DNA of 64,000 nucleotides, taken from Podarcis gaigeae. Taxonomy: Eukaryota. Positions within the stretch are counted from its first letter, which is position 1; each line of letters begins with the position of its first letter. The translations under genes were made by a program, and so were the position numbers. The notes beneath the pieces were generated by a model. The model was given only the letters and a program-made list of their open reading frames with translations, searched no databases and was not told the DNA's origin. Shown piece after piece: positions 1-64,000 of the stretch. The DNA is taken from NCBI GenBank assembly GCA_964106915.2, contig OZ066918.1, one strand, 5' to 3'.

Positions 1-138
1 TGGTGCCTGCCTGGTGTTTTTATATGAGTAGAATGTGTGCTTTTATTTAAAATGCATCTCTGGGTTATTTGTGGGGCACAGGAATTTGTTCACTCCCCCC
101 CCCCAAAAAAAAATATAACCTGACAAGGTCTGAGGGAC
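1..138 (+). mobile_element. Partial hAT-type MITE (same family as 16182-16418 and 62004-62255)
   Basis: Shares atgagtagaatgtgt..ttttatttaaaatgcatctctgggttatttgt..caaggtctgagg with the two complete copies. Confidence 0.75.
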
Positions 139-1291
139 TCCTATGGCATGGACTCCTGCATTATGGCCCAGGCTTCTCTATATTACCCTGCTGGTGCTGC
201 AAGTAGTAGTGCTTTAAAGGCTCCCTCATTACTCAGAGCCAGACTGAAGATGCTTGGTGTGCCACACACTAGGAGCCAGAGCTCGGCTCACCCAGATGAA
301 CTCTGTAGGATTCTAGCCAGAGACTTGAGAAGAAAATGTAACTTTAAATGGGAGGATTGTTCCTGGCTGAGGATAGTAAAATACCTTGCTACTTTGAAGT
401 GACTGATTCCCCCACCCCATGGAAGTCATCCAGCTTAGGAGAATTTATGTGAAACTTTGAAATACTTCAGCTTGAAATCCAAGGGCAGCAAAATGAAATA
501 TCCTTTCCTTGAACCATTTCCATATCATTCCAGAACGTGGACGGCTCTCTAAGGCATATGTGGGTCAAGGGATAGCATGAGTCTTAATTGCAATGTATTT
601 TACTCTAATAAGGTTGCCTTCAAGTTGTGAAATCATCCACTGTGAACAATGAGAAAGCGATTCAAATGCAACTACTTTTACTCCTTTCCCACCATGCGTG
701 AGTCCATCTGTTATCCGTTTGCACCTCTGGTAGCCGGTCACAAAGGCTGGTTTTCTGCTGGCCTCTTTCCACTTCATCTTTTTTATTAAGTTTATTAAAA
801 CTAGTCAGATTATACTTTTCTTATGGTGGAGGCTCCACTTGGTCCATTCATTATAGTTTCTTATCTTGGCAGGCAATCTCAATTGAAAGGCAGCTAGTCC
901 ATTATGCACATATGAAGCCCATCACTCCTCCAGCGATGGCCAATTCATCAAACATTTATCTTTTGCCCTCTGAGCAGTGCGTCAATTTGCTTGTCACTCC
1001 CCAGCCTTGGTTGTTGTGGAAGATGGGAGAAAAATTACTTTCTCCCCCCCCCCCGCCACCATCCGTTTCTCACTACGCTAGAAGAGTGTGCTACATACTG
1101 CCTAGCTCGTTTCATTCTCCTAGTTTTCTTTTAAAAGGGGTGGGGACTATTTACATTCTAATGCTCAAATTATAATTCAGAATGTTGCTGCCAAAGACAT
1201 AAGCACTACTATGCTGTGAACACCGCCCTTGGTTTGAATGCAATTGAACCATCATGCAGGTTCGCTGCATCCCCAAATGTAACTGCTAACA

Positions 1292-1631
1292 CAGGGGTAG
1301 GCAACCTGAGGCCCATGGGCACAAGCTGCCCACGGGGGTCATTTAACCAGCCCACGAGCCGCCCGCTCAGCGAGTCCTGGTGCGCTGTGCTAAACCAGCG
1401 TGGCACAGGGACTCGCTTTTGCGGTGCCAGTAATCACGTCTGCGCATGCGCTGGGAATTGAGCCACCCGCTTGGCGAGTCTCACGCGCTGTGCTAAACCA
1501 GCGTGGCACGGGGACTCGCTTCTGCAGTGCCAGAAATCGCGTCTGCACAGACGCAGACACTGGAAATTGTGGGTGCACTTGCTCGTGTGCACGCGACCCA
1601 GCCCACGGAGGGTAAACCTTGCCGACCCCTG
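1292..1631. mobile_element. Non-autonomous hAT (Charlie-like) DNA transposon
   Basis: Imperfect TIRs CAGGGGTAGGCAA...TTGCCGACCCCTG. Perfect 8-bp TSD TGCTAACA (1284-1291, 1632-1639). Internal ~50-bp direct repeat; CpG-rich. Confidence 0.9.
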
Positions 1632-1731
1632 TGCTAACATCTGATCATACAAAAGAGGGATAGTTTGACCCCACTTTTCAACTCGAAGTCCTCACATTGT
1701 TCTTCTTTTGGCTTATTATGGACCAGTGAAA

Positions 1732-1889
1732 CCAGACGCCTTCATCTGCACCAAGTGTAATGAAACATGCCTCTCTCCTATTGGTCTCTACAGTCACACC
1801 AGGCACTGTAACTTTCCAATGGTTTGACTTCACCCCCTCCCCATGGTGCACTCTTCCATTGTCTCTCGAGGCAGACAGATGCCAGCAAA
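1732..1889 (+). mobile_element. 3' end of an RTE-clade LINE (C-terminal zinc-finger coding fragment plus 3' UTR)
   Basis: 1732-1827 reads PDAFICTKCNETCLSPIGLYSHTRHCNFPMV*, resembling the CxxC..SRIGLxSHxxxC C-terminus of RTE ORFs. The tail ccattgtctctcgaggcagacagatgcca is shared with 50931-50990 on the minus strand. Confidence 0.7.
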
Positions 1890-2461
1890 TGATAATATTA
1901 TTTGTATCTTGCCCTTCCTCTGATAAGATCTAGGTGGTGCATCTAAATCCCTATCCATGTGACATGTGACAAGGGTCCACATAGTGGGGCTGTCTCCAGC
2001 GTAATGTGGCTTCCCTGCCCCCCTGACATCTATGCATTTATTCTCTCGGTTTGAACCATCGTGCAGATTTAGCTCATCCCTAGGTTTTACTGCTAACACC
2101 TGAAAATCCAAAAGAGAGAGCCGCTTGAGCCTTTGGGAGGAAGGATGGGATCAATTTGATTAATGTTGGTAATGGTGACAATAATAATAGTAATACCTGT
2201 GCAAGTAGACTTTGTTCCAGCTTCTATGGGTGGAGGCCTACATGCATAGAGTGTGCATATGCTGCTCCTGTCCAGTTGTGGAACTACATGATATTGAGGG
2301 CAGGACCAGCTGCTATGACAACAGATATCACCTGGACACCCAGGAGGAAAAACTGGGTCTTGAATCACAACTAGACATATGACCTTTTTTGTAAGGGAAG
2401 AGTAAATCCTCATCCAGAATTAAGAGTTTGAAGATCTTATAAGTTTATATTCCTTTATGTA

Positions 2462-2594
2462 CCGTATTTTTCCATCCATAAGACGCCTCCAAATTAAGAA
2501 AACATCCCTCAGCACTACCCATGTATAAGACCAGCACCAATTTTAAACCTAATTTTTTGGTGGAAAAAAAAACCCTATACATGGAAAAATACGG
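2462..2594. mobile_element. Tc1/mariner-superfamily MITE (Tc2-like termini)
   Basis: 14-bp TIR CCGTATTTTTCCAT / ATGGAAAAATACGG flanked by TA on both sides. Confidence 0.85.
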
Positions 2595-5141
2595 TAGTCT
2601 AGAAATTAAAATACTCATATTGCCATGCATTACAGCTGAATACTAGAATAAATCTTCCTAGTCTGTTTGGAAATTATAATCTAGGCATTTTCTGATGAGC
2701 TTGTTGGCAAAGGGAAAATGGCTGATGCTGACCAGTAAAGCCCAAACAAGTAAGGAAGTAGTCACACTTTGGCTGTTTGGATATCTGAATCTGTGGTGTG
2801 TATAGCAGAGATTGGGCATAATTCAGGCATATACAAACTATTCCTAAACTCTGAATTAAGTACTTTTGGAGTCCCTAAAGCAATTTAGAACTTTGATAGA
2901 GGAAGCTGACTTAAATTTGGTTTTAAATAAACATGGCTGGATACCAGAATAAGATGGTAGCTTATTCCCACTTCTGGTGGGAGTGTCATAGGAGTACTGG
3001 GCATAATAAATTTGCCTTATTACAAAGCAAATAATTATGTCCCTCCATGACCTCTGCTGAATTTGTTTATTGATCAGAATGTAGAATTGGTAAGGCTTTT
3101 ACTTTTAGTAAGGAATTGGTCGCCCGTTTACATTTATCAGCTGAAAGAATCACAGCCAGGGTACTGGAAATATTCTGATGTGAATCGAGAATCCTGGTGC
3201 CAAAAATTATGGTGGACAATACTGCTAGAAAAATGTGCCCCCAAAATAAAAATATTGAGAGACCAACATACATGATGCTCTTTGGGTGGTGTGTGGTGGG
3301 ACTTGTGATTTCATTAATGTGAGGTAGTGTGGCAGCTTCGTTGCTTATGTGTGGCTATGGATCCAATGATACAGGACTAGACTGTGTTTCTGCTTTGGTC
3401 CTCACCTTGCTGAAAGTTCAGCAAAGAGAACATTGGAAAGAGAGAAAGTGTTATAAGTGAAATAATGTCCCCTGCGGATGAATTGGTTTGATAGCACTCA
3501 CCTTATGAAATTTTGGGCACCATGTCCATTAGATGATGATAAATGTTGTGCTATTTATGTGAAAATTATTTCATGCAATCTTTCTGATGAGTGTGTGTAT
3601 TTATTTTCCTGTCATGAAATCTAGTCATGTGAACTTGCTCAGACTGGTAAGATGGCAGAGCTTAGTTTTGGAAACTGTTTTGATAACCCAGTTGATAAAT
3701 GGTATAGACATCCAATCTTGTAGTCATGCATTTGTCTTAATGCTTTTTTAAAGAACACTTTAAAAATTAGAAGTGTGGACAATATTTCATTGTGTAACAG
3801 CACCATCTTTAATTTCTGGTAAGAGCTATTTGTTGTCAATAAAGAGCAAGTCGATTTCAAGGCATGTCCCATCTCTAGTTTATCTATAGTTAGCAGGGGG
3901 AAATGTGTGTGTGTAAGGGGGGGGGGAATGTCATTTGAAATGAGTGAGATATATTAAGGGGAGCATAATGTGTTCTGTTTCCAATCAACACACAAGTGTA
4001 TATTAGTTGCATAATGAGGAAGTCTATACAAATCTCTTGGTTTCTGTTCCTTCATTGTTGAAACAATACTGCTGCTGTTTCCTTTTTCTTTCTTTCTTAT
4101 TTAATGCATAGTTCAAGATTACCAGTAGGCAAAAACTGCTTTTTTAAAATTTCATTGTAACCAAATCCTTTCCAAATGTTCTTCATCAGACCAGATGACT
4201 GGCATAAAGAAAAGCTAGTAGACAGCAGTTAGTTACCCTGCATAATCAAAGCAAAAATTGCCACTGAAAATACCCCTTTGTGCTGAAAAATGAAACCCCT
4301 TTTCCTCCAAATTATGCACGAATTATAGGATGCAGATAAACTGGGGAAAGCACTACAGATTTAATCGAAGGGCTTAAATGGGGGGAAATGTTCCCAGAGA
4401 ACTTTGTGTTCTTATTTTACTGTCTTGCATACATGGCTTCTAAGTCATCAGGAGGGAGGGAGGGAGTTTGCCTGCTCAGCACACTGTTTTTGTAAGCTAA
4501 TGAGGGCAAAGCGTGAGCCATAGGCAATGATGCTGCGATATTAGCTGTGACAGGGAGCTTGATCATAATTATCTTAACGAGGATAGGGTTAATTACAGTG
4601 GAAACTTAAAGTTCTTTCTGTTGGAATCAGGCAGAGCTGAATGCGTTGTGATGTTTTGTCATTTTGATGTGACTTTTGAAATTGCATTGGAAATCTCTTG
4701 GCAACGATTGCTTTCCTCCAGGAGTGGGAGTGTGAGGCCTGCAATGAGGTAACCGAGGTGGTACCTGTAGGTGAGATAATGGGCAGCTTTCATGTCATTA
4801 GAGCAGGGGCAGATCAACCTGCAGTGCACTTGAGTGATGCTTATTAGCCTTCTAAACCAACTAGGGAGGACGGCTACCTGCCACTACCCCTTAAGCCCTT
4901 GGTGGTGGTCATGGTACTGAGCCTGTGCCTTGTTGCTTTTAATTCACAAAGACAGATAGAAGGTTCTTTGCTACAAACTAAGAGAGCTTACAGGCTTTCC
5001 TTGCTGCTCTTTGAGTTTTGCAGAGTTTTAATAAAAGGGATATTCCAAGAGCAGAAGCAGCCTATTCCTAATATCTAGTAAAAACATTGATGCTAATCCC
5101 TTCTGCTTGAATAGCACTTCTCTGTTGAAGCTCCTAAAGTA

Positions 5142-5379
5142 CTCTACAGACACAACTTTACAATCTGCTGGGTGCAGTGCTGTAGGCAGCTTGATCTCTG
5201 TTCAGTAACTGGGAAACTGAGGTCCATGGAAACTTTATGCATTGCCAAGGATCTCTCAGGACAATCCTGAAAACTGGATGCTTCTAACCTAGCAATGATA
5301 ACGAGCCATTATTCATTTCTTCCTCGCACTCCACGCCCACATATTGGAGGTCATAACTGAGGATGGCAAAGACGGTTGT
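5142..5379 (+). repeat. Non-SINE arm of inverted duplication, copy A (partner 21635-21872)
   Basis: Reverse complement of 21635-21872, with about 5 mismatches in 238 nt by eye. The first ~160 nt are identical. Confidence 0.92.
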
Positions 5380-5691
5380 CCGATCAGAAGGTTGGCGGTT
5401 CGAATCCCCGCAATGGGGTGAGCTCCTATTGTTCGGTCCCTGCTCCTGCCAACCTAGCAGTTCGAAAGCACGTCAAAGTGCAAGTAGATAAATAGGTACT
5501 GCTCTGGTGGGAAGGTAAACAGCATTTCCATGCGCTGCTCTGGTTCGCCAGAAGTGGCTTAGTCATGCTGGCCACATTACCCAGAAGTGTCTGCGGACAA
5601 ACGCTGGCTCCCATGGCCAGTAAAGTGAGATGAGCGCCACAACCCCAGAGTTGTCTGCAACTGGACTTAATAGTCAGGGGTTCCTTTACCT
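5380..5691 (+). mobile_element. Sauria SINE (Squam1), 5'-truncated
   Basis: ccgatcagaaggttggcggttcgaatccc B-box region, conserved body, (ACCTTT)-type tail. Confidence 0.9.
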
Positions 5692-5707
5692 TTTACATAT
5701 TACATGT

Positions 5708-6097
5708 GAGATGTGGGTGGCACTGTGGTCTAAACCACTGAACCTTGGGCTTGCTGATCAAAGGGTCAGCGGTTCAAATCCCTGTGATGGGGTGAGCTCC
5801 CATTGCTCAGTCCCAGCTCCTGCCAACCTAGCAGTTCGAAAGCATGCCAAAAAATGCAAGTAGATTAATAGGTACCGCTCCGGCACAAAGGTAAACACCG
5901 TTTCCATGTGCTGCTCTGCTGTTGGTGTTCCGCTGCATCAGAAGCAGCTTAGTCATGCTGACCACATGACCCGGAAAAACTGTCTGTGGAACGGACAAAG
6001 ACTAGCTCCCTCGGCCTGTAAAGCGAGATGAGAGCCGCAACCCCAGAGTCATTCACAACTGGACTTAACTGTCAGGGGTCCCTTTACTACAAACTAC
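5708..6097 (+). mobile_element. Sauria SINE (Squam1), near full length
   Basis: tRNA-like head gggtggcactgtggtctaaacc, body and tail. 16-bp direct repeat TTTACATATTACATGT at 5692-5707 and 6098-6113 (TSD). Confidence 0.9.
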
Positions 6098-6120
6098 TTT
6101 ACATATTACATGTAACATGG

Positions 6121-6535
6121 GACAAGGGCTGTAGCTCAGCAGCAGAGCATGTCTCACATGCAGAAGGTCCCAGGTTCAGTACAGTGGTACCTCGGGTTAA
6201 GTACTTAATTTATTCTGGAGGTCCGTTCTTAACCTGAAACTGTTCTTAACCTGAAGCACCACTTGAGCTAATGGGGCCCCCTGCTGCTGCTGTGCCGCCG
6301 GAGCACGATTTCTGTTCTCATCTTGAAGCAAAGTTCTTAACCTGAAGCACTATTTCTGGGTTAGTGAAGTCTGTAACCTGAAGCGTATGTAACCCGAGGT
6401 ACCACTGTACTTGGCTTTCCAGACAGGATTGGGAATGTCCCATGTCCGAAACTCTGGAGAACCACAACCAACGAGGGTAGACAATACTGACCTATATGGA
6501 CCACTGGTCTGGCTCAGTATAAGGTGGCTTCCTAA
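6121..6535 (+). mobile_element. Squam3-like tRNA-derived SINE interrupted by a TcMar MITE
   Basis: Head gggctgtagctcag..gcagaaggtcccaggttca. The 3' part gtagacaatactga..atggacca.tggtctggctcagtataaggtggcttcct resumes after 6409. Confidence 0.75.
6182..6407 (+). mobile_element. Tigger/TcMar-like MITE
   Basis: TIR CAGTGGTACCTCGGGTTA / TAACCCGAGGTACCACTG with TA TSD. Five related copies in the window. Confidence 0.9.
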
Positions 6536-8092
6536 GCAGCTCAGATCTCTAAATATTTATGCTTGAACTGACAATTCGGGGCAGGGTGATTGGGATCAGA
6601 GAGGCATGAAGGTAGGTGAGAATGGAGCAGGTTTATTATTGCACTCCTTATTCTCACTTGTAGCCTCTCCACCCCTGCCATATGCTCTGAAAAATGGAGC
6701 TGATTAAATGGTGAAGGTGGGCAGTGCACAAAGGCTTCCTTGAAAACTGCAGGAATGAATGAACACTTTTAAAAAAAGCAAAAAAGAGAGCTATGTTGGA
6801 TATGGACTGGACACTGTGTGCACAATGCCCCTGCTGATGACGTGGTAAGGAAAATAAACAAACAAGACCTTGTGTAACTAGAGACAGATCCAAGGAACTG
6901 CTGGTGCGCATATTGTTGAAGGAGAGGGTAGCCATTGCTCCTTCACTCCAGCATGCCTTTCTGCAGCCTGAGATCACTTTGTAACCTCGTTAAGTCTGCA
7001 TAGTGCCCTCTCTGTTCCATCTTGAGACTGTTAGGAAACTGCAGGCTGTGGCTTTTTCTCCTCTCCTACAACACCCTCTTGCAAACTCCAAAGTTTGCTT
7101 GCTACTCTCTGGCTATGCGTTGGCCCTAATGAAAGGTATGGCGCTTCTGTGTAGTGTGATTCCTTAAAACAAAAGGAAAGGAAAATTCCCTGTGAGAGTG
7201 ACTAATGACATTACACGGCAAAAATGATCAAGCCCTAGCCAGGTGTGGAGGAGGGCTTTGCACACAATCTTCTCTGTTCCTGCCTAAAGCTTAGGCGGGC
7301 ATTGTGCCCTAGCCTCTGTTTTGGAAATAAAGGGGCTACCTCAATAGGCAACTCTCTATCTCTCTCGCTCCTTTGTCCCACTTCATGGCATGTCATTTTG
7401 TTTTATGCCTCCCCTCCAGCAGTTTTGGATGTGTGCTTTATTCTTCTTGCCAGTTGCCAACCATTTGCAGATTCTCATGATAAGGGTATTATATTTGCAT
7501 AACACAACTCATGAACAATGTGCATTTGGAGGCTGACACAGACCAGAGCCCCAGCAATGCATACTCACAAAGGGCCTATTAGCGTCCCATAAGGCTCTGT
7601 GGTGTTGACAGGGTGGTGGCCTTTTTTGAACTCCCTTTGGCAAGCGGAAAGACTTTTTTTTCTTTTTAAAGCAATAAACTGAAGATTGGACATAATCCAC
7701 TACTAACTATTTATACGGAGAGAGCATTTAAATGGGCACTGCCAGTTAGGCTTTATTATGAATCTAAAGTTAACAATCATAACCACACAATCTGTTTATT
7801 GCTTCTTCTCCTGTGCGGCTTATAGAGGAGCGTGAGGTCAGGATCATTTAGAGCAGCAGTTTCTCCTGCCCCATGGACCATTTGAGGGACTTAACATTTG
7901 GGGAAGGTTTTTTTGGGGGGGAGGGGGGATGCCGTGACACTGGAGCACAAACAGATTCATTTCCCCCACAATCTGATACGGCAGCATTCAGTTACGTTCT
8001 TTCCATTGCTTTTTATTTCCTTTCAGAATGGATTGGCGGGGGCGCCAGAAATTGCAGCTTAATGAATGTTCCAGCAAAACCGGTAGAAAGTG

Positions 8093-8318
8093 CAATGGTA
8101 CCTCAGGTTACATACGCTTCAGGTTACAGGCTCTGCTAACCCAGAAATATTACCTCAGGTTAAGAACTTTGCTTCAGGATAAGAACAGAAATCGTGCAGT
8201 GGCGGCGCAGCAGCAGCAGGAGGCCCCATTAGCTAAAGTGGTGCTTCAGGTTAAGAACAGTTTCAGGTTAAGAACAGACCTCCAGAACGAATTAAGTTCT
8301 TAACCCGAGGTACCACTG
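8093..8318 (-). mobile_element. Tigger/TcMar-like MITE (opposite orientation to 6182-6407)
   Basis: Same TIRs (left end slightly mutated). Interior is the reverse complement of the 6182 copy. Confidence 0.88.
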
Positions 8319-8883
8319 TATAGCACTCAACTCCCTTTTCGTCCAAGCACGTTGCGCCCACTTGCAACCTTTTTCAGTTTTTCAAGCAGGCTGGTATGAG
8401 CTCCTTTCTCACCCAGCAGATGAGCTCAGTATTAATAAATAAATAAAAGGCTGATAAATGTATTCGGAATGTGCCTACTGCATGGATCAATCAGTAGAAA
8501 CAGGTGCACTTGCATTGTTCGGGCCGCCTGAAACAATGGCCAGGCTGTGCTCAGGTGAGGAGCAAATGGAGATGGGGGTCTGTGGCAAAAGGGAACAGTC
8601 CGTGTAATGCTACCACACATGTGACAAACCCCCCACCCCCCAAATGCAGTAGTGAGCTTCCGTACCAGCAGTTACTGCAGATATATAACAGGTTGTTCTT
8701 TATTATTAGATTTTTCTACGCTAAAGGGAAATCTGGGTTAAATGGGGCAGAAGGATGGTGACGATATAATGTGAGTGGTGCAAAAAATAAAATAAAAACG
8801 TGTGCATGAGTAGCTGCGGTTCCACAATAAACTCCCATCTGAAAGCACCCTTTGTAATTCACATCAGTTTTGAACCTCCAGAG

Positions 8884-9008
8884 TAAGGTTACCAGATGTC
8901 CCCGTTTCCTGGTGACAGTCCCCAAATTTACAAATCAGTCCCCATACAAAATCTATTGAAGTTGAAAACTGTCCCCGGATTCATTGGAAAAAAAATCTGG
9001 TAACCTTA
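8884..9008. mobile_element. Short MITE, hAT-Blackjack-like termini
   Basis: Perfect 14-bp TIR TAAGGTTACCAGAT / ATCTGGTAACCTTA and internal tgtcccc motifs. Confidence 0.7.
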
Positions 9009-10513
9009 GAGTAGAGGACTATTGAGAAGCATGGAGTTTCTCTGGTTATTTATAGTTAACACTGTGGTGTCCTTGAACCGTAGCATGAAGGTCACATGTT
9101 TTCTTTCCTACAAAGGACTTTTCATTCCATTCTTTTATTACGGGGCTATAAGTTTCAGCTAAGACAATTTCATCTAACCTACCCCTGCCAGGTTTAAATT
9201 TTTGAATTGGGTGGATAAATATTTGTTATTTCCCCCCACAGCATGCCTGTTATATGCCTGCAATAGAGCATATCTCATGCAGACCTTGAAGAAGGGTGTT
9301 AAAGAGGGAGGGAATAATTCCCTTTAGTATAAATGTCATTGGACAGTGAATAAATAGTGTAGACTTGCATCTCCCTTATTCATCACATTTTATAAAATAG
9401 TGAGGAGATAAAGTGATGATCCTCACCACTGGTAGGCATACTAGCTCAGCTGTCAAGTCATGCAACCTCAGCATATCTCTAGGTGTCTGGTAGGTGAATG
9501 AGCTGTGAATGTGTGTGTCTTTGTGTATGCTCCATATACCATGCCCATCTTAGGTGATTAATGTGAAGATTCCCCCACCCATTTCTGTAAGAACTTGCAA
9601 AGCTACGAAATTAAGAGTTAAAACTGAAACAGTGGCCCAGCAAAGTGACAAAGCCAGACTTTTAAATTCCTTCCTCCTAGCTTTCCTAATTGGCTACCAA
9701 ATTTCTACAAATGTCTATGTGTTTACAACCCAAAGAGCTGTGCTTCCATGCTGAAAAGATTTTGCTTGTTACTTTTAAATCTCAGTGTTTTGTGCGTGTC
9801 TGTGTGTTTTGTGGGCAGGCATTGCTGGGGGGGGGGCGTGGGCCATCGTAAAAAATAATAATTTTTGCTGTATCTGGGCGATATAGGGCACTCTAGCATT
9901 TTATCTTTTGTGCTTGAAAAAACAGCCACCACAACGAAAAACTCCAGACAGAGAAAATTCTGTGGTTAATAAAATAAAAATCACTAAAGGAAAAGGAAAA
10001 ACTTCCCATCATACCCCCCCCTCCTGCAGTTTTATATATAGGGTAGCTGCTGAGAACAATTCTTGAAGTTGTATTTATTATTGTTAGTGGGGTATGATAT
10101 TTCATGGCAGAAATGATGGATGACAACTTAAATTTGTGTCCAGGGAATGAAGGTGAACTGTGACAGAGTTATTTATCTTGGGAATGGAGGTTAGGGTCAG
10201 GCGAGGCTGGGTGCCTGAAGGCACAAGACATTGACAAATTCATCCTGCAGGCCTCATATCTGAAGCCTTTTGTTTTGGATCCTGGCTACTCACTAAGTGA
10301 CCCCCATCCTTCATTCTGCCAGCTTGCGAAGAAGGATGTGTTGCTGTACCGACACTCCTCTTGCCACTAATTCTTGTCATTCAGTCTCCTGACAGGACTA
10401 AAGCAAAACTCTTCCCGCTCCTTGAAAGGGAAGGTTAAAATATTTATTTCAGCTCATAATGGCCTCCCTGATTTACTGGAGTATCATTTTTCCTGTTGCC
10501 TTTGTCGTTGCAG

Positions 10514-10640
10514 GTCACTGGAAGGACTGGAGACATTTAGCGGCTTGGAAGAGCTGATCTTGGACAACAATCTCCTCCGGAATGACCTCCGGTTACCCAG
10601 GTTACCACACCTCCATACCCTGATGCTGAACAAGAACCAA
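10514..10640 (+). CDS. LRMDA: LRMDA internal coding exon (127 nt; probably exon 3 of the long isoform), leucine-rich repeats
   Basis: Pyrimidine tract and CAG acceptor at 10511-10513. Encodes (R)[42 protein letters not shown], matching human [47 protein letters not shown] as I recall it. Followed by U12 donor ATATCCTT. Confidence 0.95.
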
Positions 10641-11741
10641 ATATCCTTCCAAAAGAGAGGGTGGGGAGGGGAGAGGAGAAAGGCCCTGCCAAATGTCGAA
10701 TAATCCTTATGTGTCAGCCAAATTAAAGTATGTAAAATGTCACTCGTTTGCAGACAAAGCATCCTCTCCCTTTCTCTTGTCACTCAGGATACTTCAAAGT
10801 AATTTATTACAGGTCATTCATAAACGAAATGCCTCGCTATATCTTCCTGTTGCTCCGTTTTTTAGTGCGAGCCCTAAGTTTATGGCTCTGAAGGAATCTT
10901 TGTCAATAGATTGAGAGGTGGAAATAGCAGCCAGTTTTGCGCTTCTTAACAGAACCCAGCCTGCTTGGGTTCTGTGGCAGGCTGACCTCTAGTGGAATAG
11001 TGTGTGCAGTGAAACAAGATTAAAACATTAGGTTGGCTTTTTTTCACATGCACATAGAATGCTTCTTAAAGAAAATATACATCTTGTTTAATTTGGCAGA
11101 AGCAATCACTTGACGGGAGCCGATAGGGCCATGTTAGCCATTAGGCTAGAAAGGGTCAAGAATAGTTTCCCACCCTTTGCTGTTTTGTGAATAACACTGA
11201 TCGCCAGAGTGTAGCAGTGTGGTTGTTACTTCCTGTGCTGGGCTCTTTTAAAATATTGAGCCACCCTGAGAGTGGCAGCTGTTCGCTTATCGCACAAACA
11301 GCATTGTTGCTCGGTATTATTGGAAATGCTGGTAGTCTGCACTGCAGGACAGGCAGCAAAGCCATGCAAAGTTGCATGCTGAGACTGAGCTGAAAATATC
11401 AGTTCAGTTTTAACTTAATTTTCATTGTTTTCAAAAGATCTTTCTCTGTGTTTTGTCCAACTCTGGGATGCAAAGAGGGTGGGGGCAAAGATGCGTGTTA
11501 GCAGCTCTCTTCTCAGCCAAGTCTAATACTTTGCCCAAGTAATCAGCCACCATACCCAGGAAGCCTGGACATTTTATAGGCTTTAAAAGAATGGGCTTGG
11601 AAGCCTTTGAGTGGCCTGTCGCTAGTAAGGATTGATTGGCAAATTTTTAAGCAGAGAATGACGATCCTTAGGCAAGTTGAAGGTCTTAATGACAGTTAAG
11701 CTCCGGTAAATTAATCAAGTATTTTACACATACACTCTCAG

Positions 11742-11869
11742 GTAGCCTTCACAAACCTGTTACTTGCCAGATGTTTTGGACTACATCTCCCATCAGCCTC
11801 TGTGTTGGCTGGGACTGATGGGAGTTTGCTGGGCAAAGCATGTGGAGAGTGGCAGGTTGGTGAAGCTAC
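11742..11869. mobile_element. Short palindromic MITE (gactac..ctcccatca family)
   Basis: Fold-back structure. Related copies at 28184-28320, 47043-47149 and ~63531-63655. Confidence 0.7.
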
Positions 11870-12621
11870 TCTGGTGTTGCTGATTTGTCAACATACTCAT
11901 AATAGTAAGTAGAACACAAAGTAATTATTTAGAGCTGCAGAGTGTTCAAAACACTCACATATATGTGGAACACCCCATAAGATACTGCTATTCTAGTATT
12001 AAAGATGTTGAAATGAGGGATAGCAAATTAATGGCTATGGCAATATTTGAACGAGGGGGTCCCAATCTCACATTTTATGCCACTACAGTACACACACGGG
12101 GTCCAGGATAGAGAAAATGTGTACCCAAACAGGGCCCCATATTTTGAGCTCCATCTTTCTATGCCATACGCAAAATGGCACTTGAGGTTTCCACATTGCT
12201 TGCTATGCGGCTGGCAGCAAGTGTTTAGAGGAATGTTCCCCACAATCCTCTGTGGTGGCACAAGTGATCCTGGGATGATGCATCATAATTCAGAGATAAG
12301 TAGACCAGAAACAGCAGCTAAGAGACTTGGCACGCCCTATTTCCAGTATGGTGAGTGCCCCATAAGAAATGAACTGTGGGTTGGGTGGTTAAAGGTGGTT
12401 AATTGTGGGCAAAGTACTTAGTTTTTGGCCTCAATTCAAAAGGCTGGTTATGACCTATAAAGCTTTATGTGGCTCAGGACCTCAAGGACTGCCTCTACCT
12501 ACATGCACTGACCTGGACCATGTGACCATTATCTGAGGCCCTATTTCATACAGGAGTTTTGGAGGGTAGCAACATAAGAATTGGCCTTGTGGAATGCTAA
12601 CCTCCCCGGGGGGGGGGGGGG

Positions 12622-12960
12622 GAGCCTCTTGGGCTTGCCGATCAGAAAGTCGGCAGTTCGAATCTACATGAAGGGGTGAGCTCCCATTGTTCATTCCCAG
12701 CTCCTGCCAACCTAGCAGTTGGAAGCATGTCAGAGTGCAAGTAGATATATAGGTACCACTCTAGCGGGAAGGTAAATGGTGTTTCTGTGCACTGCTCTGG
12801 TTTTGCCAGAAGCAGCTTAGCCCATGCTGGCCACATGACCCGGAAAAACTGTCTGCGGACAAACGCCGGCTCCTTCAGCCAGTAAAGCGAGATGAGCACC
12901 GCAACCCCAGAGTCGTTCGCAACTGGACTTAACTGTCAGGGGTCCTTTACCTTTACCTTT
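12622..12960 (+). mobile_element. Sauria SINE (Squam1), slightly 5'-truncated, apparently within an old L2-like 3' fragment
   Basis: SINE body with cctttacctttaccttt tail, preceded by a poly-G run. Confidence 0.88.
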
Positions 12961-14641
12961 TTTAATTTGAATGGTGGCATTGTGGCCTCTCTTATTTTGG
13001 TGGGATCAATGTTTTATCTGTATAACTGTGCTTTAAAGTTTTTGTTGTTGTTTGGTTTTAATGTCTTCAACATCACCACCACTCTTGCAACGGGCTCCCT
13101 CTTTCTCCCCATAGTCTGTCTTCACACCCTCTAAGCACCAATTTGCTCTTGTATTAGTGGGTATGAATTGAGAAGCAGCAGAGGGAAGGGGTGACTTAAC
13201 CCTTTCTCCATGGACTGTTTGCCCACTAAAGATCATCCTCCCCACTCTGCTTTTCTCTCTGTGGTTGAAAAGATGTGGGCCAGCATCTTTTCCCCTCTTA
13301 GTGGACTGAACAACTATCCTGGGAAGGTCAATTGTTGACAGAACAATGGGCCATGGGGGGAAGGATTAAGTCTAATGCTGTTCTGACTAAATCTGGAGCA
13401 CTGTGGCGGAACTAAAATGGAAAAACTGAGCTGTTCATATGCTTCATTCATCCTGCTGCATGTTTTGCCCAGTATCTGAAAAATGAGGGTGGGGGTGGAA
13501 TCCTACCACAAGCATTATGCTGTATATGATAAGTCTCCCATTTGCTTGTTGGCTGCTGCAAATAAGATGCAAATTGGAGTGCATGTAGTGAAGGGAAGGT
13601 CTTAAAGGGCAAAAGTTCTGTTTCTATCCTGTGGTGATACCCTTGCCCTTCAGTTATTGAGGTGAAGAAATGGGGTACATTCCATCTGCAAGAGATAACA
13701 AAGATAACAGGAAAACATAAATCAATGCTGGGGACAAGCAACATAAAAGAACCAAGCATTTAAGATAGCCACATAATAATTGTTGCACACAACTCCAGGC
13801 ATGGGAGAGTAAAAGAGTGAATTGTTCGTTTAAACCAGTAATTTGTTCCATTGTTTATTTATTGATACATGCAATTTATAGGCTGCCCTTTAGCTGAAGT
13901 TCTTTGGGCTGCTTACAGGCATTAAAACAAGCAAAATTATAATAAAGTAGTAAAATACAGCTAATGCAGGATCGCCATAAACTGACAAGAATTGGTTTAA
14001 AAGAGAAAACAGAGAAAATGAGAATTTGCAGCACTAAATCAATTAGAACAAAGGGCAGAGAAACAAAGAGTAAGAAGCAGACCAGCTTGAATGTGCCCTT
14101 CAACCTTTGCCAATTGGCATGAGGTATTAGCACACCTTGCCTCCTCATGATGCTGATCCCCATTTGTGAGCCTTCGTTATGGGATTTCTCAGGCTAGTTT
14201 TATGCCAGTTTTTTTTTTTAAAACCTGACATGTTACTAGTGCTATTCATGTCACGTGCACCACCAGTGTGGCAATGTTTGGGTGGGAAAGGCTTTGAGCC
14301 TGCACAACCAGTTTGGCATCCTTTTCCCCATACCTTTCTTCCATGCACCATCTTTGATTTTTATGGTGGATCTGTGGGAACCAAGATTTCCCTGTTTTCA
14401 CTTGCCTTCCAAATTCTAGATGCAAAGCAGGGCTCTTAAGGAACTGAACAAGGAGTGCCAAATGTTTCTTCTTAAAGGGGTTGGGGGGGGGGGCTTTGAA
14501 GTATTTACGTTAGCACCCATAACACAGTGCCAGATTTAGGAAAGTTCTCAAGCCTTTGGAAACTGTGCACTAAACACTCTTGTCAAATATGTACATTTTG
14601 ACACAAAAGCCCAAACTTTGGAAAAGTCCAGCTCTGGTTGC

Positions 14642-14792
14642 NNNNNNNNNNNNNNNNNNNNNNNNNNNNNNNNNNNNNNNNNNNNNNNNNNNNNNNNNNN
14701 NNNNNNNNNNNNNNNNNNNNNNNNNNNNNNNNNNNNNNNNNNNNNNNNNNNNNNNNNNNNNNNNNNNNNNNNNNNNNNNNNNNNNNNNNNNN
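14642..14792. other. Assembly gap
   Basis: Run of N. Confidence 0.99.
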
Positions 14793-15465
14793 TACAAATC
14801 CTTTATAGCCTGTTTTGGGAGTTGTGTGTATGTTTGTAGTGGATGCATTAAATCAACTTCAATGTAAGATATCTAAGATTTCATGTGGTCACTCTACCAC
14901 TTTAATGGCAGGTTTCACTGTTTCCTTCCACCCTGAAGTTGTGTGTGTTATAAACTGTGGAGCAGGAATACCAACACGTTCCTGGTAACATTTGATCAAG
15001 CATTTATGCCTATGTACCAATTGGATTGGATTGATCTTTATTACGGCCATTGGCCCGTTACAGTACCAATTAATGCCGCAGTGCCACCAAAAGCACTTTT
15101 ATTCTTTCTGGTGCATTTGGGCTGCTGTCATTTAACTCCATTTTAAATCTCATTTTTCCTAGGGACTGTAATACATTTAGTGATGAATGTACTGTGAAAG
15201 TAACTGCTGCTTGTTGCCATGTTGGAAAAGTTTCATGGCTTTAGCAATCACTAACCATTTCCCCATCCGACATCCATCATTTTGTCAAAGTTTTTAATGT
15301 GTTGCAGAGAGTCATCTAGAAAAGAAGAAAAGAGGAGGAAAAAATAATGAAGGAGGGGGACCCAAGACCTTTCATTTTATGCCAAAAAATGACTTGGATG
15401 TAGTCCCCTTTCCGCTAGCAACAATTAATGTTACATTTTTACGCATATAATATGGGGTGTGTGGG

Positions 15466-15491
15466 GTGTGTGTGTGTGTGTGTGTGTGTGT
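15466..15491 (+). repeat. (GT)n microsatellite
   Basis: About 13 GT units, ~40 nt upstream of the U12 branch site. Confidence 0.95.
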
Positions 15492-15553
15492 AAATGGAGT
15501 TATTTAACAGTCTTCCTTTTGTTACTGAATCCTTAACCCATAATCTTGAGTAC

Positions 15554-15693
15554 ATAACAGAACTGGAAAGCCTGCTGGATCATCTGGTTGAAGTAGTGCC
15601 TTCCTTGGAGTACCTAAGTTTGCTTGGAAATACAGCATGTCCAAATGAACTGGTCTGCAAAGACAAGGATGAGGGAGACTATCAGAGGTACAG
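15554..15693 (+). CDS. LRMDA: LRMDA internal coding exon (140 nt; probably exon 4)
   Basis: Preceded by U12 branch site TCCTTAAC (15530-15537) and AC acceptor (15552-15553). Encodes [46 protein letters not shown](R), compare human [43 protein letters not shown]. Donor CAG|GTTAGT. Confidence 0.95.
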
Positions 15694-16181
15694 GTTAGTA
15701 TCTAGGATTATACATGCATTATTTTCAAATGTAAAATATTTAGTATTGCATGCAGCTAACCTCTGCTCCGAGTAGTAGACCCACTGAAATTAATGGATCA
15801 AGGTTGTCACAGTCATCTACAGTAAGCCTACAACTTGTGCACATTCAGCTTTACAGTACATGCGTGGCAAAATAAAAAATAAAAAGAGGGTGGACTTTCA
15901 GGAAAAATGACAGCGGTAATCCCACCCATCATTGAACCCAGTGAGCTTTGTTTATACACAATTTTGGCTTTAGGTGCAATCCATGGAATGTTATTCCCAT
16001 GTAAGTTATGGGCCTGCTGTCCTTTGTTTGGTCTACTCTGAGTAAAAATTAGATGATTACAACCTTCAACCAACTTTAAATGGCTGTTGAAGTAAAATCT
16101 AAGAGCTGTGTATAGGATCTAATGTAATCTAAGGGCAATGTGTGAAAAGGTTACAGAATCATCCTGTTCCTGTCTCTATTC

Positions 16182-16418
16182 CATGGGTAGGCAAGCTAAG
16201 GCCTGGAGGCCGGATCCGGCCCAATCGCCTTCCAAATCCGGCCCACGGATGGTCCAGGAATCATGAGTAGAATGTGTCCTTTTATTTAAAATGCACCTCT
16301 GGATTATTTGTGGGCCATAGATATTTGTTCATTCCCCACCAAAAAATATAGTCTGGCCCCCCACAAGGTCTGAGGTCCAGTGGACTGACCCACTGCTGAA
16401 ACAGTTTGCTGACCCTTG
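16182..16418 (+). mobile_element. hAT-type MITE
   Basis: Termini CATGGGTAGGCAAGCT...AGTTTGCTGACCCTTG. Degenerate 8-bp TSD CTCTATTC/ATTTATTC. Homologous to 62004-62255. Confidence 0.85.
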
Positions 16419-19019
16419 ATTTATTCACTACAGAGGCCCTTTTATGTGGCAAGGTGAGGTGACCAGTTGAAGTTTGTGGGAGCAATTTTGGGTCACCAGG
16501 CCTCCTGAAGCCCAGAGCATGGGAGCCATAGAGTAAAACCTGGTGGGATATGGACAGAGCCTTGTGCCTAGTGGGAGCAGAAGATGCCACCTGGTGTGTC
16601 ACAATAGAGGGGCTACAGGGATAGAGTATGAAGGACCTAGGTGGGGGGAATGGCAAAACCTCTGAAACCAAGCATAAAAAACCCTGCATACCCCTTATTT
16701 CTCACACCTCACCCTCATAATTTAGTCCTTTCCATGGAGGCGTTGGTAAGGAAGCTTAAGCCTCTGAAATCCCAGGTCACCACACTGAGACCCAGGAAAA
16801 CACGAGCTATTAATGATGGCAGAATGAGACCTAGGCAGATCTGAACCAGCTGAACAATCCACTGGAAAGTTCTCTGGCACAGATGTTATTGAAAAAGATT
16901 CAGTGATATGAATATTTGGCCTCATACAGGACCCAGCAAATTGCAGCAGCAATTCCTGATATGGAATTGCGTGTTCCTATAATTGGTGAGTTCTTGTAAT
17001 TCCTATTGTGTTACAAGCCCATCAGCAAGCCCATACATTTCTATATAGGTGATCACATGGGTGCCACCAAAGCATCAGCAATCAACTGTTTAATTTTGAT
17101 CTGGTAACATCTACAGCAACTTAACCAGATCATGAAATTATGTGTTTCCCCACTCCACATAATTGGCTGTCATTGTCAAGGAAACACACAACACTATAAC
17201 TGCAGGACCCCAGAAAGTGGCCCCAGACGTCAGGGGCTCTCAGAACTTCATTTCAAAGACAGACATGCGTTCAGTGTTAACATGTATTTCTTGCAACAGG
17301 TGATGTAAGATGCAAGGTAGTGCTTCATGATTCAGTCACTGAGTGATGAGCCTTGTATTTTAGATAGGATGGCAAAATTCAAACAAACTGCATGGCATTT
17401 TCTACATAAGCATTCCACATAACCATGTTGCTCTCAAGTTAAACCTACCTACCTATTTCCAGCCTATCAGACAAGCCTTCTGAAATGATGTGTGAGCAAA
17501 CATTGACTGTACAGTTCATAAACTTAGAACTGTATGTTCATGCTTTCAGCATAAAAAAGTGTTAGAAACCTGGAAGGCGGCTTATCCAGAAGAGACATAA
17601 CATGGAGTCCATGAGATGGTTCGCTGTGGTTTTTAGCAGTGCTGCAGTAATCTGAACAGGCCTCCCAACCTGATCTGTAGTGGCTATTTCAAGTTGAGTG
17701 CTTCAGTCTCTTTCGAAAATAGATTCCGAACTGTCTTTAGTCTAGATACTTCTAATGTGCCAACTTCTGAATTGTACATAAATGTGCCACCTTGGCTTTT
17801 GCTAAGTGGTCTAGTTTGAATAAAATATTTTCCCATCGCCTTAACCCCAAACTGGAAGGCACGCTGGCTGTCCTGCGTACAAAGAGCCTAATAGTGGTGT
17901 TGCCATGTAAATTTATGAGACATTTTCACCACAGAATTGCTTAAAAATGAATGATATCGCTACAGTTTACTGTTTTTCACTTTAAGTACATTTTTCTGAC
18001 AATATGCCTCCTATTAATCATTTAAGCAAAAGTAGTTCCTTAAAGGAGCTATTCAGAGGCAAGAATCCATGGTTCATTTAATGCTGTCTGGGGGGAAAAA
18101 GTTGTTGAGTGACATTCTCTGTGGTTATGTGATGTAATATTTATAATATGTCACACAGCTATACATCAAAACAATCATGGCTGTTGTTGAATTTCCATGC
18201 AAAATGTTGATTTTTTTTTTAAAGGGTCAAGATAGTTTTAGCTCATATTAAGGCAAACCATCATGCCAAAGCCGGGAGGAGAATCTTACTTTGAAAAGGT
18301 TAATTAAAATAGGTTTTAAAGTGAATATTATTCCAATTTGCATCATATTACTGCAGTGGAAGTGAAGTGAATCTCTCTTATCACTTTCTTTTCTCCTGTA
18401 GAACTAGCATTGAATGTTCTTCATTATTGCAGATGCAGTATTAGTTTCCCCATAAGATATATATTGCACCTGCCATAAAAATAACAAGATTTAAAGACCA
18501 AAGATGAAACTAATGAAAACAGGTTCTATAATATGTGACTAAGGGGCAATTCATTGAACCTACCTTTTCACACACTTATCTCAAAAGCTCTTATCTGTCC
18601 TTTCCAAGCGCCCCTAGAGAAATAGGGACAGAGAGTCAGGCCCCCTCCTTCCCACCCAAACCTGTGAAACCTGTAGGATGTGGTGTCAACTATTGGCATT
18701 AAGGTATTATTTCTACAATCATTGCTTCTATAAGCACAGCTGCCAGATTGAGAAGCTCCCATATTTCACTGCTTTGAACTGGACCACATTTTGGCCCATA
18801 CTAAAGTGTACACAGGTTAATGTTTAATCCAGTCACCTTCATATATTCCTAAGCAAGCTGCAGAAACACAATAATATATTTATTTCACAGTAAAAAAAGA
18901 GAGGGAGTGAATTATTAAGGTGGAATTAAGAGGCTATTCATCTGTAATAGTGCTGCTTGCTGAATAGGAAGCAGGACTTACTTCTTTTGAGTAAAGGTTT
19001 TGGAAAGACCTTGGTTGTG

Positions 19020-19418
19020 NNNNNNNNNNNNNNNNNNNNNNNNNNNNNNNNNNNNNNNNNNNNNNNNNNNNNNNNNNNNNNNNNNNNNNNNNNNNNNNNN
19101 NNNNNNNNNNNNNNNNNNNNNNNNNNNNNNNNNNNNNNNNNNNNNNNNNNNNNNNNNNNNNNNNNNNNNNNNNNNNNNNNNNNNNNNNNNNNNNNNNNNN
19201 NNNNNNNNNNNNNNNNNNNNNNNNNNNNNNNNNNNNNNNNNNNNNNNNNNNNNNNNNNNNNNNNNNNNNNNNNNNNNNNNNNNNNNNNNNNNNNNNNNNN
19301 NNNNNNNNNNNNNNNNNNNNNNNNNNNNNNNNNNNNNNNNNNNNNNNNNNNNNNNNNNNNNNNNNNNNNNNNNNNNNNNNNNNNNNNNNNNNNNNNNNNN
19401 NNNNNNNNNNNNNNNNNN
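19020..19418. other. Assembly gap
   Basis: Run of N. Confidence 0.99.
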
Positions 19419-21324
19419 CCACAGTTTTAATTCCACATTCAGCCACTTGCAAAAAAAAAAAAAAAGCAGTGCCACAGCAGTGCTGAAGTCCCTCAGCATG
19501 GAAGCAACCTGAGTGTTAACTGAGCAGCAATAATCACTTTTCTCTTCACATGTGAATCTTTGTTTCTAGCAGCCGTCTGAGCCACATGGCATTGGCAAGT
19601 AAACTTTACAACACTTTACATAAACTTAAAGGGCTTTTTAGTGTTTTGCCCCAAGGTGGCAGAAAAAGAAATTCAAAATGTTTTCGTGCTAAATACACCA
19701 ATACCCCAGTAAAATTATATCCTAGCCATTCCTGTACTTTTTTAGTTCTCTCCTGTCCCTGCAAAATAAGCATTATATATAGTGAAAAAGTTGTCTAAAT
19801 CTTGTTGCGCACGTTAAAAAAACCCACATATCTCAGACTTAAAATTTTTTGAATGAAATCTAGGAACAAAACAAAAATGTCAAACAAGAATGGATCATAC
19901 TGTATTGTGTGTTTGTGTGTGTATATAAATATAAATAACATTATTTTTCAAACTTTCTCCCATTGTACTCAAGGCAATTTGCAATATAAATTAACGGCTT
20001 ACAGTCTAAGAGGCACATTACAAATGGAAAGTGGTTCACGGAGTAAAATATGATGCCTCTGTTAGAAATTAAATATGCATTTGGAAAGACAGCAACATAA
20101 CAGCTCTGGATTTTTGTGAAATTAATAAATATATCAGATTCAATTAATTTATTTTTTGCATGATTAATAATGCACATGAATTATTACTATTAATTATGAA
20201 TAATCAGTTATCGTTTCCTACCAAGTATCATTGTGTAGAAACGACTGCCTGCTTTTTTCGGTTTTAAAACTTTATTCATAATCAAAACATAGTGTGAGGT
20301 GATATGCCAGTAGAGAAACATTCCAGTATTGAGAAAAAGTAATGTAACTAGCAAAGCAGCATAAATGGGAAATAACCTCAGCTGCAGTCTCTGCTTTGAA
20401 GATCTCCAGAAAGCACAGGCCATGAGCTAGAGATCAAAGTCACAGGGAGTCAACACAATAATTGCTGGTTACTTGTCTTGTACCAGCAGCACTTGTTCTG
20501 TCTTGGGGGTCTATTGTTTGCAGTAAAAACACGAACCATGCTATTATTGGATTGTGAAAAATTGTCCTGGTCAGAATATATTGAAGTTTAAATATAGGTG
20601 GCCTTATTTGTCTTTTAATCAGTAAGATACAAAGTGCCCAAAGCCCAAACACAGTTTTAGAGTTTGTTGTCCCCTTGAAAACCCAGATATGCATGGAGTC
20701 CACCCAATGCTTTATTCAGTTCTCTTCTGTCCTGCTTTTTCTGGGCTGCTCTGACTTCTTCCTGTTACATTAATAGTCATTGCTTCTTTCCCTATGTAAT
20801 TCCCCCACGCACCCACCCACACATACACAATTGCAGTGTAGCCTAAATTCAAACATTTAGTCCATATACCTGATGGCAATCATATAGAGAGGGGTGGGGT
20901 GGGGGCTCATTTAACACTTAATTTTAATATAAACATTTTATATTAAATGAACAACATGAGCCAAATTTAGACAACATGAGAAGTGAGATACTTCGGCTGG
21001 TTTTGTCTGCAACATGGCAGCAGGAGGAGCTGGGGAAGGAGCACCACAGGAACTCTGAGGAGGACACACATTAAACCACAGCTTGATTTAAACTGTGGTT
21101 TAATGAGAAATGCAAAGCAGATCACCAGGGAAGCGGGGATCCAAGTAACCCAGGTCCAGGCACCTGGGTACACTGTGACAGCTGGGGCCCCAGACTCCTA
21201 GCTTTTATATTTTTTATTTATTCTTTTTTTAAAAAAAGTGAGTCAGTTGGACATTTCTGCAGGAAGAGAACAAAATGTGGAGGCAGCTCTAATGCTTCAG
21301 CCCTTGTCAGGTAGCACTGTTGTT

Positions 21325-21634
21325 AAGGGTAAGGTAAAGGGACCCCTGAGCGTTAGGCCCAGTCGCGGACGACTGTGGTGTTGCGGCGCTCATGTCGTTT
21401 TATTGGCCGAGGGAGCCGGCGTACAGCTTCCGGGTCATGTGGCCAGCACGGCTAAGCCGCTTCTGGCGAACCAGAGCAGCGCACGGAAACGCCGTTTACC
21501 TTCCCACCAGAGTGGTACCTATTTATCTACTTGCACTTTGACGTGCTTTCGAACTAGGTTGGCAGGAGCAATAGGGACCGAACAATAGGAGCTCACCCCA
21601 TTGCAGGGATTCGAACCGCCGACCTTCTGATCGG
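21325..21634 (-). mobile_element. Sauria SINE (Squam1), 5'-truncated at the same base as 5380-5691
   Basis: Reverse-complement SINE from the aaggtaaagggacccctga tail to gaccttctgatcgg. Confidence 0.9.
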
Positions 21635-21872
21635 ACAACAGTCTTTGCCATCCTCAGTTCTGACCTCCAATATGTGGGTGTGGAGTGCGAGGAAGAAGTG
21701 AATAATGGCTCATTATCATTGCTAGGTTAGAAGCATCCAGTTTTCAGGATTGTCCTGAGAGATCCTTGGCAATGCATAAAGTTTCCATGGACCTCAGTTT
21801 CCCAGTTACTGAACAGAGATCAAGCTGCCTACAGCACTGCACCCAGCAGATTGTAAAGTTGTGTCTGTAGAG
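21635..21872 (-). repeat. Non-SINE arm of inverted duplication, copy B (partner 5142-5379)
   Basis: About 98% identical reverse complement of 5142-5379. Confidence 0.92.
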
Positions 21873-22027
21873 AATGAGCACTTTCCTCATGCCCATATTA
21901 TTACATTCCCCCCCCCCCCCGTGTGCTGTTTTTACAGAATAAAACACAACTTTCAGACTTGGTTATGTTTTACTCAGAAGTACTCTATTAGAAGTACTCT
22001 CTTCCTAGTGAGAGAAAAAAATGGTGA

Positions 22028-22418
22028 TACTTTCTTGGGCTCCATGATCACTGCAGATGGTTACAGCAGCCATGAAATTAAAAGATTCCTGCTTCTTGGG
22101 AGAAAAGCAATGACAAACCTAGACAGCATCATAAAAAGTGCTCACTGGAAGGACAGGTTGTGAAGCTGAGGCTCCAATACTTTGGCCACCTCGTGAGAAG
22201 AGAAGACTCCCTGGAAAAGACCCTGATGTTGGGAAAGATTGAGGGCACAAAGAGAAGGGGACGACAGAGGACGAGATGGTTGGACAGTGTTCTCGAAGCT
22301 ACCAACATGAGTTTGACCAAACTGCGGGAGGCAGTGGAAGACAGGAGTGCCTGGCGTACTCTGGTCCATGGGGTCACAAAGAGTTGCACACAACTAAATG
22401 ACAAAACAACAACAACAA
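22028..22418 (+). mobile_element. BovB (RTE) LINE 3' fragment with internal deletion
   Basis: Encodes FLGSMITADG..SHEIKR.LLLGRKAMTNLDSIIKS and KLRLQYFGHLVRREDSLEKTLMLGKIEG..RRGRQRTRWLD, typical of BovB. (CAA)n tail. Confidence 0.92.
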
Positions 22419-23229
22419 ATCTGTGATTTTGCATATCCCCTACACATCCACTGCTGGTCTGCTTGTCAGAAGCACTCAGAAGCTCCACACCTCTGACCAT
22501 GGAGGCAGAACAGAGCGTTCCCATCGTGACTAGTAGCCTTGTTTGGAAAGCTTTCTTGAAAGCATGCGGAGGCAATAGCCCTTAACTGCTGAAAAGCAGT
22601 TTATTCATGTTTATTTTGCGGTGTCCCTTAGTTAATATAACTTAGTTAATATAATATATCAATATACCAAAGGATTAGCTTTTCTCCTATGTATAGATGA
22701 GAAGCTTATTCATTAACTGGCATGTTTTGGGTTGCTTACAGGCATGTTGGCGTTAAGTGCTTTTATCAGATCACTTTCTTGACTTGTTAATTCTCATAAA
22801 TCCCTGAACATGGTTGGTTCTGCAATAGAAATTGGGGGGGGGGACTAAAAAAAAGGAGTTTCTACTGAATTTTGCCTAGAGCAAAACTTGAAGGAAATGT
22901 ATCTAATAGAATTTTATTCTGCTTTATCTTTGAAAGAAATCAAAGCTGTTAATAATCATAAAGTTAATAGCATAAAACCCATAAAATATTCAAAAACAAT
23001 TGAACGAGAAAAGAAAATAGTGCTGGATAATAAAACAATTCAAATAGGAAGCCAGAGTATAAGAGAAAAATGAGAAGAAACAAACCTCCATTTTCAGTAG
23101 CCCAATTCCAGCAACACAGCGGGCCAGTCAACACTTAATGCTAAACCCAACTATAGGGTTAAGCATGAACATGCAGGCAGTGGTGGCTTGTGGCCATTGA
23201 GACTGGTCACTTGTTGCCATTTGCTTCCT

Positions 23230-23560
23230 GCAAGATTCATCTGAGGCCCTTCTTCGTGTGTCTTCTCCACAAGTGGTCCAGAGGGTGGCTACATGAGAAC
23301 AGGCCTTTTCTGTGGTGGCTCCTCTCTTGTGGAATGCTCCCCCCAGAGAGGCTCACTTGGTGCCTGCTAAAAATGTTTCTCTATAACCAGGTCTTCAGCT
23401 GATTAACATTCTGTGGCCTTTTAAATGTGTTTGTGGAAGGGGGTTATTGGTATGGGTTTTTGTTTTAATAATTATGCATTGTGTGTTGTTACTTTGTATT
23501 TATATGTTTTAAACCGCTATGTGGTCTTTGGATCAAGGGTGACATACAAATTTAAGAAAT
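23230..23560 (+). mobile_element. Degenerate L2-like LINE 3' end
   Basis: catctgaggccctt..aggccttttctgtggtggctcc..tggaatgctcccc resembles the 37912 element's 3' region. Confidence 0.55.
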
Positions 23561-24279
23561 AATATTATAATATGCTGTTCATTTAACTAATAATCACCAA
23601 TGCTTTGTTTTTCTCCACCAGTCTGGTTTTTTTGAGATATATTATTAGATTTCTAAAACTTTGCAAATCTAATCCTAGTTACAGACAATAAATGCAGAAT
23701 TAGATTTTGAATATTTTGAAGCTTACTATATTTAACAAAATTCAATAAAGCATAATCAACTGAAATTCTGCCAATCCTGTGCATCTATTTGAAAATATAC
23801 ACACCTTAAATGCCTTGTCAGATTAGCACTGAAACTACAAAAACAGTTTCATCTGTACTGAATACTTAACAAATTGGTGAATGAATTGTTAATCTCTATT
23901 GTCATCTCCAGTCATTTAGTGTTGAAATAACATTAAACCTTGATGTGTTTCTTCCTTGTTTTCTGCTGTAGATGTTTTGTACTTCTTTCCAATGGCTTTG
24001 TGCACCACCTAATGTTACCACCCCATAACATATTAAACTTTAAAACCCATGCCCTGGACAATGAAGAAATAATATACAAGATTCTAGCTAAAAGAACATG
24101 TGTAAAAGAACATGCATTTTTCAAACTGTAAGATTTCATCACGACAACCCAGAAATTAATTATCTTGTTCAGATTCAAGATCCACCATTAAAAAACAACA
24201 ACAACACGTGTACATTAAAAGAGAGGGAGAACACAATTCACTCTAAATCACAGCAACAGAAGCATATCACTCCCAGTTA

Positions 24280-25345
24280 AACTCCTGCTGTGGTCTAAAA
24301 GTCTTCTGAAAACAGTTGGTCTTTAGCTGTCACCTGAAGAGTGGGACAGTAAGATCTGAACCGAGAGAGAGCTACATAGATGTGGTGCTGCCTTGCTTTT
24401 TGTAGTGCGGACCCTCCCCCGCCCCAGATCATATTCAATGAGAGTACCACAAGCAGAACTTCCCTCACAGATCTCAAAACTCGGGTTGGCTGGTAATGGA
24501 AAAGATGCTGCTTCAAGTATAGATAAAGGTAAAGGGACCCCTGACCATTAGGTCCAGTCATGACCAACTCTGGGGTTGCGGTGTTCATCTCGCTTTATTG
24601 GCCGAGGGAGCTGGTGTACAGCTTCCGGGTCATGTGGCCAGCATGACTAAGCCACTTCTGGCGAACCAGAGCAGTGCACGGAAATGCCGTTTACCTTCCC
24701 GCCGGAGCGGTACCTATTTATCTACTTGCACTTGTGCTTTCGAACTGCTAGGTTGGCAGGAGCAGGGGCCGAGCAACGGGAGCTCACCCCGTTGCGGGGA
24801 TTCAAACCACCGACCTTCTGATCAGCAAGTCCTAGGCTCTGTGGTTTAACCCACAGTGCCACCCACGTCCCACTTCAAGTATACTTGGGTCCTAAACCAT
24901 TCAGGATTCTGTATGCTAGTGTAACACATCATGAAGTGCAGTCTTCAAGAGTAGTTCCACACAGAACACAATCCAGCCAGGACATTATTTGAGCATGGAC
25001 TACTGTAGCCAGGTTATCAAGGTAGAGGAATGGACAAAGCTGGGCACTGCTTGCCACTGAGGCTGCATGGGCCTTCAATGACAGAGTGAAATCTAGAAAT
25101 ACCCCACAACTGTGCACCTATCCCTTAGGGGAAGTGCTACCCTGTGTAGAACAGGCTGCCTACCTACTTCTCGGACCTAAGAACTACCTATTGCCAGAAC
25201 CTCCATCTTGCCAGGATTCAGCTTGAGTTTATTCGCTTTCATCCTGCTGAACACTGCTCCCAGGCACTGGTCCTATACTTGCACAGCCTGTCCTAATGCA
25301 GATGGTTTAATGTGAAAGTGCTTGGTGGCATAAGGCAGGCCCTTA
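24280..25345 (-). mobile_element. Degenerate L2-like LINE fragment interrupted by a Sauria SINE
   Basis: Minus-strand translation GVFLDFTLSL.AH...LCPFL...LATVVHA..MSWLDC resembles the L2 RT C-terminal region. Confidence 0.7.
24522..24872 (-). mobile_element. Sauria SINE (Squam1), full length
   Basis: Complete head to tail. 11-bp TSD CTTCAAGTATA (24511-24521, 24873-24883). Confidence 0.93.
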
Positions 25346-25500
25346 TCTCAACCAGTAGGATGTGTGAATCCATTTCTTGCTGAAATTTGCTAAACTTCTC
25401 AAAACTCGGCCCCTCCAAATTTCCTGTGAAATTTTGCTGCAGATAAAAGTTACCGCACGGCAAACTTGGTGACAGCTAAAGGAGGTATGGAACTTCCTGT

Positions 25501-25502
25501 AA

Positions 25503-25545
<43 letters not shown>

Positions 25546-25582
25546 GAAGGAAGGAAGGAAGGAAGGAAGGAAGGAAGGAAGG
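25501..25582 (+). repeat. Compound (AAAG)n(AAGG)n microsatellite
   Basis: Direct inspection. Confidence 0.95.
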
Positions 25583-25977
25583 TGCTTTTCTTACCAAAAT
25601 TTAATTTTGCTCAAATTTTCTCAGATGTGGAATGTGCTCTACCATTGCCAACCCCTTTAAGGTATGAAGTTTCCGCACCCGGCTTATAAATGTTATAAAT
25701 ATTTTGTGCAAGCAAAATCCTCTGAGATTGGCTCAAAGGTGAAAGAGAACCCTAACATTTGAACCTGGACCCAGCAACTCCAACACTTAGGTCATTTTAA
25801 AATGTATATCTGTTAACGGTATTACTTCACAATGATCCATCTATGTGTACATACACATGCACACCCCAAGTACTCTAGAGCCAATGGCTTAGAAGTAGCT
25901 GAATGTTTCACATGCCACTGCAGCCATTTTGTAGAGCTGGCAATAAAGGGGAGCCTGTCACTGAGAAATCCAAATCT

Positions 25978-25982
25978 GGATG

Positions 25983-26013
<31 letters not shown>

Positions 26014-26027
26014 GGATGGATGGATGA
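25978..26027 (+). repeat. (GATA)n/(GATG)n microsatellite
   Basis: Direct inspection. Confidence 0.93.
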
Positions 26028-27287
26028 TGCCAATGTTATGTCTCTATTACTGACATCTAACCTTCCCCTGACCTGCTGCAGAACAAAACTTCTTGAATTG
26101 TCTGGACTCTGTGCCTAGCCAATTTTCTAAGGGCATTGTAGACTAGAAGAGAGGTTCACAGGCAGAGATAAATGAGTCTTTAAAGACCTTCCTGGGATAT
26201 CTGTTTTTCCTCTCGCCAGAGCTCATTGCTTTCCTTCAACCACGATGGCAGATAATGACCTTTCCCACATCTACAAAGAATGGGTCAGTTTAATAACACC
26301 AGTCTCAGGAATTCTGAAGGGGGTTCAAAGTTATGTCTAAAAATGCAGATCCATCCACCTCCTGAGCCAAAATAAAACATTCTTCTTTTACATTGAATGC
26401 AAAATTTAGAAGCATTCTTTCTGATTAAGCAGTGGTCCCTTAACTAGCAATTTTATAAGCTGAAAGCAGTTGCAATATGTCATGCAATTTATAGATCCCT
26501 GTGCCTGCCATAAAGTGTTTTATGATGGCTGCATTCTGTGTTATTAGTAGCTGTCTCTTTCTGCAGCCATTGCCGTTTGATAATAGTCTTAAAACACCCA
26601 AAATTACTTACCTGCAAGCAACATTCTAGATAGTGTCTGTTGACAGTTTGAATAAGTTTAGTGCCCTTTTGTTGTACTTTACCTTCAAAACAAACTGATT
26701 GAACCATCAATAGCTCCTTGGAAGCTGACAGAGGCCTATCATCTGGTTTAACCCTCTGATAGCAGGTTATCTTTGGGAGTTAACCTCCTTGCATTGTTAA
26801 CTTGAATGTTTTATGTACTATGCAACTTTAGGATACTGCTGTGATAACCTTAGTAACTAAGTCATACATCACAGTAAAGAGTTCTGGAGCGACAAATAAC
26901 CCTGGATTAAATTTACAAGGCTTGAATTTATATTATAAGGGCACGTGTTCATTCTGGGGCTTTAGGTACCTTTTCCCTATATTTTCTAGTAAAGTGGGGT
27001 TGTGTTTAGACTGATACTCCATTTTCAAATATTGCTTATTTAAATTCTTTTTTAGTGCTGAAATATAATGTCATTCTTACATAGGTATAGTTATCCCCGG
27101 ATATTGTCTATGGCTAAATTGGCCATGAGCCATTGTCTATGGCTAAATGCACTATAGAGGAGGGCTGCTGCTACTCCATTTGTATCCTATTTATGTATTC
27201 TGTTACTTGATTCTACATGGAAGACACATATATTGGGCTCATTCAGATGTCAAATTCCAACTTCATTAAATCATGGTTTACGAACAT

Positions 27288-27483
27288 ACGGAGCTACCTT
27301 ACACTAAAGCACACCAATGATCCATCTAGCTCAGTATTGTCCCTGCATTGACTGACAGTGGCTCTCCAGGGTTTCAATGAGGGGACATTCTGAGCCCTAC
27401 CTGGAGGAACTGAATTGAACCTCAGGGAATTGAAACTGAGACCTCATAGATGAAAAGCAGGTGCTGTATCACTGAAACAACTC
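27288..27483 (-). mobile_element. Squam3-like SINE, degenerate
   Basis: ccatctagctcagtattgtc..ctgacagtggctctccagggtttca is the reverse complement of the family body. Confidence 0.7.
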
Positions 27484-28183
27484 TTCTTCAGAGGCTGGAA
27501 CAAGGCCTGGTTGCTCTTCCTCTCCCCTCTCCTTCTTTTAGTGCTGTGCTTGCTCCCCAGTTTTTCAAATGTTTTATTCCCCTGCGAAAGAGGCTTCAAT
27601 TTTTCTGCCCTCTTTGCAGGGCACTTTAAAATTTCATTGTAAATTTTGTGGGTATGGGTGTTGAGCTTACCTTATCGTAGTGAGGTGGCTGTGGGTGGTC
27701 CCTCCATTTTTATTTCTAGTGCTCATCGGCGGTGGTGGGGAGTCTCTGGCAATCTGGAGGCCCTAATTTGGCATTTAAGATATTTTCTCTAAAGCTACAC
27801 CCAGCTCCCCACATCTGACATCCTATGTGAGGTGTGGAGCCGTTAAATACATGGCTACAGGAAGCATCAGGCGCCTCAACACTCACTCCTGATGGTTGAA
27901 TGGCAAGCAGGGTGTGCTGTCACTACTGATTAACTCGAAAGTACAAAAAAAGTGAAAACACCAGCACCAATAAAACTAAAACAAGCGTAAGAGACATATA
28001 TAGCAAGCCAGCCACTACCTCCAAACCCTTACAAACAAACAAGCAATCTGCCATCTTACAGTTGTAATAAAGTTACTGACTCACACTTGTGTGCATGAAA
28101 GGGTTTAGATCAGCCCTGAGCTCAAGTAAGCAGATTAGGAATGACTTCTGGAGGGCACCGTGTTGGCTATCCTTGGTCTACAA

Positions 28184-28320
28184 CAGCCTTTCTCAACCTT
28201 GGGTTCCCAGATATTATTGAACTACCAGCTTCCATCATCCCTAACCTCTGGCCATGATGGCTAGGAATGATGGGAGTTGTAGTCCGTCAGCATCTGGGGA
28301 CGCAAGGTTGAGAAATGCTG
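28184..28320. mobile_element. Palindromic MITE
   Basis: TIR CAGCCTTTCTCAACCTTG / CAAGGTTGAGAAATGCTG with a fold-back interior. Confidence 0.8.
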
Positions 28321-30352
28321 TTCTATAGCATATATGGTTCATCACAGAGTGCTTAATGGGGTGTGTGTGTGTCCGTCCATCTGTCCCTATTTCTCTCTGA
28401 TGAAAGGAATCTGAGTGGCAAGGATTTAATCTGACTGTTCTTCAAAATGGCATCATTATTGTGATGTTTCAGCACTGATGACAGGGTAGCTTTTAATGCC
28501 TGCTGCAGATTGCCTTTTATAGTTCATCATCCTCTGCTATACAACATCTGCACTGCGAAGATGATGGGGGAAGGAAGATTTCTGTCATATGATCCATATG
28601 GCTCTCATCTCGCCCCCCCCTTCCCCAAGAGGGGGGAGCTGCATGTTCCCTTTCTTTGAGGAACTAATTCTAGAAACGTTAAACAGAAAGGGGTGTGCGG
28701 AAACCCCTTTCTGCCGAGACCATTTGGCTACAAATTTAGGCTTTCTTAGATGGAGGCTATACAAGACTGACGTTTAGGGCTTCAGTCCAAAGTTGGCAGG
28801 GAGATGAGACAGCACTGCTCGAGTCTGTTGTCATTTTTGTGGCCGCCTGCTTCTTGATGGCATCTTTCACTTGATCATGAAACATTTGCTGATTTTCTAA
28901 TAGTGATGTTTTCTGCACCTGAATATTAATCTTTTTTCACCCTGCACTTAGATGGGTGTTTTTACTCCTCTTGAGCTTTGCTCTTGACATATTGTTTCCT
29001 TCTGTTCATGTCTTTCTTTGAAAGAGCCCCTTGTCCTCTGAGCTTTTCTGCCAGTAATACAAGATGGAAGTATTCTCTTCCAGTGAAAGATAAGGGCCGT
29101 CGGAGGCTCACAGGGGGTTGAAAGGGCAGCCAGGGAAGTTGGAGATGTGTTTGAGAATATTTCATTATCCCCAGACATCCAGCTACTCTTAACAAATTGT
29201 CTAGCTTTGGACATGTTATGCTTCCTAAAGAGGGATCTCATTTTTAGTACCATTACTCTTTCATAGAAGTGACTTGGTTGCAGGTTGTTGATGGATTTTA
29301 ACACATAGCACTAAGCATATTCCATTTCGTTAAGATTTTACAAGCCTCAGACAAAGCAAGGTGTGGCCTTTGTCTCTCTTTTTTGTTTTGTCTTGTTGTT
29401 GAAAGAATAATTCATAAAAGCATGGCTAACCATCGCTTCTGCAACTGGTGGCAAACTAGTCTCAACTAGTCTGCCCCTTTAAAAAAAAAAAAGAAGAAGG
29501 AAAGGGATTTTATTACCTTTCCAGACAACTTATTCCATTGAGTTCAGTCATATAAATGGCAGTCCTTTATATTTCGAACCTGAACATTTTCCGTATAATT
29601 TGGACATGTGAGGTTGCCCCTTCGACAAGCCACAGGGCCTCAGTCTGATTACTAAAATGATGGTCTATATAAACTTGGCATTTGTGGGAAATATTATTAA
29701 TCACCTTTCTGTTTCCTGCCAGGAAAGGATCTGGCGCTTCCTCTCTCCGTCTCCACTAAGTCTGTTTCATATCTGGGTGACTGGCTGTAAATAGCAAGTA
29801 CTTGAGATGAGTTGATATTATCACCTTCCTGGGATTTTTTTTTTTTTTCAAACTTTGATTCATGCCATGCTGTGCCATGCTCTGTCAGCTTTTTGTGAAT
29901 AAAGCTGTGTGGGTGGGTGGCTGGCTAGCCAAGCTCCAGCTTTTTTGCCAAAATGTTAGAGGAAGCTGGAGGGGAAAAAAAGCAATTTTGAATCTACTGT
30001 GTTCCCTATGACGAGGCAGTTATTTTCTCTCATCTTATGAACCTTAACTTTGATTCGGTTGTGCCTCACATAAAAACCTAGGATGTTTGAACCTCCGCTG
30101 AAAACTGTTGCCACTCTTTTCGCCTTTCCTGAGATATTCTTCAAATGTTTTGCCCAAACTTTGGCTTCTGTCATCCTGCAAACTGCTTTACATCATGAGC
30201 ACCCTTCTCTGGTGCAGGGAATTTTGCTGTGCTATAACTCCTTTGTTTTCCTGAGACTGAGCCTCTAGATTCTTTGCTCAAAAATGAATGGGAACCCTAC
30301 CCTGCCAGGAGAATATTTCCGTTAGTCATGGTTCAAAATGTGAGAAGCTGTC

Positions 30353-31296
30353 TGTGACGGACAGCAGAGCCAGACTGGAAATTCTACCAGAGTGCTGGAG
30401 CCTCTCTCTGATTGGCTACCTAGACAGCCAGCCAGAGCGGGGGGCGGAGTCAGAACTTTGGGAGGGAAAATAAAAAGAGCAGTTTCTGAGGGAGAGAGTT
30501 AGATAGGGTTTGATTTGAGGGTTTGAGGTTTCAGTTTGAGAGATGAAATGAGAGATGGGGATTATGGTAGGATTTGACTGAGGGGTGAACTGGTTCTGAT
30601 TTCAGTTGAACTACTGATGGTCTCCTTCTAGGCAGGAGGGGAGAGTTCTGGGTAAAGATGACTCCCAAACAGTAAAAAGGGTTGAGGTGATCCTCTGGGT
30701 CTGTTATGCTATTTGGAAATACCTCAGGAGTGGGATTGCTAAGAGAGAGGGTAACTGACGAAAAGTGCCCCTCGCTCTTGAACCAAAGTATTAAGCTGTG
30801 AAGGAAGCTGTGCTGTGTCAAAAGTATTTAACTGTAACACCTGTCACAACTAAGTAAAGGACTGAGAGTGAAGTAACAGAAAACCAACTTAAGCATTTTA
30901 ACACCTATTCTATAAACCTGAACATCTCCCTGAAGTGTACCAACTGATTTTTAGCAACTGAAGTTTTAAGAAAAGCTGTGCATATATTACTGTGTTTAAG
31001 CCCGTGGCATCTTTATATTTAGTTTAAGTAATAAGTCAGCTTCTACCTGAAAGAATGCATTTCCTGACCCAACTTTGTTTCACAAGCTGCTTCTTTTTGT
31101 AAATAAAGCTTTTTGTTGTTTGATCAACTCCTGCCTGAGACTTTAAATCACTAACTTTTCTCTCACACAAGATAGCTTGTGGTAAATTGTAGAAATTTGT
31201 TTAATGGGCATGCCGTGAGGTGGGTCCACTATATTTAATTGGGAAGAATGGCTAGCGGGGTGAAACACCGCTAGGGTTGCTTTTTATCTTGTACCA
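30353..31296 (+). mobile_element. Probable solo LTR (3' boundary uncertain)
   Basis: Begins TGTGAC. Ordered reverse CCAAT (ATTGG), GC box (GGGGCGGAGT), TATA-like ATAAAAA, and AATAAA near 31102. No TSD found. Confidence 0.55.
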
Positions 31297-33090
31297 AATC
31301 TCAATGAAAAAATGATCTAGGAGCTAGCTAAGAAGAAGATGACGAAGAAGAAGAAGGAGAAGAAGTGATATTGTACCCATTTAAATTAATATCATATCCT
31401 CCTTTGGAGTAATATGCATGCAAAAATTTGTCATGCATGAATAAAAATGCATAGGATATTCTAGTATGTTAAGTCAGACAAACAGAGCAACAGAAAGCAA
31501 ACATTTTTTTAAAAATAGAATTGTACGTTTTAAAGGAACAAGCACCATCCAGCCACCTACAGATCAGCACATGTTCACACACACATGCAGGTGTATACAC
31601 ACATCACCCAGGCTTATGCACTGTAGAAAAAGCAGATTCACCATGGACCCAATGATGCATTTTAGCTCCCAGTCACACTTGTCAATAGGTAGGATCTGTT
31701 TCACCCTTCTTTTTTTGAGGAGCTTCACATGATGACATGATTGGTTACAGCAATGGTAGAAAAAGATTTGGGTCATAGTTGAACAAATATGGGTGGGCAT
31801 CCATGTTAGGGTTTATTCTGTGGCTGTGATGGTATTTTTTTAAAAAAAATCACTGTACCACCTTTGCATCAGTGCAGTGTTGACCAGCAGGTACATTCTG
31901 AGAACTGAGCTGAATATTTCAGGCTTTCCCCCAAATTAGTGAGGAGGAAGCCTTGACAGCACATTGTGACCAGTTGCAAAGCTCTTTGCCAGTTAAGTAA
32001 CTTGCATTTGTTCCACAGTGGGAGCAGGATTTTGTCTGTTTTCACTTTTTCATTTTCCTAAACTAAAGAACTTGCTTATCTTGCTTGTTCAAAAGTGGCT
32101 GTATTTTGAAATAATTCCCCTTGAGTATGGTTGACCAAAACTGGGTACAGCATTTTCATTGTGGCCCCACTGCTGCCTTATATAAGCCTATCAGTATTAA
32201 CCAATACCAGCTAAGTGTTCTTCAGGTAACACAGCATGTTGGTAGCTCATAACTATTGACACTGCTCCAACATTACTCTGAACATGCATAGAGAGGGAAT
32301 GCCCATTGTCCCTGCCCCCTATATGCATTTAACATGTCTGAAAGAGCCTTGGTACATGAAAAATGAAAATAGGTTCCATACATGCAAGATTCAGAGTCCC
32401 GAAATAAGGTACAGGCTGCAGACTCAAACCTTTTCTATTGTTTTGCTAGAGTTTGAATACTGGTATGAATCACAAAAGGCAGAGTTAAGGGCATAACTGT
32501 AGAAAATAGCTGATATGTTGGAGAAATAGTTCTTGCAGCTGTAAGGTTATTTTATGTCCTTTGAATTGAGACTATTGTGTCATAGGAGGAGAAGCTCAGT
32601 TCAATACACATTCAAAACTGAATCTATCAAAGTCACAATTTCTGAACCAATATACAAACTGAAACACAGCGATCCTCCAAAATTTGCACTTGTCTGAATT
32701 TTGTGATGCTGTTCTCCAGCCAAAAACACTGTTTACAAAAATGCATCTGGTAGAGGAAAGGGTGCATAAACATGCAGATATTAGTGAAAATAACATTTGA
32801 ATTAATTATATTAGGGGAAATTGCTTGCAAAAATGGGTACGTTATTCAAAACATTACAGAAAATTGTGTTTATTAGGAGAAATTCATACTAAAATGCTGA
32901 TGAATTTCCATTAGGATTTGGTTATTATTGGTATTGTTATTTTGCAAATTGCTGCAAAATATGAAGAGCTGAATTTAAGAATGGGAAAATGAGAAACAGT
33001 GAGAAATGAAATGGGCATATCCTTCCATTCCTAGTCATAGGTCAATGGAAATTCTTAACCTAAAGGGTTGTTTGTTTGTTTTTAAAACAG

Positions 33091-33217
33091 GTATTTTGTT
33101 CTGCACAAATTAACCAACTTGAAGTTTCTGGATTCTCGGAAAGTCGGCAGAAGTGAACGTGAGGAAGCCATTTTGAGGGGTGCTTTTATGAAAGTGGTGA
33201 AGCCTGTGGATGCAAAG
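33091..33217 (+). CDS. LRMDA: LRMDA internal coding exon (127 nt; probably exon 5), LRR-cap region
   Basis: Acceptor ttgtttttaaaacag|G and donor AAG|GTAAGT. Phase-compatible with the previous exon. Encodes (R)[42 protein letters not shown], compare human [39 protein letters not shown]. Absent from the ORF track. Confidence 0.93.
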
Positions 33218-36200
33218 GTAAGTGACTGAATGAAGGCTGTAGGAATGTTTATGGATCTTAATATTTTGGATCTAGAATCTTACTGCTGAAGCCATTTTTT
33301 TAGTAATAGTCAGCTCTACCCTTTTTGCGGAACATACTCCTGGATGTCAGGTAACTGATATTAGGTGGCAGTCAAAACATGAACATTTCTTAACTTTGCT
33401 TTTTAAGCCTTGTCATTGCACTTGTGAGAGAGTGTCCTGCTTAGTAACTTAAAGAATTGAAGCATGTCAGCAAGCATTTGGTATGTTACATGGAGAGACA
33501 ATTTTTGTGACATATGTACTGTGGCATTTGTTCTGTACAGCAATGAAGGCCTCCATTTTATTCTCTTTTGTTTGTGTTTATCTTATTGTGCTTGGTGACC
33601 TTTAATTTATTAACCTTTAATCTATGAAGTAATTTGACAGAGTGGTCTTATTCACTGGGAAAGTCTCCTGTATAAACAAATGTGATACTTAAGGATGGAT
33701 GCAGAGAGGTGTGGGTTGAATTTTGCTCATACAGTGGAGCTTTCCCTCCTCATCCTTCCATATCCCTCATTTCCATTATTGGGAGCTGAGAATGCAACAG
33801 GAGATAGCAATGTGGGAGGAGGCACCATGGACCAGTGGAATTGCCTTTCTCATCAAATAGGGCACTTTTGGATCCATCTCTCTGTGTTATAGGCTGTGTA
33901 CACATCACCAGCTTAAGGTGCAATGTGGCTCTTATTTTTCCAAATTTGGATTGGTTCTGGGAAAACCACATCAAAATGAAGTATTTCATAAGAAACAACA
34001 GGATAGTTATGGATTGCAGCTAAGTTCATCTGTACCCTGCTTCCCAAACCAGTGGTGGGAATCCTGGATTTCTGCTTGTGCAGAAGATAACCTTGGGGAG
34101 AAGACCCCAAGTTGAATTATATTGTGAGGAGCTGATGGTGGAGAAAGAATCACTCAATTGGGGATTTTAGAGTCAAGCTTTCTGCATCAGTGGCTTTCAA
34201 ACTGGGCAAAGTGAGTGTTGTTTACTCTGAAAAAACAACACCACACATTTTCCATGTACATCAGTGCATTACCACACAATCTGCATAGATCGGTATTTTT
34301 GCTCTGGAATTATTAGCTATCTAAAACTCACTCATGGGTTTCATCCAGCAACTTCTTACATACTAGTTTATTTTATAATATATGTGGCAAAAAAAATATT
34401 GCAGATATCCAATTATCCTAAAGAGCAATATAGCTGCTACAGAAGTAAACTACATTTGGGGGCATAGAAGTGTAGCTAGATACATTTGTTATCGGCTGTA
34501 TGTTTGCACTAGAAAACAAATTAATTCAGAGCTGTTCGTTTTATAACTATTAAAGTTTTAACAGTTCTTATTTGGAGATTGGTTTGACACATTGTTTACT
34601 AGAGCCTTTAGCTATTTCAACTCTTACAATGCAATCTGTAATATATGAAAGAATTTACTTTGAAGCTCTTATGAAAGGCTTCCTCCTTTGCTAAATCCTG
34701 TAAAATGCAACAGTTGAACACATAAAAAACCTTATGTTTATTCTGTCATCTGTTTGTAATCGTTCTCATACTATATTACTCTCTATAAATATCTCTGTAT
34801 TTTACTTTAATGCTGCTGATAGTTATATTATTTGAAATAGACATGTGTCTTGGCCCAATAAAAAAAAATTCAGAAATGTGCTATAATTCTGGCTATAATT
34901 CTGCATTGTTCAGTTATCTATCCATTATCTTAACCAAGGTGTTTCAATTCACGAAGATAGTATCACGTCTTGATGCTTTGTTCTAGTAATTCAGTTCCAT
35001 GTCCCAAGCTGTATAATTTTTGAATTAGTTATCCGCTAAATCTTATTCTAAAACATATACTTATTTCCCCAATCCCTTTAGTGCAAGGTACAAATTTAAC
35101 ATTGAGATAGGCCTTTCTAAAATTGCTTGCTACAGAATTACTAGGTCTTACCTAGCATAATATATTCCCTTCTGTAAACATTTAGGATGTCATGAGCAAA
35201 TGCTTCTTGGTGTGCAGTAGAATTATTATTATTATACTTTATTATATGTTACCCATATATTGGTTTATCCTAAGGAACAGTAGAGGGGATTGGAATCCAT
35301 GCAAATGAATTTGGTGTACAACATCTGTATGTACAAACGCTCAGGCATACATTTTAAACTCTTTACACCGTGAAGTTTTAATTGTGCAAACACTCACTGA
35401 AAAGGTGGCTTTGGGGAAGCATGAGCAATATTAAGACTTATAATCTGCTATAGGTCATGTGCCCTACAAGTATTTGATGCTATACCAAAGTTTCCATATC
35501 AAAGTCTGCTTTAACCAAGGTATCTTCTGTCCCTGGTGTATGAGCCCCATGTGATCCAAATATCACCATCTGGGCAGCTCAACACAGCATCACTTGACTC
35601 TGTCTGCTTCTCTACCAGCCCATGCTTGTAATCTGCTCAGCACCATAGCTAAAGACAGTCCTTTTTTTCTAGAAAACAGGTCCCGGAACTGTGTTCCGGC
35701 ACATTCCACCAGAAAAAAGCTCGGATAAGAGAGGAAGAGAGGGGTCAGTGGATGGGATTCTGGCGCACAGTTCACGCTCTCAACCTCCATAGCACCCGCC
35801 CTCCCTCAGCCTCTGTTCTTGGCCACTGCCCATTCCTGAGCTTACAAGAGCTTCTGTCACTGGCTGAGTGCCTTGAACAGAAAGCGCTGGTGGGACTTTG
35901 GCACAAGCATAAAGTGCCACCATCCCACTGTCCTCATTGACAGGCACAGCCCTAACCCAGCCCAACATAATGCTCCCGCCTGCCTACAGAACCATTGGTC
36001 AATGGCGACACCACTCACTACCTCAGAGGTGGGGCCTTTGGTCAGGTAACCAACTCAGGTAACCCTTGATGATAGAGATTGCCAGAAGAAATAATGGAGT
36101 AACATGAAGTGGGGGGTTTTTTTTCTAGAAAAAGATGCTTTATAAATGAACAACTGCTGCCACACAATGCATGGAATCTCCTGTTCATAATACCATTGTG

Positions 36201-37619
36201 TGTGTACCTGCTCTGTGCCTTCATGTGATGGTAAAATGACTGGGGTTTATGCACATTGCTAATTGAATTCACATTAACCACAGCATATATAAATCTCTCT
36301 GTATGTATGTATGCATGTATGTACATATTTTAAACACACCAATGAGGGGTGATGCACACTACAGTCACCAAAGGGAAAGGAATGTTGTTGAAAATATTAG
36401 CTGATATGACATGGAATTACTTTCCTTTGAATTGTGCTACTCCCATCAGACCTTTTTTTCTTCTAGAGAGAAATCTAAATGTGAGGTTAACTTTCTTCCA
36501 TAATGATAAACTGGAAATAAACAGCTTATTCAGCAGAAGGAAACAATGGACGATAGGGTGGGGGTGGGTGGGGGAGAAAGTTCCATGGGAATTGCTTTCA
36601 TCTCATGCTTGACATAAAAATCTTTAGAGAGCTAGTTACCCTTCTGAAAACAACACATGAAATGAGACTCAAGGCAGGATATTTTCATCCAGCTAGCTTA
36701 TGTTTACTCAAATGCACAAGGAGCTAGCAATCACCAATCTTCGTGAAATCATAAATATTTAATTTTGTCTAACTCCCTGCCTTCCTCTAGTTTTTTTTTT
36801 ATATTTTTCTTAACAGAATGCTGCTTTCTTCTGCTTTGCTTCATTTCATCTTTTGTTGCTTAAAGTCTGTTTGTGATGGGACTGTCGTTACAGGGAAGAT
36901 ACAGTCATTCATTAGAAAACAGCTTAACATTGCGACGCTCTGTTCTGTCTCGCCATGTAAAGCGATCTGAACTTCATTACCCAGTGATGTTTATATTTAG
37001 AGATGTCAAAATATTGAATGTAGTCTCATGCTTGATTTTTTTTGAAATAAAAATCTTGTAAGCCTGGCTGGGCAAGGGGCATCGTGCCAGACAAGGAAGC
37101 TTCATTTAATGACCAAACCATGACCTCATTTTGCTGGCGTAAGTGTAGATCAAAGTGGAAGATGCCTGTCCAGTGCAAAGCATGTTGCTGGGCCTGACAG
37201 CTCTTCACATCAAAATGACAGCTCAAGAATACGACAGCCAAAATTGCTTAATTATGTCCCAGCCTTGTAATTATTCATCCCTACTCCTGCAAAGAGCACA
37301 GTTGTCATTTCTTTGACATAATTATTTAGAGCTGTGCCCTTATTCTGTTCAAAGCTTGTACAGTAATACCGGAAGGACTTGGATGTTCAGCTGCAGGGTG
37401 GGCGTGGAGACAGAGAACAGAGAGAGCATCTATTTTGTGTATTTTACTGCGGAGTTCTCAAAAGAGGTAAAGCATGGGCTGAGCACCCGTGTACAAAAAG
37501 CTTCAATAAAATATTGGATTTTCCTCTTGTATACTGAAGGCAAAGGGGCTTTACATGTTCCGGAGAATTATGAATTTATCAAATCACTATTAACGTGATT
37601 ATATTTCTCCCATGAGAGA

Positions 37620-37793
37620 AGAACTGCAGCTTAGTACTAGAGCACATGGGAAATTCTCCAGCTCTGGTGCAGTCCCTGGCAACTCCAGCTGAGAGAGATT
37701 CTTGTTCAAAACTCTAGAGAGCTGCCAGTCAGTGCAGACATTAGTGATCTAGATAGACCACTGTTCTGACTCAGTATTAAGCAGGTTTCCATG
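37620..37793 (+). mobile_element. Squam3-like SINE, degenerate
   Basis: gagagctgccagtcagtgcagaca..ctagatagacca..ctgactcagtattaagcag matches the family 3' body. Confidence 0.65.
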
Positions 37794-37911
37794 AGTAATA
37801 GTACTCTGTTCCTTCCACTCAAAGGGTTAAAGCATGCATTCATATAAAATAGGGCCCCAGGCATACGTAATGTCCTCTGGATTGCATTCTGTGTTTATAG
37901 TAGTATAACTA

Positions 37912-38375
37912 CTAGCCAGACTGGTGACTGGGAGCAGCCGCCAATACCATATAACACCGGTCTTGAAAGACCTACATTGGCTCCCAGTACGTTTCCAAGC
38001 ACAAAGTGTTGCTGTTGACCTTTAAAGCCCTAAACGGCCTCGGTCCAGTATATCTGAAGGAGCGTCTCCACCCCTATTGTTCTACCCGGACACTGAGGTC
38101 CAGCACCGAGGGCCTTCTGGCAGTTCCCTCACTGCAAGTAGCCAAGTTACAAGGAACCATGCAGAGGGCCTTCTCGGGGGTGGTGCCCTCCCTGTGGAAC
38201 GCCCTCCCATCAGATGTCAAAGAGAAAAACTACCAGACTTTTAGAAGACATCTGAAGGCAGCCCTGTTTAGGGAAGCTTTTAATGTTTGATGTATCACAG
38301 TATTTTAATATTTTTTTGGAAGCCGCCCAGAGTGGCTAGGGAAGCCCAGCCAGATAGGCGGGGTATAAATAATAA

Positions 38376-38407
<32 letters not shown>
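37912..38407 (+). mobile_element. L2-clade LINE 3' end
   Basis: ARLVTG..HITPVLKDLHWLPVRF / VLLLTFKALNGLGPVYLKERL..QRAFS..PSLWNALP, followed by 3' UTR, AATAAA and (GTT)n tail. Confidence 0.9.
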
Positions 38408-39427
38408 AGTAGTAACACTGCTACTATAGAGAAGCTCTTCTAATGTGGAAACTAATACAACTGTGGCCTGTTCTCATACCCTCATGTCAGGGGCAAAGCA
38501 CTTCAGAACTGCTGGTGGTAGCTCCCATGATGGAATGCTCCATCCTCTCACAGACAATAAGGTTCCTATGCATTGCTATACATGTGCTAGCATAGCTGAG
38601 AGATGACTGACCTTGTATGCTTCCTCCCTCCCACTGCCGTCTAGTTTTCTGTGTGCAAGAAGTTTGGAAGCGGGAAAGAGTATTCCATCATGTGATGAAA
38701 TCACACTACTGCACCACCAACATATTTGGAGGTGAAATTTGCTTCCATAAAGGAAGCAAATGAATGCAAATGAACAGGGGGGGAAATGAGGGGTTGAGAG
38801 AAGAGGAATAAATACATAAATAATTGTGGTTATGTTCAACTCTCCTTCTCCTCAATGTACCCCTGCTGATAGCATACATGATTCTGAGCATCAGAATTGC
38901 CTCCATCATTGTCATGTGGCAAGCACTGACTGTACCATGAGGACAAGCAAGATTGGCTATTCAAGGATGACTTGTGTATGGGCTTTGACTTGTAGGGGTG
39001 GGGAGTTCGTTAAGTAGACTGTTGAGACCCCCAGCAATTGTAAAGTTTTCAAGTCTGCTGTGTAAGATAGGGGGGATTCTAGAACTACTCCTCTAGAAAT
39101 TAAGTCTCTGCCTTAGTACACATGCACATTTGCATTTATGCTTGCTCTTGGGCACCATTTCGTATGTTTCACCTGCTGAGGTATATTTTGAACTCTTGAT
39201 AACCTATTGGGTTATTATTATTAACAATAATTATACTCTTGGATTTTAAATGAATGAAGGGTATAGGCAAACTGAAACAGAAAAAGGACTTGCAATGTCA
39301 GGTGTTAAGATTTCTCAAATGTTTCCTTATGTTACAGACACTATTACATTATTACCGGTATGTCATGCAGGTAACTCACAACTTATACACATTTAGCTTG
39401 TGTGCATTCAGCAATGCGCTTGGCAAA

Positions 39428-39594
39428 NNNNNNNNNNNNNNNNNNNNNNNNNNNNNNNNNNNNNNNNNNNNNNNNNNNNNNNNNNNNNNNNNNNNNNNNN
39501 NNNNNNNNNNNNNNNNNNNNNNNNNNNNNNNNNNNNNNNNNNNNNNNNNNNNNNNNNNNNNNNNNNNNNNNNNNNNNNNNNNNNNNNNNNNNNN
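39428..39594. other. Assembly gap
   Basis: Run of N. Confidence 0.99.
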
Positions 39595-40651
39595 CGGGCG
39601 GAACTTTGCCAATCCCACCAGCCATTGAACCCAATATATTTTGACTGTACTCGATTTTGGCTCAAAGCACTATCCCTGAAACGTAAGCTCCCATAAGTTG
39701 AGAGTCGCCTATATTATTAATATTTTGAGCTGCGTTTAAAATTCATGCACAAGGCACTGTTCCAATGGATACAGTGGAGGCAAAATGATAGACTTCTGTT
39801 CTGTGATTGCATCCTTGTTGATTCAGTGAGTGTGTTAAAATTTCCACTTGTGCAATTGGGCTTCCTTGTCTTATTACATAACGTAAAAGTGAGGGCATTC
39901 CAAAGCGGGCGGGCCTCACTTGTGGTTTAGGGAAACCCACAAGAAAGTCGAAACTAGTGTAGAAAAACAAAACACTTTTCCTGTCTCTGCTGCAGATTCT
40001 GGTATTGCTCATAATAGTTTTCCTATAATCTTTTATATTTTATAAGTATTCCACCACAAAAATTCTGTAAGGTAATGGTAAAGGCAGGAGAAGTCGCTTG
40101 AAATGATCCCTGTGAAATCAGGAACTTGATTTGGAAAACAATTACCACATTTTCACCCTTTGCTTTTATTTCACAAGAATGGGCCACAAAAAGGGATGGG
40201 GGAAAGGTATGAAAGGGTATGTTGCACTTTATTGCTTTTAAATCTGGCTGATTCATTCGGGGCACTGCAGCAAAAATGTGCTAAACAGAAGGACTCTTTC
40301 TTCTAAGCAGCAATCAGTTTATGGGCCTAAGAACATTAAAAGAAAACTTAATATACAGTTCTGAACCCTAAGATAAATATATACATTTTTCCAACTCTTT
40401 ATGTCCTTTGTTACTGATATACATCTTGGAAGTTTGACTTCTGAGTATGAGCCTTCTGGCTTTTATCAGTGCCACTTAAATTAGGTATCAGGACACTTAA
40501 AGCAAAACTGGTATACAAAAGGAAAAGAGAACAGCTGGTATCCTTCCTGGGTTTTCTGTCTTTCCAGCTATTTTCACCAGCAGTGCCATGGCTGCTGGCA
40601 TATATGGATGGGGGAGAATAGTGTATGATAGGTGGGAATTGTGGTAAGGAT

Positions 40652-40739
40652 TTGTTGTTGTTGTTTAGTCGTGTCCGACTCTTCGTGACCCCATAGACCA
40701 GAGCATGCCAGACACCCCTGTCTTCCACTGCCTCCCGCA
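40652..40739 (-). mobile_element. Very short 5'-truncated BovB insertion
   Basis: Reverse complement of the BovB tail (LREAVEDR..W.ALV.GVTKSRTRL, (CAA)n). TSD GTGGTAAGGAT at 40641-40651 and 40740-40750. Confidence 0.9.
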
Positions 40740-41485
40740 GTGGTAAGGATAGGTCAGCACAATTGCAGAAGTTACAGCCAGCCAATAACTACGATTGTCA
40801 TGGTCTTACTTGGAAGTGTACCCAAAAATGACTCTGGCAAAGCTCTGTTTGGTTAAGGTAGAGGGGAGAGCATAAAAGAGAATGATCCTCAGTTCACAAG
40901 AGCAGGTCCCTTAGATTTTCAGCTCAGTGACAAAGACTGAGTTGGAGACTTTTATAGATGCTGGGGAGCATTCTCCTGCTTTTTCTGGCCTATTGGTCTA
41001 AAAAGGCATCTTTGGCAGGGGTGGTTTTTCTCCTTATTCGTTCCTCCTTTGACTACACTGCTGTTAGAAATAAATAAATAATACAACGACATGGACCATT
41101 AGGCTGAAATCATGATTTAATTTGTGCTGGAGCTCAGCACAGCTTCACCATGGTCAAAAATCTGTCTGTATTTAGAAGCTGTTTTAAAATGCTTTAAAGT
41201 CACCTTTTTAGATGCTGCTACTTTCAGACTTTTAGATCAGGGGTTCTATAGACCACTAGTGGTCCACAGCATGTCTGTAAAAATATAATTGAAAACCATA
41301 CAGCATCTAGTGCAGTACATTGGAATTGCTATGACAGAAAAAATATGAAGTAGTCCTAGGGTTGCCATATGTCTGGACATGTAGGTTTGGGAGTGCAAAA
41401 AGCTGTGCCCTGTCTCTCCTGGCACCACCTCTCCCGGTCCCAGCTCCCCTGTGCCAGGAAGCCAGGCGTCTCTGGCAACGCAGTA

Positions 41486-41718
41486 CAGTGGTACCTCTGG
41501 TTACGAACTTAATTCATTCCAGAGGTCCGTCCTTAAGCTGAAACCATTCTTATCCTGAGGCACGCTTTCGCTAATGGAGCCTCCCACTGCGCATGCGCCT
41601 TCCATTCGCAGTGTGCAATTTCCATTCGCATCCTGGGGCAAAGTTCGCAACCAGGGGCAGCTACCTCCGGGTTAGCGGAGCTCGTAACCTGAAGCATTTG
41701 TAACCAGAGGTACCACTG
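41486..41718 (+). mobile_element. Tigger/TcMar-like MITE
   Basis: TIR CAGTGGTACCTCTGGTTAC / GTAACCAGAGGTACCACTG with TA TSD. Confidence 0.9.
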
Positions 41719-41934
41719 TACCAGGGTTGCGCCAGCATTTCAAGAGCCCTTACGCTGCCTTCTCAAAATCAGGCAGGCTTTGGGAAGGTGGCAGGGAAGG
41801 TGTTCCTAGTACATGGGCAAATATGGGGCACAGAAGGGGCCCAGAGCAAGGCCTGGATGGCTTAAAGTGGTTCTGTGTATTGTGTAAAAAATACATAAGT
41901 ATCTCTCTCCTTACCTGGGCATCCTAACTCATGA

Positions 41935-41939
<5 letters not shown>

Positions 41940-41986
<47 letters not shown>
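41940..41986 (+). repeat. (GA)n microsatellite
   Basis: Direct inspection. Confidence 0.95.
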
Positions 41987-41991
<5 letters not shown>

Positions 41992-44900
41992 TTTCCAGTG
42001 GTCCATGGTGGGAGGAGGGGGATGTTTGGGAAACATTGATGCTGACAGTGACTCTTCCTCTTTTCTCAATAACCATAACCAACCCTCTAGATTTGTTTAA
42101 AGCTGCCATCCTTCATTTAATCTGGCCAAGTTGCTTCCTCCTAATAGTCTAAGGTATCTGCTGTGAGTTTAAGTGGTGCACTACAAAACTACAAGCCACT
42201 GTTTCCTTTTGCTGGTGTAAAGGATCACACAAGCCAGCAAGCCACAGTCTACTATCTAAAGGGAGTCTTCTCCTTTATCCAGTTTTCAGAAATTGACAGA
42301 GTGGGATTAAAATGTGTTATCTCATTAGGACAATATGTCTACCTACCAGCATAGGCACTATAACAGCCAGCATAAAATATGGCACCAGCTTATTCAGTTC
42401 TGATAGAAACTCTAAATGTTCCTGCTTCTACAAAACTCAAGAGCTAGACTTCCTACTTTATTTCTGTGAGTCATGGAATCAGGGTCCCCACCATTTGTAG
42501 CCATTAACACCATTTGTAGCCATTAACAGCCCCATTCTGCTTTTATGTCAGAGTCATAGGTGTTTAATCCTAAAACCTTGGCAATAATCCAACTTCTTTG
42601 TAATGATCTTCTGCCTTCCTACGGAACTTGGCTGTTTAAAATTACTGGAGGTTGCTTTCTCCAAAAGCTGTTTGGAATGTTTTTGTTAAGTGGTCACTGG
42701 AAGAGACTAAAATATGTCTGCCTTTTTGGAATTAGTTGGTAAATTTATCCCAGTGGATCTTTTCCTCACGGTACCAACTCTTCCCTCCCGTGAACTCCTA
42801 AGAATAAACTCAGTCGATTTTAGTATTTACTTTGATACCTTTTTTAAAAAAATCAACAATTAGAAATGATAATATTTTCTAACATTTCAGCCTCCCACCA
42901 GTTGTGTTGCAGTGAAATAAATGCCCTGTGGAGAGAAATGGCTTTTGAAGCAAAGACGGTGGCCCTCACTGTTGGTGCTGCTTCAGACATGTCCTTAGAA
43001 GGCAGAGAAAAGCCACCAGGAGTGATGGAGAGGGTGGCATCGGCCTCCTAACAACAGCACTGCATGTTCTTAACAGGACAGGGTGGGGTAGAGTAGGGTG
43101 GCAGCAAGGTGGGGGGACACAAGCACATCTGTGGAGCCAATCAAATACTCCTGCTGCTGCCAGATCACTTTGCCTTGGCCTTGCTCTCATCTCATCCTAG
43201 TGCTCCATGCCCTGCTGGCCAACAATGCATGCCAGTGTTGTTAATGGTAAGCCATCCAACACAAATTGAGAAATGGCCACCTGTTTGGAGGCAATATTTA
43301 TACCCATATTTTTTTCCCCTAATAACTTTTGACTAAGTGCTAGGAAAAAACCAAAACAGTTCCTTTTGGCTCCAAGATATGCACATTTAAAAACAACAAC
43401 AACTCATTCTCAATGCATTAATTTGATGGAGCTAAAAATTTGGGATTTTTTTTTTTTAATGTTTAATTGTTTTCCAAGGTTGAGTGGCATTCTGTTATGC
43501 ACACAATAATCTTGAAATTAATCACTTTGGTGGGTGAAAGTGTGGCAAGGACATAAAGAGCCAGTGACTTGCTTTTCTGGATCTCAGGAAGCGGTTAGCA
43601 TAATTGGATCTTGTTGGTAGCTGTCAACAGCCGATAGATATGGGACAATTTTATTTGGTGAAAGTTCAATAAGACAAATTGCATTGCAGACTTCCAGCCT
43701 AATCTTGAGAATCACTACAATGGCAAAATACATGCTGAGGTTGGGACATTACTGACTGCTGTGCCACTGCGTTGTTTTTTTAATTGCATGTAAGTGTTGC
43801 AAAGGCATTTTGCTTCAAATATCAACTAGCTCAAATGAAGATCAGAATGTACATTTGTGGACATAAAGTACAGGATCTATATATTGGTGCTCAATCTAGA
43901 ATTTGTTTTTTTGGTGTTATATTTCACAAAATGTTGACCCTAGAAGGCTAAAACGGAATGATGTAGAGTAAGTTTTTTTACATGGTTTAGAGAGAGGTAA
44001 GTTAATCACCATTGTATTCTGATGCTTTTGAAAGATGGAATCACTTTCCTTTTGATAAATTTATTTTAAAAATCCTGGAAAACTGCATTTTAAAGAAAAG
44101 TAGATGTGAATATAAAGCTCCCTCATGTTTTGTGAGAATTACTATTGAAGGAGCGCTGCTGTTGACTTAAATCTTAGCACAAGAAGCTTTGAGCAGAATC
44201 TCTTTAGATTTTACTATAAAATGTTATGGAGCATGGGTGTTTGCTTTCTTGTTATCAGTGCCAAAACAACAATCTGAAATGACCTTTATGTTGGTATGTT
44301 GATGTACTTGGCTCATCAGCTGGCCAAAGTGGTATGAATGCATTTATTATGTCTCATTTGCTGTGGTGCTGAGATGTGACCCACTACTCTGGTCTTACAA
44401 AATAATATCATTGGTCTATTTAGATGGCACTAGGGATGGGCAGTGAGGTGAAAATTATTTAGGATGGTGAAAACCAAAAGCGTCTATGAAGGGCACTGAA
44501 ATATTTCTCCAAACTGGGAAATGGACAAGAAAATGACAAAGGCTGCTCAGTGTGAGATAATAATAAAACAATGAATATTGTGGCAAAATGATCCTAATGT
44601 CACATATGTCCTGTTGCGATCTGAATAAGTGCTGACCAGCCAGGAAAGAGAACATGGGTGTGTGTGAGGGGATAGTTCATTGTAAATGTCAACCTAGTCT
44701 GTGGCAGCTGTGATGTGAAAAGTGATTAAATAAGAACAACAGCTTTAGTACAGTTCTGTCCTCACTGCCTTGGCAGTGGCTTTCCAAGTTTTCAGCTAGA
44801 GGTCTTTCGAAGTCCTGCTGACAGATCATTTTCCACTGGAGATGGTGTGGAACGAGCCCAGGCCAGAAGTCTGTGTGAGGCATCGTCAGGGAAATGCCAT

Positions 44901-46365
44901 GGCTCTGGAGCCCAGCCTGGCTGCTTAGAAACACCATTTGAAATTCCCCACAATGGCCAGTGCCTGTGATTGGGGCCAATTGTGTGGAAAGTTCCAGTAG
45001 CTGCTCACTGATGTTACTGCTTGTCCCTTTGATGTTCAAGCTGATACCTGGTACCCTCACTAGGGTCCAGCAATGTCAGGGGGCAGGCTGTACTTTGCCT
45101 GGGGCCTAATCCAGCCCTACTGGAACCTTTTACGTGGAAACAGGAAAGAACAGATCAGTCTATCGGGTCTGTATGAATTTCATCAGGACATTCTGTCCCT
45201 TTTCCACATTAAACTCTGGGTTGTTGTTTTAAAAAGCTGTATGAAAATTCATATTTAAACGCATTCATATATGTGTATTTTATCACAGAATGCATGTTTA
45301 AATGAAAGCATTTCATAACTTTTTTTATCCTAAAAACTCATTTTAATGGAATTCAGGTAGGGAAATATTTGAGAAGTGAATAGTTATATTGTGATCCATG
45401 TGCTTGTCCAAGGGGTATAAATTAGATCATCTCGCTTTTGAAAAATTGCCCAAATGAAATGCTCCTCCAGCCCTTCTGTGCCTCCTCTTTATGAAATGGC
45501 CTCCATTTCATGGACCAGTGAAGGACTTTAGTTGCTGGTGACTGCTGGTCAACTAGTTACTGGTACACTGGTACACTAGTTGCACTGGTATTGATGGCAG
45601 TTCAACCCCTCCCCCTACTCTTCCATTTTCATTGTGGTGGATTTTACAGAATTAGGTAGTGTGATATTAATACAGAGATTATTAGATTATTATAAGTAGT
45701 AGTGTTTGAATTTATATCCTGCCTTTCCTCCAGGGTTTAGGTAACGGGGGATTTTAAATAAATGTATAAATGAATGAAGCATTTTGTCAGGAGAAACTTT
45801 TTTTTTTTTAATGGATTTTTGCCCTGCCCAGGCTATTTATTCGGTGTACCTGTAACCAGAGTGTGTGTTTATTGGATGTGCAACCATCATATGTTCATGC
45901 ACATGTATTATTATTACCCACGTCATGAAGATATCATAACCCAAGTATAAGATTGGTTACTTCTTCAGTTTGCTGAAATGTAATTTTTCGTGGAGTTTGA
46001 CAAGAGTTGCAATCTATAGTTCTTCCTCCTCCTGAGGAGTTTACTATAGGGTATCTAAAGTATTAAATTGCTACTGCTTTTGTGTTTCTAATATATAGTC
46101 TGAAAATTAATGGATACGAGTCATCCTTTTCTGTTCAGTATGCCAGAATTTCTGTTTCAGCCAGGAATTATTTTACATAGGTTTAAGGGAAAAGAAGAAA
46201 GGAAGTAAATACTGTGCTTTAAAAATTAAAATAAAACCTGGAGACTCTTTCTTCTCCTCCAGCATTGCATGGATAAATGTACAAGTTAGATCACATAACT
46301 GCTACAAACAGTTCACTGTGTAGGCCAAATGCTTTCTAATGCACTAAAATTAAGAAATAATGTGC

Positions 46366-46633
46366 NNNNNNNNNNNNNNNNNNNNNNNNNNNNNNNNNNN
46401 NNNNNNNNNNNNNNNNNNNNNNNNNNNNNNNNNNNNNNNNNNNNNNNNNNNNNNNNNNNNNNNNNNNNNNNNNNNNNNNNNNNNNNNNNNNNNNNNNNNN
46501 NNNNNNNNNNNNNNNNNNNNNNNNNNNNNNNNNNNNNNNNNNNNNNNNNNNNNNNNNNNNNNNNNNNNNNNNNNNNNNNNNNNNNNNNNNNNNNNNNNNN
46601 NNNNNNNNNNNNNNNNNNNNNNNNNNNNNNNNN
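46366..46633. other. Assembly gap
   Basis: Run of N. Confidence 0.99.
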
Positions 46634-47042
46634 TACATGCAATAAAACATAAACCTTAGAAAATAGCTTTTTATTAAAACAGTTAGACAGTTGGCAGCTG
46701 TGTTGTAATGTAATAAATTCTTGAAGCCAATGTGGATTTATCAGTCATTGTTTACATTGCGAGCAATTTGGACCAGACAACTAATTAGAACTGAAGACCA
46801 AAGGTCATAAAAAGAATTCCTACTATGTCCAGTCAATTGAGAACTTGTTTGGCAAACTTATAAAAATTTTACTAGATAGCTCATTTTGATATAGTCATTC
46901 TGCAGTATGTCTCTTTGAACACATCTATACCACATGGCTTCTAATTTGATTCTGACAGGTACTAAACAAATTTAACACAAGCGATTGTGCAATATAGAAA
47001 GAGTTACCAAGTCCAAAACAGATACCTTAACATGACTAACAC

Positions 47043-47149
47043 CAGCCTCCCCCAACCTGTTGCCCTCCAGAGGTTTAGGAATACACCTATCAAGGATGAT
47101 TAGAACTGTAGTCCAGAACATCTGGAGGATGCCAAATTGAGGAAGACTG
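47043..47149. mobile_element. Palindromic MITE, degenerate
   Basis: cagcctcccccaacctg..ccctccaga / tctggagg..ttgaggaagactg. Confidence 0.6.
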
Positions 47150-47619
47150 TCCTATGCAGATGTTTATTCATAATAAAGGAATGTTGGCATATGGAGATGT
47201 AATAGCCCTGGAATTACAGAAAAATGCCCTTCTCTAGTTGTTTTCAGATGGTGTTCTAGAGAGCCTTTGAGTTCTTCCATGAGTAGATCAGTGATGATAT
47301 ATAGTAGGGGTACCCAGCATGGTGCCCTCCAGATGTTGTTGCACTAAAATCCCCATCATCCCAGATCTTGTTATTCTTCTTACTTTGATTTATTACCTGC
47401 CCTTATGGTGCACATTAGCTATCCCTAATGTCCAAGCTTCCTGGAAAGGCAGCTTGCTAGCTGTTACTGACCTTCTCCTTCAGTGTGCAGCCACATTCTC
47501 TGCCTGCCTTCTCATAGTCAGTCTCTTGAAGCACAGTTTCACTATTATTCTGGCACTGAAGCCAAGCTGGAAGAAGAGTGTCTTTGGGTAAGGGAATATG
47601 TGAAGGGGAGAGGGTTCAG

Positions 47620-47788
47620 CAGTGGCGTAGCGTGGGTTGTCAGCACCCGGGGCAAGGCAAGTAATTTGCACCCCCTAACCCGTGGATTTGCACCCCCTAA
47701 CCCATGGATTTGCGCCCCCTAACCCTAACCCCCAGATGTTGCGCCCGGTGCGGCTGGCCCCCCCTGTACCCCCCACGCTACGCCACTG
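47620..47788. mobile_element. Young hAT MITE with internal 22-bp tandem repeats containing CCCTAA
   Basis: Perfect 17-bp TIR CAGTGGCGTAGCGTGGG / CCCACGCTACGCCACTG. Perfect 8-bp TSD GGGTTCAG (47612-47619, 47789-47796). Confidence 0.92.
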
Positions 47789-49377
47789 GGGTTCAGGCCC
47801 TCTCACCTGCATGTTCCTTTATAGTATGATCAGATGGTATGCAAAGTTTGTTAAATATATTTCCCCCATGATAATTTGAGAGAATTCCATCTTGTTATGC
47901 ACATATGTGCTAGATATGTGGTGCTTTAATCTTTCAGACCAAAACACCTTCATCCTCTGAACGAGACATGTATGAAAAAGCAAAAACATCTGCGCTCTGA
48001 TAATAGTTTGTCATGCTTCCTATTCTTTACTCCTGCAAATACCCAGAGCAAAGTATACACACACGAGAGTGACAGTTTATATAGCTGTAAAACTTCAACA
48101 CCCATGATCCAGTGCAGCTGTGAATGAAACACACATGCATTTTTTTAAAAAACCAAACCAAAAAAACACCCCAACAAAGGCCCTTATTTAAAGTGAGGAA
48201 TGGAGGATAATGAACGAATTGGCACACAAGCAGAAACTGCCAACATTCAAATTAGCAGCTGGGGTCTCCATGGAAATCTGCAGCTCAAGGTCAGGAAATG
48301 GTTCCTTAAAACAGAATTCCACCAGCAGGTTTTGAACTTGCCTAGATAGGTTGTTTTCAAAAGGTTTTCTACAAAAACGATACTTTAACATTGCATCTTT
48401 GTGGTTCTAGAAGCTTGAATAAAAGTCTACCGTGATATTGCCGAGTGTATTTCAAAAGCTAAGCTTTGTCTTCCAGAATTATGGGTCCCCTAGAGCATCC
48501 AGAAAATTATTAACAGCATGTAATCCAGCTCAGTGTGAATGTGTCTTTAGTCTGTTAGCCAAATCTTTACATAATACAAATCATTCTACCTATAAAAGCA
48601 CAAATATGTTATTGTTCTCAACAGGCAATTTAATGCAACTATAGGGAGGAGAATAAGAGAAAAGAAGATTACAAGCTAGCTGATCGTGTTTTTATTTCTC
48701 TCTTAAATCTCTCTACATTTCTCTGTGGTTATACTTGTTTAAAGATTGTATGCAACTGTGCTGTCTACATGATTTGGAAAGCAAATCAGACTAAATATGA
48801 AGTTTCAATGGGTGCACTTTTTAAGGGATTTGATACGTTTATTGCAAATATACATTTTCCCTAGAGCAAAGCTGAACCTATAATTTTTGTTTCTTGTGAG
48901 TTTTTGGTAGGTTTAAAATTTTGCTCATTTATACTTGCTATCCTGTTGTGCCATTCTATTCACAGAAGAGCTATTAAAGTTAATTATTCTCTGGGCCCTT
49001 TTCTGTCAAAGGATAATATTGGAGTTAACAAAAAAGATGTATTTATTGGTTAGGGGGGAAAACCCCACACCATTCTGTTGAAATAATGCATGGCTGCCTT
49101 TTGTAAATGAAGCTTCTTGACATGTTGACAGGTCAGAAATCAGGTGTGATGAGTGCTAAACGGAATGAAACTTCAAATTTAACAAATAATTCTGATGAGT
49201 ATGAAGTGAGCTTTTAGAAACTCATTTTCTGAACTTTTAAGCCCCAAATGTAGTTTTACTGTTTTACTTTTAGAATAAATTTATACCATTTTGTTTCCTT
49301 TCTCATGCCCTGGTCTCTGGAATGCAGTCATAAAGCTATCCTTATTGAAATGGGAGAAATTATTTAAGGAGGTTGTA

Positions 49378-49708
49378 AAGGAAAAGGGATCCCTGACCGT
49401 TAGGTCCAGTCGCATACGACTCTGGGGTTGCGACGCTCATCTCTCTTTACTGGCCGAGGGAGCCAGTGTACAGCTTCCGGGTCATGTGGCCAGCATAACT
49501 AAGCCACTTCTGGCGAACCAGAGCAGCACACGGAAATGCCGTTTACCTTCCCGCCGGAGCGGTACCTATTTATCTACTTGCACTGCATGCTTTTGAACTG
49601 CTAGGTTGGCAGGAGCTGGGACTGAGCAACGGGAGCTCACCCCATCACAGGGATTCAAACCGCCAACCTTTTGATCGGCAAGCCCTAGGCTCTGTGGTTT
49701 AACCCACA
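49378..49708 (-). mobile_element. Sauria SINE (Squam1)
   Basis: SINE body. TSD GAGGTTGTA (49369-49377, 49709-49717). Confidence 0.92.
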
Positions 49709-50364
49709 GAGGTTGTAGTCCTCAGCTAATAGGATATGTGGAAAATTATGATGATAATGGAACAATCAAAAATACATTATGCACAGTGCTAGCCCAAGAC
49801 ATTTTGCCAGCTTGTAGAATCCAAATGGTGCCGCCACCCCAGTGCCACTGCATCATTCAAACACCAATGTTTTGTCCCACAGTAATCTAATCTTTGGTGT
49901 ACTTTTGTCACTGCAAGCTTCAATCTAAACATATTGGAAAAGGCTATCATGGGCCGATCCAACATGTGGTAGATAAATTAAGGCAACCATACCAAATTCA
50001 GTAATCTCAGGGGTCATTACTTTGAGCCAATTCTTGGGATCAGTTAATGTTACCGTTCCTAACTTTACAAGCTTTATCAGTAGACCAGTACGCCTAACTC
50101 CACTGACAAATGAATGCATTCATGTAGTAACAAAATTCTGTAAATCATTGCTGATGGTCATTTCATGCAGAAAAGCAATAAAATCTGCTTTATACTTGAT
50201 TTTGTCAATAGGTCTTTACAAAATTGAGTAGAATATTATAATTAAAATGTAAAATCGTATTGTTGGAAGAGGCATTATAGGACACCTTGCCATCTCCCCG
50301 ATTGATGTAGCTAAAGTATCCCTAACAGGTCTACCTGAGGAACTCTAGCAAGCATGATGCTGGT

Positions 50365-50915
50365 TATCCCTCCCAGTTTTGTGTCATCTGCAAATTTGAT
50401 ATAGATTCCTTCCACTCCTTCATCTAAGTCAGTGATAAAAAATTGTGAAGAGTACTGGCTTGATGGGGACGCGGGTGGCGCTGTGGGTAAAACCTCAGCA
50501 CCTAGGACTTGCAGATCATATGGTCGGCGGTTTGAATCCCCGCAGTGGGGTGTGCTCCCGTCGCTCGGTCCCAGCGCCTGCCAACCTTGCAGTTCGAAAG
50601 CACCCCCGGGTGCAAGTAGATAAATAGGGACCGCTTACCAGTGGGAAGGTAAACGGCGTTCTGTGTGCTGCGCTGGCTCGCCAGATGCAGCTTGTCACTC
50701 TAGCCACGTGACCCGGAAGTGTCTGCGGACAGCGCTGGCTCCCAGCCTCTAGAGTGAGATGAGCGACTGGCCCGTATGGGCAGGGGTACTTTTACCTTTA
50801 CGTTTTTACTAGCTTGATGTCAGAGCCCTGTGGCACTCCACTCAAAAACACTCTCTAGTTTGATGAGGCATCATTGAACAGTACTCTTTGAGCATGATGG
50901 TTTGCCAACCAGCTG
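50365..50915 (-). mobile_element. CR1 LINE reverse-transcriptase fragment interrupted by a SINE
   Basis: The minus strand of cagttttgtgtcatctgcaaattt encodes KFADDTKL. SGVPQGS-like sequence at ~50820-50842. Confidence 0.75.
50466..50806 (+). mobile_element. Sauria SINE, distinct subfamily
   Basis: Full head gggacgcgggtggcgctgtggg. TSD TACT(G/A)GCTTGATG at 50453-50465 and 50807-50819. Confidence 0.9.
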
Positions 50916-50930
50916 TAATCCATAATCAAA

Positions 50931-51250
50931 TTGTTGGCATCTGTCTGTCCCAAGAGACAATGGAGTGTGCCTCTAGGGGTGAAGTCAAACCACTGTGTTA
51001 GCAGTTCCAAAATGATCTCCCTGGGGCGCTAGCCTGGGCAGTGCATATTGAGATCCTGGGCTGCCCAGACGGCAAGATTTCCTTCTCAGCCTTGCTGATA
51101 TGGTCCAAAGGAAAGCAGAGCATTTTGTTTGGCATCAGCTTGGCTGCAGGAGTTGCCAGAAGGATGTGTACAAGGTGCCATCCTACTATCCTAGGCACTC
51201 CACTCCAGATTTGTTTTGGGGATAGCCTTTTCCTTCCCCTTCCCCTAGGG
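50931..51250 (-). mobile_element. RTE-related non-autonomous retroelement
   Basis: The minus-strand 3' end ggtttgacttcacccc..ctccattgtctc..acagacagatgccaacaa matches the RTE 3' UTR at 1821-1889, but the upstream sequence is not the RTE ORF end. Confidence 0.6.
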
Positions 51251-54200
51251 TCACTGCTTTCAGCTGTGACAGTGCAGCAGCCAGCGGACAGTTCGGTCTT
51301 TGACTCAGTAGTAAAAAAAAAATATACAAGTTTTTCCACCTTGCACTGCATCTTTCATGTGTCGTACCAGACATACTGAAGGAGCACATCCTTCTGGAAA
51401 ACCGTTGAAATACCAGGGGTACAGTAGGAAATAGGAGTCTGTGCTCCCTGAAGTAAGGCACTTAAATTTACCTCATGATTCAATATATCAACATCTAGAA
51501 GATGGGCAGATAGTGACAAATGGTGAAGTACTATCCCCATACAGTCCCATTTGGGTTACTGGTACCCCTGAGCAAGATAAGAGAGGGGCCAGACACCAAT
51601 TCTGTGGCCTTACCTTAGTCACTCAGTTGTCTTTTAGTTCTAGCTTGCACAACACCTTATGGGACTAGGAGATAGTGGGGAGGGTTCTCTTTATTATTTT
51701 AAAATTAGGAAATGTGTTCTTTAAGTCATGTTGTACTGTGGTTTCAGGGGCACAGATGATAACTTGTGTGATATTTTTATAGTAGCTTTTTGTGCTGTCA
51801 CTATAAACTAGATTATTTTTATATCTATCCAATCGTGAGTCTGGAGAAAACCTCTGCAATATTTGCTATAGGTTTCTTATATAAATTGCCTTTTTATTTT
51901 GTTCTGTGAATGGGCAAGAACTGCAGAGTAATCTCGCTGCTGCATGGTTTACTTGGTCTGCTCCCTTGAGGTAAAACTTTGTGTTAGCACAACCTCATTT
52001 CTTTTAAATAATAAACTCATAGCTGAATGTGGTTTGTGGTCTCCAAGCTATCCAATAAAGAACCAATGGTTCTCTTGTCTCCCCCTGAATTTGTTTATAT
52101 CCAAAGATCAGTGGCTGAAAAGGCATTCTAAAGAGGGAATGTTCAAGGTGTAGGGCTGGTTCTGAAAATACAGTTGGTTGAAGCTATTCAGTGCAGCATG
52201 GCATGTGATTATTTTTATTCCTTAGTACTGCGACATTAATAATACCAGTAAACCAGTGTCCAAGAGGCTTCACATTAGATATCACATCACACTGTGATGT
52301 ATTGTATGGGTAGGGAGGGAGAGGTGCACACCAAGAAGTGGGATTAAACAGGACAGAATTAGGGAATGTGGCATATTGGGTTACTTACTACAACCAGTGC
52401 AGAGGGCCAGGTACTGTTTCCACAGCCCGAGATACCGAAGGAGTCTTGCACAATTCAGCTCACTTGAAAATAGAACCTGATAAATTGCTTCTTCCTGGTC
52501 CTCAGAAAGATGTGGGAGATATAAAGCAAGTTATACACCAAAGCTGCCACCAACCCTATTTAGTTTTAGCATTCCTTCAGTACCATAGACAATAGTCCCA
52601 CTTGTGAGTAACTCCAGCCTTGCAATTGTCATGTCATCCTCAAGATCAGTCAATATGGTTCTCCCAGAGAACTATCTCCAGGTTGGGTGCCATATGGGGA
52701 CCTTGGCATTATCAACATCCCGCTCTTAACCAGCTGAACCAAGGATTTTATTTTCATTACTATAACTGAACTGAGCTCAATGTCCTTCCACCCAAAATTC
52801 CAGTCCTAACTACCTGTCTTCACTTTTGGAGCCTAATTTAGGTAGAAATATACATTTTGTTGCTACTGTTTTTAAACTATTGGGAGTCAGAACCCCTTGC
52901 CAATCTACTGAAATCCACCCAGGTATCAACTAGTGGATCCCAGTGGATCTTCTGTCCATCCCCCTGTACTTCCCTAAACAGGGCGGTGCAGAAGACACAC
53001 AAGTTCTGAGCTTCTAACAAAAGCACCTGCTAGCCTCATGCTTATTTCACCTGAAACTGGTTATGGTTTTTGTTGGTGGGGGTTTGATTCTTTAACAGCA
53101 CATGTCTCTGTCATATGCATATTGTTACATTTGTGTGGCTTCCATTGTCATGATGTGTCTTTCAGGGAGAAATGAGTGGCATGTTATCTTGTAGTGTTGC
53201 TTTGCTTTCTAGATATGTGAGGCATCTGTTAAGGTTCCTTTTGTCTATTTCTCTACTCTCTCTTTTTATAAATATGTATATAATGCCAATAAGAAGGGCA
53301 AACCCATTGAAAGGCGTAAGGTGAAGATTAATGCTCGTAAAGCATATTGAACCAGATTAAAATTTACTTAGTTTAATGACTACTTGAAGAGGCCATATCA
53401 TCAGATATTGCAAAAACACATAAAGGAGGTCTATTAATGTCTCTCAATTTGAATTTGCCTCAGAATCTATGGAGTAATTGCTCATCCTGTTTCTGCCAGA
53501 TTAGCATATTTGCATTATAATATTGAAGCTTCTTCCCAGGTGTACATTATCTAATTGAGCTTATCATAAAGATTTTTATTCTGCCCTCTCCAGAATCACC
53601 AATACAAGTATTTAAAAAAAACACTGAACAAGCCTTTCTTTCTTCCCTTTTTTAAAAAAACCAACAATACAAAAGAGCGACAAAGTGCATTTCTTTTTGT
53701 ATATTACTACGCAAGAGTTCCCAAAAGGGAATTTGAACATACAAACCCTGCACAGGTGATTAAATGTGGGAATAGTTGATGTACAGATGGTGAAAGGGAA
53801 TTGGGTTCACTGGTTATATATATTTTTTTAAAAAATGTAAGTTTATGTATAATTTTCATTTATAACAAATAAACCTTTCAACAAAAGAGTTTTTAAACAA
53901 TTCTCTCATCTCAAACCTTGACTCCCTCTTTCACCGGATCCATGAATTTACCCTCTCTTTTTCCTCTTCTGCATATCCCAATTAAATCTATTTATTCTTT
54001 TCCTCATCTATTTCATCGATATTTTGGATTAGAAACTGCAAGTATTTACAATAATCCTGCTAATGTCTTACACTGGTTTCATTCTTGGCCCCTGTGTGTT
54101 GATTAGCTTTTCTAAACAGATCCCTATGTATGTTTAAGTTGCATACACTGTAGGCTTCCTCTGCCTGCTCTCTAAATGTGCAAAGTCTAAGCATGCACTG

Positions 54201-55756
54201 ATCTATATGCATAAAGGTCACAAATGTGGCCAGTATTATCCCCTATAACAAGTCATCGGCACAGGACTCAAAAGTGCATTTTTTTCCCTGATGTTGAAGT
54301 CAAATGCCAGATATGAATAGAGATAACATTGGGAGGGGAACTACAGCTGCAAACCTTTATTAATTTAGTATTACTAAACTGTACAGTTAGACACATGTAT
54401 CTTACAAAAAAACTGGCTAACCAATTTCCAGTATACAAACAAAAAGCCTATATTCCAGTTACTTTCAGTAGCAAAACCCACATTTTTCAAGTTTCTTTCC
54501 CTTTCTTTTTTGTCATAAAAAAATAACACATCTGAAAAAGCGAAAGACAATCAATCAGTTGGTAAGGTTTCATGTTTTAGTTTTCATTGTGATCACGTTT
54601 CCTTTTTGTGTTGAAGAACTGTGGCAAACAGCTCTATAAGTAGGGAAATGTTGTTCAACGGGAAGGATTGCGCAGGGCGTAAGGAATGTGGACATTTTCC
54701 ATCTTACTTCTTTATTGCATGGAGTTGTGAGACTTGCACCAATAAAATAGGTCATTTGAGGGTATAGACTGAACAAAATGCTGACTCCAGGTTTTGGGGT
54801 CTCCTTTGACAAGATGCCCTGAGTGAGCCCCCCTCTGCCCCAATGAGTTGGCCCATCTTTTCTTTGCTGCTGTCCTTACTTCCTATTCAGTTATCTTCCC
54901 TCTTTGGGCTCAATCTGTTCCACTTCCCAGAATACTGCTCTCTCCCCGCAACCTTGTCAAAGCAAAACTGTTGCTCTAGCTCCTCACTTGTGCCGATTAC
55001 TCAGAGAGGGCAGGTGGACAAGCGGTGACTACAAGGAGGGTGAGCTGAGCCAGGAGGCTCAGGGTGTTGATAACAAGCCCCCCTGCCCCTGACATTGGTG
55101 GCTGCAGCAGCCATTTTTCTCCACTAATAAATGAAATACAGTAGGTGGAAATAGAGGAATGCAACTTGTCATTTTAAAAAAGGGGGTACACAACTAATGA
55201 CCTGAACTTTTCCCCACGCTGCCTTCCTGCAGTCTGTCACCCCAGGTACTTTCCTCCCAGCCCACCAGCTTGCTTTTGTAGCCAGACTGGGGGAGAGGGG
55301 GAGGGAAAGAGTTTGGGCAAACGACTGTGGAGCACTCTAGTGTGGGAGTACCAGATGTCCTCTTTGATGTTAAAATCACATCCCTTTACTTGACACATGA
55401 TCTGGGCAGACACCGCTGCATTTTGAAATGCTATACAGTATCTCCGTTCTCTTTAGTGTTCCGTGTACTATTCCTTAATGCTATCTCAAACATGTTAGAA
55501 ACAGTTTGTAGAGTCCTGCCATTTCACCAGAGTGGGAGTTGGGTTTGTTGTGCTAGTTGATCCTTTCCAACTGTGTGGTTTTTATGACTACCACAGTTTA
55601 CTGCATTAAGCCAGACTATTTTCAGGATAAGAAAACACATTAAGATAATTTTGAACTTTAACTGGGATTGCGAAAGGAATCTGGAGAAAATAATATGCCA
55701 TTTGCAGCATCATAATGCACTTAGCTTATCCAAATAAGTGCAGAATTTATCTCTCT

Positions 55757-55758
55757 CT

Positions 55759-55801
<43 letters not shown>

Positions 55802-55820
55802 GGGGGGGGGGGAGGGAGAG
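55757..55820 (+). repeat. Compound (GT)n(GA)n(G)n microsatellite
   Basis: Direct inspection. Confidence 0.93.
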
Positions 55821-56772
55821 AAACAATTGCTGAAACTAGAAAGCATTACAGTATTTGGCACATCAAATGAGCTGGGTCACCATAAATAAGTATTCTTGAC
55901 AGTAGGTTTAAGCAAGTAATAGCCTAATCAAAAGAGAGAGAAAATATTAGGGGTGTGGAGTTGGTCTGTGTTGGCGCTCAATAATGTTAATGAGGTGAAT
56001 CAGGGTGATTTGGGGTGATTTTGCCCCTCCCTGAGTTAAATCATGATGGCAAGAAAGCATCCTAAGTGAACACAATGAAATATTATTATGTTAGTAGTAG
56101 TAACAACAACAACAGACCATACCCCCCAAAAAATATTGTGTGTTTTTCTGTTCTCTCCTCTGTATGCTATAGGTCTCTGTATTTCTATGTCTTTGTGTTT
56201 CCATGGGTTTCACAAGATGTGAGGCTGTCTAAATGCTGCTTGCAGAGGACTGAAGATGGTTTCATTTGCTTGTTTGATAATGCAGAGCAGCAGAGAATTT
56301 TATTTAAGTTATAAGCTGCTGCTTCTTTTTTAATCATCATCCACTGTGCTTGTAAAAAACACCCAAACTTCTGGGGCTGTTCAGCACTCCATAGGCAGTG
56401 TTAAGGACAGTCTCACCTTGTCAAAGCTATTGGAGTAATTTACCTCCCAACACAACCACCAGAAATCTAAGCCAGCCAGTGTAAAGCTGCTCATGTTGCT
56501 GTTGTTTTTAATTACAATTAAGTGAACATACCACAAAGATACTTTAATTTTTTTGGAAAGAGCAAGAGACAGCCTCACCCTCCTTGCCCCTCAGAAATAT
56601 GTAACGGATATGGAAGAGTGGGATATTAGTGAAACAAATATATATATAAGACCACATGAGAACAGGTATCAGTCAGTGATCTGCACATGCAACAAGATGA
56701 CCGCTCAGAGAATATAATTTAATTCCTGAAGTTTTGTGGGGGGTTTTAAAGATACTGGTTTCATAGAGGCAC

Positions 56773-57050
56773 TGGCGGAGGAAAGTGGGTATGGGGTGTG
56801 TGAGGTGCACAGGGTGTCAGCCATGAGGGTGGGCGACATTGCTGCGCCACCCCAACCCCACCTCACACTTGTTGCACGGGCGGCACCCCCAGATGCTTGC
56901 TGTGCAGGCAGCAGGCCGATGCTGCCGTGGGCGGCTAGTGGCACCCCTCCCAATGCCCACTGCGTGGGCAGCAGGCAGCTAGGGACGCTCACCACATGGG
57001 CAGCTAGTGGAGCCCCCCCCCATGCTCGCCCTGCCCCCGCACCACTCTGG
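56773..57050. mobile_element. GC-rich interspersed repeat, possibly a degenerate hAT MITE
   Basis: Abrupt GC-rich block with an internal ~60-bp duplication (gcagcaggc..ggc.gctagtgg). Termini not resolved. Confidence 0.4.
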
Positions 57051-57659
57051 TGTTTGCCTTGTGTTAACATTCCTATAGATGCTTTCCTGTTCTCATCCTA
57101 CAGCTTACATTATTTTATGGACTGTACCTCTCATGTTCATCTTCCTGTGGGGTGTGTTTCATTGATTAGATCCTGTTCAAAGCTTTGCTTTTTGGGGTGC
57201 TGGTACTGGTAAGACCCTTGTCTGTGGTGCTGACAGTCTTAAACTGGAAACCGTAACTCTCAAATAACATAGTCAGGAGACTCTGCCTGCTTATATTTTA
57301 TTATGGTGTTTGTCCTCCTATTAATAGAAAAAGGTTACAGAAACCCTTTTAAGTTTTATGAGTCACCTCTGCGTTAACAAGAGGTCACACGGCAAGGCTG
57401 CTGTTTGCAGATCACCTGTATTTGAAGAGGTGACGTGTTTTTCCTATAAATCATATAGAATAGGGTATTATGAACACCTCGTAAAAATCAAAGAGCTTTG
57501 TGATTGCTCATTGCTACTGCCATACTGAGTTACTAGCTAATTCGGGACAAAATATGTCCCTCTATCTACATAAATAGCAACCATAATGCCAGAATGTGGA
57601 CCCGAAAGGAAGTAGGGCTGATAGTTCAGCATCTCCTCATGCTGTCAATTATCCCAGAC

Positions 57660-57805
57660 GGAAGCTGGTGTAACAATGCTGTCAGGAATTCTGAGCTGGG
57701 AAGTCCTGGTTCAAATCGTACCTCTGCCATGAACTCACCAGGTGGCATAGGTAGGCTGCCATTCTCCCACCACCCACCCCCATCTTTAAAATGGAAAGTA
57801 TAATG
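57660..57805 (+). mobile_element. MIR/CORE-like ancient SINE fragment
   Basis: ctgggaagtcctggttcaaatc..ctctgccatgaactcac...catctttaaaatgg. Confidence 0.55.
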
Positions 57806-58153
57806 TAAATTTGGATTACATTTTGTGCAGATTATATATAATCTGTTACATCTATGATGTGTGGATTAATTTTGGTGTTACAAAACTGCTATCCTTCTTT
57901 TCAAAGCCATTTATTTTTATTTAATTAAGTGCAGTCCTTTTAACAACTGTATAAAAACTAGAGCTACAAAGAATTGGGGGGGGGATGATGAATTCATATT
58001 CCTTTGGGGAGAAGAGAATCAGAGCAATTGCCATATGTTTTTCCCAAGAAAGTCCTGTTCAGATGTGCTTTTTGAATTTTGGGAAATTCAAAATGGCTGC
58101 TTCCTTCACCGTTGTCTGGGACCTGACATTAGGGAGGACATCTTTTGAATATA

Positions 58154-58346
58154 CAGTGGTACCTCAGGTTACAAACATCTCAGGTTACAAACACTTCGGG
58201 TTACAGACTCCACTAACCCGGAAGTAGTACCTTGGGTTAAGACCTTTACCTCAGGATGAGAACAGAAATTGCGCGCCGGCGGCAGCGGGAAGCCCCATTA
58301 GCTAAAGTGGTACCTCAGGTTAAGTTCATAACCAGAGGTACCACTG
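58154..58346 (-). mobile_element. Tigger/TcMar-like MITE (internally deleted)
   Basis: CAGTGGTACCTC...GAGGTACCACTG with TA TSD. Confidence 0.88.
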
Positions 58347-58740
58347 TATGCGGGACAAGGGCACTTTTACAGAATGGGTGGCAGCTGGTATTATTTAAGA
58401 GGTACAATGTTAAATAACTAATCTCCAAAAAAGTAGTCTGCAGTAGGCTTGTTAAAATTATAAACTTACAGTGTTGCATTCTGTGCAACCATGTTTCTAA
58501 ACCACAAATACCAGGGGAAATGTATTTTACATTGTGTGTGTGTGTGTTTGTGTGTGAATACATTATAACCACAAGCAGCCTGCCCAAAGATGTTTTATTT
58601 GAAAGCAGGCTCAAAGGTTCAAAAAGGCATCCTATGCTGTGTTTTTTGAGGTGGATGGGGAGGGGTTGTAATCGGAGACTAGCAGAGCACTCCTCTGCAC
58701 TCCAAGTAGAAGGAAGTCCCTATTAGCTCAGTGGGACTTA

Positions 58741-59096
58741 AGGTAAAGGTAAAGAGACCCCTGACCATTAGGTCCAGTCGTGGCCAACTCTGGGGTTGCG
58801 GCATTCATCTCGCTTTATTGGCCGAGGGAGCCAGCGTACAGCTTCCGGGTCATGTGGCCAGCATGACTAAGCTGCTTCTGGCGAACCAGAGCAGCACACG
58901 GAAACGCCGTTTACCTTCCCGCCAGAGCGGTACCTATTTATCTACTTGCACTTTAACATGCTTTCAAACTGCTAGGTTGGCAGGAGCAGGGACCGAGCAA
59001 CGGGAGCTCACCCCGTCACGGGGATTCAAACCACTGACCTTCTGATTGGCAAGTCCTAGGCTCTGTGGTTTAACCCACAGCGCCACCGTGTCCCTC
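58741..59096 (-). mobile_element. Sauria SINE (Squam1), full length
   Basis: 12-bp TSD CAGTGGGACTTA (58729-58740, 59097-59108). Confidence 0.93.
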
Positions 59097-60996
59097 CAGT
59101 GGGACTTACTTCAGACTAAATGTGCTGATGGGTTTGCAAAACAAATTTCACAAAACACTATATTTAGTTGAAATACTGTTCTTGTAAGTGGCAACAAGAA
59201 ATTTTGGGGTGCAACTGACTTTCTTGAGCAGGGGTATAGTTATATTTATTTATATTTATTGAATTTATATACCGCCCTAATCCCAGAGTTCTCAGGGCAG
59301 TTCACAGAAAAGATCAACAACTCTCTCTCTCTCTCTCTCCACACACACACACACCCACAAAATAAAAACAACAACCCAATAACCCCCCCCCCCCAAAGAA
59401 GAGCCACAACTTTACCTAATTACTATATAAGGATGGTTCCTCATTTCCTTTTCTGTTTCTGCCATAGCAGCAGATATGTAGCAGTGCTTCATGAAACATT
59501 TTTACAGGGAAGACTATCAAATTTATCCCTGAATCTGGCATTCTTGGTTTGGAGAAAGACTTTCCCCTTTGGAGCAATCTCCCCCCCCCCCCCCCCGGCA
59601 ACTTCAGCTTTGTAAATGGATTTGTCAAACTTCACATACTTGTGAGAGAAATTTGAGATACAGCAGGAGGAAAATGAAATTGACTGTAGCCTTGGAAAGT
59701 AATTTCACCATTTAGTTTCCATAAATCAAACATTTAATGTTGCAGTTAACATCTATCTTATTAGTAGATGGATTCACTGCTGATGGATCACTAGAAATAA
59801 ATGCAGATCCTTCCAGAGACCCTTTGAAGAGTTAAATTTTGATTCTATATTTCAAGATAATCGAGGAGGCCAGATTCTGTCCCAGGAGGGAAACCATAAA
59901 GTTACTTTCCCAATTAAAATCCAACTGCATTTGTAGCAGTTGGCTGCCGAATAAGCCGAATGCCATCCAAGCTAAGAGATTATTCTCAGTGGCCATGACT
60001 TGGCAGATATCTGGCCATCTCATTTCTTTCCAGAGTTACATAGGACTCAAATAGGCCAGAGTGGGAATTTTCATACCTGATTTAGTAAACCGATAGTTAA
60101 CAGTTTGACATGATTTCAATTATCAAGTCTCTAGATTCCAGATTTTAATACTTGGCCATAAAGGTAATTTGGAGCTGAAATAAATTTGTTAACCTCTCTG
60201 CCCCAAGACATTAGTGGAATATAAACACAGACGATTAACAGAATGTGTTATTTATGCTCCTGCAACTCTCTGGAAAGACTCTTCGCAAATTCAAGTTCAC
60301 TCTGATGAATTAAATATAGAGGTGCATTCTCCCAATGAAGAATTTCCAGCTTGAGAGCATGGTGCAAATAAAGTTCCTATTCAGGAAAGTATAATAATGT
60401 ATTTTGCAACTAGAGAGATGGGTGTCGAAATATGAATTAATCTTTTCAATGTGTCCTCAAGACATGTGAATTGATCCACAAATTTAATTTGTAGCAAATA
60501 TATATGCATGGCTTCCATTTTAAAAATGGATTTTTATTAGCATCCATATAAACGTTCCACTTCACGACAGCAAAAATAATCATTCCATAGGTATGAAATA
60601 ACCATTGCATACCTCCCAGCCTTTCACTGGCTAAATAGGGGCAGCTAATGCATAAGGGTAGAGGAAAGGGACTATAATTAAGGATAAAATATATGTCCTG
60701 TAGCAGGGACAGCCAAACTGTACAACCAGGTATTTTAAATACAAGAAACAGCCTTTTAATGTATCATCCTCAGTGTTGGCCTCAAAGAGGTGCTTCCAGT
60801 TCACTGCCACTGAGCCATTGGCCCACCCGTCTCCCCTAAAGAAAACTGTCATAGTCACTTTCACATGTGCTTATTCCTGTCTAGATTGCTCAACACTTGA
60901 TTCTATGCTGGAGAATGTGTGAACTTGTTGTAGCAAAAAGCACTATAAGTGAGGTAAGGCAGAGTAAAGTTCTGCCTGTGGCATTTGACCTGTAAT

Positions 60997-61735
60997 TGTG
61001 GTTTGAGGACCCGACCCCCGCAATGTGAAATGAATACACAAGGACACGTGATATAAGGTTAATGGGCAAGAAAAGGCCACAACTTTATTGATTACAGCAG
61101 TGAAAAGGTATTGGCTTAGGCATTGGATGTCTAAAACAAGGGGGTTTATTCACCAGTAGGTGGAGCCTGTTGATGCTAATCCAACTATAGGCTCTCCCCT
61201 TATGTCACCGAGGGTCGTGCCATGGCCTCCCGCCAAGCAGGCATCGGACAGAATACTCAACCACCAGATTCCTTTAACGGAATACCCAAAAATTGAAGGC
61301 ATAGGCGATGGCCACACCTAGCCCTTCTACACACCGCAACACATTATTCCAAAGCCTAACCTACCCACCAATACCACAAAAGTTGTGACGATTGCTACGA
61401 GGTAGGCGAAAAACCAAAAAGCCTAATGCCAAATGGAAAAATTCCTACCAGGCACCCTGGACAAACAGGGCGACCAACCTAAGGTCCATAGCAAGGCCAA
61501 GGAACTAAGACCCTGAGCTCTAAGGGAGTGGAGGGTGGGTGACTCACAACGGGACGACGGAGAGGAGAATGAGGTCGAGGAGGGGCTGGCGCCGCAGTAT
61601 AAAGGCTGCTGATAACGCCCCCTCGGCGGCACCTGGTTGGGTGCCTGCCGGTGGGCGTGGGCGCCAGCCATGTGAGAGGTGGAGGCAGGGGGCAAACGCC
61701 CCCTGCTAGGGGCGGAGCTTGGGCTCCTGCCCACA
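60997..61735 (-). mobile_element. Probable LTR-like repeat, CpG-rich (boundaries and orientation approximate)
   Basis: TG...CA-compatible ends, minus-strand AATAAA near 61085, GC-box-rich segment at 61540-61730, sharp compositional contrast with the flanks. Confidence 0.5.
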
Positions 61736-62003
61736 ACCACTCCCCTCTCTTCCAGGGAGGAGAGTCTTTATCAAGGCAACCCTCTGCCCAGTCATGGTCT
61801 TGCTCTGCCTTCAGTGTTCGGAAGGAATAAGAGTAGGAGTTCTCCCTGCTTTAAATACCCAAAAGATTCCTGCACAGGGAGCGTGTCAATGGATCAACAA
61901 CTTAGCTTACCCAGAGCTGTGTATTGTAGAGCTCTGCCATTAACTTGTAACCAGTAGCCCTTTTGGGGACACAGTCCTGAATAAGTGAACAAAACCTTTA
62001 AAC

Positions 62004-62255
62004 CAGGGGTCAGTAAACTTTTTCAGCAAGGGGCCGGTCCACTGTCCCTCAGACCTTGTAGGGGGGTCAGACTATATTTTGGAGGGGAAAAATGAACAAA
62101 TTCCTATGCTCTACAAATAACCCAGAGATGCATTTTAAATAAAAGGACACATTCTACTCATGTAAAAACACACTGATTCCTGGACTGTCTGCAGGCCAGA
62201 TTTAGAAGGCGATTGGGCTGGATCTGGCCCCCAGGTCTTAGTTTGCCTACCCATG
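62004..62255 (-). mobile_element. hAT-type MITE
   Basis: TIR CAGGGGTCAGTAAACT / AGTTTGCCTACCCATG. Perfect 8-bp TSD CTTTAAAC (61996-62003, 62256-62263). Confidence 0.92.
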
Positions 62256-62483
62256 CTTTAAACCTTCCAACCATTGTAATACTTTGAGTTCTAAGTCTGA
62301 TTGGGAGAGCCAGGACACCTGGGCTGCTACCATTGGGTTGAGTATGCCATTCACTGGTGCTTCACACCCCATATTTGTAGATGTACACCTAAAAATGCAA
62401 GTACAAGCATGTGACAAAATTTCTACTGTTCATGTACTTTTGTCAGGGAATCATGATTTGCTGTAGATCCCTGCTTGATTGTA

Positions 62484-62725
62484 CAGTGGTACCTCGGGTT
62501 AAGTACTTAATTCGTTCTGGAGATCCGTACTTAACCTGAAACTCTTCTTAACCTGAAGCACCAGTATAGCTAATGGGGCCTCCCGCTGCCACCGCATGGC
62601 CAGTGCACGATTTCTGTTTTCATCCTGAAGCAAAGTTCTTAACCTGAAGCACTATTTCTTGGTTAGCGGAGTCTATAACCTGAAGCGTATGTAACCTGAA
62701 GCGTATGTAACCCGAGGTACCACTG
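62484..62725 (+). mobile_element. Tigger/TcMar-like MITE
   Basis: Same TIRs and TA TSD as 6182-6407. Confidence 0.9.
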
Positions 62726-63530
62726 TACAGTCATGGGTAAAGTTATTTTAAATAACTATTAGAGTGGCCCCAACAATAAGCCCAATTTTTGATGTTTACT
62801 TTTATTCTATGGGGGGGGGAATGGTCTTTTTGTATGAAAAAAGGTGGTTTAATTTAGGATTGTGATTAGAATGTTATAGAGACACAAATGATGTACAATG
62901 ACTGGTTTACAAAGCAAGACAGTGTACAGTATTCTAGTCAGGATTTTTGAGAAAGCAGTGGAAAGAGGCAGAACTTTCAATCATTTGGACCATAAGGATT
63001 GCATCCTGCTACCTTGTCTTGTTCTGGGTCAAAGCAAAATGCCAATGTATGAGAAAACAGTTTAATTGCAAACTTTAATAAATATATCTTCACCTCTCTG
63101 TAAGCAAGCGTTCTGCTACATTACCAGCACCTTCCATTTATTTTCAGTAAGATGTGTGTTATATAATCTACTTTCACTTTGCGTGGTTCCTCTGTTGGGT
63201 TCTAGCCATCTAAAATAAATGTCATATTAATGAATCTTGTTCGAATGTAGCATTTCAAGGATATTCCCTCTTGGTATTCCTCATAAAGGCTCCTTTCCAA
63301 GATTTCACTACAAAGGTGTTTCTGAACTGCAGGCTCAGAGCATCTCTACTTTCATAATACTGGAGTATTTTCATTGCTTGAGATAACTAGGATCATACAT
63401 TACAAGTAGTGGTTTCTGCGCTTCCTGCCTCCAGGAAAGACTTTCCACACAGACTTCACATCTGCAAGGGAACCCTTGAGAGCTGGTTCAAAAATGAGCA
63501 CCTGTTTGGCCTGATCCTATACATGTGACC

Positions 63531-63655
63531 CTGGGATAGTCAACGTGGTGCACTCCAGATGTTGTTTCATTACAATTCCCCTCATCCCTCCCTATTGACC
63601 ATTCTGTATGGGACTGATGGGAGTTATAGTCCAACAACATCTGGGCTACCCCTAC
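63531..63655. mobile_element. Palindromic MITE family member, degenerate
   Basis: ctccagatgttg..tacaattccc.tcatccc / gggactgatgggagttatagtccaacaacatctgg. Confidence 0.6.
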
Positions 63656-63734
63656 CATAGTAGAATGAGTTGAAAGGCTCCTGAGGGCATAGAATGGACT
63701 ATACTACTCCAGACTCCACGTGGGGAATGCTATT

Positions 63735-63962
63735 TGAGTATTCAAAGCACTTAATATACCTCGTCTTCTAATCGTTGCATCAACTCTATAAAGGTGAGTC
63801 ACATTTATACTGATTATTATACCCATATTGCAGATGGGGTTTGAAGGCTGACATAAGGTGGTTTGCCTAAGGCCACCTAGTGACTTCACAGTTGTGCAAG
63901 ATTCCCACTAGGGACTAATGGATTTTGTAGCTTAGTCTTTTAACCACTTTGCTACATCAGCT
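63735..63962 (-). mobile_element. MIR/CORE-like SINE
   Basis: attatacccatattgcagatgggg..gaaggctga..ttgcctaaggccacctagtga..ttaaccact. Confidence 0.6.
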
Positions 63963-64000
63963 ATTGCTGGCATGATTATGAGTCAATCTTATGGGAGAGA

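What the first reader, a model, noticed from the sequence alone, without database searches (positions are those of the whole stretch)
5142..21872. Near-identical inverted duplication brackets a frame-symmetric two-exon LRMDA module: candidate circRNA with an endless LRR reading frame
Seen: 5142-5691 and 21325-21872 are reverse complements. Their 238-nt non-SINE arms are ~98% identical (~160 nt perfect) and continue into ~310 nt of SINE. They sit in the introns on either side of exons 10514-10640 and 15554-15693. These exons total 267 nt (89 codons) with phase-2 boundaries at both ends. Back-splicing 15693 to 10514 rebuilds AG|G (Arg), giving ..DYQRY-R-SLEGLE.. with no in-frame stop and one in-frame ATG (10623). 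Established: inverted intronic complements promote back-splicing and exon skipping. Inference: the pre-mRNA could form a ~550-bp stem yielding (a) a 267-nt circle capable in principle of rolling-circle translation of tandem LRR units, and (b) an in-frame skipped mRNA lacking most LRRs. A U12 intron lies inside the loop.
Basis: partly seen in the sequence, partly recalled or inferred. Interest (0 to 1): 0.8.

Follow-up and report, generated by a model that had tools for sequence, protein, structure and literature searches.

The report
Inverted intron copy around LRMDA exons
In a lizard-like genome, a 300-base piece of one LRMDA intron has been copied backwards into a later intron next to a SINE, so the two LRR exons between them could be looped out as a circular RNA, but this layout is common and no RNA data could be read to show that it happens.

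Summary
Blocks 5142-5441 and 21573-21872 are 98% reverse-complementary (160 nt perfect). Exons 10514-10640 and 15554-15693 are LRMDA LRR exons totalling 267 nt. They have phase-2 outer borders, an AT-AC U12 intron between them, no in-frame stop and one ATG (10623).

Only those 300 nt are a true duplication. The remaining ~250 nt of each arm is ordinary SINE complementarity from two different subfamilies. Python aligns straight through the left breakpoint, so the left copy is ancestral and the right one is a young chimeric insertion.

The gaps lie in introns. Contig order and orientation agree with Python and with exon 33091-33217.

The arms could form about 516 bp of RNA duplex (net -665 kcal/mol). 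Four plain SINE pairs also bracket the exons at -224 to -326 kcal/mol, and Python has its own bracketing pair.

A stop-free circular frame follows for any 3n coding block; 14% of human circRNAs have one. First-stage notes on this genome list at least eight similar candidates.

I read this as a real, probably neutral structural variant and an ordinary circRNA candidate.

The parts
4321..5222 (+). Block conserved with Python bivittatus (79.6% over 911 nt; core 4500-4790 is 96% identical). It runs through the left breakpoint at 5142.
4651..4748 (+). Candidate upstream first coding exon: ATG at 4651, phase-2 donor AG|GTAAC. Its N-terminus MFCHFDVT is shared with whale and bird LRMDA gene models. 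Coding status is uncertain because Python has a 2-nt deletion inside it.
5142..5441 (+). Left (ancestral) copy of the truly duplicated 300-nt block: about 204 nt of intron plus the first ~95 nt of the resident SINE.
5346..5694 (+). Left SINE, older (11 CpG), of the subfamily with the GTCTGCGGACAA insert. Candidate target-site duplication ACATATT at 5339-5345 and 5695-5701.
10514..10640 (+). LRMDA LRR exon A (127 nt). It starts with the third base of a split Arg codon and ends on a codon boundary at an AT-AC donor.
10641..15553 (+). U12-type AT-AC intron (ATATCCTT donor, TCCTTAAC branch site, AC acceptor), conserved in Python. Contains gap 14642-14792 and a + strand SINE at 12638-12952.
15554..15693 (+). 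LRMDA exon B (140 nt). It ends ..TAC AG|GTTAGT, phase 2.
21573..21872 (-). Right (derived) inverted copy of 5142-5441: 7 substitutions, none in the outer 160 nt.
21325..21572 (-). 3' two-thirds of a younger SINE of another subfamily (the whole R SINE body has 24 CpG; TGT form of the indel), fused to the copied block within SINE homology.
33091..33217 (+). Next LRMDA exon (127 nt, AG|G acceptor, gtaagt donor). It fixes the orientation of the contig that holds the right arm and is the in-frame landing exon if A+B are skipped.
5716..6087 (+). Second + strand SINE in the upstream intron. It can also pair with the downstream - strand SINEs.
24527..24863 (-). Second - strand SINE in the downstream intron. 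It is an alternative partner for the upstream and internal + strand SINEs.
6180..8320 (.). MITE-like inverted pair (6180-6412 / 8088-8320, 91%) within the upstream intron. This is within-intron pairing, net -255 kcal/mol.

Best explanation
This is a real, lineage-specific structural variant inside the squamate LRMDA gene.

Ancestral state (shown). The intron upstream of LRR exon A carried a sense-oriented SINE just downstream of a deeply conserved block.

The event (shown in outcome, inferred in mechanism). A 300-nt stretch, about 204 nt of that intron plus the first ~95 nt of its SINE, was later copied in inverted orientation into the intron downstream of exon B. There it is fused, within SINE homology, to the 3' part of a younger SINE of a different subfamily. 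I infer one homology-guided template switch. The more likely route is a reverse transcriptase copying a SINE RNA at the new site that jumped onto the SINE embedded in the LRMDA pre-mRNA. The alternative is DNA repair that used the upstream SINE as template.

Consequence (computed). The primary transcript can fold a stem of about 516 bp that encloses exons A and B and their AT-AC intron.

What the stem most likely does (inferred). It would behave like any intronic inverted repeat. It would modestly favour back-splicing of 15693 to 10514, giving a 267-nt two-exon circle, or in-frame skipping of both exons, and it would be an ADAR substrate. Single-exon circles are disfavoured because each would have to join a U2-type site to a U12-type site.

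Nothing points to selection for this outcome, so I take the variant as probably neutral. Any circle is most likely a low-abundance by-product that is not translated.
For: - The repeat and the exon arithmetic are confirmed.
- The gene is LRMDA. Exon B gave 94 hits below 1e-10, and the top hits are named LRMDA in Hemicordylus, Python and Cyanoderma, or C10orf11 homolog in Columba.
- Python aligns with the left copy on both sides of 5142 and not with the right copy's flank, so the direction of copying was left to right.
- L-R identity is 96.5% in SINE segment 5385-5441, against 86% or less to other copies. Beyond 5441 L-R is no closer than unrelated copies. The 10-nt subfamily indel differs. R has 24 CpG against 11 in L.
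- The arms differ at 7 sites, have unique outer flanks, and lie 1.9 kb and 9 kb from the nearest gaps.
- Duplex energies were computed for the arms and for competing pairs.
- The AT-AC intron is conserved in Python.
- Joint skipping of both exons flanking a minor intron is the usual alternative splicing event there (PMC8034651).
Against: - There is no RNA evidence of any kind, so the stem may have no measurable effect.
- The arms lie 4.8 kb and 5.6 kb from the splice sites.
- An internal + strand SINE (12638-12952) can compete for the right arm at -287 kcal/mol.
- The origin mechanism is not settled. The candidate target-site duplication around the right insertion (AGTGCT) is reached by 51 of 500 shuffles.
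- No DNA reads were laid, so the assembly of both copies is judged from internal evidence only.
Confidence: 0.65

Rival explanations
1. The stem drives efficient production of a 267-nt circLRMDA. This circle is translated from ATG 10623 by rolling-circle translation into tandem LRR concatemers that have a biological role.
For: A 3n stop-free frame with one in-frame ATG. A strong cross-intron stem. Rolling-circle translation of endogenous circRNAs exists (PMC9242994). A human circLRMDA of unknown exon content is listed in PMC13399211.
Against: No RNA or peptide evidence. The ATG has a weak context (C at -3, C at +4). No IRES or m6A evidence. Rolling-circle products are reported to be largely degraded by the proteasome. 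The frame property is expected for about one third of coding-exon blocks. None of 152 LRMDA-like proteins in the database shows exon A sequence after exon B (an insensitive test).
Confidence: 0.03
2. The main effect of the stem is on the linear mRNA or on editing. It loops out exons A+B and raises in-frame skipping, giving an LRMDA isoform without most LRRs, and/or it acts as an A-to-I hyper-editing site. Circles are negligible.
For: Skipping is in frame, because both exon A and exon 33091-33217 start with G after a phase-2 intron. Joint skipping of the exons around a minor intron is the commonest alternative event there (PMC8034651). The 300-bp, 98% duplex is a good ADAR substrate by general knowledge. 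Intron flanks of exon A and exon B are strongly conserved with Python, 82-87%, which is typical of regulated exons.
Against: No transcript evidence. The conserved intron flanks predate the duplication, so they say nothing about its effect.
Confidence: 0.15
3. Assembly artefact. One arm is a misplaced or mis-oriented copy, for example haplotype sequence or a wrong path through SINE repeats in a gapped short-read scaffold.
For: The scaffold has four estimated-size gaps. The arms end inside a high-copy SINE. No reads were laid.
Against: The copies differ at 7 of 300 positions, 4 of them at CpG sites. Both have unique flanks on the outer side. An artefact would need two chimeric junctions, and the one at 5142/21872 has no repeat to cause it. 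The arms are not next to gaps. Contig order and orientation agree with Python and with the gene's exons.
Confidence: 0.05
4. Rival on origin. The right copy arose at the DNA level. A break in a pre-existing full-length SINE at the right site was repaired by invading the upstream SINE. Synthesis ran on into the upstream flank and the end was then joined without homology. On this view there was no reverse-transcriptase template switch.
For: The inner breakpoint lies in SINE homology and the outer one has no homology. The two sites are only 16 kb apart in the same gene. No significant target-site duplication surrounds the whole right insertion.
Against: No remnant of a SINE head lies outside 21872. 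The donor SINE is in sense orientation in the pre-mRNA, as an RNA template switch requires. The chimera has the 5'-truncated-copy-plus-intact-tail layout typical of template-switch retrocopies.
Confidence: 0.3

Closest known systems
Exon circularization promoted by inverted intronic repeats (IRAlu pairs in primates; complementary-sequence model of Jeck 2013, Zhang 2014, Liang and Wilusz 2014; cited from general knowledge)
   Same: Reverse-complementary sequences in the two introns flanking a block of internal exons. U2-type GT and AG sites at the back-splice. Several alternative SINE partners compete with one another.
   Different: The best-matched part is not a transposon family match. It is a single-copy 300-nt intron segment duplicated within the gene. 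An AT-AC U12 intron lies inside the would-be circle. No back-splice evidence exists.
Mouse Sry circular transcript (long near-identical inverted duplications flanking the exon; general knowledge)
   Same: A locus-specific, near-identical inverted duplication, rather than a dispersed repeat, brackets the exon(s).
   Different: The Sry arms are tens of kb long and the circle is demonstrated. Here the identical part is 300 nt and the circle is hypothetical.
Endogenous circRNAs with rolling-circle ORFs (circPSAP, circPFAS, circABHD12; Fan et al. 2022, PMC9242994)
   Same: Circle length is a multiple of three, the host frame has no stop, and there is an in-frame start.
   Different: Those have junction peptides and reporter evidence. 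Here only the arithmetic is shown, and the class is common (14% of human circRNAs).
Chimeric retrocopies formed by reverse-transcriptase template switching during LINE-mediated retrotransposition (e.g. U6-L1 chimeras; general knowledge)
   Same: Two different templates are fused head to tail at a point of shared sequence. The 3' SINE tail is intact and the 5' end is abruptly truncated.
   Different: The second template would be an intron of the very gene that received the insertion. The target-site duplication is not significant, so membership is unproven.

Membership tests
LRMDA (C10orf11) orthologue | Exon translations match proteins named LRMDA across vertebrates, in collinear exon order. 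| tested here: met
   Exon B is 93% identical to Hemicordylus LRMDA X2, and 94 hits fall below 1e-10. Exons A, B and C were found in order on the + strand. Pfam gives only a weak LRR_4 hit.
U12-type AT-AC intron | ATATCCTT 5' splice site, TCCTTAAC-like branch site 10-20 nt from an AC 3' end, conserved in relatives. | tested here: met
   Donor at 10641. Branch site at 15531-15538, 16 nt before the AC at 15552-15553. Python has the same donor plus TCCTTAAT and AC|ATAACAG.
Inverted-repeat-driven exonic circRNA locus | Reverse-complementary match between the two flanking introns. | tested here: met
   300 nt at 98% plus SINE complement. Predicted 516 intermolecular bp, net -665 kcal/mol.
Inverted-repeat-driven exonic circRNA locus | Compatible splice sites for the back-splice (downstream U2 donor, upstream U2 acceptor). 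| tested here: met
   CAG|GTTAGT at 15693/15694 and TTGCAG|G at 10513/10514.
Inverted-repeat-driven exonic circRNA locus | Cross-intron pairing prevails over competing pairings. | tested here: inconclusive
   The arm pair is about twice as stable as any other. The internal SINE 12638-12952 can pair with the right arm (-287) and a within-intron MITE pair exists (-255).
Inverted-repeat-driven exonic circRNA locus | Back-splice junction reads, RNase R resistance. | not testable with these tools
Rolling-circle-translated circRNA (rcORF) | Length 3n, no stop in one frame, a start codon. | tested here: met
   267 nt, 0 stops in the host frame, ATG at 10623 in a weak context.
Rolling-circle-translated circRNA (rcORF) | Evidence of cap-independent translation (junction peptides, ribosome association). 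| not testable with these tools
   No data are available.
Template-switch chimeric retrocopy | Junction at shared sequence between two templates, donor in sense orientation, intact 3' tail. | tested here: met
   Breakpoint near 5441 inside the SINE. Different subfamily 3' halves. The left SINE is on the gene's strand.
Template-switch chimeric retrocopy | One target-site duplication flanking the whole chimera. | tested here: inconclusive
   Only AGTGCT (6 nt), reached by 51 of 500 shuffles.
Assembly artefact | Copies identical, or adjacent to gaps, or in conflict with an independent gene or synteny order. | tested here: not met
   7 differences. 1.9 kb and 9 kb from gaps. Collinear with Python and with the exon order.

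The most novel reading that the evidence does not exclude
The young intragenic inverted copy has created a species-specific circLRMDA made of exons A+B. The internal AT-AC intron forces the circle to contain exactly this 3n pair. The circle is translated round and round into LRR concatemers that affect melanocyte biology.
Probability: 0.03. Interest if true: 0.65.

Novelty: new member of a known kind. Interest (0 to 1): 0.25.

Why it matters
If the circle exists, this locus would be a clean natural experiment. The stem is young and lineage-specific, its donor and direction of copying are known, and close relatives may lack it. That would allow a test of how much one 300-bp complement adds to back-splicing or exon skipping on top of ordinary SINE pairs. 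It would also test whether a minor intron constrains which exons can circularize.

The origin may be of more interest than the circle. If a SINE insertion captured intron sequence of the same gene, that would be one way genomes generate non-transposon inverted repeats.

As it stands, this is an ordinary candidate among many in this genome.

Tried and rejected
- **RNA evidence.** The look-up of sequencing runs found no run on record as RNA. Nine small runs guessed to be RNA, from a related organism, hold 5-8% of the words.
- Two local BLAST runs in the sandbox still had the unmasked window as subject. From then on my local copy was masked there.
- **Joined sequences.** The spliced and back-spliced sequences were never sent to a search tool. 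Exons were searched separately by reference. Only a local stop/ATG count used the joined order.
- **Solved structures.** The Protein Data Bank search on both exons gave nothing useful.
- **Pfam.** Only a sub-threshold LRR_4 hit.
- **Hemicordylus locus.** The lookup failed.
- **Literature.** No paper links LRMDA to a minor intron. No lizard circRNA resource was found. One human circLRMDA is listed without exon content. I did not fetch or compare any human sequence.
- **Exon order in database proteins.** I searched the 152 database hits for exon A following exon B and found none.
- **Identity gradient.** I first read the gradient in identity (100%, then 95%, 92%, 80%) as a gene-conversion gradient and rejected that. 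The first 160 nt contain no CpG, and 4 of the 7 differences in the next 140 nt are at CpG sites. Beyond 5441 the sequences are simply different SINE copies.
- **Rfam.** Nothing at gathering threshold in 10479-40000.
Full report
**Observation**

The inverted repeat is real and far beyond chance.
- 5142-5441 and 21573-21872 are 300 nt at 98% complementarity. A second block, 5459-5587 / 21427-21555, is 129 nt at 92%.
- The non-SINE part, 5142-5350, has exactly one other copy in the 64-kb window, the inverted one, at 98.6% and E 4e-103.
- The outer 160 nt are identical. There are 5 mismatches in 5142-5379.

The exons are as described.
- 10514-10640 is 127 nt and 15554-15693 is 140 nt, together 267 nt.
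- The outer sites are U2-type: TTGCAG|G and CAG|GTTAGT.
- The intron between them is a textbook AT-AC U12 intron. It has AACCAA|ATATCCTT, a TCCTTAAC branch site 16 nt upstream of the acceptor, and GTAC|ATAACAG.
- The host frame of the closed unit has no stop and one ATG, at 10623.
- The joined sequence was used only for this local count and was not sent to any search tool.

**Gaps (tested first, as asked)**

The four N runs are 14642-14792, 19020-19418, 39428-39594 and 46366-46633. The first two lie in introns and touch neither exons nor arms.

They do split the region into three contigs, so I needed evidence on order and orientation. Two independent lines agree with the scaffold.
- The next LRMDA exon lies at 33091-33217 on the + strand of the contig that holds the right arm.
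- Conserved non-coding blocks are collinear and co-oriented with the Python bivittatus locus L001 on both sides of both gaps.

Intron lengths remain estimates.

**Gene identity**

Exon B (46 aa) gave 94 hits below 1e-10 among 1.84 billion representatives. The best is 93% identical. The top clusters are named leucine-rich melanocyte differentiation-associated protein in Hemicordylus and Python, and C10orf11 homolog in Columba. Pfam sees only a weak LRR_4, and no solved structure is related.

A candidate upstream exon lies 394 nt before the left arm. It runs from ATG 4651 to a phase-2 donor at 4748/4749, and its N-terminus MFCHFDVT is shared with whale and bird gene models. It sits inside a block that is 96% identical to Python. 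Python has a 2-nt deletion inside it, so its coding status is open. No exon homology was found between the left arm and exon A, or between exon B and the right arm.

**What the arms really are**

Alignment with six other SINE copies in the window and segment-wise identities show three zones.
- In 5385-5441 the arms are 96.5% alike, against 86% or less to any other copy.
- In 5442-5587 they are no closer to each other than to unrelated copies.
- In 5588-5690 they belong to different subfamilies. A 10-nt indel groups the left arm with 5716, 12598 and 50474. It groups the right arm with 24863, 49718 and 59089.

The right SINE keeps 24 CpG and the left only 11. The true duplication is therefore 300 nt, and the rest is family-level SINE complementarity.

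Python aligns with the left copy continuously across 5142, within the block 4321-5222 = L001 9802-10702, while the right copy's outer flank is unrelated. The left copy is therefore ancestral and the right one derived.

The left SINE has a candidate 7-nt target-site duplication, reached by 10 of 500 shuffles. The right insertion has only a 6-nt one, reached by 51 of 500.

I infer a single homology-guided template switch. The leading possibility is reverse transcription of a SINE RNA that jumped onto the sense-oriented SINE in the LRMDA pre-mRNA. The alternative is DNA repair templated by the upstream SINE. The evidence does not decide between them.

An assembly artefact is unlikely. The copies show 7 differences and have unique flanks. 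The outer junction has no repeat. The arms are not near gaps.

**Consequences for the RNA**

All of these are computed or inferred, none observed.

Co-folding the arms gives 516 intermolecular pairs and a net -665 kcal/mol. The 300-nt core alone gives -441.

The exons were already bracketed without the duplication.
- Two + strand SINEs lie upstream and two - strand SINEs downstream. They give four pairs of -224 to -326 kcal/mol.
- An internal + strand SINE can pair with the right arm at -287.
- A MITE pair folds within the upstream intron at -255.
- Python has its own 152-nt, 82% inverted pair around the same two exons.

One specific inference follows from the U12 intron. A circle of exon A alone, or of exon B alone, would need a U12-type site spliced to a U2-type site. 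Only the two-exon circle is compatible with the spliceosomes. Joint skipping of the two exons flanking a minor intron is the commonest alternative event around such introns (PMC8034651). Here it would be in frame.

**Why the endless frame is not special**

Any block of coding exons whose length is a multiple of three is stop-free in its own frame once closed. By simple probability, an 89-codon unit will usually contain a Met.

In human data 14% of circRNAs have host-frame rolling-circle ORFs, and their products tend to be degraded (PMC9242994). The ATG at 10623 has C at -3 and C at +4.

First-stage notes on the same genome list at least eight other candidates described as an inverted repeat bracketing a frame-symmetric exon block (unchecked AI notes, used only as context).

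**Expression**

No RNA run is on record for the stretch. After that I worked beside those places.

A human circLRMDA is listed in a myelodysplasia study, with coordinates only (PMC13399211). Its exon content is unknown to me, and I did not look at human sequence. None of the 152 database proteins shows exon A after exon B.

**Verdict**

The sequence observation is correct, and I have sharpened it to a 300-nt, left-to-right, chimeric copy. The circRNA and skipping reading is mechanistically reasonable but untested, and it rests on features that are common. My odds:
- About 35% that junction reads would be found in deep total RNA from an expressing tissue.
- About 3% that a translated circle matters biologically.

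This is a new member of a known kind, of low to moderate interest.

Noticed in passing
window 4500-4790 (block 4321-5222): About 290 nt are 96% identical between this lizard-like genome and Python bivittatus. The stretch includes the site where the Python gene model starts (here ATA instead of ATG, and no GT donor) and an ATG..AG|GTAAC exon-like unit. This could be an ultraconserved element, an alternative first exon, or a promoter.
   Followed up: partly
window 17890-18215; 659-1054; 9962-10420; 36592-37441: Further non-coding blocks are 85-90% identical to Python and collinear with it. The intron sequence flanking exon A on both sides, and that upstream of exon B, is also conserved.
   Followed up: no
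window 6178-6412, 8088-8320, 41481-41721, 58179-58324, 62459-62699: A MITE-like family of about 233 nt with 22-nt terminal inverted repeats (6178-6199 / 6390-6411), present in five copies in the window.
   Followed up: no
window 5346-5379: The left SINE and its copy have a 5' head unlike the GGTGGCGCTGTGGGTTAAACC head of the other six copies. Even so, the candidate target-site duplication implies a full-length element. This could be a variant head or an earlier chimera.
   Followed up: partly
window 21907-21925 and 12608-12622: Poly-G runs lie next to the right arm's outer flank and directly 5' of the internal SINE. Their origin is unknown.
   Followed up: no
protein P0048: An LRMDA-like 321-aa database protein has internal tandem repeats of the exon-B end and of a later segment. 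This is probably a gene-model or assembly artefact in another species.
   Followed up: no
They lie in the conserved intron stretch just upstream of exon A. I left them out of all later searches.
   Followed up: no
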